Shown here: positions 1 through 64,000 of the stretch, one piece after another
How positions within the stretch are numbered: position 1 is the stretch's first letter
How the letters are laid out: each line of letters opens with the position of its first letter
Source of the DNA: Eledone cirrhosa
Taxonomy: Eukaryota
Reading direction: 5' to 3'
NCBI GenBank assembly: GCA_964016885.1
Contig: OZ024741.1
Location: forward strand, 389,608,001 to 389,672,000
Length of the DNA: 64,000 nt
Made by a program: the position numbers and the translations under genes
Notes under the pieces: generated by a model
The model's database searches: none
Seen by the model: the letters and a program-made list of their open reading frames with translations, nothing else
Told to the model about the DNA's origin: nothing

Positions 1-3000
1 ACTACAACAGTACCACTACTCTAGACTACGGTACTCACCACTACTACAACAGTACCACTACTCTAGACTACGGTACTCACCACTACTACAACAGTACCAC
101 TACTGTAGACTATGGTACTCACCACTACTACAACAGCACCACTACTGTAGACTACGGTACTCACCACTACTACAACAGTACCACTACTGTAGACTATGGT
201 ACTCACCACTACTACAACAGTACCACTACTCTAGACTACGGTACTCACCACTACTACAACAGTACCACTACTGTAGACTACGGTACTCACCACTACTACA
301 ACAGTACCACTACTCTAGACTACGGTACTCACCACTACTACAACAGTACCACTACTGTAGACTATGGTACTCACCACTACTACAACAATACCACTACTCT
401 AGACTACGGTACTCACCACTACTACAACAGTACCACTACTGTAGACTATGGTACTCACCACTAATACAACAGTACCACTACTGTAGACTACGCTACTCAC
501 CACTACTACAACAGTACCACTACTGTAGACTATGGTACTCACCACTACTACAACAGTACCACTACTGTAGACTATGGTACTCACCACTACTACAACAGTA
601 CCACTACTCTAGACTACGGTACTCACCACTACTACAACAGTACCACTACTCTAGACTACCGAACTCACCACTACTACAACAGTACCACTACTGTAGACTA
701 CGGTACTCACCACTACTACAACAGTACCACTACTGTAGACTATGGTACTCACCACTACTACAACAGTACCACTACTGTAGACTATGGTACTCACCACTAC
801 TACAACAGTACCACTACTGTAGACTATGGTACTCACCACTACTACAACAGTACCACTAATATAGACTATGGTACTCACCACTACTACAACAGTACCACTA
901 CTCTAGACTACGGTACTCACCACTTCTACAACAGTACCACTACTCTAGACTACGGTACTCACCACTACTACAACAGTACCACTACTCTAGACTACGGAAC
1001 TCACCACTACTACAACAGTACCACTACTCTAGACTACGGTACTCACCACTACTACAACAGTACCACTACACTAGACTACGGAACTCACCACTACTACAAC
1101 AGTACCACTACTGTAGACTATGGTACTCACCACTACTACAACAGTACCACTACTGTAGACTACGGTACTCACCACTACTACAACAGTACCACTACCGTAG
1201 ACTATGGTACTCACCACTACTACAACAGTACCACTACTGTAGACTACGCTACTCACCACAACTACAACAGTACCACTACTGTAGACTACGCTACTCACCA
1301 CTACTACAACAGTACCACTACTGTAGACTACGCTACTCACCACTACTACAACAGTACCACTACTGTAGACTATGGTACTCACCACTACTACAACAGTACC
1401 ACTACTGTAGACTACGGTACTCACCACTACTACAACAGTACCACTACCATAGACTATGGTACTCACCACTACTACAACAGTACCACTAATGTAGACTACG
1501 GTACTCACCACTACTACAACAGTACCACTACTGTAGACTATGCTACTCACCACTACTACAACAGTACCACCACTGTAGACTATGGTACTCACCACCACTA
1601 CAACAGTACCACTACTGTAGACTATGGTACTCACCACTACTACAACATTACCACTACTGTAGACTACGGTACTCACCACTACTACAACAGTACCACTACT
1701 GTAGACTACGGTACTCACCACTACTACAACATTACCACTACTGTAGACTATGGTACTCACCACTACTACAACAGTACCACTACTCTAGACTTTGGTACTC
1801 ACCACTACTACAACAGTACCACTACTGTAGACTATGGTACTCACCACTACTACAACAGTACCACTACTCTAGACTATGATACTCACCACTACTACAACAG
1901 TACCACTACTCTAGACTATGGTACTCACCACTAATACAACAGTACCACTACTGTAGACTACGGTACTCACCACTACTACAACAGTACAACTACTGTAGAC
2001 TATGGTACTCACCACTACTACAACAGCAACTCTACTGTAGACTATGGTACTTACCACTACTACAACAGTACCACTACTCTAGACTACGGTACTCACCACT
2101 ACTAAAACAGTACCACTACTGTAGACTACGGTACTCACCACTACTAAAACAGTACCACTACTGTAGACTACGGTACTCACCACTACTACAACAGCAACTC
2201 TACTGTAGACTATGGTACTCACCACTACTACAACAGCAACTCTACTGTAGACTATGGTACTCACCACTACTACAACAGTACCACTACTCTAGACTACGGT
2301 ACTCACCACTACTAAAACAGTACCACTACTCTAGACTACAGTACTCACCACTACTACAACAGTACCACTACTGTAGACTACGGTACTCACCACTACTACA
2401 ACAGTACCACTACTCTAGACTACGGTACTCACCACTACTACAACAGTACCACTACTCTAGACTACGGAACTCACCACTACTACAACAGTACCACTACTGT
2501 AGACTACGGTACTCACCACTACTACAACAGTACCACTACTGTAGACTATGGTACTCACCACTACTACAACAGTACCACTACTGTAGACTATGGTACTCAC
2601 CACTACTACAACAGTACCACTACTCTAGACTACGGTACTCACCACTACTACAACAGTACCACTACTGTAGACTACGGTACTCACCACTACTACAACAGTA
2701 CCACTACTCTAGACTACGGTACTCACCACTACTACAACAGTACCACTACTGTAGACTATGGTACTCACCACTACTACAACAATACCACTACTCTAGACTA
2801 CGGTACTCACCACTACTACAACAGTACCACTACTGTAGACTATGGTACTCACCACTAATACAACAGTACCACTACTGTAGACTACGCTACTCACCACTAC
2901 TACAACAGTACCACTACTGTAGACTATGGTACTCACCACTACTACAACAGTACCACTACTGTAGACTATGGTACTCACCACTACTACAACAGTACCACTA

Positions 3001-6000
3001 CTCTAGACTACGGTACTCACCACTACTACAACAGTACCACTACTCTAGACTACGGAACTCACCACTACTACAACAGTACCACTACTGTAGACTACGGTAC
3101 TCACCACTACTACAACAGTACCACTACTGTAGACTATGGTACTCACCACTACTACAACAGTACCACTACTGTAGACTATGGTACTCACCACTACTACAAC
3201 AGTACCACTACTGTAGACTATGGTACTCACCACTACTACAACAGTACCACTACTGTAGACTATGGTACTCACCACTACTACAACAGTACCACTAATATAG
3301 ACTATGGTACTCACCACTACTACAACAGTACCACTACTCTAGACTACGGTACTCACCACTACTACAACAGTACCACTACTCTAGACTACGGTACTCACCA
3401 CTACTACAACAGTACCACTACTCTAGACTACGGAACTCACCACTACTACAACAGTACCACTACTCTAGACTACGGTACTCACCACTACTACAACAGTACC
3501 ACTACTGTAGACTATGGTACTCACCACTACTACAACAGTACCACTACTGTAGACTATGGTACTCACCACTACTACAACAGTACCACTACTCTAGACTACG
3601 GTACTCACCACTACTACAACAGTACTACTACTGTAGACTATGGTACTCACCACTACTACAACAGTACCACTACTGTAGATTATGGTACTCACCACTACTA
3701 CAACAGTACCACTAATGTAGACTATGGTACTCACCACTACTACAACAGTACCACTACCGTAGACTATGGTACTCACCACTACTACAACAGTACCACTACT
3801 CTAGACTACGGTACTCACCACTACTACAACAGCAACTCTACTGTAGACTATGGTACTCACCACTACTACAACAGTACCACTACTCTAGACTACGGTACTC
3901 ACCACTAATACAACAGTACCACTACTCTAGACTACGGTACTCACCACTACTACAACAGTACCACTACTGTAGACTATGGTACTCACCACTACTACAACAG
4001 TACCACTACACTAGACTACGGTACTCACCACTACTACAACAGTACGACTACACTAGACTACGGAACTCACCACTACTACAACAGTAACACTACTGTAGAC
4101 TACGGTACTCACCACTACTACAACATTACCACTACTGTAGACTACGGTACTCACCACTACTACAACAGTACCATTACTGTAGACTATGGTACTCACCACT
4201 ACTACAACATTACCACTACTGTAGACTACGGTACTCACCACTACTACAACAGTACCACTACTGTAGACTATGGTACTCACCACTACTACAACAGTACCAC
4301 TACTCTAGACTATGGTACTCACCACTACTACAACAATACCACTACTCTAGACTACGGTACTCACCACTACTACAACAGTACCACTACTGTAGACTACGGT
4401 ACTCACCACTACTACAACAGCAACTCTACTGTAGACTATGGTACTCACCACTACTACAACAGCAACTCTACTGTAGACTATGGTACTTACCACTACTACA
4501 ACAGTACCACTACTCTAGACTACGGTACTCACCACTACTAAAACAGTACCACTACTGTAGACTACGATACTCACCACTACTACAACAGCAACTCTACTGT
4601 AGACTATGGTACTCACCACTACTACAACAGCAACTCTACTGTAGACTATGGTACTCACCACTACTACAACAGTACCACTACTCTAGACTACGGTACTCAC
4701 CACTACTAAAACAGTACCACTACTCTAGACTACAGTACTCACCACTACTACAACAGTACCACTACTGTAGACTACGGTACTCACCACTACTACAACAGTA
4801 CCACTACTCTAGACTACGGTACTCACCACTACTACAACAGTACCACTACTCTAGACTACGGTACTCACCACTACTACAACAGTACCACTACTGTAGACTA
4901 TGGTACTCACCACTACTACAACAGCACCACTACTGTAGACTACGGTACTCACCACTACTACAACAGTACCACTACTGTAGACTATGGTACTCACCACTAC
5001 TACAACAGTACCACTACTCTAGACTACGGTACTCACCACTACTACAACAGTACCACTACTGTAGACTACGGTACTCACCACTACTACAACAGTACCACTA
5101 CTCTAGACTACGGTACTCACCACTACTACAACAGTACCACTACTGTAGACTATGGTACTCACCACTACTACAACAATACCACTACTCTAGACTACGGTAC
5201 TCACCACTACTACAACAGTACCACTACTGTAGACTATGGTACTCACCACTAATACAACAGTACCACTACTGTAGACTACGCTACTCACCACTACTACAAC
5301 AGTACCACTACTGTAGACTATGGTACTCACCACTACTACAACAGTACCACTACTGTAGACTATGGTACTCACCACTACTACAACAGTACCACTACTCTAG
5401 ACTACGGTACTCACCACTACTACAACAGTACCACTACTCTAGACTACGGAACTCACCACTACTACAACAGTACCACTACTGTAGACTACGGTACTCACCA
5501 CTACTACAACAGTACCACTACTGTAGACTATGGTACTCACCACTACTACAACAGTACCACTACTGTAGACTATGGTACTCACCACTACTACAACAGTACC
5601 ACTACTGTAGACTATGGTACTCACCACTACTACAACAGTACCACTAATATAGACTATGGTACTCACCACTACTACAACAGTACCACTACTCTAGACTACG
5701 GTACTCACCACTTCTACAACAGTACCACTACTCTAGACTACGGTACTCACCACTACTACAACAGTACCACTACTCTAGACTACGGAACTCACCACTACTA
5801 CAACAGTACCACTACTCTAGACTACGGTACTCACCACTACTACAACAGTACCACTACACTAGACTACGGAACTCACCACTACTACAACAGTACCACTACT
5901 GTAGACTATGGTACTCACCACTACTACAACAGTACCACTACTGTAGACTACGGTACTCACCACTACTACAACAGTACCACTACCGTAGACTATGGTACTC

Positions 6001-9000
6001 ACCACTACTACAACAGTACCACTACTGTAGACTACGCTACTCACCACAACTACAACAGTACCACTACTGTAGACTACGCTACTCACCACTACTACAACAG
6101 TACCACTACTGTAGACTACGCTACTCACCACTACTACAACAGTACCACTACTGTAGACTATGGTACTCACCACTACTACAACAGTACCACTACTGTAGAC
6201 TACGGTACTCACCACTACTACAACAGTACCACTAATGTAGACTACGGTACTCACCACTACTACAACAGTACCACTACTGTAGACTATGCTACTCACCACT
6301 ACTACAACAGTACCACCACTGTAGACTATGGTACTCACCACCACTACAACAGTACCACTACTGTAGACTATGGTACTCACCACTACTACAACATTACCAC
6401 TACTGTAGACTACGGTACTCACCACTACTACAACAGTACCACTACTGTAGACTACGGTACTCACCACTACTACAACATTACCACTACTGTAGACTATGGT
6501 ACTCACCACTACTACAACAGTACCACTACTCTAGACTTTGGTACTCACCACTACTACAACAGTACCACTACTGTAGACTATGGTACTCACCACTACTACA
6601 ACAGTACCACTACTCTAGACTATGATACTCACCACTACTACAACAGTACCACTACTCTAGACTATGGTACTCACCACTAATACAACAGTACCACTACTGT
6701 AGACTACGGTACTCACCACTACTACAACAGTACAACTACTGTAGACTATGGTACTCACCACTACTACAACAGTACCACTACTGTAGACTACGGTACTCAC
6801 CACTACTACAACAGTACAACTACTGTAGACTATGGTACTCACCACTACTACAACAGCAACTCTACTGTAGACTATGGTACTCACCACTACTACAACAGCA
6901 ACTCTACTGTAGACTATGGTACTCACCACTACTACAACAGCAACTCTACTGTAGACTATGGTACTCACCACTACTACAACAGTACCACTACTCTAGACTA
7001 CGGTACTCACCACTACTACAACAGTAACAATACTCTAGACTATGGTACTCACCACTACTACAACAGTAGCACTACTGTAGACTATGGTACTCACTACTAC
7101 TACAACAGTACCACTACTCTAGACTATGGTACTCACCACTACTACAACAGTACCACTACTGTAGACTATGGTACTCACCACTACTACAACAGTACCACTA
7201 CTGTAGACTATGGTACTCACCACTACTACCACAGTACCACTACTCTAGACTACGGTACTCACCACTACTACAACAGTACAACTACTGTAGACTACGGTAC
7301 TCACCACTACTACAACAGTACCACTGCTGTAGACTATGGTACTGACCACTACTACAACAGTACCACTACTCTAGACTACGGTACTCACCACTACTACAAC
7401 AGTACCACTAATGTAGACTATGGTACTCACCACTACTACAACAGTACCACTACTGTAGACTACGGTACTCACCACTACTACAACAGTACCACTACTGTAG
7501 ACTACGGTTCTCACCACTACTACAACAGTACCACTACTGTAGACTACGGTTCTCACCACTACTACAACAGTACCACTACTCTAGTCTACGGTACTCACCA
7601 CTACTACAACAGTACCACCACTGTAGACTATGGTACTCACCACCACTACAACAGTACCACTACTCTAGACTATGGTACTCACCACTACTACAACAGTACC
7701 ACTACTGTAGACTATGGTACTCACCATAACTACAACAGTACCACTACTGTAGACTATGGTACTCACCACTACTACAACAGTACCACTACTGTAGACTACG
7801 GTACTCACCACAACTACAACAGTACCACTACTGTAGACTATGGTACTCACCATAACTACAACAGTACCACTACTGTAGACTACGGTACTCACCACTACTA
7901 CAACAGTACCACTACTCTAGACTATGGTACTCACCACTACTACAACAGTACCACTACTGTAGACTACGGTACTCACCACAACTACAACAGTACCACTACT
8001 GTAGACTATGGTACTCACCACTACTACAACAGTACCACTACTGTAGACTACGCTACTCACCACTACTACAACAGTACCACTACTGTAGACTACGGTACTC
8101 ACCACTACTACAACAGTACCACTACTGTAGACTACGGTACTCACCACTACTACAACAGTACCACTACTCTAGACTATGGTACTCACCACTACTACAACAG
8201 TACCACTACTGTAGACTACGGTACTCACCACAACTACAACAGTACCACTACTGTAGACTACGGTTCTCACCACAACTACAACAGTACCACTACTGTAGAC
8301 TACGGTACTCACCACAACTACAACAGTACCACTACTGTAGACTATGGTACTCACCACTACTACAACAGTACCACTACTGTAGACTACGCTACTCACCACT
8401 ACTACAACAGTACCACTGCTGTAGACTACGCTACTCACCACTACTACAACAGTACCACTACTGTAGACTATGGTACTCACCACTACTACAACAGTACCAC
8501 TACTGTAGACTACGCTACTCACCACTACTACAACAGTACCACTACTGTAGACTACGGTACTCACCACTACTACAACAGTACCACTACTGTAGACTACGGT
8601 ACTCACCACTACTACAACAGTACCACTACTGTAGACTATGGTACTCACCACTACTACAACAGTACCACTACTGTAGACTACGGTACTCACCACTACTACA
8701 ACAGCAACTCTACTGTAGACTATGGTACTCACCACTACTACAACAGTACCACTACTGTAGACTACGGTACTCACCACTACTACAACAGTACCACTACTGT
8801 AGACTACGGTTCTCACCACTACTACAACAGTACCACTACTGTAGACTACGGTACTCACCACTACTACAACAGTACCACTACTGTAGACTACGGTACTCAC
8901 CACTACTACAACAGTACCACTGCTGTAGACTATGGTACTCACCACTACTACAACAGAACCACTACTGTAGACTATGGTACTCACCACTACTACAACAGTA

Positions 9001-12000
9001 CCACTACTGTAGACTATGGTACTCACCACTACTACAACAGTACCACTACTGTAGACTATGGTACTCACCACTACTACAACAGTACCACTACTGTAGACTA
9101 CGGTACTCACCACTACTACAACAGCAACTCTACTGTAGACTATGGTACTCACCACTACTACAACAGTACCACTACTGTAGACTACGGTACTCACCACTAC
9201 TACAACAGTACCACTACTGTAGACTACGGTTCTCACCACTACTACAACAGTACCACTACTGTAGACTACGGTACTCACCACTACTACAACAGTACCACTA
9301 CTGTAGACTATGGTACTCACCACTACTACAACAGTACCACTACTGTAGACTATGGTACTCACCACTACTACAACAGTACCACTACTGTAGACTACGGTAC
9401 TCACCACTACTACAACAGTACCACTACTGTAGACTACGGTACTCACCACTACTACAACAGTACCACTACTGTAGACTACGGTACTCACCACTACTACAAC
9501 AGCAATTCTACTGTAGACTATGGTACTCACCACTACTACAACAGCAACTCTACTGTAGACTATGGTACTCACCACTACTACAACAGTACCACTACTCTAG
9601 ACTACGGTACTCACCACTACTAAAACAGTACCACTACTCTAGACTATGGTACTCACCACTACTACAACAGTACCACTACTGTAGGCTATGGTACTCACCA
9701 CTACTACAACAGTACCACTACTCTAGACTACGGTACTCACCACTACTACAACAGTACCACTACTGCAGACTATGGTACTCACCACTACTACAACAGTACA
9801 ACTACTGTAGACTATGGTACTCACCACTACTACAACAGTACCACTACTCTAGACTACAGTACTCACCACTACTACAACAGTACCACTACTGTAGACTACG
9901 CTACTCACCACTACTACAACAGTACCACTACTGTAGACTATGGTACTCACCACTACTACAACAGTACAACTACTGTAGACTATGGTACTCACCACTACTA
10001 CAACAGTACCACTACTGTAGACTACGGTACTCACCACTACTACAACAGCAACTCTACTGTAGACTATGGTACTCACCACTACTACAACAGTACCACTACT
10101 GTAGACTACGGTACTCACCACTACTACAACAGTACCACTACTGTAGACTACGGTACTCACCACTACTACAACAGTACCACTACTGTAGACTACGGTACTC
10201 ACCACTACTACAACAGTACCACTACTGTAGACTATGGTACTCACCACTACTACAACAGTACCACTACTGTAGACTATGGTACTCACCACTACTACAACAG
10301 TACCACTACTGTAGACTACGGTACTCACCACTACTACAACAGCAACTCTACTGTAGACTATGGTACTCACCACTACTACAACAGTACCACTACTGTAGAC
10401 TACGGTACTCACCACTACTACAACAGTACCACTACTGTAGACTACGGTACTCACCACTACTACAACAGTACCACTACTGTAGACTATGGTACTCACCACT
10501 ACTACAACAGTACCACTACTGTAGACTACTGTACTCACCACTACTACAACAGTACCACTACTGTAGACTATGGTACTCACCACTACTACAACAGTACCAC
10601 TACTGTAGACTACGGTACTCACCACTACTACAACAGCAACTCTACTGTAGACTATGGTACTCACCACTACTACAACAGTACCACTACTGTAGACTACGGT
10701 ACTCACCACTACTACAACAGTACCACTACTGTAGGCTACGGTACTCACCACTACTACAACAGTACCACTACTGTAGACTATGGTACTCACCACTACTACA
10801 ACAGTACCACTACTGTAGACTACGGTACTCACCACTACTACAACAGCAACTCTACTGTAGACTATGGTACTCACCACTACTACAACAGTACCACTACTGT
10901 AGACTACGGTACTCACCACTACTACAACAGTACCACTACTGTAGACTACGGTTCTCACCACTACTACAACAGTACCACTACTGTAGACTATGGTACTCAC
11001 CACTACTACAACAGTACCACTACTGTAGACTATGGTACTCACCACTACTACAACAGTACCACTACTCTAGACTATGGTACTCACCACTACTACAACAGTA
11101 CCACTACTGTAGACTACGCTACTCACCACTACTACAACAGTACCACTACTGTAGACTACGGTACTCACCACTACTACAACAGTACCACTACTGTAGACTA
11201 TGGTACTCACCACTACTACAACAGTACCACTACTGTAGACTACGGTACTCACCACTACTACAACAGTACCACTACTGTAGACTATGGTACTCACCACTAC
11301 TACAACAGTACCACTACTGTAGACTACGGTACTCACCACTACTACAACAGCAACTCTACTGTAGACTATGGTACTCACCACTACTACAACAGTACCACTA
11401 CTGTAGACTACGGTATTCACCACTACTACAACAGCAACTCTACTGTAGACTACGGTACTCACCACTACTACAACAGTACCACTACTCTAGACTACGGTAC
11501 TCACCACTACTACAACAGTACAACTACTGTAGACTACGGTACTCACCACTACTACAACAGCAACTCTACTGTAGACTATGGTACTCACCACTTCTACAAC
11601 AGCAACTCTACTGTAGACTATGGTACTCACCACTACTACAACAGCAACTCTACTGTAGACTATGGTACTCACCACTACTACAACAATACCACTACTCTAG
11701 ACTACGGTACTCACCACTACTACAACAGTACCACTACTGTAGACTATGGTACTCACCACTACTACAACAGTACCACTACTGTAGACTATGGTACTCACCA
11801 CTACTAAAACAGTACCACTACTCTAGACTACGGTACTCACCACTACTACAACAGTACCACTACTGTAGACTACGGTACTCACCACTACTACAACAGCAAT
11901 TCTACTGTAGACTATGGTACTCACCACTACTACAACAGCAACTCTACTGTAGACTGTGGTACTCACCACTACTACAACAGTACCACTACTCTAGACTACG

Positions 12001-15000
12001 GTACTCACCACTACTAAAACAGTACCACTACTCTAGACTACAGTACTCACCACTACTACAACAGTACCACTACTGTAGACTACGGTACTCACCACTACTA
12101 CAACAGTACCACTACTCTAGACTATGGTACTCACCACTACTACAACAGTACCACTACTGTAGGCTATGGTACTCACCACTACTACAACAGTACCACTACT
12201 CTAGACTACGGTACTCACCACTACTACAACAGTACCACTACTGCAGACTATGGTACTCACCACTACTACAACAGTACAACTACTGTAGACTATGGTACTC
12301 ACCACTACTACAACAGTACCACTACTCTAGACTACAGTACTCACCACTACTACAACAGTACCACTACTGTAGACTACGCTACTCACCACTACTACAACAG
12401 TACCACTACTGTAGACTATGGTACTCACCACTACTACAACAGTACAACTACTGTAGACTATGGTACTCACCACTACTACAACAGTACCACTACTGTAGAC
12501 TACGGTACTCACCACTACTACAACAGTACCACTACTGTAGACTATGGTACTCACCACTACTACAACAGTACCACTACTCTAGACTACGGTACTCACCACT
12601 ACTACAACAGTACCACTAATGTAGACTATGGTACTCACCACTACTACAACAGTACCACTACTCTAGACTACGGTACTCACCACTACTACAACAGTACCAC
12701 TACTCTAGACAACGGAACTCACCACAACTACAACAGTACCACTACTCTAGACTACGGTACTCACCACTACTACAACAGTACCACTACACTAGACTACGGA
12801 ACTCACCACTACTACAACAGTACCACTACTGTAGACTATGGTACTCACCACTACTACAACAGTACCACTACTGTAGACTACGGTACTCACCACTACTACA
12901 ACAGTACCACTACTGTAGACTACGCTACTCACCACTACTACAACAGTACCACTACTGTAGACTACGCTACTCACAACTACTACAGCAGTACCACTACTCT
13001 AGACTATGGTACTCACCACTACTACAACAGTACCACTACTCTAGACTATGGTACTCACCACTACTACAACAGTAGCACTACTGTAGACTATGGTACTCAC
13101 CACTACTACAACAGCACCACTACTGTAGACTACGGTACTCACCACTAATACAACAGTACCACTACTGTAGACTACGGTACTCACCACTACTACAACAGTA
13201 GCACTACTGTAGACTATGGTACTCACTACTACTACAACAGTACCACTACTCTAGACTATGGTACTCACCACTACTACAACAGTACCACTACTCTAGACTA
13301 TGGAACTCACCACTACTACAACAGTACCACTACTGTAGTCTATGGTACTCACCACTACTACAACAGCACCACTACTGTAGACTACGGTACTCACCACTAC
13401 TACAGCAGTACCAGTACTGTAGACTACGGTACTCACCACTACTACAACAGCACCACTACTGTAGACTACGGTACTCACCACCACTACAACAGTACCACTA
13501 CTGTAGACTACGGTACTCACCACTACTACAACAGTACCACTACTGTAGACTATGGTACTCACCACTACTACAACAGTACCACTACTCTAGACTACGGTAC
13601 TCACCACTACTACAACAGTACCACTAATGTAGACTATGGTACTCACCACTACTACAACGGTACCACTACTCTAGACTACGGTACTCACCACTACTACAAC
13701 AGTACCACTACTGTAGACTATGGTACTCACCACTACTACAACAGTACCACTACTGTAGACTATGGTACTCACCACTACTACAACAGTACCACTACTGTAG
13801 ACTACGGTACTCACCACTACTACAGCAGTACCACTACCGTAGACTATGGTACTCACCACTACTACAACAGTACCACTACTGTAGACTACGGTACTCACCA
13901 CTACTACAGCAGTACCACTACTGTAGACTACGGTACTCACCACTACTACAACAGTACAACTACTGTAGACTATGGTACTCACCACTACTACAACAGTACC
14001 ACTACTGTAGACTATGGTACTCACCACTACTACAACAGTACCACTACTGTAGACTATGGTACTCACCACTACTACAACAGTACCACTACTCTAGACTACG
14101 GTATTGACCACTACTACAATAGTACCACTACTCTAGACTACGGTACTCACCACTACTACAACAGTACAACTACTGTAGACTACGGTACTCACCACTACTA
14201 CAACAGTACCACTACTCTAGACTACGGTACTCACCACTACTACAACAGTACAACTACTGTAGACTACGGTACTCACCACTACTACAACAGTACCACTACT
14301 CTAGACTACGGTACTCACCACTACTACAACAGTACAACTACTGTAGACTACGGTACTCACCACTACTACAACAGTACCACTACTCTAGACTACGGAACTC
14401 ACCACTACTACAACAGTACCACTACTGCAGACTATGGTACTCACCACTACTACAACAGTACCACTACTGTAGACTACGGTACTCACCACTACTACAACAG
14501 TACCACTACCGTAGACTATGGTACTCACCATTACTACAACAGTACCACTACAGTAGACTATGGTACTCACCACTACTACAACAGTACCACTACTGTAGAC
14601 TATGGTACTCACCACTACTACAACAGTACCACTACAGTAGACTATGGTACTCACCACTACTACAACAGTACCACTAATGTAGACTACGGTACTCACCACT
14701 ACTACAACAGTACAACTACTGTAGACTATGGTACTCACCACTACTACAACAGTACCACTACTGTAGACTATGGTACTCACCACTACTACAACAGTACCAC
14801 TACAGTAGACTATGGTACTCACCACTACTACAACAGTACCACTAATGTAGACTACGGTACTCACCACTACTACAACAGTACAACTACTGTAGACTATGGT
14901 ACTCACCACTACTACAACAGTACCACTACTCTAGACTATGGTACTCACCACTACTACAACGGTACCACTACTCTAGACTACGCTACTCACCACTACTACA

Positions 15001-18000
15001 ACAGTACCACTACTCTAGACTATGGTACTCACCACTACTACAACAGTACCACTACTGTAGACTACGCTACTCACCACAACTACAACAGTACCACTACTGT
15101 AGACTACGCTACTCACAACTACTACAACAGTACCACTACTGTAGACTACGGTACTCACCACTACTACAACAGTACCACTACTGTAGACTACGCTACTCAC
15201 CACAACTACAACAGTACCACTTCTGTAGACTACGGTACTCACCACTACTACAACAGTACCACTACTGTAGACTACGCTACTCACAACTACTACAACAGTA
15301 CCACTACTGTAGACTATGGTACTCACCACTACTACAACAGTACCACTACTGTAGACTACGGTACTCACCACAACTACAACAGTACCACTACTGTAGACTA
15401 CGCTACTCACAACTACTACAACAGTACCACTACTGTAGACTACGCTACTCACCACAACTACAACAGTACCACTACTGTAGACTACGCTACTCACAACTAC
15501 TACAACAGTACCACTACTGTAGACTACGCTACTCACCACTACTACAACAGTACCACTACTGTAGACTACGGTACTCACCACTACTACAACAGTACCACTA
15601 ATGTAGACTACGGTACTCACCACTACTACAACAGTACCACTACCGTAGACTATGGTACTCACCACTACTACAACAGTACCACTAATGTAGACTACGGTAC
15701 TCACCACTACTACAAAAGTACCACTACTGTAGACTACGGTACTCACCACTACTACAACAGTACCACTACTGTAGACTACGGTACTCACCACTACTACAAC
15801 ATTACCACTACTGTAGACTATGGTACTCACCACTACTACAACAGTACCACTACTCTAGACTACGGTACTCACCACTACTACAACAGTACCACTACTCTAG
15901 ACTATGGTACTCACCACTACTACAACAGTACCACTACTCTAGACTACGGTACTCACCACTACTACAACAGTACCACTACTCTAGACTATGGTACTCACCA
16001 CTACTACAACAGTACCACTACTCTAGACTACGCTACTCACCACTACTACAACAGTACCACCACTGTAGACTATGGTACTCACCACCACTACAACAGTACC
16101 ACTACTGTAGACTATGGTACTCACCACTACTACAAAAGTACCACTACTGTAGACTACGGTACTCACCACTACTACAACAGTACCACTACTGTAGACTACG
16201 GTACTCACCACTACTACAACATTACCACTACTGTAGACTATGGTACTCACCACTACTACAACAGTACCACTACTCTAGACTATGGTACTCACCACTACTA
16301 CAACAGTACCACTACTGTAGACTATGGTACTCACCACTACTACAACAGTACCACTACTGTAGACTATGGTACTCACCACTACTACAACAGTACCACTACT
16401 CTAGACTATGGTACTCACCACTACTACAACAGTACCACCACTGTAGACTATGGTACTCACCACTACTACAACAGTACCACTACTCTAGACTAGGTACTCA
16501 CCACTACTACAACAGTACCACTACTGTAGACTATGGTACTCACCACTACTACAACAGTACCACTACTCTAGACTATGGTACTCACCACTACTACAACAGT
16601 ACCACTACTGTAGACTATGGTACTCACCACTACTACAACAGTACCACTACTCTAGACTATGGTACTCACCACTACTACAACAGTACCACTACTCTAGACT
16701 GTGGTACTCACCACTACTACAACAGTACCACTACTGTAGACTACGGTACTCACCACTACTACAACAGTACCATTACTCTAGACTATGGTACTCACCACTA
16801 CTACAACAGCACCACTACTGTAGACTACGGTACTCACCACTACTACAGCAGTACCACTACTGTAGACTACGGTACTCACCACTACTACAACAGCACCACT
16901 ACTGTAGACTATGGTACTCACCACTACTACAACAGTACCACTACTCTAGACTACGGTACTCACCACTACTACAACAGTACAACTACTGTAGACTATGGTA
17001 CTCACCACTACTACAACAGTACCACTAATGTAGACTATGGTACTCACCACTACTACAACAGTACCACTGCTGTAGACTATGGTACTCACCACTACTACAA
17101 CAGTACAACTACTGTAGACTATGGTACTCACCACTACTACAGCAGTACCACTACTGTAGACTACGGTACTCACCACTACTACAACAGTACCACTAATGTA
17201 GACTATGGTACTCACCACTACTACAACGGTACCACTACTCTAGACTACGGTACTCACCACTACTACAACAGTACAACTACTGTAGACTATGGTACTCACC
17301 ACTACTACAACAGTACCACTACTCTAGACTACGGTACTCACCACTACTACAACAGTACCACTACTGTAGACTAGGCTACTCACCACTACTACAACAGTAC
17401 CACTACTGTAGACTATGGTACTCACCACTACTACAACAGTACCACTACTCTAGACTATGGTACTCACCACTACTACAACAGTACCACTACTGTAGACTAC
17501 GGTACTCACCACTACTACAACAGTACCACTACTGTAGACTATGCTACTCACCACTACTACAACAGTACCACTACTGTAGACTATGGTACTCACCACTACT
17601 ACAACAGTACCACTACTCTAGACTACGGTACTCACCACTACTACAACAGTACCACTACTGTAGACTATGGTACTCACCACTACTACAACAGTACCACTAC
17701 TGTAGACTACGGTACTCACCACTTCTACAACAGTACCACTACTGTAGACTACGGTACTCACCACTACTACAACAGTACCACTACTGTAGACTACGGTACT
17801 CACCACTACTACAACAGTACCACTACTGTAGACTATGGTACTCACCAATACTGTAGACTACGGTACTCACCACTACTACAACAGTACCACTACTGTAGAC
17901 TACGGTACTCACCACTACTACAACAGTACCACTACTGTAGACTATGGTACTCACTACTACTACAACAGTACCACTACTGTAGACTATGGTACTCATCACT

Positions 18001-21000
18001 ACTACTACAGTACCACTACTCTAGACTACGGTACTCACCACTACTACAACAGTACCACTACTGTAGACTACGGTACTCACCACTACTGCAACAGTGCCAC
18101 TACTGTAGACTACGGTACTCACCACTACTACAACAGTACCACTACTCTAGACTATGGTACTCACCACTACTACAACAGTACCACTACTGTAGACTATGGT
18201 ACTCACCACTACTACAACAGTACCACTACTCTAGACTATGGTACTCACCACTACTACAACAGTACCACTACTCTAGACTATGGTACTCACCACTACTACA
18301 ACAGTACCACTACTGTAGACTATGGTACTCACCACCACTACAACAGTACCACTACTGTAGACTACGGTACTCACCACTACTACAACAGTACCACTACTCT
18401 AGACTATGGTACTCACCACTACTGTAGACTATGGTACTCACCACTACTACAACAGTACCACTACTCTAGACTATGGAACTCACCACTACTACAACAGTAC
18501 CACTACTCTAGACTACGGTACTCACCACTACTACAACAGTACCACTACTGTAGACTATGGTACTCACCACTACTGTAGACTACGGTACTCACCACTACTA
18601 CAACAGTACCACTACTGTAGACTATGGTACTCACTACTACTACAACAGTACCACTACTGTAGACTATGGTACTCACCACTACTGTAGACTACGGTACTCA
18701 CCACTACTACAACAGTACCACTACTGTAGACTATGGTACTCACCACTACTACAACAGTACCACTACTCTAGACTATGGTACTCACTACTACTACAACAGT
18801 ACCACTACTGTAGACTATGGTACTCACCACTACTGTAGACTACGGTACTCACCACTACTACAACAGTACCACTACTGTAGACTATGGTACTCACCACTAC
18901 TGTAGACTACGGTACTCACCACTACTACAACAGTACCACTACTGTAGACTATGGTACTCACCACTACTACAACAGTACCACTACTCTAGACTATGGTACT
19001 CACTACTACTACAACAGTACCACTACTGTAGACTATGGTACTCACCACTACTGTAGACTACGGTACTCACCACTACTACAACAGTACCACTACTGTAGAC
19101 TATGGTACTCACCACTACTGTAGACTACGGTACTCACCACTACTACAACAGTACCACTGCTGTAGACTATGGTACTCACCACTACTGTAGACTATGGTAC
19201 TCACCACTACTACAACAGTACCACTACTCTAGACTACGGTACTCACCACTACTACAACAGTACCACTACTGTAGACTATGGTACTCACCACTACTGTAGA
19301 CTACGGTACTCACCACTACTACAACAGTACCACTACTGTAGACTATGGTACTCACCACTACTACAACAGTACCACTACTCTAGACTACGGTACTCACCAC
19401 TACTACAACAGTACCACTACTGTAGACTATGGTACTCACCACTACTGTAGACTACGGTACTCACCACTACTACAACAGTACCACTACTGTAGACTATGGT
19501 ACTCACCACTACTACAACAGTACCACTACTCTAGACTACGGTACTCACCACTACTACAACAGTACCACTACTGTAGACTACGGTACTCACCACTACTACA
19601 ACAGTACCACTACTCTAGACTATGGTACTCACCACTACTACAACAGTACCACTACTGTAGACTATGGTACTCACCACTACTACAACAGTACCACTACTGT
19701 AGACTATGGTACTCACCACTACTACAACAGTACCACTACTCTAGACTATGGTACTCACCACTACTACAACAGTACCACTACTGTAGACTATGGTACTCAC
19801 CACCACTACAACAGTACCACTACTGTAGACTACGGTACTCACGACTACTACAACAGTACCACTACTCTAGACTATGGTACTCACCACTACTGTAGACTAT
19901 GGTACTCACCACTACTACAACAGTACCACTACTCTAGACTATGGTACTCACCACTACTACAACAGTACCACTACTCTAGACTACGGTACTCACCACTACT
20001 ACAACAGTACCACTACTCTAGCCTACGGTACTCACCACTACTACAACAGTACAACTACTGTAGACTACGGTACTCACCACTACTACAACAGTACCACTAC
20101 TGTAGACTATGGTACTCACCACTACTGTAGACTACGGTACTCACCACTACTACAACAGTACCACTACTGTAGACTATGGTACTCACTACTACTACAACAG
20201 TACCACTACTGTAGACTATGGTACTCACCACTACTACTACAGTACCACTACTCTAGACTACGGTACTCACCACTACTACAACAGTACCACTACTGTAGAC
20301 TACGGTACTCACCACTACTACAACAGTACCACTACTGTAGACTATGGTACTCACCACTACTGCAACAGTACCACTACTGTAGACTACGGTACTCACCACT
20401 ACTACAACAGTACCACTACTCTAGACTATGGTACTCACCACTACTACAACAGTACCACTACTGTAGACTATGGTACTCACCACTACTACAACAGTACCAC
20501 TACTGTAGACTATGGTACTCACCACTACTACAACAGTACCACTACTCTAGACTATGGTACTCACCACTACTACAACAGTACCACTACTGTAGACTATGGT
20601 ACTCACCACTACTACAACAGTACCACCACTGTAGACTATGGTACTCACCACCACTACAACAGTACCACTACTGTAGACTATGGTACTCACCACTACTACA
20701 ACAGTACCACTACTGTAGACTATGGTACTCACCACTACTACAACAGTACCACTACTGTAGACTACGGTACTCACCACTACTACAACAGTACCACTACTCT
20801 AGACTACAGTACTCACCACTACTACAACAGTACCACTACTGTAGACTACGGTACTCACCACTTCTACAACAGTACCACTACTGTAGACTACGGTACTCAC
20901 CACTACTACAACAGTACCACTACTGTAGACTACGGTACTCACCACTACTACAACAGTACCACTACTGTAGACTATGGTACTCACCAATACTGTAGACTAC

Positions 21001-23382
21001 GGTACTCACCACTACTACAACAGTACCACTACTGTAGACTACGGTACTCACCACTACTACAACAGTACCACTACTGTAGACTATGGTACTCACTACTACT
21101 ACAACAGTACCACTACTGTAGACTATGGTACTCACCACTACTACTACAGTACCACTACTCTAGACTACGGTACTCACCACTACTACAACAGTACCACTAC
21201 TGTAGACTACGGTACTCACCACTACTACAACTGTACCACTACTGTAGACTGTGGTACTCACCACTACTGCAACAGTACCACTACTGTAGACTACGGTACT
21301 CACCACTACTACAACAGTACCACTACTCTAGACTATGGTACTCACCACTACTACAACAGTACCACTACTGTAGACTATGGTACTCACCACCACTACAACA
21401 GTACCACTACTGCAGACTACGGTACTCACCACTACTACAACAGTACCACTACTCTAGACTATGGTACTCACCACTACTGTAGACTATGGTACTCACCACT
21501 ACTACAACAGTACCACTACTCTAGACTATGGTACTCACCACTACTACAACAGTACCACTACTCTAGACTACGGTACTCACCACTACTACAACAGTACCAC
21601 TACTCTAGCCTACGGTACTCACCACTACTACAACAGTACAACTACTGTAGACTACGGTACTCACCACTACTACAACAGTACCACTACTGTAGACTATGGT
21701 ACTCACCACTACTACAACAGTACCACTACTGTAGACTACGCTACTCACCACTACTACAACAGTACCACTACTCTAGACTATGGTACTCACTACTACTACA
21801 ACAGTACTACTACTGTAGACTATGGTACTCACCACTACTACTACAGTACCACTACTCTAGACTACGGTACTCACCACTACTACAACAGTACCACTACTGT
21901 AGACTACGGTACTCACCACTACTACAACAGTACCACTACTGTAGACTATGGTACTCACCACTACTGCAACAGTACCACTACTGTAGACTACGGTACTCAC
22001 CACTACTACAACAGTACCACTACTCTAGACTATGGTACTCACCACTACTACAACAGTACCACTACTGTAGACTATGGTACTCACCACTACTACAACAGTA
22101 CCACTACTGTAGACTATGGTACTCACCACTACTACAACAGTACCACTACTCTAGACTATGGTACTCACCACTACTACAACTGTACCACTACTGTAGACTA
22201 TGGTACTCACCACCACTACAACAGTACCACTACTGTAGACTACGGTACTCACCACTACTACAACAGTACCACTACTCTAGACTATGGTACTCACCACTAC
22301 TGTAGACTATGGTACTCACCACTACTACAACAGTACCACTACTCTAGACTATGGTACTCACCACTACTACAACAGTACCACCACTGTAGACTATGGTACT
22401 CACCACCACTACAACAGTACCACTACTGTAGACTATGGTACTCACCACTACTACAACAGTACCACTACTGTAGACTATGGTACTCACCTCTACTACAACA
22501 GTACCACTACTGTAGACTACGGTACTCACCACTACTACAACAGTACCACTACTCTAGACTACAGTACTCACCACTACTACAACAGTACCACTACTGTAGA
22601 CTACGGTACTCACCACTACTACAACAGTACCACTACTGTAGACTATGGTACTCACTACTACTACAACAGTACCACTACTGTAGACTATGGTACTCACCAC
22701 TACTACAACAGTACCACTACTCTAGACTACGGTATTCACCACTACTACAACAGTACCACTACTGTAGACTATGGTACTCACCACTACTACAACAGTACCA
22801 CTACTCTAGACTATGGTACTCACCACCACTACAACAGTACCACTACTGTAGACTATGGTACTCACCACTACTACAACAGTACCACTACTGTAGACTACGG
22901 TACTCACCACTACTACAACAGTACCACTACTCTAGACTATGGTACTCACCACTACTACAACAGTACCACTACTCTAGACTATGGTACTCACCACCACTAC
23001 AACAGTACCACTACTCTAGACTATGGTACTCACCACTACTACAACAGTACCACTACTGTAGACTACGGTACTCACCACTACTACAACAGTACCACTACTC
23101 TAGACTATGGTACTCACCACTACTACAACAGTACCACTACTGTAGACTATGGTACTCACCACCACTACAACAGTACCACTACTCTAGACTATGGTACTCA
23201 CCACTACTACAACAGTACCACTACTGTAGACTATGGTACTCACCACTACTACAACAGTACCACTACTCTAGACTATGGTACTCACCACTACTACAACAGT
23301 ACCACTATTGTAGACTATGGTACTCACCACTACTACAACAGTACCACTACTCTAGACTATGGTACTCACCACCACTACAACA
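1..23382. repeat. 42-bp tandem satellite, about 550-560 units, running off the left window edge; consensus ACTACAACAGTACCACTACT(G/C)TAGACTA(C/T)GGTACTCACCACT
   Basis: Direct reading shows an uninterrupted 42-bp period with point variants, a 1-bp deletion near 16492 and about 16 shortened 25-bp units between 17835 and 22310. The array ends at ...ACTACAACA 23382. Confidence 0.99.
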
Positions 23383-23413
23383 AGAGTAAGAGTAATATGT
23401 TGCTATATCTTAC

Positions 23414-23483
23414 CTTACACTTAAACGTCTTCATGTCTAACAATTGGTAATCAAAGCGATCCACAATATTTTTCATCCAATCC
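23414..23483 (-). CDS. Host gene coding exon F (70 nt, phase 2 to 0): (E)DWMKNIVDRFDYQLLDMKTFKCK
   Basis: Acceptor ttttttttctttag|G and donor AAG|gtaaga. It completes the GA left by exon 37279-37185 (GAG) with no stop. Confidence 0.85.
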
Positions 23484-23559
23484 CTAAAGAAAAAAAATCT
23501 CTTAATAGATAAACATCTTCAGACAGACACATAAGTTAGTGTTAATGTTTTTATTGCAT

Positions 23560-23632
23560 GGAACATTGGATAGAAATAACTTCCCATTGTGATATCTCTG
23601 GTATAACATTTTCTCAAAATAGATGTATTCAT
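23560..23632 (+). pseudogene. Degenerate C2H2 zinc-finger remnant, left half (HCDISGITFSQNRCIH)
   Basis: Resembles HCDICGKSFSQ-type fingers and joins to TGEKP at 26552 once the RTE insertion is removed. Confidence 0.55.
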
Positions 23633-26539
23633 TTCTCGGCAGAGCTGTCCTGCTTGAGAACGGGTTGCAGGTGGTGGATAGCGATACGGCCAGCAATTAT
23701 GATGGCTAGTTGTGACTTAAGCGGGCAACTGCTGGACGGATAAGCAATCCCAGGCCAACAGTGGTAAACTACTAGGGAAAATGGAGCAATAGGTGACACC
23801 TGTAGCTCCCAAGAAAACTCTCACAATCCAGAGATGTTGCTACAACGAAGCGAGTAAAGGCCGCCTCTAAATAATATTGCAGTGTCCATTTCATGCTGCA
23901 AAACCTAGCAATGGGACTGTGACCTGTCCTTAGAGGCGTGGGATGGATGTATAAAGGTTGCATATCCCGAGACCCCAAAGAGGGTCCGGATGGAGCAAAC
24001 TATAACAGTTGGAACCTGGAACATCACAACCCTTAAAGGTTAGGAACAGGAAGTAATGGAGGAGGCTAGATGTTACCGGCTAGATATAGTTGAGGTTTCC
24101 CCAACAAAGTTCTATGACTCTGATACTGTAGATTTGGATGGGAGATGGAAACTCCACTATTCAGGTGTGGTGCTAGAAATGACTGTACAGGGAGGAGTGG
24201 GGATACTCACAAGCCCCCGGCTGTCAGAATGTTTTTATGTACTGGATCCCATTAGGATTGAGGATTTGCCTCTTGAAGCTTAGGTTGAAAGATAGGTCTC
24301 TAGGTGGTGCAAGTTTATTCACCAACAAGGAGTCCGAATACAGGTCCTTCCTTGATGAATTCATTGTAATGTTAGATTTAGTTAAGACTGAGTCGTATAT
24401 CCTGATGGGAGACTTCAATGCTGACACTGAGGACCTGACATGGAAAGGAGTGATTGGAAGGAATGGTGACCCCCAATCTAAATACAAATGGAGAGGTCTT
24501 GCTGGACTTCTGTTCTAGCAATCAGGACCAGGTATGCAGATACTATTGCATCCAAATTCAGAGAACTCCCTGAGCAAACTGAGAACATTGAGACAGAATG
24601 GAGATTGTTCAGCTCAGTTGTTTCTGCTTCAGCTGTTAAATGCTGCATGTAAAAGAGGCTTGGGTGGCACCGAATGGCAGGAAGATTCCATGGTTCAAGC
24701 AAGAGTTAAAAAAAGCCATCCGAGCAAAGAAGGAAGCTTACAAATCTTGGCTTCGAAATAAATCCTCCTTTTTGCACATGCGGTACAAGCAAGCATGAAA
24801 AATTGCAGCAGGGTCAATAAAAACGTACAAATTTAAGACAAGGGAAGACTTTGGGGTTAAGCTGGAATCTGACTTCAGATCAGCCGATAAAGTGTTCTGT
24901 CAGACCATCTGCCAACTTCATAATAAGAAGCCCTCCTCCACACCTGCTATCAAGAACGCGCCTGGGGTTCTCCTTTCTTCAGAGAGGTGTATCCTCATGA
25001 GGTGGAGAGAATACTTTGCTGATCTCCTAAACCCAATCACAACAGCATCTTCTGATGTACATGAGGTGCATCTGGGAGTGGTGACTAATCTCTCGGAGGC
25101 TGAGGTCGTAAGAGCAGTCAGAGAGCTAAAATGTGGCAAGGCCGCTGGGAAGATGAAATCCGACCTGAGATGTTAAAAGTCTTAAATAGAGAAGGTATTC
25201 TCTGGCTGAATCATGTGTGGCGGGTTATCTGGATCTCTGGAAGGGCACCTAAGCAATGGCAATAGGGATTGATAATCTCAATTTTCAAAACGGGAGACAA
25301 GAGATTGTTCCTATTACAGAGGGATCCCCTTTTTAAGCCTCCTCGGTAAAGTCTATGTTAAGTGTCTGGCAAAGCGATGCAGGGAGATTGTCATGTCCAA
25401 GCTAGCTGATGAACAGTGTGGTTTTTTCCCCAGATGCAGCACAGCTGACCAAATATTCACACTGGAGCAGGTCTGGGAAATAGTGCGAAGTATTGCCAAG
25501 AAGCATAGTCTTGCTTTGTCGACCTTCAGAAGGCATATGACCACGTTCCTTGGGACCAGTTGTAGAAGGCTGTGCAGGAGTATGAGATTGATGGTCAGCT
25601 TCTTGCTGCCCTTATGTCTCTATATGAAGGCTCGAGTATTTGTGTTCAGATAAATGATGCTAAATTAAAACCATTCAATGTGGGAGTCAGACTCCACCAA
25701 GGATGCGTACTGTTTCCTCTCCTGTTCATTAATTTCCTGAACAGGATTGTTATGCGCAGCCAGATTCGAATTGGTATCATGACAGGCAGGTGTAAAATCA
25801 ACAGAAGGTGATCTCCGACTTGCACTTAATAGGTTTGATACCGAGTGCTGCATGACTGGAATGAAAATCTGTGCTGCAAAAACTGAGACACTCGTCCTCT
25901 CAAGGAAGCCTGTGCTGCTGCTGCACCACCACTGCCACCACCGCCATTGTCGTCGTCAAATGTGAATGGAGTTCCACTGAAGCAGGTAGAGAAGTTCAAG
26001 TATCTCAGGGCCGTGTTCACAAATGATGGAAGCTGAATTAAGTGCAAGAATTGCAAGGGCTAGTGCACCAGCTTCAGCATTCAGTAATCAGAAGAAGGGA
26101 GGTAGACATAAAAGCCAAACTCACTACAAACCCTTACCTGGTCATGAATCTTGACTGAAAGTATATGATCGCGAATACAAGTGGCCGAAATGGGAGTAAT
26201 GTTAATCAATAGAGTGCGTAGCTCGGATTACATAGAGTCCCTCCAGGTAATGCCACTACTTTTCCAAATTGAGAGATCACAGCTCCAATACTGTGGGCAT
26301 GTGGTTAGAATATCTCAGGAAAGAATCGTTGAACAGATTTTATGGGCAAAACCAACAGGTAGGAGACCCAGTCATAGACCCTGAGCAAGATGGTTGGATA
26401 ACATCCATGAGCTTGGTTGGTCACACTTGGGAATCCAGCCGGATCAATTGGAAATGACTGTTTCTGACAGGACCTGCTGGAAGGAGTGTTTGAGGACTCT
26501 GCCCCCTCGACCCGCTCAGGAATAGGTGGGCGAAGAAAA
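23633..26539 (+). mobile_element. Near full-length degenerate RTE-clade LINE (family A, GAA-type tail)
   Basis: APE endonuclease remnants (GTWNITTL, MGDFNA) and RT remnants (YRGI, EQCGF, HQGCVLFPLLF), with many stops and frameshifts. Ends in GAAGAAAA. Candidate TSD AGATGTATTCAT (23621-32) / AGATGTACTCGT (26540-51). Confidence 0.85.
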
Positions 26540-26760
26540 AGATGTACTCGTACAGGAGAAAAACCAAATTACTGTGATGTCTGTGATAAAACATCATTTT
26601 CTAGTAACTCTTTAGATATATTACAAATGTATTTTCACAAGGGAGAAACTATACTACTGTGATTTATGTAATAGAAAATTCTCTTGAAGTGATTATTTAT
26701 TAACCTACAAATGTTTAAACATGTGGGAACAAACTATCTGATATTTGTGGCAAAAGTATT
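26540..26760 (+). pseudogene. Degenerate C2H2 zinc-finger remnant, right half (TGEKPNYCDVCDK... EKLYYCDLCNRKFS*... DICGKS)
   Basis: TGEKP linker plus CxxC pairs, broken by stops and frameshifts. Confidence 0.65.
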
Positions 26761-26859
26761 AAGTGTGTTGGTGCTTTTATTACATGGAACATTTGAAAGT
26801 TAGCTAGAAATAAACAAGAACAACCTGCCGTCCTCTATATATCATCATAAGCTGAAATC

Positions 26860-29660
26860 CAGTTATAAATTAATGTCTTTAAATGCTCATAGTTTATGCA
26901 ACAACAGCCATCTTTTTGATTCTTGTCAAAAGTATTGACCCTAATTTTATTAGTCATGGAAACATGGGCACATTCTTTACTCTGTAATGGGGTTTTTAAT
27001 GGAGCTGGTTACAACTTGTTTCGCAAAGATTGCATTAACCATCATGGTGGTGGTCTATGTTCAGTCAAACTTTTCAGCAATTCCTTGTAATGATTTGAAC
27101 CAATCACATCAAGAAGTATTTTTCTGAAATATATGTATGATCATGTCAACACTGCTACCTGGTGTTGTTTACTGCCCCACCTAAATTACCACCAAGACAC
27201 AGCTTTTTGTTCTCAGAGCTGCTGACAGGAAAACAGGCACTTATGTTTTCATTGCAGGCGACATCAATTTACCTGAGATAGATTGGGAAACCTTTCAGTG
27301 GCTACAAAGTGCAAATGATTTCCTTGATCTAGTGCTGGATTTGAACTGGTCCCAAGTAGTCTCCTCCCCCACAAGAGGTAACAACACTTTGAATCTGCTT
27401 TTTAATACTACTCCCGAAACGGTTATTAGTGTCACTACTGAGGAACCTTTAGGTGACTCTGATTATGCTATGATCATTGCCAATCTGTCTATTATGGGCA
27501 GTAACAAAACTACAACTAAACTTCTTGCTTTGACTAGAATAAAGCAGATTGGAATTCTTACTGTACGGAGCTACAACGCCCAAACTGGCTTGAATTTTAT
27601 GGCTCTGGAGACGTGAATACTATACTTCAGAATATCTTGAATTCGATGCATCAGTACCATGTAAGCACAAAAAACATCCCAAAAGTGCAAATTGGGAGAC
27701 TGCAGCAGTCCAACTTGCCAGGAAAGAATGTTGTGATGCTGAATACAGACTATATAGATCAGAATTTAATAGAAAAATGTGCAATAGATCATCTAGCCAG
27801 CTTAAGCAGGTGGCAAAAAAGCAGTACTTGAAGTTAAATATCGTTTAGCAACCAGCCCTGACAGCAAAGTGTTCTGGAAGTATGTACATTCAAAGCAGAG
27901 ACCTCATTCTCTAGTTGGTCCTCTTTGCAATCCCTATACAGGCCGGATTACTGATGGTCCCAAAGAATGCACAGAACTTATTGCTGAATGTTATGTAGGC
28001 ATTTTTACTGTTGAAAACCAAAATGTACCTTCTCCACCACCTCTGACATAAAATTCTATAACAACTATGCAATTTACACCTGCAATGCTGTGATGCCACC
28101 TTAAGAATAAGCGCAACTATGCCTCTCCTGATCTTGATGGGGTTACATACATGCTCCTCTAACGTGGTGGGTACTTTCTTCTGCACCAGCTTTCACTCTT
28201 CTTTCAATTCTACCTTAACAACGGTGTTACCCCAGAGCAGTGAAAAACTGCCAGTGTTATTCCTCTGTTCAAAAGGGTGACCACACATTGCCTGTCAACT
28301 ATCGTCCAGTCAGTCTTACTAGCTGCATTGCCAAACTGATGGAGTCCCGTGTCAGAGAAACGCTCTGGAACTTCTGGAACTCTCACAATCTTATCTGACC
28401 CTCGCAATTTGGATTTATCCCTAACTCCAGCTGCTGTGATCAACTCATCGAGTTTCTTGAAGAGATTACCCGAATCACTGATGGCAGCTCATGGGTGAAT
28501 GTTATTTACCTTGACTTTGCTAAAGCTTTTAATTCTGTGCCATACAAAAGACTTATGGCAAAACTCTCTCTCTGCAATGGATGTGATGTGAGAGCTGATC
28601 TTTATAACTGGTTGAAGTCCTTCATTCTCAGTCGAAAAGAGGTAGTCACGGTTCTAAAACAGCATTCTTCACTCTATGAGATGACATCTGGTATACCACA
28701 GGGATCTGTGCTTGATCCCTTTTTGCTTGTTGCATATATTAATGACATAGATGCCAACTTAAAGAATGCCACAATGCTGAAATACCCAGAGGACATCAAG
28801 CTGTTCCTTAAGATAAAAAGGACAGATCCTGTACACTATAGATCTTTCCTGCAATCAGACCTGGACACAATGCAGCAATGGATTACAGGCTGGTAATTCA
28901 AGCTGGCTGTGGACAACACCAATCTCAAGAAGCCTTTTTGTGAATATAACCTGGGCATTATCATCAACATTGATTTGTGTTGGACAAAGCACATCTCCAA
29001 AATTGTCAAGAAGGCTGAGGGTATCTTAGCCTCACTCAGTAAGACCTTTGTCAGCCACTCTCCTGATATCTATTTAAAGCTATATATAGCTATGGTGTGT
29101 TCACACTTAGAATTTGCATCACCATTCTCAAACTCCTATCTTACTCAGAATATTGATCTCCTGGATAGGAGGCATGCAACCAAACGAATACTCTCCATCA
29201 GGTATCTACCATACTCTGAACGTCTTGCTTCACTGGGTATGGATACATTAAAGCTCCAATGTCTGGCAACTGACTTGGTAAACACCCAATCATTAACCAT
29301 CTTTCAAACAACAACCATGAGCACCTTTTTGAATTCCATATATCTAACTCCTGTGCATATGCTTACAAAATCAGAAAACAGTACAGCTCCCACGACTTTC
29401 AGAAACAATTTTTCATACTCAGATTTTCTGAATCTTGGAACAAACTATCTGTATCAGTTCTTAACTGTCGGGACATTGCATTCTTCAAAATTGCCATGCT
29501 TCCCGAAATTCGTCCTCCATATGCATGTGTGTCTGTGTATGTGTGTATGTATATCATGACTCATACACTGTTCACTTTTCTAACATTTGTACTTTATTTT
29601 ATGTACTATACATACACCTTTGATGAGTTGTAGTGCACCTAAGCACTGTACACAATAGTT
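26860..29660 (+). mobile_element. Degenerate CR1/L2-type LINE ORF2 (APE endonuclease + RT)
   Basis: Motifs SSPTRGNNTLNLLF, FWKYV, IYLDFAKAFNSVP, SGIPQGSVLDP and HLEFASP spread over broken ORFs 27332-29559. Confidence 0.85.
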
Positions 29661-29679
29661 TTCTTTCGTTATTATTATC

Positions 29680-29880
29680 AGGGCGTTGGATTGGCAGTAT
29701 CGGTAAATGGTCTGACACCATGCTTTGCAGCAAAAAGTTATGGCCCTTTATGGTCTGAGTTCAAATCCCGCCGAGGTTAACTTTGCCTTTCATCCTTACG
29801 GGGTCGATAAAATAAGGCCCCAGTAATACACTGGGATAATTGCTGGCCTTGTGCCAAAAGTAGAAACAATTATTATTATT
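29680..29880 (+). mobile_element. tRNA-derived SINE with Nin/Deu-like central domain
   Basis: A box TGGCAGTATCGG, B box GAGTTCAAATCC, core TTAACTTTGCCTTTCATCCTTACGGGGTCGATAAAAT and (ATT)n tail. Several copies occur in the window. Confidence 0.85.
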
Positions 29881-30457
29881 GTATGTTTGATATATAGAAT
29901 ATTAAACAGTTGTTATAGAAAGGTAGATTGAGAGACAAAGAAATAGATATTAACTCCTAACATCCTATATCACATGAAACCACATTAGCAAGATATTCTT
30001 TAAAAGTACAAAACAGCACTATGGCTACATGCACACATACACATGTGCCAACTACTTTTCTCTGCAACTTAATTATACTTTTTCTTTCAATCTTGTCGTT
30101 TTATTGTGCTCACTCACTTGTTCTCTCTTTCCTTCTCTTTTTTCTTCTCCTCTCTCCCTTACTGTCTCTTCCTCCCCCTTCTACTCTCAATCCTTATACA
30201 GTGTACTCTTAGTTGATCTCTTTCAACCATTTCATATTCATTTCAATCTTCCCCTCCCCCCCTAGTATTTTTAATGATCTCCATAACAGTTAAAGAAAAC
30301 TTTTTTTTAAAATAATATCTTAAACTCAGAATATAACTTCATTTCTTTATATTATATTACTTTACAATTTTCTCATGCTTTTTTTTATTTTGTAATCATG
30401 AAGAAATAAAATTTTCTGAAAGTGTGGGAGGGAGTTGTCTTATTTTCACTGGGGTTC

Positions 30458-30496
30458 TTTAGAGTATAGTTTTGTGAAACAAAACTATACTCTAAA
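30458..30496. repeat. Perfect 18-bp inverted repeat with 3-nt loop
   Basis: TTTAGAGTATAGTTTTGT-GAA-ACAAAACTATACTCTAAA. Confidence 0.9.
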
Positions 30497-30669
30497 CGAC
30501 TTTAAAAACATTTTAAATATCAAAATATCAAAACTTCATAAATATTTTCTCCACTCATGAGAATTTCAAAACTGCCCCATAATGTGTTGATTAGCTGCCT
30601 TGGTTTATAAACAGGGTTTGAAATTTTACCTATTTCTCAGACGTAAAATAAAGGATCATCTTATATGGG

Positions 30670-31250
30670 TGTCTTGGCATCACTCAGCAAGACCTTTGTC
30701 AGCTATCTATTTAAAGCTGTATATAGCTATGGTGTGTCTACACTTAGAATTTGCAGTCTGGAAACCCTATCTTGCTCAGAACAATGACCTCCTGGAAACT
30801 GCTCAGAGACATGCAACCAAGCAAATACCATCCATCAGGCATCTACCATACTCTGAATGCCTTGCTTCCCAGGGCATGAATACATTGAAGTTCCGACATC
30901 TGGCAACTGACTTAGTAATTACCCATAAGATTATTAACCATCTTGCCAACACTGAGCACTTTTTTGATTCCTATGTGTCTAACACACATAGGCATGCCTA
31001 CAAAGTCAGAAAACAGCACAGCTCACATGACTTTCTGAAACATTTTTCACACTCAGAGTTGCTGAAGCATAGAACAAACTACCTGCATCAGTTGTTAGCT
31101 GCAGGGACACTGCATCCTTTAAAACCTCCATGCTTCCTGAAATTCGCCAACACTACACCTGATATCCCCCCTCCATACACACACACACACATGTATTTCA
31201 TGACTCATACACTCTTCGTTTTCCTGACATTTGAACATTGATATATGTAA
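30670..31250 (+). mobile_element. 3' fragment of the same CR1/L2-type LINE
   Basis: Similar to 29030-29590 (IYLKLYIAMVC.HLEFA, IRHLPYSECLAS). Confidence 0.85.
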
Positions 31251-31269
31251 ATTGAAAATTAAATGACAA

Positions 31270-31925
31270 TATCTTCTTCTTCACCCACTTATTTCTTAGA
31301 GGGTCGTGGGGACAGAGTCCTTCTCAAACACTCCTTCCAGCGAGTCTGTCAGTAGCAAACATCTCTAACTGATCCAGCTGGATCCCAAAGCGTGACAGCC
31401 AAGCTCATGGATGTTATCCAACTATCTTGCTCAGGGTCTACCTCTGGGTCTCTTGCCAGTTGGTTTTGCCTGTAAAATGTGTCCAGCGATACGATACTTT
31501 ACTGAGACATTCTAACCACATGCTCACAATATAGGAGTTGTGATCTCTCAATTCGGAGAAGTAATGGTTCTACCAAGAGTGACTCCCTGGTCTCTGAGTT
31601 ATGCACTTTATCGAGTAATGTTACTCCAAAGACCCTTTAGAGGAACCCCATTTCTGCCACTTTTATTTGCAATTGTATTCTTTTGGTCATTACCCGAGAT
31701 TCATGATCCTCTGTAAGACTTGGCAGGAATACCAGGAAGACAGCAAGTTTGGCTTTTACACCTACCTCCCTTCTTCTGATTGCTGAATGCTGAGGCTGGC
31801 GCATTACTGCATCAGCTTTTGCAATTCTTGCACTTAATTCAGCCTCCTGCATTCCATCACTCATGAACATGGCCCCAAGATACTTGAACTTCTCTAACTG
31901 CTTCAGTAGAACTCCATTCACATGT
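31270..31925 (-). mobile_element. 3' fragment of RTE family A
   Basis: VNGVLLKQLEKFKYLG...ELSARIAKA on the minus strand; (TTC)n tail at 31273; matches 25960-26540. Confidence 0.85.
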
Positions 31926-32109
31926 ATATAAATTTGAGGGACTTCTGTCCAGCTGTCCATCACACAACGTGTATGTGTGTGTAAAAGGAAAGAAAGAGAT
32001 ACACACATATATATGTCTCTAACTTAAAAACAGTGGCACACACACACACACACACATATGTCTCTAATTTAAGAACGCCGATAAACTCACGCGCGCACAC
32101 ATACACACA

Positions 32110-32530
32110 CTGTCCTATTACCACTTTGGCCCGGGCAAACATCCCCTCAATTTTGGAACCATCTGGGTTGTCCAGAATTGATGGGAAAAGACTTGACGGT
32201 CTTACTCTGTGCTCCTGGTCAAGAGGCAGGTGCCTTACCTGGGATGTTACAGTTAGTGACTCTTTTGCTTCTTCCCACATCCTGGATACAGCTGTAAGAG
32301 CGAGAACTACAGCATCTACAGCTGAACGGAACAAAATCCTAAAATACCGTGTTCTGTCAGCTAACTACATTATCCAGCCTGTGGTGTTTGAGACGTTTCG
32401 GGGGAGTTGGGCTACTGACAACAACATTATTATCTTCACTGGCGGCTCACCAAACAGAGGTAACTGGTGATGCTCGAGGACACTTGGTTGTTCCAGCACC
32501 TCAGCCTCACCATCATCCCAGGTAACAGCT
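32110..32530 (+). mobile_element. Fragment of a restriction-like endonuclease (RLE) non-LTR element, CRE-like
   Basis: EPSGLSRIDGKRLDGLTLCSWSRGRCLTWDVTVSD...AERNKILKY...PVVFETF resembles a PD-(D/E)xK RLE C-terminus. Confidence 0.6.
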
Positions 32531-32539
32531 GGTTTATAA

Positions 32540-33430
32540 TTTGTATCTATGCGTGTGAGTGTGCATGTGTGTATATGCGTTCTGTATGTGTATATGAACG
32601 CCTCCGTATGTGTGCGTGCGTGCGTATATATGTGTGTGTATGCGTGTTTTTATATCTATGTTTTTTACATACTTATTTATACATGTGTGTGTATGTGGGT
32701 GAATGTATGTGTATATGTATGTATATATATATATGTATATGTATGGGTGCGTATGTATATATATATATATATATAGTCGCGTACGTACGTGTGATTAGAT
32801 ATACATGTGGCGATATCTATATATATATGTGCTTCATGTGTATGTATGTACGCATGCATGCGCTTTTGTCTGTACGTATTTATATATATATGTATATTTT
32901 TATATATATATATATATATGTGTACGTGCGTACCTATGTTTGTTTTCTTTTTTTCTAATGTTAATTTATAATTGATAACCCCTCCCTCTTACTTTCTCTT
33001 TGATTTAAAAATTTTTTTCATTCTCATATATTGTTTCATTTTTATACATATATCGAGATTGACACTTCTTTTTACTATTACACTCCCTTCCCTCTTTATC
33101 TTCCGCATATAAGTCACCGCGCGTGTTGTGTGTGTTTATACGCGTGCTTTCATACTCGTATGTGTATTTAATACCTGTATCTGGATGCGTGTCAACTATA
33201 TGTTCATACAATTTCTTTTTCAACTCATATTATATTCGTATTTGTGGTCACATATACACAAATATACTTGCCCTCATATATGTACTTACGCACACATTTT
33301 CACTATACACATGCATTTGTACATACACACATATGTACATTTGTGAGTGAATATACATACATATACACATACCCTAACTATATTTCCTTATTTTTTTATA
33401 TATCTCTTGCATTACTTTTATTTATATATT
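32540..33430. repeat. (TG)/(TA)-rich low-complexity tract
   Basis: Degenerate TGTA/TATA/CATA microsatellite; the ORFs here are compositional artefacts. Confidence 0.85.
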
Positions 33431-33492
33431 TTTTTGCCCGTTAAACTCTTGCCTTTCTTGAGAAGATTTTTCAAATATTTCACTATGTTTTA

Positions 33493-33570
33493 AATTGCCT
33501 TGTCCGATGAACGAATGAGGACGTTTTTCGTATTCATCTTATTCGGGAAACCTCTGGTAATGAGGTAATT
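33493..33570 (+). ncRNA. Degenerate type I hammerhead ribozyme
   Basis: CCGATGA (U4 to C), long stem II CGAATGAGG/TCTTATTCG, GAAA, stem III CCTC/GAGG, and distal stem I AATTGCCT/AGGTAATT overlapping stem III. The cleavage-site segment appears deleted. Confidence 0.55.
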
Positions 33571-33615
33571 ATATTGTATTGTTTATTATACATTATATAT
33601 ATATCTATATATATT

Positions 33616-33993
33616 TAGTGGTTAGAGCATTGGCCTTGCAATTGAAAGGTTGTGAGTTCAATTATCAGGCCGGGTGATGTGTTGTTTCCTTGAGCAAGAC
33701 ACTTTATTTCACATTGCTCCAGTTTACTCAGCTGTAGAAATGAGATGATAGGACTGGAGTCCCTATCATTCCACTGCAAAGTGGTCGTAGAGGTGCCACG
33801 GCAAAAAAGCACCCATCACTCACTGTAAAGTGGACGTGTAGGTGCCACGGCAAAAAAGCACCCAGCACTCACTGTAAATGAGGTTGGTGTTAGGAAGGGC
33901 ATCTAGCTGTAGAAATCAAGCCAGAATCAGTTCCCGTCCCACCCTTGCAAGCAGGGAAAAAGCGGACGTAAAATCATGATGATCATGATGATA
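33616..33993 (+). mobile_element. tRNA-derived CORE-like SINE with RTE-type 3' tail
   Basis: A box TAGTGGTTAG, B box GAGTTCAATT, CCTTGAGCAAGACACTTTA core and a 49-bp internal tandem duplication. Tail CCCTTGCAAGCAGGGAAAAAGCGGACGTAAAA(TGA)n. Confidence 0.75.
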
Positions 33994-34315
33994 TATATAT
34001 ATATATCTGTCACATAATCAGTCTATCTATCTGTATCTCACTCATCACACACTTTCTCTTTCTGTATATATATATATATGGTAGTTGTGGTGGTGGCGGC
34101 AATATTTAAAAGAAATCAGTTTTAAATAAACGATAAAATTATTTATATTTAATAAGAGTTATGAAATTTAGTACATAAATTATGTAATATTCATTCATTA
34201 TTTATTCAAGTACCAGTAATGTACTGAGTAATTGCTGGCCTTGTGCAAAAAGTAGAAACAATTATTTATTCAAAGTAATCAAACTTATTTTACTAACTGG
34301 ATTAAAAGAAATAAA

Positions 34316-36691
34316 TTGGATGCTGTCCCGCAATCCTCCCTTTATTATATTATAGATACTATTAGCGACCTCATAGTCAGGACGAGACGTACTCGACAGC
34401 AGAAGAGGACTATCCTCAGGAGAAAAATATGGAAGCTAAAGGACCCCACAGCCAAAAATAAATTTCAAAACATATTACTTGATGCTTTCGACAGTAAGGA
34501 AGAACATTTAGAGTCGGACAATATAGAGGGACAGTGGGAATTTCTGAAAGCAAACCTGCTGTTGGCGACAGACGAAGTCTGTGGCTGGAGCAGGCCTGTA
34601 GGCAGGAGGAGAGTAACATGGTGGTGGAACAGTAAGGTGGAGGGGTCAATTAAGGCCAAAAAGCAGGCTTGGAAAGTATGGCGGGATGGGGGAAGTAGAG
34701 TAGACTATCAAGTGGCCAGGAGGGAAGCTAGGAGAGAAGTGTACTTAGCAAGAAGGGAAGCTGAGGAAAGAAAGTTCAAGCATGTCCTACAACGCGATGA
34801 CCAAAAACGTGAGGTGTTCAGGATTGCTAGGCAATGCGTCAAGGAAAACCGTGATATTGTCGGGGAGAAGTGTGTACTTAACGATGATGGCATACTTGCC
34901 ATCACCGACACTGATAAGAAGGTAGCTTGGAAGTGTCACTATGAAAGGCTACTAAATGAGGAGAATAAATGGGAGAAAGACAGTCTCCCCCATATCGACC
35001 CAATAGAGGGACCAGCAGTGTTAGTCGAGGGGAGTATAATAAGTAAGGCAATCAAGGATATGAAGACAGGTAAGGCGGCTGGGCCTTCGGAAATAGTTGC
35101 TGAGATGCTGAAGGCATCTGGCACGGTGGGACACACCATGGTCACCCGCATAGTTAACCAAGTCGTACAGAATGGGGTTGTTCCGAAGGACTGGCATAGC
35201 AGCATCATCGTTAACTGTTATAAGGGTAAAGGAGACGCCCTAGATAGGAGTAACTATAGAGGCATTAAATTAATCGACCAGGTCATGAAGGTCACGGAAA
35301 AAGTAATAGCGCAACTAATCAGAGAGAGAATTGACCTAGATGAAATGCAGTTCGGGTTTGTGTCAGGCAAAAGTACCACAGACGCTCTTTTCATAGTACG
35401 ACAACTACAGGAGAAGTTCCTAGCTAAAGGTAAACCCCTCTACTTAGCTTTTGTCGACCTGGAGAAAGCCTTCGACAGAGTCCCCCGCTCCATTATCTGG
35501 TGGGCTCTTAGAAAACTAGGCGTTGACGAATGGCTTGTGAGGGCCATACAAGCCATGTATAAAGAAACAGTCAGCAAGGTTAGAATTAACAACGAATATA
35601 GTGAAGAGTTTAGCGTAAAAGTTGGCGTCCATCAGGGCTCTGTTCTCAGCCCCCTACTATTTATTATTGCCCTTCAGGCTATAACAGAGGAGTTCAAGAC
35701 AGGCTGCCCATGGGAACTCCTATACGCAGACGACCTGACACTCATAGCGGAATCAATGGCCGAGCTAGAGAAGAAATTCCAAACATGGAAGCACGGCCTA
35801 GAGTCAAAAGGACTTAAAATTAACCTGGCTAAGACCAAAGTTCTAGTTTGTAGGAAAGAAAACAAGGCGGCGGTCCCTTCTGGGAAATGGTCGTGCTCGG
35901 TGTGTAGGAAAGGCGTAGGTAGAAACTCCATTTTATGTCCTAAATGCAAAGTATGGGTGCATAAAAGATGTAGTGGGATCACAGGTAAGCTAACTAAGAA
36001 CATAGATTTTACATGTGGCCGGTGTTCTGGTGCAATAAGTAGCAGCAAGTGCCCACAAAATACTAGCTCTTTCAATTGCGCAGAGGGTTCTATAGAAATA
36101 GTGGACAGCTTCCGTTACCTGGGCGATAAAATCAGCAGTGGGGGAGGGTGCTCTGAAAGTACTGTAGCTAGAGTCAGAACTGGTTGGAAAAAGTTCAGAG
36201 AACTTATACCACTATTAGCTGCTAAAGGGTTCTCCCTAAAAATGAAAGGCAGGTTGTACGATGCCTGCATACGAACAGCAATGTTGCATGGCAGTGAGAC
36301 CTGGGCACTGTGTGCAGAGGATATACGCAGACTAGAGAGGAACGAAGCTTGCATGCTCCGCTGGATGTGTAACAGTAATATACGTGAATGGCAAAGCATA
36401 AACGAACTAAGGAAAAAATTAGAGATAAGAGGGATCAGATGTTGTTTACTCGAGAGAAGGCTACGTTGGTATGGACACGTGATGCGCATGAAAGACGATA
36501 GCTGTATAACAAAGTGCAGGGCAATAAAGATAGACGGTAGCCACGGAATAGGCAGACCTAGAAAAACCTGGGACGAGCTGATAAACTCCGACCTCACACA
36601 CTTACACCTCTCCAAGACAATGTCACTGGACCGAGGCCTTTGGCGGTACTCAGTAACAGAGAAGACCCGCCTTGCCAGTAGGCATCTCTAA
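34316..36691 (+). CDS. RTE reverse transcriptase ORF (no endonuclease, 5'-truncated) with inserted C4HC3 PHD-type finger
   Basis: NYRGIKL, FVDLEKAFDRV, GVHQGSVLSPLLF, LLYADD, then CSVC...CPKCKVWVHKRC...CGRC, then FRYLG and RRLRWYGHV. The called N-terminus lies in flanking DNA. Confidence 0.9.
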   Translation: MDAVPQSSLYYIIDTISDLIVRTRRTRQQKRTILRRKIWKLKDPTAKNKFQNILLDAFDSKEEHLESDNIEGQWEFLKANLLLATDEVCGWSRPVGRRRVTWWWNSKVEGSIKAKKQAWKVWRDGGSRVDYQVARREARREVYLARREAEERKFKHVLQRDDQKREVFRIARQCVKENRDIVGEKCVLNDDGILAITDTDKKVAWKCHYERLLNEENKWEKDSLPHIDPIEGPAVLVEGSIISKAIKDMKTGKAAGPSEIVAEMLKASGTVGHTMVTRIVNQVVQNGVVPKDWHSSIIVNCYKGKGDALDRSNYRGIKLIDQVMKVTEKVIAQLIRERIDLDEMQFGFVSGKSTTDALFIVRQLQEKFLAKGKPLYLAFVDLEKAFDRVPRSIIWWALRKLGVDEWLVRAIQAMYKETVSKVRINNEYSEEFSVKVGVHQGSVLSPLLFIIALQAITEEFKTGCPWELLYADDLTLIAESMAELEKKFQTWKHGLESKGLKINLAKTKVLVCRKENKAAVPSGKWSCSVCRKGVGRNSILCPKCKVWVHKRCSGITGKLTKNIDFTCGRCSGAISSSKCPQNTSSFNCAEGSIEIVDSFRYLGDKISSGGGCSESTVARVRTGWKKFRELIPLLAAKGFSLKMKGRLYDACIRTAMLHGSETWALCAEDIRRLERNEACMLRWMCNSNIREWQSINELRKKLEIRGIRCCLLERRLRWYGHVMRMKDDSCITKCRAIKIDGSHGIGRPRKTWDELINSDLTHLHLSKTMSLDRGLWRYSVTEKTRLASRHL

Positions 36692-37046
36692 CAAAATACA
36701 CCCCGTCCCGCCACCACCCCCACCCATCCACACCACCCCGTCCTATGTAAAGTTATGTTGGTGCCGCGCCATCCAGGCCGAAACAAATGAGATCGTGTAG
36801 ATGTCACGACAAAAAAACACACAGTCCACGCTGTAATGTGGCCGTGTAGGCAACACGGTAAAAACCTCCCAGACCCACACTGTAAATGTGGTTGGTGTTA
36901 GGAAGGGCATCCAACTGTAGAAAACCTGCCAGACAGTCCTATGCGAGCAAGACAATCACTCTTGCCTCAAGTGGGACTACCCCCGTCCAAACCCATGCAA
37001 GCGTGGAACACGGACGTTAAACGTTGATGATGATGATGATGATGAT
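34365..37046 (+). mobile_element. 5'-truncated RTE-clade LINE (family B, (GAT)n tail)
   Basis: Open ORF to 36691, then a 3' UTR ending GGACGTTAAACGT(TGA)n at about 37046. Confidence 0.92.
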
Positions 37047-37184
37047 ACTGTAAATTTTCATTGTGATCTGCTTACTAGTAAAGATACTATAAACACTTGA
37101 ATTAGCAAACTTGTTTCTAAATATTTTCGGCTAAATCATTACAGTATGTTAAAAGTTATTCAATAACTGTAGATGTATACTCAC

Positions 37185-37279
37185 TCAAGAGATGTTATAC
37201 GGTTAGATAAAGCTGCTAAAATGGCAAACAGCTTGAAGTCTGCTCCGTCCTCAATATTGTAGCCTGTCATTTCAATTAT
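37185..37279 (-). CDS. Host gene coding exon E (95 nt, phase 0 to 2): IIEMTGYNIEDGADFKLFAILAALSNRITSL
   Basis: Acceptor gtattttgtag|ATA and donor CTTGA|gtgagt; phases fit both neighbouring exons. Confidence 0.88.
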
Positions 37280-37364
37280 CTACAAAATACATGCAATAAA
37301 CATAAATAACAATTACTTAATTACTTTCTTAAGTTAACAAGGAGTAAACATTTAATTTCACCGG

Positions 37365-38085
37365 TGAAAGGGGTTTCTATCGTGACCTGGTCCATCAACT
37401 TGATACCTCTATAGTTTTCTCTATCTAGTGCACACCCTTTACCCTTGTAGCAGTTGACAATGGTGCTGTTGTGCCAATCATTCAGTAGGACACCATTTAT
37501 TATTACTGGGTGGATTGGCAGTATCGGTAGAGGGTCGGACGCCATGCTTTGATGTATAGAGTTACGGCCCTTGCCATTCTGAGTTCAAATCCCGCCGAGG
37601 TTAACTTTGCTTTTCATCCTTACGGGGTCGATAAAATAAATTACCGGTAATGCACTGGGTAATTGCTGGCCTTGTGCCAAATGTAGAAACAATTATTACT
37701 GGGTTTACAATACAAAAGGTCAATGTGTGACCCACCGACTCAAATACTTCCAGCATCTCAGCAACTATACCCGATGGACCACTTTCCCCATCTTCATATC
37801 CTTAATTGCCTTACTTATTACACTGTTGCTGACTTGTACAGCTGTGCCCTCTGTGGGGTCCACTTGGGGTAGGCTCATGCATTCTCCTCATCAGTAATCT
37901 TTCATCATGGCTCTTCCAGGCTACTTTCTTTTTGGCATCTGTGAGGGAACGGACAGCATTCTCTCCTGTGGCATCAACATTTTCCCTAACACACTGCTTC
38001 ACAATCCTGAACAACTCATGCTTCTGGACTTTATACTGCAAAACATGCTTGAGTGTTTTATCTTCTGCTTCCCTCCTTGCAAAGT
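37365..38085 (-). mobile_element. Internal fragment of RTE family B, interrupted by a SINE
   Basis: STIVNCYKGKG.ALDRENYRGIKLMDQV and KKKVAWKSHDERLL on the minus strand, homologous to 34750-35290. Confidence 0.85.
37512..37692 (+). mobile_element. Nin/Deu-like tRNA SINE with 12-bp TSD
   Basis: Same family as 29680; TSD TTATTACTGGGT at 37500-37511 and 37693-37704. Confidence 0.9.
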
Positions 38086-38289
38086 ATGAACTGGCAGCTT
38101 ATGTACTTGTTTCATGCGCTAATACTTTAGTTTTAATGATGATGTGTGTGTGTTTAGGTATGTAACTATCCGTTCTGATACTTAAATAAGAGCTCAGTGT
38201 GTATGTCCTCTATCTATTAGTGCATATGTCCTCTATCTACCTAGGGATGCATTTGCAGAAGTACTAGGGTGGCCTAGGGTGCCTGTTTC

Positions 38290-39090
38290 ATAGTGTGTAT
38301 GCACAATGAATTTTAGGAACCATATTCAACCCACCTGGATCATGAGAAGGTCCGAAATTGAGATATGTGTTATAGATCCGGTGTTTGCCCAAGGTAACAA
38401 GTACATCTTTTTTATTTAATAATTGTTCCTTGGTAAACAGCATTTGGATTGTTTCCTTGGAGCACAAATTGCACATACGGCATGCTCTTGTGCAAGATTT
38501 GGTGTTGGACAAGAAGCTTCATTTTAGTTCATAGGTGATATTTTTGTCATTGAGGTCCCAAATATTGCTAGATAGTGTTGTTGTATTCTGCCGAGCCAGG
38601 TTTCTAAATGAATGTTTCTGTTGATAATACCGTGTCTTGAACTCGCAGGCAATTAATTCACTCTAGGTTTTGTTGGAATGTTCCATCGTCACGTTGCACT
38701 TGTAAACAATATTATGTTGCCGGCATCTATTGTTAAGGGGGCAAAGTGATCTATACAAACAATTACATTGCCTGAATACAAACAATTACATTAGCTCCTC
38801 ACTAATTTCAGAATTATGTCTGTTAGAATAGATTTTGGCAGTGTTAGAGGAAGCAATATTTTGTGTGAAGTTGTGTGTGGTGCTGTAAGAAAGTTTAATA
38901 GTGTTTCTGTTGAAGATATGGTAGCAATGTTGTGGTAGGAAGTGTTTGTTTAGAAGTCCGAGGAAGATCTTCCCAATTGGTGTGATGATTTCAGCATTGT
39001 GAGGAGGATTAAACCACATTATGTGGCATGAGCGGCAGCTCCACCTGCTGGTTCTGCTAATGGTGCTTGGTTAAGAGGTAAATTCCTCCT
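38290..39090 (-). mobile_element. Degenerate Penelope-like element fragment (linker + GIY-YIG region)
   Basis: WFNPP...IGKIFLGLLNKHF...IFNRNTIKLSYS, CPLNNRC, IVYKC and CNLCSKE on the minus strand. Confidence 0.8.
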
Positions 39091-39189
39091 TGAATCTGCT
39101 TGGGGCGGGGGGGGGGGGGGGTCATGTGTTCCTTGAATATCTGCTCATTTGCAGACAAGCATGGTATAGGGAGGGAGATTTTTTTTTAC

Positions 39190-39765
39190 CAGTGGTGCTA
39201 AATGGTCATAAATCAAAACCATTCAATGTGTTCATGAGTGATGGAAGGCAGGAGGCTGAATTAAGTGCAAGAATTGCAGGAGTTGGTGCAGTAATGCGCC
39301 AGCTTCAGCATTCGGTAATCAGAAGAAGAGAGGTAGGTGTAAAAGCCAAATTAGTTATCTTCAATTCATGCCAACCTTTACCTTTGGTCATGAATCTTGG
39401 GTAATGACCAAAAGAATATGATCATAAATACAAGCAGCTCAAATGGGGCTAGAGTGTATAGCTCGGAGATTGGAGATCACTTCAGGTAGAGCTGCTACTT
39501 CTCCGAATTAAGAGATCACAACTGCGATACTATGGACATGTGGTTAGAATGCCTCAGGAAAAAATTGCTGTACAGATTTTATGGACAAAAGCAACCGGCA
39601 GGAGATCCAGGGGCAAATGGTTGGATAACTCGTCTGGTCTCGCTTGGGGATCCAGCCGGATCAGTTGAAGATAGTTGCTTCTGACAGGACCCACTGGAAG
39701 GAGTATTTGAGGATTCTACACCCACGAGCCTCTCAAGAATAAGTGGGCAAAGAAGAAGAAGAAGG
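39190..39765 (+). mobile_element. 3' fragment of RTE family A
   Basis: FMSDGRQEAELSARIAG...RRREVGVKAK; (GAA)n tail at 39750-39765. Confidence 0.85.
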
Positions 39766-40699
39766 AAATGATATATATGTGTGTGTGTCTATGTGTATAT
39801 ATGTGTGTGCATGTATGCATGTATATAATTCTATATGTGTGTGTGCATGAGTGTATCCATGGGTAAGTCCATATAAATAAATGCCCATACATATGTATCT
39901 ATATGTGTGTATGAACGAATATAGACATCTGTGTCTATGGGTTAACTACTCATACATGCTTGGTTATACCTGCCTGGGTGCCTGATTGTATCTATTATTA
40001 CATCATGTGATATGAATCTATAACAGGTTATATTCATACAGCTAGCTGTATGTAGGATTGTCTTTACATTCCCATGAAAACTTTTTGTCTGTGGATATGC
40101 GTGGCTATATAATTCTCTGCATGTGTGTGAGCTGTTTTTTTACATGCGTGAATTCATTGTAATATGCGTATCTCACAGAAATAGTATATATATATGTTGT
40201 TTTAGGAAACTACACTTCTTGCCCCAACCCTAAAACACCAACACTGGTAAAAGCCAGCTGAGGAATTTTGATAAAATAGATCTTAATTATCTCCACAAAG
40301 CCCTCCCACCTCCCCAAATACTAATAGAGTTGTTCTCCAACTACTTACTCATGCCAGTTAATTCTGACAACACAGAGCATTATCTTATTTATGACCCTGC
40401 AAACCTTTGCACATGATCAATATGCATCAACTGGTGCCTACACATTATTCCATCAACTCTTCATAACTCTTAAAGGGAACTCTATATCTACTATAGTTAA
40501 GATGTCTATATGCTATCATTTTATTATTATTATTACTGTTGTTATTATTATTATTAGAAAAACTGACTTGCTTGGCACAGGTGGGTCATCATACTCATAC
40601 AACATCCCCTGAAGAGGTGTCAGCTTTGTAAAATCAGCGAAAATTACAATAATTACAGCAACAACAATAATTGCAACATCAATAACAACAAAAACGAAC

Positions 40700-43600
40700 C
40701 AACGAACAAACCAGTTATTAATACTACCAAAGCTTCTTTTGCTAGTTCCATGAAGTGGTCTTTCAGGAAAATAAGCTTTCTAAAGATGAAATAAAAGAAG
40801 CCAAGAACCTTGTAGAAAAGTCTGGTCATATTGTCAGCCTCAAGAACCCCCTCGAAACAATTCAAAACGATATGTTGCACAGTGGCATATCGTGTTACTG
40901 GGTTGAAAACAAGGACAGTAGAGAGAGCTACAGAAGTTCAAATTCAAAGTGCTTTAGGTTCTGTGTGGAACCTAAAAACCTATATACTAAGAGACAGGGC
41001 TTTTGGCATGGTTGAGGTGAGATTTTCTACGGAGGAAGAAGCAAGATCTCACTCCATGAAGCCCCTACAGAATGATGAGGTCCTGCTCATCCCATTCTAT
41101 TGTGGAATGAGACTAGTAAGGATTAAAGTTTCACAAATTCCACCGGAAACAGCCATTCCTTGGCTAATAGCTGCAGTCATGGTAAGCATTGAGGAAAATT
41201 TGAAAGTCCTCGAATTCTACCAGATTAACAAAAAGAACTGGTCGGGAATGTGGGTCAAAATCCTTATGCAACACAAGACAAAGGAATATAGATGCCATCC
41301 CTAAGCAAATAAATCTTCCAGGCAGTATAATCTTGCCAGTTCGTGTAGAAGGGAGGAAAGCCAGATGTCACATCTGTCTTTCCCCAAACCACTTGAGAGC
41401 TCTCTGTCCTTTATTCCTACCAACACCAAAACATCACAAACAACAACTACTACCAAAACTAAGAAAAGCAACAACATCAACACCAGTACCAGAAACAAAA
41501 TCAAATAAAACAGTAACACCAACACCACTAAGATCAACATCAACAGAACCAACACCACCAGCAACAACAACACCAATGCCCATAGTGGACATGCCATTCC
41601 CAGACGTCACACAATCAGACTTAAATTCTAACTGAGGAGTGGCAATCAGTATACCCCCAAAACAAAAAAAAATAAAATAAAAATCCCCCTCTATTCACCA
41701 CTACCACAAGTATTTAAACCACCAACCCCACTACCATCAACACCACAACAGTCACCACACACACTAAAAATATCCCAATCAAAACCTAACCCACCTGCAA
41801 CAACAAAAAGATACAAACATCATACACTGCACAGCAATAAACACTATCAACACAAAACTAATGAACTACTTACAGCACACCACCACAATTAGGCAAAAAG
41901 ACGTTATTACACCCAAAAAATCACACTACCAATGAACATACAAATCATACAAATCACACAAAACACATATACACACCTAAAAACAAAATTTCATGATTCT
42001 ATTGGAGTCATCTGAAGGACGCTCTCCAAAAGAATCTATACAGACATTTCAATACAAGAGTCCAAAACCAACAGGAAGGACAGAACAACCATCCTTCCTC
42101 AAAAAAATCTTAGGTAAGTGGCCTTTCCTACTTTCTCCTTCTCTTAATTGATCATGACCTCTCACAAGATAAACAGTGTGAATGCACGTGGCTTGAGGTT
42201 ATCCAGGAAGCAGGGCCAACTGCTCAACGACCTTGGGATAATGGACATAGATGTAGTGGCCATTAGTGAGACCAGAATTTTCGATGCACGAAACTTCACA
42301 CCTATTTTCTGTGGCTACAAGGTGTACGCATCTCTGAGCTGTCCGGGATCTGGAGGCAGAGTTGCTGTGTTGTTCCAGAAAGTCCTGGATCTTGCAATAT
42401 GGACCATCTTCCTGAACCCAGAGGGTAAATTGGTGGTACTTGATGTAACCAACAGTGAAGGGCACGCATTCAGGCTAGAAGCCATATATACTTCGATAGG
42501 GGCAGGATGAACTGATTTTTTCTGACACCTGGAAACCTTCCTAGGAATGTCTCACTCTTTAGTCTTAGTGGACGACTGGAACAGTACCTTAGATGCATGC
42601 TGGGACTGTGTGGGACTAGTGGATAGAGGAGGAGGGTGTAAAAGCCTTGTAAACCTGCTCTAATCCTACCAATTGTCCAGCATGTACCTACTGGATTTTC
42701 TGAATGGGCCAATGTGGAAATGAAGTAATTGCATCAGGTCATCCAGATCATATCTGGATAAAGTATTCTGTGGGGAAGTTGACAAGGACAGCATGGGTTG
42801 TCCACAATTTAAAACAGTTGACTACACAGACCACAAATTTGTGACATGTGTAGTAGATCTAGATAGGCTTCATAGGCAAGGACCCGGGTACTGGAAGCTG
42901 AACGCCTCATTCCCAATGTGCAAAGCCTACCAAGACAGAATTAGTGAATTAGTTAAGTGGGCGTTGATGGGGTCAATTGTCAACAACAAGTGGTGGTACA
43001 CCCTGAAAAAGATGATTACAGTAGAATTGAGAAGATTTAGCAAAGCCGTAGCAATAGAGAAAACTAGAGTAGAGGGAGAGCTAGTTAAAAAAACTAGAAG
43101 AAGCAATTAGCAAAGGCATTGCAACCGACATGCTTGCGGTGAGATTGGCCCTGGACCAATTCTTCAATGCTAAGCATGAAGGCTCCATGGTCAGAACTAG
43201 GGGTTGTGCTCTTAGACACGAGGGGACGAAATTCCTTCAATGGGCCCAAGTGGCAGAGGTGCGGTGTGACAACAAAGCCACAATCCGATCCTTAGTGCAC
43301 CATGATGGGTACATGCTACTCAATCCCAAGCAGATGTGTGTGGCTTTTCAGCAATACTTAGCCCAACTATTTGGGACCAGCAATGGATCTGATTGCAAGG
43401 TGGACTTCATTGCCTATCTCAATGGCCTGCCATGGCTATCGGTGATGGAGTTGGAGTCTTGCGAAAAGCCAATAACAGTCATTGAAATATGTGAGGCAAT
43501 GACTGGCTGCACGAGGGGTAAATTACCCGGTTTGAATGGTCTGCTCTATGAGCTTTACTTTTATATATCAGACTTGTTTGGCAACATCTTGGCAGATATT

Positions 43601-44335
43601 TACTGCAACTGGCAGCAGAACAGGAGTATTCCCAGATCTGCTGAGAAAGGACCCAAACAAAGGGGATTTTATCAATAATTTTAGGCCTATAACTCTACTA
43701 AATGCAGAGATATTAATGGTGAGGTTGGCACTTGTCATCAGGGATCTGGTATGGGAGGTGCAGACATGTGCCATTCCTAAGTGATTCATCCACGACAACC
43801 ATTACCTTATGCTGTACATCATAGAGAGGGTAGAAATTGAACTTGGCATGGGCAGAGCACTGATCAACTTAGATCAATTGAAAGCATTCAATAGGGTCGA
43901 CCATGAGCACCTGGCGGCTGTCCTCAAAGCAGCTGGCTTTGGGTCTGTTTTCAGAGGGTGGATTGCTGCTATGGTCACCTCTCAGAACCATTCAATAGCA
44001 TGAGCTTGGTCGACCATGGCTGTCCCCTCTTGTCCATGTTGTATGTAGGGACTTTTAAGCCACTTCTACACAAATTAGAGATGTTGAGAGGCATCCTGCA
44101 TGAACTACGACATGAGAGATCTGTGACAGCTTATGCTGATGTCACAGTCATAGTGTCAAATACCAAACACATTGAGGTGATTAACACTGCTCTGAGGGAA
44201 TACAAAGTGCTGACATGAGGGAAAATTAACAATGGAAAGTCAGTGAGCCTGCAACTCGGCAAGTCCATGCCGTCAAACAGCATCATCGGATGCTGGACGG
44301 ATGGACAGGTTAAATTGCTCTGGGTCTGTCTTCTC
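40700..44335 (+). mobile_element. Degenerate L1/Tx1-clade LINE: ORF1 remnant with CCHC knuckle, and ORF2 (APE + RT)
   Basis: ORF1 CHICLSPNHLRALCP. ORF2 INSVNARGL, DVVAISETR, TDHK, GPGYWKLNAS, FRPITLLNAE, LINLDQLKAFNRVDH, GCPLLSMLY, AYAD. Many disablements. Confidence 0.85.
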
Positions 44336-44744
44336 TTAAAAAAACACATGTGCTGACAATATCATCACCACCAACACTGAACAAGCATACAGCAATGAGG
44401 CAACATCCAGTGAAAACAACAATATCAACAGCAGCAACATTACTAGTACCAATTCCACCACCATGACAAAAAACATTGTTATAAATAATATCAACACCAT
44501 AAACAACATAAGTCACAATATGAACATCAACAACTATAGCACTGACAACAACAACAACAACAACAATAGCAACAACAAGATGGGAACAACAAAAACAACA
44601 GCAACAATGGCAATAACAGCAACAAGAATGGGAACAACAAAAACAATAACAAAAGCAACATCAACAGCAGAGATGATGAGGCCTTCGTGGAGGTGGCTAA
44701 AAACATAAAGAGTTTACATTAGCAAGGAGGAAATGAGGAAAGCC

Positions 44745-46180
44745 AATTATTTAAGTGGCCGTTGGCGGAGGCAGTTGTCAACAACAAATGGTGGTTCACC
44801 CTGAAAAGGGCAATTAGATAGAATCCATTAGGTTTAGTAAAGCAGCAGTGATAGAGAAAGAGAGAGCAAAGGGAGAACTAGTTAGAAAGTTAGACAAGGA
44901 GCTTAGTAAAGGCATCACCACTGACATGCTTGTGGCGATATTGACCCTCAAACAATTCTTCAATGCTATGCATGAAGGCTGCATTATCAGAGCTATGGTG
45001 CATGCGCGTAGACATGGAGGACAGAAATCTGTTCAATGGGCTCAAGTAGTGGAGGTGCAGCCGAGCAACAAAGCCACAATCCAATCTCTGGTGCACCATG
45101 AAAGGAGCATGTTACTCGATCTCAAGCAAAAATGTGCGGGCAAAATATGGGATGCAATGACTAACTTCACAAGGCGTAAATCGCATGGTTTGGATGGTCT
45201 GCCCTACAAGCTTTACATTCACATGCCAGACATGTTTGCCGACCTTTTGGCAGACATCTACTGCAACTGGCAGCAGAACAGGAGAATTCCCAGTTCTGTG
45301 AGTTGAGGAGTGGTAGCGCTGCTGAGAAAGGATGGGGGACTACATAGAAAATTTCAGGCCCATTCCAGACAGCTCCATCCACGACAACCACTACCTCATA
45401 GAGAGGGTAGCTAAGGAACTTGGCACAAGTGAGGCTCTGATCAACTTGGATCAGTCGAAAGCATTAGATATTCAGATTGCATCTAGATAGGATATTTTGT
45501 AGGGAAATAGTTAAGTCTAGTACAGGTAGTCCATAATTCAAGCTAGTCAACTACACAGACCACAAATTTATGATTTGTGTGGTGATCTAGATAGGCTTAA
45601 TAGACCCAGCTACAGGAAACTGAATGCATCGCTCCCAGCACGCAAAGCCTATATAGAACAGATTAGTGAATTAGTTAAGCGGGCATTGATAGTGCAGTCA
45701 TCAACAACAAATAGTGGTTCACCCTAGGTTAGAATCCATTAGGTTCGATAAGGCTGCAGCGATAGAGAAAAATAAAGCAGAAGGAGAACTAGTTAGAAAG
45801 TTAGATGAGGTGTTTTGTAAAGTCATTGCAACCAATGTGCCTGTGGTGAGATTTGCCCTCAGCCAATTCTTCAATGCTAAGCATGAAGGCTGCGTGCTCT
45901 TAGACATGAAGGGGTGAAAGCTATTCAATGGTCCAAGTGGCGGAGGTGCTGCATGGCAACAAAACCACAATCTGATCTCTGGCACACCATAATGGGCGCA
46001 TGTTACTTGATCCCAAACAGATGTGTGCGGCCTTTCAGCAGTACTTCACTTTGCTCAACTGTTTGGAAGCAGTTGGAGGGGTGAGGGGGAATTAAGAGAT
46101 GGACTTCGGTCTCTGCCTCTACAGCTTACCGCGGTTCTCAACAATGGAGGCAGAGTGCTATGAAAGGCCAATAACAGTAA
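44745..46180 (+). mobile_element. Two further partial, internally deleted copies of the Tx1 ORF2 middle region
   Basis: GELVRKLD...QFFNA.HEGC recurs at about 43070, 44870 and 45780. Confidence 0.8.
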
Positions 46181-46356
46181 TATTGGAGCTGTGATCTCTC
46201 AGTTTGAAGAAGTAGTGGCTCTACCTGGAGTGACATTTCTGATCTCTGAACTATGTACTTTATCAAGTAATGTTACTCCAAAGACACTTTGGAGGAACCC
46301 TATTTCGACCACTTGTATTCACATTCGTATTCTTTTGGTCATTACCCAAGATTCAA
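46180..46356 (-). mobile_element. Short RTE family A fragment
   Basis: Nearly collinear with 31530-31702. Confidence 0.75.
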
Positions 46357-46467
46357 TTTTCAATTAACACATAACCACTCATCGTTTCTAAAACTAGATC
46401 TAATAGCAGTATTTTAACAATGTATTCCAGAACAATAGAAATGACAAATCAAACATAAATGACTTAC

Positions 46468-46572
46468 CCTATACAGATATTCTTCTTTAGATGCTGTTAA
46501 TTGATTGTTTATCGACCTTAATCCCAGCATCATTTCCTGTGTTGTCAACCAACCTTTTTTATCAACATCCCC
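46468..46572 (-). CDS. Host gene coding exon D (105 nt, phase 0 to 0): GDVDKKGWLTTQEMMLGLRSINNQLTASKEEYLYR, EF-hand loop
   Basis: Acceptor ttttgttttatttatag|GGG and donor AGG|gtaagt; 12-residue loop D-V-D-K-K-G-W-L-T-T-Q-E. Confidence 0.92.
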
Positions 46573-46729
46573 CTATAAATAAAACAAAAAAGTCTCTTGT
46601 AGATAACTTTCTTCACCTTTTTGCTAAACCACCTGAAAGTACCTCTTGTTCTCTGATACATGACTTTGTTTTAAAGTGATTATATTTATTAAAAAAAAAA
46701 TTTTCCACTATGATTTTACGTAAAAACTA

Positions 46730-46866
46730 TCTATGTTCCAAGCACCAGCTTAATAAAGGAAAAAGTTAGCTATGTTACTAAATCCCTCCAAATTCTTCAT
46801 TATTTTCAAAATTATTTGATTATAGGCAATATCTTTCATAAAAAATATAGTTATGAAAGGGTTTAA
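46730..46866 (-). mobile_element. Possible piggyBac-like MITE end
   Basis: Minus strand begins TTAA(A)CCCTTTCATAACTATATTTT; a similar TTAACCCTTT end lies at about 53740. No partner TIR was confirmed. Confidence 0.3.
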
Positions 46867-47357
46867 TATTATTGTTTGTGTCTAGTATGTTTGCCCACCA
46901 TATAACACCACGCTCTGGGAAAAGCCAACAATGCAGCATATTCACGCTCAGAACATTTATTTCTTATGAACGTTTATTTTTCTCCTTTTCCTACTCACAC
47001 TGCATCCTCTCCCTTTTTTTACTGTTTAGTTAGGGAGATGAGGCCTATGACACTCTTAAGGGCCTCTGAGACTGGTGGAAGTTAAGATCATGCATTAGTA
47101 AAAACAGTATAAAATTAACAGTCAGTAGAAAGAAGTGATGAGTGGAGAGATGCTGTGCTGAAAAGGACCCATCCAATCCATGTGGGCATGGAAAAAAAAA
47201 TGGATGTAAAAACAAAGAGGATGATGATGAGTAGAGAGCTACACTAATTCCATATATTGTATTATTGGATTTAGATTCTTCCCCGATAAAAGTCGAGTAC
47301 TAGATTTATGACTATACAATCAATATGTGGTTTTTAATTTTTTATTGGCTCCAGAGT

Positions 47358-47750
47358 TGTGGATTGGCAGAATCATTTTATTTTGAGTTCAAATCCTGTA
47401 GAGATCAACTTTGTCCTTCATCCTTTAGGGATTGATAAAATAAAGTACTACTAAAGTACTAGGAATGATATGATCAACTAAATGTCTATCCATGTATCTA
47501 TAATAAAAGTGGCCAAAATGAGGTACTTGGAGTAATGTTGTTCGATAGAGTGCATAGCTTGGAGATGAGAGAGTCACTCCAAGTAGAGCCACTACTTCTC
47601 TAAACTGGCATGTGGTTAAAATGTCTCAGAATTGCTGGACTGATTTTATGGGCAAAACCAACTAACAGAACACACTGGAAGGAGTGTTTAAGGACTCTGT
47701 CCTACACAACCCTCTCAAGAGCAAAGGAGAAGAAGAAGGAGGAGGAGGAG
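47358..47750 (+). mobile_element. Deleted Nin-like SINE (47358-47480) followed by a deleted RTE family A 3' fragment (47505-47750)
   Basis: GGATTGGCAGAATC...GAGTTCAAATCC...TTCATCCTTTAGGGATTGATAAAAT, then an RTE-A 3' UTR with GAA/GGA tail. Confidence 0.7.
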
Positions 47751-47858
47751 GGTCAATAAAATAAAGTTCTCATTGAGTAAGGAGCAAGAGAGGTGGTATA
47801 ATATAATTTCCCCACCTCCAGAAATTTGTGGACTTATGATTGACAAAAAAATACAAAC

Positions 47859-47929
47859 CATTTCAAATATTCTTTTGTATACATCCCAGTTCTCTTTGTT
47901 AAAGATACAATACTTGGCAAGGAAGCCAT
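47859..47929 (-). CDS. Host gene coding exon C (71 nt, phase 1 to 0): (Y)GFLAKYCIFNKENWDVYKRIFEM
   Basis: Acceptor ttgctatctctcaaccaag|AT and donor ATG|gtttgt. Supplies the entering helix (YKRIFEM) of the EF-hand in exon D. Confidence 0.85.
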
Positions 47930-48537
47930 CTTGGTTGAGAGATAGCAATGAAAACAAATATAAAACAAATATTTTCTTTAAAATACAAAAAGAAATAAAA
48001 GAAAATAGAAACAATTAATTAGAATAAATAAATTCCACAATAAATTTAGTAAAATAATATTTGCTTTGGTAGTTCGACATCACAAAGGGATATATTTTGA
48101 TATCTGATAACATATTGTCGTAAACCTAACAAAGAAATCATCATAATTGGAGATATACCTATAACCAATAATGTAAAATTGTAAAATTAATAGTAACTGA
48201 CAGAGTTGATGAAATATAACAATGTTTGAAATATTAATTCATTTTTCTCCAGCTTTATCCCCACCCCTGAGAAAATCCAGGGAAATATATATATATATGT
48301 TATAGTCGCATATATGTTATAGAATGCTGTTAGCTTCTCGCTAAAACAATCTCTATACCTCTCATTTATATTTATACTCGGATTCTTTTCCTAGAGTGCT
48401 TAAACTATCTGTGACTAATCCCGGTTTTTTTCATAAAAACTGTGATAATTATTGCTATTTGCTGAACTCCTTTTGTAGAGTTTTTTTCAGAATGTATTTG
48501 ACTGCTATTTCTCGTAAATAAACATTCACTTCCATCC

Positions 48538-48633
48538 TGACGTCACTAGCCCCGTTTTTCCTCATGTGCTTTTTCATAATTACACATGATGGTGAACTAG
48601 CCAGTTTTAGAATTCCCTCTTTCGGATTATAAT
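48538..48633 (+). promoter_or_regulatory. Candidate element promoter: CRE palindrome TGACGTCA (48538-45) and TATAAT (48628-33)
   Basis: Motifs read directly; the TATA-like box is about 28 nt before the hammerhead. Confidence 0.35.
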
Positions 48634-48660
48634 ACTGTGAGAGCCCTGGTTTTCTGTTGA

Positions 48661-48741
48661 GCTCTGCTGATGAATGAAATCCAACTGTGACCATCTCCAC
48701 TGAAAGTTTTCATGAAATAGTCTTTTAAGACTATACAGAGC
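48661..48741 (+). ncRNA. Type I hammerhead ribozyme, intact core
   Basis: Stem I GCTCTG/CAGAGC, CTGATGA, stem II ATGAAA/TTTCAT, GAAA, stem III TAGTC/GACTA, AUA triplet with predicted cleavage after 48735. Confidence 0.9.
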
Positions 48742-49109
48742 ATTTGATGTTATTCCAAATTGAAGGATAAGTGTTTTAAACTTTATTTTATCATGAGTTA
48801 AAGGTCTATTGATTTTTCCCTGGATTTCACTAAATTCTGTGGATGAATTTATATCCTGATTCTCTTTTGAAGTGAGTTTGAATTATTTTTCCTAAATCTT
48901 ACGTTAACTACTTTTCCCATCTTGACGTTATAGTCGCATATATGTTATAGAATGCTGTTAGCTTCTCGCTAAAACAATCTCTATACCTCTCATTTATATA
49001 TATATATATATACATATATATATAAGTTTATCCCGGGTTCAATCGGGGGTAACCACAGTAAGTAAGGTACTCAATACATAGCAGAGTATGAATATTTGAT
49101 ATAGAAATG

Positions 49110-49158
49110 GCTTCTACAGGACTAGAACTGTTTAATTCGGGAGTAATCATCAGGAAGC
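49110..49158 (-). ncRNA. Minimal hammerhead-like motif in the Penelope terminal repeat, with UAAA in place of GAAA
   Basis: GCTTC CTGATGA TTACTCCCGAAT TAAA CAG TTCTAGTC CTG TA GAAGC; TATAAA about 26 nt upstream. The second copy at 52514-52550 (+) has stem III deleted. Confidence 0.65.
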
Positions 49159-49428
49159 TGACTGTCCAAGTAATATGGTGGCATTTATACCTTTTCTGGT
49201 GGTAGGGGAGGGTGGTGATTGGGATGGGGGGAGGTCATTGGTTGATGGGTTTAAAGAAAAGGGAATTCTTTAAAAACTATATTTAGAGTGACAAAGGTAG
49301 AAAAAATTCAAGCTAAGTGCCTGTAGAAAGATTCACACGAGGGGGAACACTCCTGAATTTTAAGGTTCCTTTAAGCGAACAATAGCTATTCATTGGTAGG
49401 TCTGCCAAAATGGCCAGGTGTCTACAAT

Positions 49429-49476
<48 letters not shown>

Positions 49477-49509
49477 CACATACCTACATACATACAAGCA
49501 TATACACAC

Positions 49510-50050
49510 GTCATCCTCATCATCATCATTTTATGTCCGCTTTTCCCTGCTTGCAAGGGTGGGACGAGTCCTATTCAGCACAACATCTCTCCACTTGTCA
49601 CAGTCCTTCATCATCTCTGTGAGCTTCAGCGATCTGAGGTCCGCTCTCACCACCTCCGCCCATGTTTTTCGTGGTCTTCCTCTACTGTGTCTTCCTTCTA
49701 CTGGGATTTCTTGGCACTTCTTTACCCAGCGGTCATCCTCCATACGCATCACATGTCCATACCATCTCAGCCTTCTCTCCTGCACACCACAACTTATCCC
49801 TCTTATACCCAGTTTCTTTCTCAACTCGTCTATGCTTGGTCGTTCACGCACATTGACATTGCACATCCAACGGAGCATACTTGCTTCCTTTCTCTCCAGC
49901 CGTCGCATATCCTCTGCAGTTGATGCCCATGTCTCACTACCGTGCAGCATCGTGCATCTCACACAGGCATCATATAACCGTCCTTTCGTATGCAGGGAGA
50001 AACCCTTCTTTGTCAACAAAGGAAGTAGCTCCTTAAACTTCTTAGTCCCA
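49510..50050 (-). mobile_element. RTE family B-like 3' fragment nested in the Penelope 3' region
   Basis: KGFSLHTKGRLYDACVR...ERRLRWYGHVMRM; (TGA)n tail at 49511-49529. Confidence 0.88.
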
Positions 50051-50217
50051 TGAGGCGGATCGAGAGGGGGCTTGGGTTAAGGGTAGGGGTAGGGTGGAAT
50101 GGAGGGGTGGGATATTTTGTCAAGTGGTGTTTTTTTTAAAACAATCCATCTAGCAGCAAGACTGGCTTGAAATATTTGTAAGTTGCAAAGTTTTTGTGCA
50201 TGCAATTCGAGCAGCGT

Positions 50218-50778
50218 TCAGAGAGTTTGTTCAGTGTTGGCCAATAGTATTTCATAGTTCTCTGAAATACAAAGGTCACAACCCTTGTTTCCTCTCATGT
50301 ATGAGCGCGCTTTCTGGAGTAATTTCCATTTGAGCATGAAAGGGGTGGAGTTCCTCTTGAGGTCCCAGACATAGGAGGCGAGTGTTGTCAGATTGGATTT
50401 GTCCGGGCTTCTGAACGAGTGGGTATGGGTATACCACTGGGTCTTAAAATTGTTGGAAGTGATTTCGATATAAGTCTTTTTGTTGTTGTCGTCATTGCCT
50501 GAGACGACATCACATTTATATATGATGTCATTCATCTTATATATGATGTCATTCATCAGGCATTTGTTTTTGAGTGGACAAGCTTCTTTATTTTGGCAGT
50601 TACACAATGCTCCCGTCCAGGGAAGGGTTTCGGCGGTAGTAGGCTTATTTAATTTAGCAGTGTTGAGATCGGCTATATTCCTAGCTAAGTTAGGTGTAGT
50701 GGAGTAGGAGAGTCTTATTGTATTCTTATTAAAGATAGTGTGGTACCTATGTTGTGTGGGGAAGTGTATATTCAGCAA
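50218..50778 (-). pseudogene. Penelope GIY-YIG endonuclease region with an in-frame 21-bp tandem duplication (MNDIIYK twice)
   Basis: ORF track; IIYKC...TYIEIT (YIG changed to YIE) and CDLCISE. Confidence 0.75.
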
Positions 50779-53009
50779 TTTGAAGAAAGTCCTAGCTATA
50801 GGTGTAGAAACCTCTGTTGAAGGGGGAGTGGTGTACCAACTAATCTGCCTATGCCTATTTCTCCTAGGTAGTCTTGGGTGATTTCTGGATAAATAATCTT
50901 TTCTTTAAAGCCACTGTGGGAGAGGGCGCCATTGTAATAAGGGACAGAGGCACTAAAGATGTCTTCATTGGCTGAGAGACTGGAAATTCTGAGCGAAATG
51001 CTTTTAACTAAGTTATCTGTGATATTTTTGGGGTGGTTTCAACTAACATTTATGTATCTAAGGGATTCGTTAGATTTGCGGTATGGGTAATAGAGGGAAG
51101 TATCTAAGTCTAGAGTGACATCTAAAAAGTCAGCCCTAGTCATATTTCTATACCTAGATTACGGAAGAACAAGCTTAAGTTTCTCCGAAACCCATCGGTG
51201 GTTCTGGGGTTTACTTTGTGCAAGGCGATAGGCCATCATCTTGGTATAATCCTCCGGTTAGGCCTGTGAAGAGGTTCTTCAGGTGTGGTAAGATGTACAG
51301 GCCCACGAGGTCGCTAACTTCAGCTGAATCACTTGTTCCCATACTGACGTCAAATGGGGTCTCAGACTTTTTGTTGATCCAGTAAAATCCATTGTATTGT
51401 AGAAAGGTCTTATAGTCGTGGAGGATCACATCTGCTCAGTGTCAGTTATGGTGGTAAAATTCCTGGCAAAAGCAAGTGCATCCTTCAGTAGAGGCTCTAA
51501 GATAGAAGCGTAGTAGTCTTCTATGTCCAGTTTCAGAAGGCAGGTGTTGGCTTTATCGGGCAATTCTTGGAACCAATAGATTGCCTTGGAGGTTCTGCTC
51601 TAGAGTGGGAGAGGTGAGACCACACACCGTGATGGTAGTACTCTAACAAGGATCTTTTTGCTGATAGAACCAATGTCTGAATGTGTGGGGTTGATCAGTC
51701 TGACTGACGGTTTGTTAAGGACATTTCCCTTGTGGTCCTTCAGGGTAAAGTGTGGGGTCTTTGCTCTTAAGAGTTCAGTTCGGTCATCTAGTTTAAGGGA
51801 CTTTGCTATCTCTTTTCCAACCACGATGGTCTCAGTCAAAGGATTCTCATTCACCTTTTTGTAAGTTGTCGTGATTGCATTTTTTGCCAGCTTCTTATAG
51901 GTCGGTAAGTCTTCCTAATATACGTTTTAGGTTTTATCGGAGGGGAGATGGAGATTGGAGGAAATTTTCATTTTCCGCATTTCATTTTTTAAATAGGACT
52001 GGAATGGTGTGTTGGCTCTACAAAATTTTATGTCTCTCATCAATTTGAAGAGGTCTTCCTCAAATGGTTCAAGTAGGCTGTTGGTGGGTGGTGCCTTATT
52101 CGTTTTGAAACCAAACTTCTCATCACTGGTAGATGCTACATCAGGGTGGTCGAAGAAGAAGGCTCTCCATCTAATACGCTTCTTACCTACTTGCCTTTCC
52201 TACATATATAACATACTTGTATTGCACGTGTGTATGTATATATATGCAACTGTGCATGTGTATATGTACATATATGTGTATATGTGTGTATATATACATG
52301 TGTGTGTGTGTTTGTATATACATATGTGCTCCACCTAGTGTGAATCTTTCTACAGGCACTTAGCTTGACTTTGTTCTGCCTTTGTCACTCTAAATATAGT
52401 TTTTAAAGAATTCCCTTTTCTTTAAACCCATCAACCAATGACCTCCACCCATCCCGATCCCCACCCTCCCCTACCACCAGAAAAGGTATAAATGCCACCA
52501 TATTACTTGAACAGGCTTCCTGATGATTTCTCCCGAATTAAACAGAAGCCATTTCTATATCATATATATATATATATATGTACATATATATGTATATATA
52601 TGTATATGTATATATGTATATATATCACAATCCTCCTCATATAACCCATGCTGGCATGAGTTGGACAAGTCCTTGTAAGGCAGTGTTTTACCTTCAATGC
52701 CCTTCTTAATGGCAGCCTAATCACTTCTAACAACATATTAGGAAATGGTGTACCTATTTCTAGAAATGGGATGCACACATTTCAATGTTTTTATTTCTAA
52801 GTCTGTTTCATTGTTTTACACTAAATTGAGGTTTCTGTTGGAAATCAAGACATATTCCTAAAGCTATGGATACATAACATCAAAGCAATCCTTTCAAAAC
52901 ATTACTTTTAGTCAGCAAACCATCAATGCAAGTTACTGAAATACTTTCACATTGGTATAACCAACTGATTTATTGGAGCAAATATTGTCATACTAAAGTA
53001 ATAGTCTAA

Positions 53010-53660
53010 AATATGTCTTGAGCCCGGAGGCTCATGAGGCCAGTGCTTATCCTGGTTTCTGTGGTGTGAAGCAACTGAGAGTACAAGACTCCCCACTGGA
53101 CAGGATGACAGTATATCACAGAGTAAAACCCCCAGCTAATGCCAGTACTTATTTCAGCTGAGTATTCTGAGTATATGAAATGAAGTGTTTTGCTCAAGAA
53201 CACAGCACACAACCCAGTACAGGAATTAAACCAACAACATTGTGATTGTAATGTAAACCAGTAAGAAAATATTACAGTTCTAAATATTAAAGTTCTAAAC
53301 TAAATGCTTTGTGGTAGAAAGTTATCTCCCTTTATGTTCTGAGTTCAAATCCTGAAGAAATCAACCTTGATTTTTATTTAAGGTTAATAAAATATTAACT
53401 AGTAACAACTCTCAAAAACAAATGTGTTACCTTGTGTTAATATGCATGCATGCCTTCATGTGCTGCAAGCAGCGCGTTGAGTCGGTGCTTATCCTAGTTT
53501 CATGGCATGAAGCGACTGAGAGTACAAGACTCCCTTCTGAACAGGACACCAGTCCATTGCAGGGTTAAACTCGCAGCTATTGCAGGTACTCATTTTCAGC
53601 TCAGTATACTGGAGCAATGTGAAATAAAGTGTTTTGCTCAAGAACACAATACATAACCTA
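53010..53660 (-). mobile_element. Two CORE-like SINE copies on the minus strand (53010-53250, 53480-53660) around a decayed Nin-like SINE on the plus strand (53310-53440)
   Basis: AAGTGTTTTGCTCAAGAACAC is the reverse complement of the core at 33690; the two copies align with each other. Confidence 0.7.
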
Positions 53661-53784
53661 TTCAGTAAGTGAGTAAGAACTAGGAACTTGCCAATCAATT
53701 CCAATATATTTAATTAGAAATATAATAACAAAAGGGTTAAGATGGGAACAAAACTGAAAATACAATCTTACATGATAAACTTAC

Positions 53785-54084
53785 AGTCCTCGAAATGGGG
53801 TCCTCGGGTTTCATTCTTGGCCATCTTCAACATTTTCTTTTGATTCATTTTATCCATCAGCTTCTTTCGCCTTCTTTCTGCTGCTTCTAATGGGTCAAAA
53901 TATTCCATGTGTCCCCGAAATTTACCATATTTCAATGACTCCACCGTTGCTGTGGACTTAATACTTTGGATTGTTGACTTATTTTTTCTCTTCTTGTAGT
54001 TTTCGGTGTTGAGACTAGCCATTGTAGGGAGTTGGTTATATGATGGAGTTGCATTTAATTCCTCTTCTTTTTCTTCTGAATCTG
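53785..54084 (-). CDS. Host gene coding exon B (300 nt, phase 1 to 1): (T)DSEEKEEELNATPSY...FDPLEAAERRRKKLMDK...RGPHFED
   Basis: NAGNAG acceptor tttgcag|CAG and donor GACT|gtaagt. T+AT gives Tyr at the junction with exon C. Confidence 0.82.
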
Positions 54085-54106
54085 CTGCAAATATATATAT
54101 ATATTT

Positions 54107-54144
<38 letters not shown>

Positions 54145-54224
54145 AAATCAATTAACAGTCATAAACTCGCGTTAGTCCCTGTAAATTATGAGCTCAATGG
54201 AAAAAGAATCCTGGGCTCTTCAAA

Positions 54225-54668
54225 TATAATATGTATAAAAGATAACACACGAGAGAGAGAGTGTGTGTTTATCAATATACAGGGAAAACCATCAGTGTAT
54301 GGCATCTATAAACTAAGAAAGGTGAGGTAGACGCATAATAATTAAAAATATAAATCAGAATGAATTTACCCACCTTTATAACTATATATCATACATGTAC
54401 AAACCCAAAGAGATTTGTTTCGCCAACAGATGTTTCAAAGGGTGTTTCATTCCATACACTAATCTGTTGGCGAAACACATCTCTTTGGGTTTGTACATGT
54501 GTGATATATAGTTATAAAGGTGGATAAATTCATTCTGATTTCTATTTTTAATTATTATGCGTCTACCTCACCTTTCTTAGTTTATAGATGCCATACACTG
54601 GTGGTTTTCCCTGTACATTGATAAACACACACTCTCTCTTTCGTGTGTTATATTTTCTACATAATATA
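54225..54668. repeat. Long foldback inverted repeat (arms ~205 bp, 30-nt spacer 54432-54461), probably a MITE
   Basis: The arms are reverse complements with 7 mismatches over the inner ~190 bp. Confidence 0.92.
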
Positions 54669-54689
54669 TACATACACACACATACATAT

Positions 54690-54698
54690 ATTTATATA

Positions 54699-54764
<66 letters not shown>

Positions 54765-54815
54765 TATATGTATGTGTGTGTATGTATATATGTATGTTTG
54801 TATGTGTGTGTGTGC
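54690..54815. repeat. (TA)n/(TG)n microsatellite
   Basis: Direct reading. Confidence 0.95.
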
Positions 54816-54867
54816 ATAGCATAATAATCAAAAGGTGATGAGAGAGCTCTATAAATAGTAGAAAAGC

Positions 54868-55470
54868 TATCATCATCATCATTTAACGTCTATCTTCCAT
54901 GTTAGCATAGGTTAGATGGGAATTGTCCCACTTGAAGCAAAATTGATCGGGTGACTGTCTCGCTCGTATAGGACTGTATCTGGCAGGTTTTTTATGGCTG
55001 GATGCCCTTTCTAACACCAACCACATTTACTGTGTAGACTGGGAGCATTTTTACCTTGTCTCCTACTCGACCACTTTACAGTGTGGACTGGATGCTTTTT
55101 TGTCGTGACACCTACACAACTTCTTTAGTTTGGACTGGATGTTGTGGTACCAACATAACTTTACAGAGGAAAGGTGGTGTTGGTGGCAGTGGGAGGATGG
55201 AGTAGGAATAGTGGATTGGGTGTATATTTGGTTAAGAGGTGCCTACTGACTGTAGGTTTAACTTTGTACATAGGGAAGGCAGGTCTTCTGTATTACTGCG
55301 TAGCACCAAAGGTCTCGATCCAGTGACATTGTCTTAGAGAGGTGTAAGTGTGTAAGGCTGGAATTATCAAATCGTCCCAAGTTTTTCATGGTCTACCTAC
55401 TTCATAACTTCCATCAATTTTGATCGCCCTGCACTTTTTTTATACAGCTGTCATTTTTCATGCGCTTCTA
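54868..55470 (-). mobile_element. RTE family B 3' end fragment
   Basis: Reverse complement resembles 36480-37040, including the (CAT)n tail. Confidence 0.8.
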
Positions 55471-55871
55471 ATCGGCTACCATTTAGTTTCTTACTTAAAC
55501 AGGTAAATTTACATATAGCAATTTGTTTATTGCCTACAAGTAGTGGCCACAAACATAATAAGTTGTGTGTTGTGTTCTTGAGCAGGAATAAGCACTAACC
55601 TGATGCGCCTCCAGGCTCAAGACAAACTTTAGACTTTTTAGTGGTCATACCTATGTATATATAGAAGGCCTGTTCAACCTCAACTTAACTAGTGGGTTTA
55701 CACCTGTGTATAGGTAACCCTAAATATTTTTATGTTTCATATTATATCTTGTGTTAATTATTATGTGTTTTACAATGTGTCATTTACACTTATTTCATGT
55801 TTTATCAAATTAATCCGTCTTTTGTATAAAGACTTTGCCCCTACGATTATTTTTATATAATATTTTTATTG

Positions 55872-56190
55872 TTATGCTCTCTCAAAGCAAAACTTCTCAC
55901 AAAGCTTCCAGTGAACAATGCATGCTATGTTGTCATGCCTTCTCTTGTATTCCTTTTGAGTAATTTTGGTGCATTTGCTTACTATGTGACTTGTAGTCTT
56001 TCCTTTAGCTACACACATCCTACACAATGAGGTATCATTAGTCTTATCAATATGGTACTTGACATAATTTGTCCTGAAGGATTGCTCATGTGCAGTATAG
56101 ATTAAAGATTCTGTCCCAACCTTTAAGTCACTTTTTCTCATCAACTCCCATGTTAGTCTTATCAACACATTCACCTATTTCTTCTCCCTT
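55872..56190 (-). mobile_element. R4/Dong-like RLE fragment
   Basis: TWELMRKSDLKVGTESLI...CRMC...TTSHIVSKC...YKRRHD. Confidence 0.8.
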
Positions 56191-56434
56191 TACTTCTCTT
56201 CATTATTGTTATTATTATTATTATTATTTGAGGTAATTGCTGGCCTTGTGCCATAAGTAGAAACATTATTATTTTTATTATCATTATTATTATTATTATT
56301 ATTGGCGTTAGGCAGGTCATTCAGCTGTAGAAACCAAGCCAAAATCAGCCCTGTGTGTGCGATACATGGTCCTCTGACCAGATATCTCTCAATAATAATC
56401 TTCATCATTTAACGTCCATTTTCCATGCTAGCAC

Positions 56435-57360
56435 AGGCTATCCCTTTGGGAGATATCCACAGCATGTCTCTTTGATTGAGTTGCAGTCCTGGGTCAAGAA
56501 GAGACCGAGATTGGTGCTTGGCATCTGGAATGTTGCCAGGCTCTCACTGCCCTCTGCCAGGCAAGCAATGCAGTCAGTGGAAATTTGACTCTCAAGTTCT
56601 ATAGAGGATTAGTGGTGGGCAAGAATGACAATGCACTCAGAGAGGCTCTGGGTGTTGACCAAGTTGAACTGACCAGTCTGTTCTGGAGGATGTTTGTGTC
56701 GGGGATTATGGACAACTTCCAGAAATCCTTGCTTGCAAGCACGGAAGTGGTGTCAGATGGACTTGCCTGAGATGCGCACAGAACAACGAAACCATTTTGT
56801 ATGCACTCGTCCAGTGTCCATGCATTGCTGACTTGTGGACTTATGTCAAACAGCTGTTGTCACATATAGAATGGATCCCGCTATTGCCCAAGTCCAAAGT
56901 GAAGATTGATTCACCACCTTCTTTTGGCCGGGAAGGGCAGGCAATGTTCCTTTGTCTGGTGGCAGTATCAAAAGTGGTTGTGTGGTGGACCAGGTTGAAA
57001 GGACTGAAGACAGACACTTTTCCCTCATCAACTTTTTCAAGTTTCACCTGGAAAGGAAGGTGAGGGTGGAGAGAGAAGTGTTGCCCCCCAGTACATTTGC
57101 TAAAAGGTGGGTGAATGTAGTGAGAGTGGCCCGTGTGAGTGGGCCTACTCTGAGCATGTGCCTGTAGGCTGGCTAATTTGCCAGGTGCCCTCGAAGTGTC
57201 ACCTGAGTCAACCATGGGTGGCTATCTCCCCTATTGGGAAATTTTCATTCTTGTATTTTTATTGTAATTTATATTTTGTACACATTAGAAATGTAAATCC
57301 CCACTGTCCCTGTCTATTGTATTGTCCCCTATATGTAGGCCCTTGTGGCCAATAAACAAA
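56435..57360 (+). mobile_element. L1/Tx1 3' fragment (zf-RVT-like region and 3' UTR); related fragments at 58470-58790 (+) and 60015-60225 (-)
   Basis: ETILYALVQCP...WWTRLKG; AATAAA followed by (ATT)n; homologous copies elsewhere in the window. Confidence 0.65.
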
Positions 57361-57372
57361 TTATTATTATTG

Positions 57373-57407
<35 letters not shown>

Positions 57408-57620
57408 GGGCGGTGGATTGGCAGTATCGGGAGAGGGTCGCATGCCATGCTTTGCAGCATAGAGTTACACCCCTTTACGATCTGAGTTCAAATCCCGTCA
57501 AGGTTAACTTTGCCTTTCATCTTTACGGGGTCGATAAAATAAAGTACCAGTCATCAGTCATGCACTGGGGTTGTTTTAATCGACTCTCCCCGCCCCTCAA
57601 ATTGCCTAAATCAGAAATCA
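57408..57620 (+). mobile_element. Nin/Deu-like tRNA SINE
   Basis: Same A/B boxes and core as 29680; sits between (ATT)n tracts. Confidence 0.85.
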
Positions 57621-57670
57621 TCATTATTATTATTATTATTATTGTTGTTGTTATTATCGTTATTACTGAC

Positions 57671-57812
57671 TGTCATTTGAAGAAATGAAGACATTTTCAT
57701 CAGTGACGTTTTCTGTAATTCCAGGTTTGGACTCTGGCACTGACTGTTTGACTCTTTCCTTTACAGATTTGGATAACTGCTTCAACGCGACTGTCTTTCG
57801 GTTCAAAGGAAG
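57671..57812 (-). CDS. Host gene coding exon A (142 nt, phase 0 to 1): LPLNRKTVALKQLSKSVKERVKQSVPESKPGITENVTDENVFISSND
   Basis: Acceptor tttattttcatttcag|CTT and donor GACA|gtcagt; phase matches exon B; non-TE island between repeats. Confidence 0.68.
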
Positions 57813-57844
57813 CTGAAATGAAAATAAATGGAACAATATCAATG

Positions 57845-58186
57845 TTTTTATTTTGTTATTATTCATTACTTATCTCAGTCATTGATGTTATTCAACCGGA
57901 ATAATTGCCGTAATGAATATCAAGCTGCTACCCACAGACTCAGATATTCAGGACGTATCAGAGTGTCCTTGCCGTTCCAAGTAGGTATACCTTTTGAAGT
58001 GTTCCACAACAGGGGCTGGGCTGATGGTCTTTAGCCAGCCTTGAAAACTCTTTGAGATAGTACCCAGTGCTCCCATGACGACGGGGATGACCTTGATCTC
58101 ATGACAGTTCCAAATCCTTTTCAGTTCCCACTTCAGGTCCTGGTACCAGTTAATTTTTTCCCTCTCCTTTTCCTGTACTCTTGTAT
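57845..58186 (-). mobile_element. Dong/R4 3' fragment
   Basis: Reverse complement of the 63160-63470 region (RYVLNI terminus). Confidence 0.85.
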
Positions 58187-58187
58187 T

Positions 58188-58395
58188 TGTGGATTGGCAG
58201 TATCAGTAGAGGGTTGGATGCCATGCTTTGCAGCATAGAATTACGGCTCTTTATGATCTGAGCTCAAATCCCGCCGAGGTTAACTTTGCCTTTCATCCTT
58301 ATGGGGTTGATAAAATAAAGTACCAGTCATGCACTGGGGTCGATTTAATCAACGTTCCCCTCCCCCCAAATTACTGGCCTTGTGCCTATATAATA
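58188..58395 (+). mobile_element. Nin/Deu-like tRNA SINE with long (ATT)n tail to 58452
   Basis: A/B boxes and core as in the other copies. Confidence 0.85.
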
Positions 58396-58400
58396 AACCA

Positions 58401-58431
<31 letters not shown>

Positions 58432-58799
58432 TATTATTATTATTATTATTATTGGAACCTAGAACATCACAACCCGGTTATCGACTGAGTCCATTTTGCA
58501 GATAGCCCCACCGTCCACCTTTAAGGAAGAGGAAGGACAGGCAATTTTCCTTTGCCCGGTGGCCATGGCAAAAGAGATTGTATGGTGGACAAGGTTGAAA
58601 GGATCGAAGATGGACACTTTCCTCTTCGGCAAATCCCTGATTAACTTTTTCAAATTTCACTTGAAGAGGAAAATCAGGGTGGAGATGCAAATGCTGTCTT
58701 CTAGTAAGTTTGTTGAACAGTGGGTGAAAGTGGCGAATCTGGTCTGAGTAAACGGTCCCATTCTGAGTATGCGCCTGTAGATTGAGGAGTGGGAGAACT

Positions 58800-59961
58800 G
58801 AGAGAGAACTGCTGAAATGAAAAACACAGAAAAAGCAAAGCAGGTAAAAGTAACTGCAAAGAAAGAACTGCTACAGAAACTGGCTAAGAAATGCCTCTGT
58901 ATGGAAAATACCCAGAAAGAGCTAACAATCCTGATGTTGACAAAACTTTAACCCATCAGTGGTTGGCATTCTCTGGACTGAAATTGGAGACTGAAGGACT
59001 GATTATATCAGCACAAGATCAGTGTCTGCCAACAAAAAATTACCAAGCCAACATAATAAAAAATGGATGCAACCCATTATACCGTGTATGTAAAAAACAA
59101 CCAGAGACCATTGATCATATAATTTCAATGTGCAGTTCTATAGCTCCAACCCAATACCTAAACAGGCACGACAGAGCTGCACAATACATACATTGGATAA
59201 TGTGTAAGCATTTTGACCTGCCCCATCAAAAGAATTGGTGGGAGCATCAATCACCTCCCGTACTTGAAAAAGATCACATCTCAATCTTGTGGAACTTTAG
59301 CATCCAAACAGACAGAAAAATAGATGTAAATAGATTGGCAGTATCGGTAGAGGGTCGGACACCATGCTTTGATGCATAGAGTTACGGCCCTTGCCATTCT
59401 GAGTTCAAATCCCGCCGAGGTTAACTTTGCCTTTCATTCTTACGGGGTTGATAAAATAAAGTACCAGTAATACACTGGGCAATTGCTGGCCTTGTGCCAA
59501 AAGTAGAAACGATATAATACTGAAGGACTTTAAAAAGAGGGTATGCCTGCTAATTGATATGTCCGTTCCAATAGACAAGAATGTATCTATAAAAACATTT
59601 GAAAAATTGAGCAAGTATAAGGACCTGGAGATAGAAATTGGAAAAATGTGGAAATTGAGAACTAAAACAATACCAGTGGTTGTAGGCACTCTAGGAATGA
59701 TACCTAAGGGGTCTAATGATTACTTATCGCAAATCCCAGGAAACCCGCGTATAGAAGAAATACAAAAGATAGTGCTAATGGGAACTGCCCATATACTAAG
59801 GAAGATTCTGTCAATATAAGTACATCACAAGTCTAAACACCTAAAGATGCATGTGTGTGTGTATGTATGTTCTTTCTTGAAAATGGCGGACCTTGTTGTC
59901 TCTTGAGGTCACTGGTTGTGACTTGGTGATAACTCGTATGAACATAAAGCAAGATAAATGA

Positions 59962-59965
<4 letters not shown>
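58800..59965 (+). mobile_element. Second R4/Dong-like subfamily 3' fragment (RLE), split by a SINE and ending at (AAT)n
   Basis: ETEGLIISAQDQ...ETIDHII..C...YLNRHD...DRKIDVNR | DIILKD...LIDMSVP...EKLSKYKDL...ILRKILSI. Confidence 0.85.
59333..59510 (+). mobile_element. Nin/Deu-like tRNA SINE inserted in the RLE motif
   Basis: Nearly identical to 37512-37690. Confidence 0.9.
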
Positions 59966-60016
<51 letters not shown>

Positions 60017-60251
60017 TTTTCTTTATTAACCACAAGGGTTTACATAAAGTAGACATTAAGGACAGTACAGGACGGTACAAATGGGCATTTTTGCGTGTAA
60101 AAAAAACAAAAACAGGATGTAACAAAAAATAACAATGAAAAATTCCCCAATAGGGGGGAGACTTCCGAGGGACATTTGTGGAGAAAGCCCATTAAAAGGC
60201 CACAGTGACCCTGACCACCAGGATAATAATAATGATGATGATGATAATAAT

Positions 60252-60523
60252 TTAAAGTGGGAGTTGAAAAGGATTTGGGACTGTCATGAGATCAAGGTCA
60301 TCCTAATTGTCATAGGAGCACTAGGTACTATCTCAAAGAGTTTTCAAGGATGGTTAAAGAACATTAGTCCAGCCCCCTCTTTTGGAACACTTCAAAGGGC
60401 ATGCTTGCTGAGAACAGCAAGAACCCTCCGATACGTCCTGAATATCTGAGGCTGCAAGGCAGAAGCTTGATGTTCATTTGAACAAACTTTCCAGTTAAAT
60501 AACATCAATGACTGAGACTCCAA

Positions 60524-60525
<2 letters not shown>
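60252..60525 (+). mobile_element. Dong/R4 3' fragment between AAT-type repeats
   Basis: LKWELKRIWDCHEIKVI...RYVLNI plus a 3' UTR matching 63205-63475; (AAT)n at 60525-60590. Confidence 0.88.
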
Positions 60526-60590
<65 letters not shown>

Positions 60591-60598
60591 TATTATTT

Positions 60599-63475
60599 GT
60601 AGACAGGAAAAAGTTAAAAGAAACAACAGCTAAGGTAAACAAAGTCATCCCATACCTTGAGGCGAGGAGTCTTCACCAGTGCAACAATATCCTCAAAGCA
60701 ACAGCAAATACGGTGAGGAAACTACTTGGTATAAAAGCGAGAGGAAACAACAGACAAGAAAGAGCAGAGCCGTGGTGGAAGAAGCGACTGAGTGGGCAAA
60801 TCGGGGAAATGAGAAATGACATAGGAAAGCTTGAGTCACTACTGAATGGGACACTAAAAAACATAGGCACTAAAAATAGACTGGAAATAAAATACAAAAC
60901 TAGGAGTAAAAAGCTAAATATTATCATAGAGGAATTGAAGCAACGCATTGTAGCAAAGAGTGCCAAAATCAGGCGATACGAGAACAGAGTCAGTCAGTAT
61001 AAACAGAACCGCATGTTCGACAACAACCAGAAGATGCTGTTTGGACAGCTTGAGGGGAAAGAAAGAGGCAACGACTTGATCCCTGGGGCGGAACAAGCTA
61101 AAACATTCTGGAGAGGAATATGGGAGCAGGATGTTAGACACAATGTCCAGGCAGGGTGGATTGAGACAGTACAGAGGGAGATCGGTGAGAAGGCACAACA
61201 ACAGACTGATTTGAGTATCACAGTTGAAACTCTTAAGGGGCAAGCCAAAAAACTAACCAACTGGAAATCACCAGGCCCAGATGGTGTGCAGGGGTATTGG
61301 ATTAAACATTTAACATCCCTCCACCCGAAGCTGACGGCCATGTTCAATGACTGCTTGGTGTCGGGTGAGGTGCCAGAGTGGTTGACAAAAGGTACCACAG
61401 TTCTGATAATGAAAGACCGAATCAAGGGTAATGATGTTACCAACTATAGACCTATCACATGTCTGCCCGTAATGTGGAAACTGTTGACGAGCATTGTGTC
61501 TGAGGAAATCTACCATCACCTCCACACAAACAACTTGTTACCGGACGAACAGAAAGGATGCCGAAAGAAGTCACGTGGTACAAAGGACCAGTTGCTTATT
61601 GATAAGATGGTAATGGGGAATTGCAGGAGGAGACACACTGATCTTGCCATGGGATGGATAGACTACAGAAAGGCATTTGACATGGTGCCTCATTCCTGGA
61701 TCACCAAAAGCCTGGAGGTCTTCAGGGTGGCAGATAACATCAGACAGTTGCTGGGCAGGAGTATGGGGTCCTGGGAGACAGAGTTGACATCAACTGGAGT
61801 ATCCTTGGGAAGCGTGAAGATCAAGAGAGGTATCTTCCAGGGAGATAGCCTGTCCCCTCTGTTGTTTGTCCTTGCCCTGATGCCCTTGACCATTATGCTG
61901 CGAAAAGTGAGAGCAGGATACAAGTTGGGAAGGGGAGAGCTTACCATCAATCACCTCCTCTTCATGGACGATCTTAAGCTCTTCGGGAAAAGTGAGAAGG
62001 AGTTGGATGTGCTTGTTGACACTGTCCGTATTTTCAGCAGTGATATATGTATGCAGTTTGGTATTGGTAAATGTGGAGTCATTGTGATGAAGAGGGGTAG
62101 GTTGAGCAGAAGTAACGGGATCCAAATACCAACAGGTGAGATGATAAAGGAAATTGACTCTGAGGAAGGATACAAGTATTTGGGCGTTCTGGAGGCTGAT
62201 GGCATAAAGAACAAAAAAAGGAAGGAATTGTTAAGAACTGAATACATTCGGAGAGTAAGGAGCGTATTGAAGTCACATCTGAACAGCAGAAATGCCATAA
62301 GCGCAGTAAATTCCCGAGCTGTGTCTATTATTAGGTACAGTGCGGGAATTCTGAGATGGAATGTTGCTGAACAAAAAGAAATGGATAGGAAGACTAGGAA
62401 GCTATTGACTATCTACAACATGTTCCACAAGAGGAGTGATGTCGATAGACTCTACCTAAGGAGATCTGAGGGTGGAAGAGGTCTTATCAGCATAGAGGAC
62501 TGTGTTCAGATGGAGAAAAACAACCTATACAAATACGTGACCTATAGTAAGGAGCCAATGCTCAGAACTGTACTGAAGGAGGGGACAGTAGGCCAGGGGA
62601 TGTCCAAGGAGGAAATAACATCAAGGAGGAAGAGCAGCCTTAAGGGAAAATCCCTTCATAGTACCTTCTTTGAGAAAACTGAATTTAGAGATCCACGGAC
62701 ATGGAACTGGTTGAGAAGAGGAGACCTCAAAAAGGCTACAGAAGGAATGCTAATGGCTGCGCAGGAGCAGGCCCTCAAAACGAAGTGGTTGAAGCACCAT
62801 ATCTACAAGGAGGAGGCTAGCCCACTGTGCAGGATCTGTGGAGAGAGAGAGGAGACTGTGGCTCACATTGTGTCCGAGTGTAAACACCTAGCCCAGACCC
62901 ACTATAAGGGCTGGAGACACGATGTGATGGGCAGGGTGATCCACTGGCACCTGTGCAAAGTAAACAATCTACCACATTCTGAGAAATGGTATGAGCATAG
63001 GCCAGAGGCGGTGATGGAGAACAGTCAGGTGAAGGTGCTGTGGGATTTTAGGATACAGACGGACAAAAAACTGGAACACAATAGACCTGACCTGGTGGTT
63101 ATGGACAAAGAAAAAAGATCGTGCCTGATTGTGGATGTGGCCTGCCCGTTCGACACGAGAGTGCAAGAGAAGGAGAGGGAGAAAATTAACCGATACCAGG
63201 ACCTAAAGTGGGAGGTGAAAAGGATTTGGAACTGCCATGAAGTCAAAGTGATCCCGATTGTCATAGGCGCACTGGGGACTATCTCCAAAGGTTTCCAGAG
63301 ATGGTTAAAGAAAATCGGCCCCTTCACGCTTTTTGGAACGCTTCAAAAGGCATGCTTGCTTGGAACAGCAAGAACCCTCCGATACGTCCTGAATATCTGA
63401 GGCTGCAGGTAGTGGCTTGATATTCAATCCAACGGACTTTCCAGTTAACCAACATCAATGACTGAGATTCAAGGA
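60599..63475 (+). mobile_element. 5'-truncated Dong/R4-clade RLE retrotransposon inserted in (AAT)n
   Basis: (AAT)n on both flanks; reading frame open from about 60599 to 63400. Confidence 0.92.
60713..63400 (+). CDS. R4/Dong RT + CCHC + restriction-like endonuclease, uninterrupted
   Basis: WKSPGPDG, NYRPITCL, WIDYRKAFDMVPH, GIFQGDSLSPLLF, HLLFMDDLKL, YKYLG, CRIC...HIVSEC, RHD, RPDLVV...IVDVACP...KINRY. Confidence 0.93.
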   Translation: MRKLLGIKARGNNRQERAEPWWKKRLSGQIGEMRNDIGKLESLLNGTLKNIGTKNRLEIKYKTRSKKLNIIIEELKQRIVAKSAKIRRYENRVSQYKQNRMFDNNQKMLFGQLEGKERGNDLIPGAEQAKTFWRGIWEQDVRHNVQAGWIETVQREIGEKAQQQTDLSITVETLKGQAKKLTNWKSPGPDGVQGYWIKHLTSLHPKLTAMFNDCLVSGEVPEWLTKGTTVLIMKDRIKGNDVTNYRPITCLPVMWKLLTSIVSEEIYHHLHTNNLLPDEQKGCRKKSRGTKDQLLIDKMVMGNCRRRHTDLAMGWIDYRKAFDMVPHSWITKSLEVFRVADNIRQLLGRSMGSWETELTSTGVSLGSVKIKRGIFQGDSLSPLLFVLALMPLTIMLRKVRAGYKLGRGELTINHLLFMDDLKLFGKSEKELDVLVDTVRIFSSDICMQFGIGKCGVIVMKRGRLSRSNGIQIPTGEMIKEIDSEEGYKYLGVLEADGIKNKKRKELLRTEYIRRVRSVLKSHLNSRNAISAVNSRAVSIIRYSAGILRWNVAEQKEMDRKTRKLLTIYNMFHKRSDVDRLYLRRSEGGRGLISIEDCVQMEKNNLYKYVTYSKEPMLRTVLKEGTVGQGMSKEEITSRRKSSLKGKSLHSTFFEKTEFRDPRTWNWLRRGDLKKATEGMLMAAQEQALKTKWLKHHIYKEEASPLCRICGEREETVAHIVSECKHLAQTHYKGWRHDVMGRVIHWHLCKVNNLPHSEKWYEHRPEAVMENSQVKVLWDFRIQTDKKLEHNRPDLVVMDKEKRSCLIVDVACPFDTRVQEKEREKINRYQDLKWEVKRIWNCHEVKVIPIVIGALGTISKGFQRWLKKIGPFTLFGTLQKACLLGTARTLRYVLNI

Positions 63476-64000
63476 ATAACAATAACAATAATAATAATAA
63501 TAATGATAATAATTGGGCTGAATAACATCATAGATGCATATAACGAAGCTCCCCACAAGATTTGAAATAAATCGAACACCATCGACAAAACAATAATAAA
63601 TATACTAAGAAAACGAAGGAGAAACATAAAGGATGAGAACCAACAAGGCCTACAAAAACAAATTTTATACACGGATCGTACTTATAACACAATTTTCTTT
63701 ATTAAAATTGTGGACATGTGAGTAAAATTCAAGTTGAAAATCAGCCACAACATTACACAGAGTTTGAAATCAAAACAAAAAGAATAACGATACATGTAAA
63801 TAACAAACTTTACTGATTGTTTTACAAATGCTTGTATTATCAACATAACGGAAAATGTACACAAACTAATCACACAGATGTACAGACATTAGTTCTTTGA
63901 ACTTAAGGAAAAAATTGTACGATAACAAATGCGCACAAAACTGTAAAAACACAGACGCATCAAAGTTGATAGCCAACAAAAATGATAATGATATAATGGG

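What the first reader, a model, noticed from the sequence alone, without database searches (positions are those of the whole stretch)
1..23413. A >23-kb satellite array sits inside an intron, 31 nt from the splice donor
Seen: exon 23483-23414 (minus) ends AAG|gtaaga with the frame still open, and the 42-bp array starts at 23382 and runs past the window edge. Inference: if the gene is expressed, Pol II must cross at least 23 kb of pure satellite and make a long GU-rich repeat RNA. Established parallel: the satellite-filled giant introns of Drosophila Y-linked fertility genes.
Basis: partly seen in the sequence, partly recalled or inferred. Interest (0 to 1): 0.72.

Follow-up and report, generated by a model that had tools for sequence, protein, structure and literature searches.

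The report
Giant minisatellite intron with decoy donors
An 83,000-base run of one 42-base repeat fills 98% of the last intron of an intact, single-copy octopus-type gene and carries about 1,900 look-alike splice signals that the cell likely ignores; repeat blocks of this size are common in this genome, so it is likely a tolerated local expansion rather than a special gene programme.

Summary
Real, and larger than reported. The 42-bp array is 82,854 bp, gap-free and at one locus. It fills 97.6% of an 84,928-nt last intron. The in-phase terminal exon lies 2 kb beyond it, and 13 exons splice to an unbroken 623-aa frame colinear with Octopus sinensis LOC115219818, an uncharacterised EF-hand-like protein. 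New here: each unit carries a strong donor motif on the gene's strand (about 1,800 sites predicted to pair with U1 as well as the true donor) and the array has no poly(A) hexamer. The motif is not copied from the exon junction and may be chance (p about 0.02-0.09). The layout is ordinary for this genome: 13 of 100 spaced 10-kb samples are mostly tandem array, four followed up span 59-290 kb, and one fills an intron of the only MAD2 gene found. The closest known case is avian intron 'sequence stuttering' and human intronic VNTRs, not Drosophila Y-loops. Expression, splicing, array length in reads and length variation are untested. The scan noted similar introns elsewhere in this genome.

The parts
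1..23382 (.). Right 23.4 kb of an 82,854-bp, single-locus 42-bp minisatellite array (continues left to C2:389,548,529); 1,953 full units, 273 unit types, mean 3.7% from consensus, kb-scale block duplications
1..23413 (-). 5' part of the last intron (84,928 nt in all). It ends at the acceptor of the terminal exon, C2:389,546,485-389,546,255, outside the window (76 codons and a stop)
23383..23413 (-). True donor (AAG|gtaaga) and 31-nt unique spacer; read on in frame it reaches a stop 13 codons into the intron
23364..23369 (-). First decoy donor GTGAGT (intron position 45); the motif recurs every 42 nt, 1,934 GTRAGT in the array
23414..23483 (-). Penultimate coding exon, 70 nt
37185..37279 (-). 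Coding exon, 95 nt; its real donor is itself TGA|GTGAGT
46468..46572 (-). Coding exon, 105 nt, EF-hand-like loop
47859..47929 (-). Coding exon, 71 nt
53785..54084 (-). Coding exon, 300 nt, tandem NAGNAG acceptor
57671..57812 (-). Coding exon, 142 nt; six more exons lie right of the window, up to window-equivalent 94,518

Best explanation
A private 42-bp minisatellite fills 97.6% of the last intron of an intact single-copy gene; it likely grew in place by repeated unit and block duplication and is likely tolerated, Pol II reading through it and the spliceosome joining the first donor to the terminal exon 85 kb away. Shown: anatomy, single locus, intact frame, block duplications, about 1,900 donor motifs, no AATAAA/ATTAAA in the array, and many other arrays of this size in the genome. 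Inferred: growth by slippage and unequal exchange; transcription; use of the upstream donor, as shown for the F7 VNTR pseudo-donors; decoys stay silent because the unit has no pyrimidine-tract acceptor to define a pseudo-exon. The donor motif is most likely a chance property of the seed, harmless or mildly helpful.
For: Terminal exon in phase; no residue missing across the junction against 10 of 10 homologues aligned. 13 exons give 623 codons without a stop, 414 of 618 identical to O. sinensis; last 190 residues 89% identical, bivalves and worms 60-66%. Terminal exon single-copy. 374 of 374 genome matches of a 32-mer and 1,331 of 1,335 of a 19-mer lie in this array. Near-identical blocks at lags of 1.2-12.7 kb. 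Unit not similar to the exon, junctions or flanks (shuffle p 0.09-0.91). The six AGs of the unit have 7-9 pyrimidines in 19 upstream bases against 10-14 at six real acceptors. Base rate: 13 of 100 samples at least 70% array, 14.7% of bases; four followed arrays 59, 84, 151 and about 282-296 kb; MAD2 intron 60,354 nt with a 59,290-nt array. No donor enrichment in 23 sampled array units (0 at -9.5 kcal/mol or better, 0.71 expected).
Against: No transcript was seen. The donor motif is stronger than most shuffles give (0.019 of base shuffles; 0.03-0.09 of triplet shuffles), lies on the gene's strand (best on the other strand -4.1), and its T is invariant in 1,953 units, though the 7-base core ranks only 5th of 42 windows for conservation. 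Host exons on both sides were recognised for only 1 of 4 followed arrays, so how many arrays are intronic is not measured. Array length was not measured outside the assembly.
Confidence: 0.7

Rival explanations
1. The array is a functional U1-loading track: about 23 donor motifs per kb and no poly(A) hexamer would hold U1 on the nascent RNA, guard against premature cleavage, slow splicing or seed a splicing-factor condensate (as LL2R does), so array length would tune output or a truncated isoform.
For: Motif predicted to pair with the genome's own U1 at -10.6 against -9.5 kcal/mol for the true donor; 1,814 sites at -9.5 or better including the true donor; 23.3 GTRAGT per kb against 0.17-0.78 in four other introns and 0.46 in the 1-Mb sample; 0 hexamers against 1.8 per kb. 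Seven hexamers lie in the 2-kb tail before the acceptor. Use of any of the first three decoys gives a stop and loses the last 76 residues. LL2R precedent.
Against: Chance level of 2-9% in a genome with many arrays; no enrichment in 23 sampled units; 22 of those 23 also lack a hexamer on both strands, so its absence is unremarkable; decoys are predicted mostly base-paired (unpaired probability about 0.01, like four of five real donors); no significant conservation of the core.
Confidence: 0.12
2. The gene copy is silenced or recently dead: the array became heterochromatic or blocks elongation, and the intact frame is only a lag.
For: An 83-kb homogeneous array 31 nt from a donor is a plausible silencing target (general knowledge). 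The array looks young (3.7% spread).
Against: Single copy of a gene conserved from molluscs to amphioxus and fish; all 13 exons and splice sites intact; the only MAD2 gene found carries a like array.
Confidence: 0.08
3. The array length or the joins are an assembly artefact.
For: Tandem arrays are hard to assemble; some blocks are 99.8% identical over 2.1 kb; length was not checked in reads.
Against: No N in 264 kb; consecutive exons flank the array in the right order and orientation; 273 unit types; longest exact internal repeat 1,637 bp. Three DNA runs of one sample, possibly the assembly's own, hold a 365-nt contig that matches 23383-23685 and runs 62 letters past the junction side; those letters were not shown.
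Confidence: 0.07
4. Y-loop-type programme: a germline-specific gene whose satellite intron is part of a dedicated spermatocyte expression system.
For: Satellite fills over 97% of the intron; the protein is an uncharacterised EF-hand-like protein whose tissue is unknown.
Against: 85 kb, not megabases; private 42-bp unit, not a shared simple satellite; 1 of 12 introns affected; same layout in MAD2.
Confidence: 0.03

Closest known systems
Avian 'sequence stuttering', intronic type (Hron et al. 2026, PMC12954441; abstract, first parts of sections 7, 8 and 9 read)
   Same: Locally expanded unit of tens of bases confined to one intron, of intronic origin, coding exons intact; also affects intergenic DNA.
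   Different: The chicken example intron is 1.6-2.9 kb against 85 kb here; chicken cases sit on GC-rich dot chromosomes, this one on a 416-Mb chromosome at 44% GC; units here are far more regular (3.7% spread); length variation, a defining feature, is untested here.
Human F7 intron 7 37-bp VNTR and ABCA7 intron 18 25-bp VNTR (PMC1557585, abstract; PMC5954066, passages); amphioxus 'mirages' (PMC3087553, passages)
   Same: Tandem pseudo-donors right behind the true donor; in F7 the most upstream donor wins, in ABCA7 one unit is sometimes retained.
   Different: There the unit is a copy of the exon-intron boundary. Here it starts 31 nt inside the intron and is not similar to the junction. ABCA7 reaches 10.7 kb, about 427 units, against 1,953.
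Human CACNA1C intronic 30-bp VNTR TRACT (PMC13131567, abstract)
   Same: Single-locus intronic minisatellite of 3 to over 30 kb made of unit variants, in an expressed gene.
   Different: Array here is about three times longer and abuts the donor; no allele or expression data here.
Chicken LL2R repeat array (bioRxiv 10.64898/2026.03.19.712899; abstract and section 29 read)
   Same: Tandem RNA with donors in excess of acceptors and few poly(A) signals.
   Different: LL2R is a non-coding unit driven by a retrotransposon promoter, with over 5 predicted donors per 2 kb; here about 46 per 2 kb (another predictor) inside a coding gene; no condensate shown here.
Drosophila Y-loop genes kl-3, kl-5, ks-1 (PMC6508621 introduction; PMC11207136 abstract)
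   Same: Intron made almost wholly of tandem repeat that must be transcribed.
   Different: Megabase introns, simple shared satellites, Y-linked, spermatocyte-only, dedicated RNA-binding proteins; none shown here and the first two are not met.

Membership tests
Intronic sequence stuttering (Hron 2026) | Intron filled by locally expanded direct repeats of tens to hundreds of bases | tested here: met
   82,854 of 84,928 nt, 42-bp unit
Intronic sequence stuttering (Hron 2026) | Repeat confined to one intron, coding exons intact | tested here: met
Intronic sequence stuttering (Hron 2026) | Local origin (unit not found elsewhere) | tested here: met
   374 of 374 and 1,331 of 1,335 matches local; no pre-expansion ortholog available
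Intronic sequence stuttering (Hron 2026) | Extensive length variation within the species | not testable with these tools
   one assembly; no long reads served
Exon stuttering, mirages, F7-type VNTR | Unit is a copy of the exon-intron boundary | tested here: not met
   no similarity above shuffles to the exon, donor or acceptor regions; array starts 31 nt into the intron
Exon stuttering, mirages, F7-type VNTR | Tandem pseudo-donors downstream of the true donor | tested here: met
   1,934 GTRAGT, first at intron position 45
Exon stuttering, mirages, F7-type VNTR | mRNA spliced at the first donor | not testable with these tools
   no RNA run available for this gene
Drosophila Y-loop gigantic-intron genes | Megabase-scale introns | tested here: not met
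   84,928 nt; the other 11 introns 1.3-15.5 kb
Drosophila Y-loop gigantic-intron genes | Short simple satellites shared with heterochromatin | tested here: not met
   private 42-bp unit at one locus
Drosophila Y-loop gigantic-intron genes | Sex-chromosome linkage, spermatocyte-only expression, loop and dedicated RNA-binding proteins | not testable with these tools
   no expression, cytology or chromosome labels
LL2R-type architectural repeat RNA | Donor excess over acceptors, poly(A) signals depleted | tested here: met
   (own simple predictors)
LL2R-type architectural repeat RNA | Stand-alone non-coding transcription unit | tested here: not met
   lies inside a coding gene
LL2R-type architectural repeat RNA | Nascent RNA recruits snRNPs into a condensate | not testable with these tools
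   needs RNA-FISH with immunostaining

The most novel reading that the evidence does not exclude
This octopod genome is stuttering on a scale not described elsewhere: roughly a tenth of it lies in private 50-300-kb minisatellite arrays, some inside introns of single-copy genes including MAD2, all crossed by Pol II. This array, with about 1,900 U1 sites and no poly(A) signal, is a U1-loading RNA track inside a coding gene: it seeds a splicing-factor condensate at the locus and its length tunes full-length against truncated protein.
Probability: 0.12. Interest if true: 0.75.

Novelty: new member of a known kind. Interest (0 to 1): 0.42.

Why it matters
As a single locus it is a very large case of a known kind: an intronic tandem array that an intact gene apparently tolerates. 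Its value is as a test object: about 1,900 evenly spaced strong pseudo-donors behind one true donor make an extreme natural test of first-donor selection and of U1 protection in long introns. The wider result is the base rate: arrays of 59-290 kb with private units are common in this genome and one fills a MAD2 intron, which would extend bird-type intron stuttering to cephalopods at tens of times the size and affect intron-length estimates and gene annotation there. Three literature searches listed no paper whose title or abstract start describes this in cephalopods; subscription papers and supplements were not covered.

Tried and rejected
Expression: the run search listed six runs, no RNA holder listed; three unlabelled runs behaved as genomic DNA when laid. 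The repeat side of the junction and the array length in reads remain unmeasured. Coding repeat on the plus strand: two frames of the unit are open and open stretches reach 2,469 codons, but one frame has 32 stops in 1,953 units, most of the 28 irregular units shift frame, and no start or splice context was seen; rejected. Coding on the gene's strand: longest open stretch 475 codons, about 1,900 or more stops per frame; rejected. Origin from the exon junction: no similarity. Recursive splicing or pseudo-exons: no pyrimidine-tract AG motif in the array and only 2 AG-GT joint motifs; a pseudo-exon from the unit's CAG would start with a stop. G-quadruplex or UG-repeat binding: 9 GGG and 44 TGTG in 83 kb. 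Selection on the donor core: rank 5 of 42 windows, inconclusive. General donor enrichment in arrays: 0 of 23 units from 19 stretches. Protein identity: Pfam gave only a sub-threshold EF-hand hit in 1 of 6 proteins; no solved relative under E 0.5; Atlas leads at 0.9 or below for the domain; six locus names found in 0 papers. Rfam: 0 hits in 22000-64000. A HORMA family search missed the MAD2 exons, so the single-copy call for MAD2 rests on one exon query. A first exon chain used a wrong donor at the 57.8-kb exon and was corrected.

Full report
Observation. The window is C2:389,608,001-389,672,000 of a 3.0-Gb genome; the best protein matches are from Octopus, so I call it octopod-like. Bases 1-23382 are one tandem array of period 42 (554 copies). 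The 70-nt exon at 23483-23414 (minus) ends AAG|gtaaga, 31 nt from the array.

Extent and make-up. The 200 kb to the left show the array running on to C2:389,548,529: 82,854 bp, no N, one orientation. It has 1,953 full units, 28 short or irregular units and no foreign insertion; 273 unit types; mean 3.7% from consensus. All 374 genome matches of a 32-mer and 1,331 of 1,335 matches of a 19-mer lie in it, so it is a private minisatellite, not a satellite family. Blocks recur at lags of 1.2-12.7 kb, up to 99.8% identical over 2.1 kb; the longest exact repeat is 1,637 bp. This fits growth by unit and block duplication (inference).

Host gene. The next exon lies 2,043 nt past the array, at C2:389,546,485-389,546,255, with a T-rich acceptor, phase 0, 76 codons and a stop. 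It matched 71 of 142 candidate proteins, 86% to Octopus and mostly 70-79% to bivalves and worms. Aligned with 10 homologues, the spliced protein has no gap at this junction, so no exon is missing and the intron is 84,928 nt, 97.6% array. Thirteen exons give 623 codons without a stop, 414 of 618 identical to O. sinensis LOC115219818; the first exons were not traced. The other 11 introns are 1.3-15.5 kb. The terminal exon is single-copy. The C-terminal domain occurs in molluscs, annelids, nemerteans, a hemichordate, amphioxus and fish (95 of 720 candidates); it has a weak EF-hand match and no known function.

What the RNA would carry. The gene-sense strand is 66% G+U. Each unit holds GTG|GTGAGTAC. 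Against the 5' end of this genome's own U1 it scores -10.6 kcal/mol; the true donor scores -9.5 and the four upstream donors -5.4 to -10.0. There are 1,934 GTRAGT (23.3 per kb; 0.17-0.78 in four other introns; 0.46 in a 1-Mb sample) and no AATAAA or ATTAAA, while the 2-kb tail before the acceptor has seven. The unit has no good acceptor. Use of the first decoys adds a stop and drops the last 76 residues. The unit is not a copy of the junction (shuffle p 0.09-0.91). A site this strong arises in 1.9% of base shuffles and 3-9% of triplet shuffles; 0 of 23 sampled array units reach -9.5, 0.71 expected, and 22 of 23 lack a poly(A) hexamer too. The core is not clearly more conserved than the rest of the unit (rank 5 of 42). 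The repeat folds well (z -4.3), and decoys are predicted as paired as most real donors. I read the motif as probably chance.

Base rate. Of 100 evenly spaced 10-kb stretches (80 on C1-C4, 20 on C5-C15), 13 are at least 70% tandem array, and 14.7% of bases lie in arrays of 500 bp or more with period 7 or more. I followed five of the 13. One is a multi-locus family. Four have match counts that fit one locus each and span 59, 84, 151 and 282-296 kb. The 59-kb array lies between two consecutive MAD2 exons (human residues 26-73 and 75-110): a 60,354-nt intron with 59,290 nt of array, 173 nt from the acceptor; one MAD2 match in the genome. For two arrays no host exon was recognised (part of the output was cut); for the longest only one flank was read and it holds an exon-like cassette. 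So the size is typical here and an intronic position is not unique.

Artefact check. Flanking exons are consecutive and correctly oriented, there is no N, and units are diverse. Three DNA runs of one sample, possibly the assembly's own, hold a 365-nt contig that matches 23383-23685 and extends 62 letters past the junction side; those letters were not displayed. Length is unverified outside the assembly.

How it most likely works. A seed of triplet-like sequence just inside the intron likely expanded locally to about 1,970 units. If the gene is expressed, Pol II crosses 85 kb without a poly(A) hexamer until the last 2 kb; the true donor is defined with its exon and is met first, as in the F7 VNTR, where downstream pseudo-donors with higher U1 complementarity do not compete (abstract); decoys lack acceptors and stay silent. 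Shown: anatomy and motifs. Inferred: growth, transcription, splice choice. Confidence 0.7. Rivals: U1-loading function 0.12, silenced copy 0.08, misassembly 0.07, Y-loop programme 0.03.

Comparison. It works most like avian intronic sequence stuttering: three features met, length variation untested, size about 30 times the chicken example. It shares pseudo-donors with F7, ABCA7 and amphioxus mirages but fails their defining feature, a copied boundary. CACNA1C TRACT is a smaller human parallel. LL2R gives the precedent for donor-rich repeat RNA gathering splicing factors. Y-loop genes differ in scale, repeat type and, as far as testable, context. U1 protection against premature cleavage is recalled knowledge; one search gave only a listing. 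Repeat-class names for mobile elements in the window are recalled, not tested. Supplements were not read.

Novelty. Searches listed nothing on such arrays in cephalopods, judged from titles and abstract starts. The scan's own notes record several repeat-filled introns elsewhere in this genome, and one gave the lead to the bird paper. Verdict: real, a new and large member of a known kind; interest 0.42.

Noticed in passing
G000:C4:126,978,840-127,039,464 (L128:9540-9663, L096, L130:9318-9464): A 59,290-nt array of a private 28-bp unit fills a 60,354-nt intron between two consecutive exons of the only MAD2 match in the genome; 13 of 808 pattern matches are reversed.
   Followed up: yes
G000 samples L028-L127: 13 of 100 spaced 10-kb stretches are mostly tandem array, nearly each with its own unit (7-558 bp); followed arrays span 59-296 kb.
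   Followed up: partly
G000:C2:404,964,377 to about 405.25 Mb (L144, L067): A 33-bp array of about 285 kb begins some 130 nt after an exon-like cassette that resembles one in L112, possibly the mini-exon gene family noted by other agents.
   Followed up: partly
L127:1-1936 and 3593-3668: A 30-bp array ends about 1.65 kb from a glycosyltransferase-like exon (weak Pfam hit, E 0.044; ALG1-like from recall).
   Followed up: partly
window 1-23382, plus strand: Two reading frames of the unit are open; open stretches reach 2,469 codons of a Thr/Tyr/His-rich peptide with an N-S-T motif per unit. No sign of use.
   Followed up: partly
window 17850-22323: 16 shortened 25-bp units cluster near the donor end, against 3 in the other 78 kb: a local sub-domain of the array.
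   Followed up: partly
window 34.3-36.7 kb (+) and 60.6-63.4 kb (+): Two long, intact-looking LINE reading frames inside introns of the gene; decayed LINE pieces at 24.0-26.5, 27.2-29.4, 40.9-46.1 and 50.2-52.1 kb (classes from recall).
   Followed up: no
window 26,550-26,800 (+); L011:4360-4700 (-): Broken C2H2 zinc-finger-like remnants, one inside an intron and one downstream of the gene.
   Followed up: no
window 54084/54081, 57670, 47858: Tandem NAGNAG acceptor and two weak donors (GTCAGT, GTTTGT) in the host gene.
   Followed up: partly
G000:C2:180.97-181.00 Mb and C1128: U1 snRNA genes in tandem at a 2.67-kb period; 42 matches listed.
   Followed up: no
G000 C1-C5: Four chromosomes of 379-443 Mb and then a drop to 135 Mb and less, suggesting large fusions.
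   Followed up: no

Follow-up and report, generated by a model that had tools for sequence, protein, structure and literature searches.

The 42-nt array and its host gene

The window, a stretch of 64,000 nucleotides from the Eledone cirrhosa assembly GCA_964016885.1 (contig OZ024741.1, positions 389,608,001 to 389,672,000), begins inside a tandem array situated within the 84,928-nt final intron of an intact octopod gene. Positions 1 to 23382 form a single array of a 42-nt unit (554 copies with 92% matches by TRF), which extends 59 kb beyond the window to window coordinate -59476 (contig position 389548524). The whole array comprises 82.8 kb (approximately 83 kb) and 1,978 units, of which 1,949 are exactly 42 nt long, and the unit harbours an internal repeat of 9 nt (AGTAGTGGT), found at both column 19 and column 36. 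Counted in unit columns, the array begins at 30 (27 when a 3-nt insertion is included) and its end is at 26, corresponding to a nearly whole number of units. On the plus strand, long open frames of up to 643 aa run through the array because the unit equals 14 codons. A coding role of the array was rejected, as the sole open sense frame is interrupted by a C>G variant in 32% of the units.

The host gene is a single-copy, uncharacterised lophotrochozoan gene and the ortholog of O. sinensis LOC115219818. Its strand and the real donor were confirmed by protein homology, and the exons flanking the array are in frame with GT-AG boundaries and showed 100% and 85% identity to O. vulgaris on either side. 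Conservation of the protein is highest in its last 76 residues. The C-terminus is likely to be EF-hand-like; the Atlas matches for the C-terminus of the ortholog fell mostly into EF-hand clusters (0.88-0.90), which is a lead only, and searches of Pfam and PDB with the exon peptides returned no match. The coordinates are given in Table 1.

Table 1. Features of the array and its host gene in window coordinates (negative positions lie outside the window; a slash marks the splice site).
Feature	Position	Strand	Remark
42-nt array, 5' part	1..23382	-	561 unit starts; G/GTGAGTA in each unit
Sole GT-less unit of the window (ATGAGT)	17991..17996	-	sequence
First pseudo-donor GTG/GTGAGT	23364..23372, GT at 23369	-	predicted U1 duplex -10.6 kcal/mol
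In-frame TAG, intron +37..+39	23375..23377	-	5, 47 and 89 nt before the junction of mimic 1, 2 and 3
Unique 31-nt start of the last intron	23383..23413	-	no significant similarity to the unit
Authentic donor AAG/GTAAGA	23408..23416, GT at 23413	-	homology; predicted U1 duplex -9.5 kcal/mol
Penultimate exon, 70 nt, DWMKNIVDRFDYQLLDMKTFKCK	23414..23483	-	host gene
Upstream exon	37185..37279	-	real donor TGA/GTGAGT (37184), hexamer identical to that of the mimic
Upstream exon of host gene	46468..46572	-	
Upstream exon of host gene	47859..47929	-	
Upstream exon of host gene	53785..54084	-	
Upstream exon of host gene	57671..57812	-	weak homology; boundaries inferred from GT-AG and phase
Acceptor of the last intron	-61514 (position 8486 of locus L009)	-	outside the window
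Last exon, 76 aa and stop	-61515..-61745	-	outside the window

Splice-donor mimics in the repeat units

A preliminary description of this DNA had counted about 550 mimics of a 5' splice site on the transcribed strand. The count was borne out in the window, where GTRAGT stood at the unit start in 548 of 561 units (on the minus strand below position 23400, GTGAGT 550 times and GTAAGT twice; on the plus strand, neither), and the whole array is larger, with the motif in 1,930 of 1,978 units. The YAG trinucleotides described upstream of the mimics were also present, ending 2 nt upstream in 524/561 and 5 nt upstream in 552/561 units of the window (1,876/1,978 and 1,938/1,978 in the whole array, respectively). 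As had been stated, the GT is destroyed only once within the window, at 17996, and it is lost in 8 of the 1,978 units overall. The GTAAGT variants that had been mentioned do exist but are rare (6/1,978). The position of the first mimic, 44 nt after the real donor, and the stop following upon its use were confirmed, the retained piece consisting of 12 codons and then TAG.

Donor strength was assessed only as the predicted duplex energy with the U1 of this genome, without pseudouridine terms. The mimic had been proposed to match the donor consensus better than the real donor, and this held at positions +1 to +6 only; once the exon side was counted as well, the duplexes were predicted to be similar (8 pairs for the mimic and 7 for the real donor). 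None of the 12 inferred real donors of the host gene equalled the mimic in predicted U1 pairing. On these predictions, the repeat units credibly mimic a 5' splice site in the direction of transcription.

The repeat RNA was predicted to fold well (z=-5.1), and the cost of opening positions -1 to +6 averaged 5.7 kcal/mol (0.7-9.4 in 60 sampled units) as compared with 1.7-8.6 kcal/mol at the 12 real donors. Masking by hairpins was rejected as the reason for silence of the mimics, since the predicted folding hides them no more than it hides the real donors.

Restriction to a single locus

All of the 997 exact 33-mer matches and all of the 1,613 exact 18-mer matches in the genome fell inside the array, as did the 150 listed of the 191 places found by BLAST; no second copy of the repeat was found in the assembly by these exact matches or among the BLAST places listed, which left the proposed comparison of orientation among intronic copies without a second member. 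Divergence between units hardly changed with their separation (2.46 mismatches between neighbours and 2.66 at 1,000 units) and runs of identical units reached 38, and variants therefore spread in blocks. The units lacking GT have themselves been propagated, five of them sharing a second variant.

The chance count for the mimic is that of one unit and not of 550, the copies being a single event. GTRAGT appeared in 5.8% of same-composition shuffled units after mononucleotide shuffling and in 13.9% after dinucleotide shuffling (n=5,000), and a U1 site matching the mimic in strength arose in 2.5% and 5.1%, respectively (n=1,500). Among circularised flanking 42-mers, the corresponding values were 1.4% for GTRAGT (n=20,000) and 0.7% for an equally strong site (n=3,000). 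A chance donor of this strength is thus uncommon, which counts against a satellite of local origin.

Numerous similar intronic arrays of 40-50-nt units were found in another gene of the genome, ECM29, in which 28 arrays were counted (31 rows minus 3 of low complexity). Six of the 28 begin at most 100 nt from an exon end, and four of these start within the intron, like the 42-nt array. ECM29 also holds junction-born donor arrays of 41 and 45 nt, the units of which equal the exon ends almost letter for letter; in the 45-mer array, a +4 A>T change has reached 31% of 280 clean units, and the 13 mutation events of the 41-mer array were too few for a test of donor conservation. None of the 25 non-junction array rows of ECM29 reached -9.5 kcal/mol on either strand.

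Mutation of the donor motif

Mutation counts by position, which had been proposed as a check for selection, were obtained over the whole array. The mimic GT was the least mutated of the 10 GTs of the unit (4 events against 7-16), positions +1 to +6 ranked 2 of 42 (base-matched p=0.016 for events and p=0.004 for frequency), and the deficit was present both inside (p=0.02) and outside (p=0.006) the window, with T at +2 invariant in 1,978/1,978 units. The G at -1, in turn, had 15 events, the highest of any G, and -1 to +7 ranked 15 of 42 on events. The 9-nt internal repeat provides a non-donor twin of the same context (predicted U1 duplex -4.1 kcal/mol), in which the events over GTGGT were 10, 3, 12, 5 and 2 as compared with 10, 4, 15, 4 and 0 in the mimic; the sum over G/GT was 19 in both, and the GT alone had 4 events in the mimic and 7 in the twin (p=0.27, a single twin pair with little power). 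The low mutation of the mimic GT is explained by its context because the non-donor twin mutates alike, and selection on the donor motif is not supported.

Origin of the array and use of the mimics

Taken together, we consider it probable (about 0.62) that the array is a single-locus satellite grown in place from a latent donor, and that the real donor is used while the mimics are mostly silent. One stretch near the start of an intron of approximately 2 kb would have contained a donor by chance and would have been expanded in place. Slippage or microhomology is the probable mechanism of this local birth, and duplication in blocks and homogenisation would have come afterwards. The spliceosome would keep to the real donor 44 nt upstream, presumably by choosing the upstream-most donor as at human F7, leaving the approximately 1,930 copies mostly silent and the donor motif itself presumably neutral. 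In F7, according to excerpts of the report, the pseudo-sites are functional yet unused, even when their complementarity to U1 is raised (PMC1557585); the scanning described in these excerpts was demonstrated in mammalian cells, not in molluscs.

The silence of the copies might be incomplete: with clearly lower probability, the one to three mimics nearest the real donor may be spliced at a measurable rate, a situation known from human 6-16 and CBS; such leakage would be compatible with a neutral origin. The predicted pairing of the mimic slightly exceeds that of the real donor (-10.6 against -9.5 kcal/mol), which speaks against silence, as does the use of the nearest pseudo-sites in two of the five human precedents. 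The predicted opening cost of mimic 1 (1-5 kcal/mol) is not above that of the real donor, and GTGAGT serves as a real donor one intron upstream in the same gene. In the excerpted report, 6-16 and CBS make use of their two nearest pseudo-sites, whereas F7, LAMIN B2 and PDGF splice from the authentic site only (PMC1557585). The real donor also has the exon-side AAG and +3 A, found in 8 of the 12 inferred donors of the gene, as against +3 G in 1 of 12, and truncation would cost the protein its most conserved part. The use of mimic 1 or 2 would give a protein without the conserved last 76 residues that would likely escape junction-dependent NMD, and mimic 3 onward would give NMD targets. Isoforms subject to NMD had been suggested earlier; for mimics 1 and 2 this is not supported, as the stop would precede the last junction by 5 and 47 nt, respectively, inside the escape zone (a stop within 50-55 nt of that junction).

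An old exon-junction duplication of the F7 or mirage type, with a unit that has since drifted from the real junction, appears unlikely. It would account for the presence of a strong donor, the 44-nt spacing between the real donor and the first mimic is close to the 42-nt period, and junction-born arrays exist in ECM29; however, the anchored alignment of junction and unit was at background (22% of 126 G/GTRAG sites scored as well), and the unit does not resemble the exon end, whereas the ECM29 units match theirs. More doubtful still is an array selected for U1 landing, whether as an LL2R-like condensate or as a means of keeping Pol II going through the 85-kb intron, with the motif kept or the array tolerated. 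The density of approximately 47 GTRAGT per 2 kb (in LL2R, where snRNAs accumulate, a different predictor gave over 5 donors in the same length, according to the excerpts), the low mutation counts of the mimic GT, and the promotion of long-intron elongation by U1 (Mimoso and Adelman 2023, as cited in excerpts of PMC12216098) would fit such a function. The GT deficit is nevertheless accounted for by the context-matched twin, the G at -1 is unprotected, a single unit among 1,978 would be nearly invisible to selection, the array is confined to one locus, and the donor copies of ECM29 decay freely. Telescripting inside the array, as suggested earlier, finds no poly(A) hexamer to suppress, neither AATAAA nor ATTAAA occurring in the 82.8 kb. 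In its full form, which we hold to be similarly doubtful, nascent RNA with approximately 1,900 U1 sites would gather snRNPs in a locus-bound body and sustain Pol II across 83 kb, and octopod intronic arrays would be largest where the unit carries a sense-strand donor, U1 binding filtering the growth of satellites in genes. It is plausible, in view of chicken LL2R and at about even odds, that U1 loads incidentally onto the RNA of the repeat as it is transcribed, and nothing in the analysis shows selection for it.

A stepwise or recursive splicing track, also raised in the preliminary description, is very improbable despite the YAG 2 and 5 nt before most mimics. Ratchet points juxtapose an acceptor and a donor in the excerpted account (PMC8605326), but the 82.8-kb array contains no YAG/GT, no pyrimidine run of 8 or more and only two YTRAY, and pyrimidines occupy 6-7 of the 15 positions from -18 to -4 at the repeat YAGs as compared with 8-12 of 15 at six real acceptors. 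It is equally improbable that the assembly invented or greatly over-expanded the array. The length comes from the assembly alone, and the read runs represent one sample, which may be that of the assembly itself; yet a 365-nt contig crosses the exon-array junction in 3/3 runs, a 321-nt contig enters the array by 29 nt at the far end, in summed depth the repeat exceeds the junction contig by a factor of approximately 1,200-1,600 (not a copy number), the 264 kb of sequence examined contains no N, and the units of the array fall into 269 distinct types. No array-less allele was seen in the contigs of the three runs, which come from one sample and establish presence only.

Comparison with known systems

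The earlier statement that the repeat is undescribed stands for the sequence itself, which was not found described, but not for its kind, which is known from F7, 6-16, CBS, mirages and sequence stuttering. The satellites in the introns of Drosophila kl-3 and kl-5 are simple repeats that are not known to carry donor motifs. Like the 42-nt array, they inflate an intron many-fold, but those introns are of megabase scale in the excerpted reports (PMC6508621, PMC11207136).

Among the closest systems are the human F7 IVS7 37-bp VNTR, 6-16 (25 pseudo-sites), CBS IVS13, LAMIN B2 and PDGF, in which donor copies with a unit of approximately 40 nt are arranged head to tail directly after the authentic donor (excerpts of PMC1557585). 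The 42-nt array likewise has a transcribed-strand site of donor strength downstream of the authentic donor in 1,930/1,978 units. In the human minisatellites, the first unit spans the exon-intron boundary and the copies therefore equal the real donor, whereas the 42-nt unit is intronic and unlike the junction; in this feature the array departs from the class, its repeats setting in only 31 nt downstream of the exon-intron boundary. With 1,978 units against 5-25, tandem arrays of pseudo-donors are extended from the human range to nearly 2,000 copies, which provides a natural stress test for the choice of the upstream-most donor, with one real donor facing approximately 1,930 predicted equals. 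In the amphioxus mirages, also from an invertebrate, tandem repeats at gene boundaries carry splice signals and evolve in concert, and they are reported to be harmless to regular splicing; unlike the present array, they copy the boundary itself in few units (3-6 in BflGb6) (excerpts of PMC3087553).

The chicken LL2R RNA, the published form of the U1-landing idea, is a tandem repeat rich in donors and poor in acceptors and poly(A) signals, for which the recruitment of snRNPs was imaged (excerpts of bioRxiv 10.64898/2026.03.19.712899). The octopod array shares the excess of donors and the depletion of poly(A) signals (1,930 GTRAGT, no acceptor with a pyrimidine tract, and no AATAAA or ATTAAA) and is approximately ninefold denser by motif count, being known here from sequence alone. 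LL2R is a non-coding unit with a retrotransposon promoter, whereas the octopod array, lying in the last intron of a coding gene, is by location not an independent non-coding transcription unit; if U1 loads on it, an LL2R-like body would be seeded by the intron of a coding gene. The intronic sequence stuttering of chicken dot chromosomes (excerpts of PMC12954441) resembles the array in its repeats of tens of bases and in local birth, which is probable for the array, and, as in that class, the 42-nt repeat is private to one intron by its exact matches and the flanking exons are intact. The stuttering described in birds consists of imperfect tandems, while the octopod array is regular and has a strong donor in each unit without exon sequence. 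The array adds to the signs that the E. cirrhosa genome expands intronic units of 40-50 nt in the manner of the chicken dot chromosomes.

The array and its host gene

The 42-nt tandem array lies on the minus strand in the last intron of an uncharacterised lophotrochozoan gene, beginning 31 nt inside the intron and occupying 82.8 kb, as assembled, of a 3.0-Gb genome. It comprises 1,978 units (1,949 of exactly 42 nt) of 269 distinct types, with a mean of 1.55 differences from the consensus. Motif counts and a unit-by-unit reading bore out the details of the array in the window given in the preliminary description. Contigs of three runs (one sample) covered the exon-array junction, and contigs of the same sample reached 29 nt into the array at its far junction, indicating that the array is real, its length being that of the assembly alone. 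All exact genome matches to a 33-mer (997/997) and an 18-mer (1,613/1,613) of the unit fell inside the array, as did every BLAST match to the unit among the 150 listed of 191.

The penultimate exon adjoins the array and the last exon lies 61.5 kb beyond the window start; both encode the C-terminal end of an uncharacterised protein, which there shares 86% identity with proteins of Octopus vulgaris and O. sinensis and has relatives in other molluscs and nemerteans. From this homology the source animal is likely an octopod. The O. sinensis protein gave 12 of 12 matches in this single locus, collinear on the minus strand. In 69 of 71 homologues the penultimate-exon peptide runs directly into xLWEC, the motif at the start of the last exon, and in one of the 71 an earlier exon is joined at the same point. 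This continuity fixes the real donor and acceptor. The last intron measures 84,928 nt, about 2.1 kb without the array.

Two long open frames antisense in host-gene introns resemble, by motif, what we take to be LINE reverse transcriptases, and a zinc-finger frame is convergent with the 3' end of the gene. The short 49-nt tandem repeats of the window are like 47-48-nt arrays in introns of ECM29, another gene of this genome; judging by sequence, they appear to be a dispersed element seeding minisatellites, in contrast to the single-locus 42-nt unit.

Coordinates of the features (window positions, negative before the window start, or genome G000 by contig; the window spans G000:C2:389608001-389672000; locus labels in brackets)
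Feature	Position	Strand	Description
Array	23382 to -59476	-	42-nt unit
Real donor	23413	-	AAG|GTAAGA
First mimic	23369	-	G|GTGAGTA, 44 nt past real donor
Acceptor of last intron	-61514	-
Self-complementary repeat RNA	23150-23450	-
Start of preceding intron	37163-37184	-	unit-like
49-nt repeats	33772-33878; 55018-55141
Open frame	34256-36691	+	811 aa
Open frame	60590-63400	+	936 aa
Zinc-finger frame (L010)	-74683 to -73412	+	424 aa, tandem C2H2, 84-nt period
ECM29	G000:C9:10430858-10661645
ECM29 junction-born donor array (L080)	G000:C9:10591760-10599221		41-nt unit, TAG|GTGAGT, 115 copies, two blocks
ECM29 junction-born donor array	G000:C9:10605412-10620312		45-nt unit, 335 copies
U1 snRNA genes	G000:C2:180973544-180995099; C1128		tandem arrays, period about 2,674 nt, 42 scored matches

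Strength of the mimic as a donor

The claim that the units mimic 5' splice sites was upheld. The U1 of this genome has a canonical 5' end, and its predicted duplex with the mimic is -10.6 kcal/mol and that with the real donor -9.5; across the host gene, the 12 inferred donors range from -3.2 to -10.3. The preceding intron starts with GTGAGT, a real donor with the mimic's hexamer. The repeat RNA is strongly self-complementary, folding more stably than shuffled sequence (z=-5.1), and the opening cost of the mimic overlaps in range that of real donors. By these predictions the mimic is a credible donor.

Being self-complementary, the repeat RNA could serve as a substrate for A-to-I editing in a cephalopod.

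Mutation at the donor motif

GUGAGU had been expected to mutate less than other unit positions, and a minimum spanning tree built from the unit types served to count mutation events. At the mimic GT there were 4 events versus 7-16 at the nine other GTs of the unit, and positions +1 to +6 ranked 2 of 42 (base-matched p=0.016). This GT deficit, present inside (p=0.02) and outside the window (p=0.006), is the best evidence for the earlier reading. The unit contains a 9-nt internal repeat, the second copy of which ends in the mimic's G|GT, while the first is a non-donor (-4.1 kcal/mol). Events across the two copies were 10, 4, 15, 4, 0 in the mimic versus 10, 3, 12, 5, 2 in the twin; G|GT totalled 19 in each, and GT took 4 versus 7 (p=0.27), or 2-4 versus 6-7 under random tie-breaks. 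Mutation in the mimic and in its non-donor twin was thus alike.

The -1 G of the mimic took more events than any other G in the unit. The stretch from -1 to +7 ranked 15 of 42 on events, and that from -3 to +6 came first of 42 by frequency but 21st by events; columns 11-16, which hold no donor, were equally cold in frequency. Units without the mimic GT (8 of 1,978) were copied on, and a change that weakens the donor has risen to 31% in the 45-mer of ECM29. We read the mimic GT deficit as an effect of sequence context, the twin being a single, low-power control.

Origin of the array

The array starts at unit column 27-30, ends at column 26 and is flanked by TTAC on both sides, a column closure from which tandem duplication in place may be proposed; closure by accident has a chance of roughly 10-15%. 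Over its first 19 nt, the preceding intron is like the unit start beyond the common hexamer (p=0.02 given GTGAGT; higher score in 1 of 58 other background sites; spotted post hoc). This likeness is probably chance, a unit source 13.8 kb off being possible.

Since all copies derive from one unit, n=1 for a chance test. Equally strong U1 sites occurred in 2.5-5.1% of shuffled units (1,500 trials) and 0.7% of flanking 42-mers (3,000); such a site by chance is uncommon, yet the scan that picked this array spans very many arrays. ECM29 was mapped for comparison, and its 31 intronic arrays, after removal of 3 low-complexity rows, left 28 non-simple ones totalling 63.9 kb with periods of 20-60 nt (40-50 nt in 14). 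Six begin no more than 100 nt from the donor end of an exon, 4 of them inside the intron, and none of the 28 is as near to an acceptor. Sense-strand GTRAGT occurs in three rows, representing two arrays that each copy an exon end; none of the remaining 25 rows has a site as strong as -9.5 kcal/mol, sense or antisense. Accordingly, an array directly past a donor is ordinary here, whereas it is not common for a non-junction unit to carry a strong donor. The ECM29 arrays suggest that sequence stuttering occurs throughout the genome, with a bias towards the donor side.

Proposed functions

A stepwise or recursive splicing track, which according to excerpts of PMC8605326 requires an acceptor and a donor side by side, does not fit the array, as its 82.8 kb contain neither YAG|GT nor a pyrimidine tract. 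Telescripting inside the array would have no target, since AATAAA and ATTAAA are both absent from it (0 each); the 2,038 nt after the array hold seven such hexamers, for which the last units could matter. For NMD isoforms, use of mimics 1, 2 and 3 would place the end of the in-frame stop 5, 47 and 89 nt upstream of the last junction, respectively, and a mammalian result (excerpts of PMC1854916) is that stops 50-55 nt or nearer to the last junction evade NMD; the proposal is therefore unsupported for mimics 1 and 2, mimic 3 lying beyond that distance. In LL2R, a chicken tandem-repeat RNA, snRNAs accumulate at >5 predicted donors per 2 kb (excerpts of bioRxiv 10.64898/2026.03.19.712899), and the array carries about 47 GTRAGT per 2 kb. 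By analogy, a U1-rich body on the repeat RNA is possible; it would follow from the array sequence, so that selection is not needed.

Comparison with known systems

The repeat was undescribed in the literature covered on octopus intronic satellites or minisatellites and on donor-bearing satellites with U1, most subscription papers lying outside this scope. Its kind is already described in excerpts of PMC1557585, PMC3087553, PMC12954441 and the LL2R preprint; the novelty lies in the size of the array and in its unit, which bears a donor and is no copy of the junction. The likeness of the real junction to the unit is not above background, and the array thus lacks the trait by which F7-type and mirage repeats are defined. 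By analogy it likely works as they do. As excerpted from PMC1557585, the downstream pseudo-sites of F7 are functional and stay unused even at raised U1 complementarity, whereas 6-16 and CBS do use their two nearest pseudo-sites.
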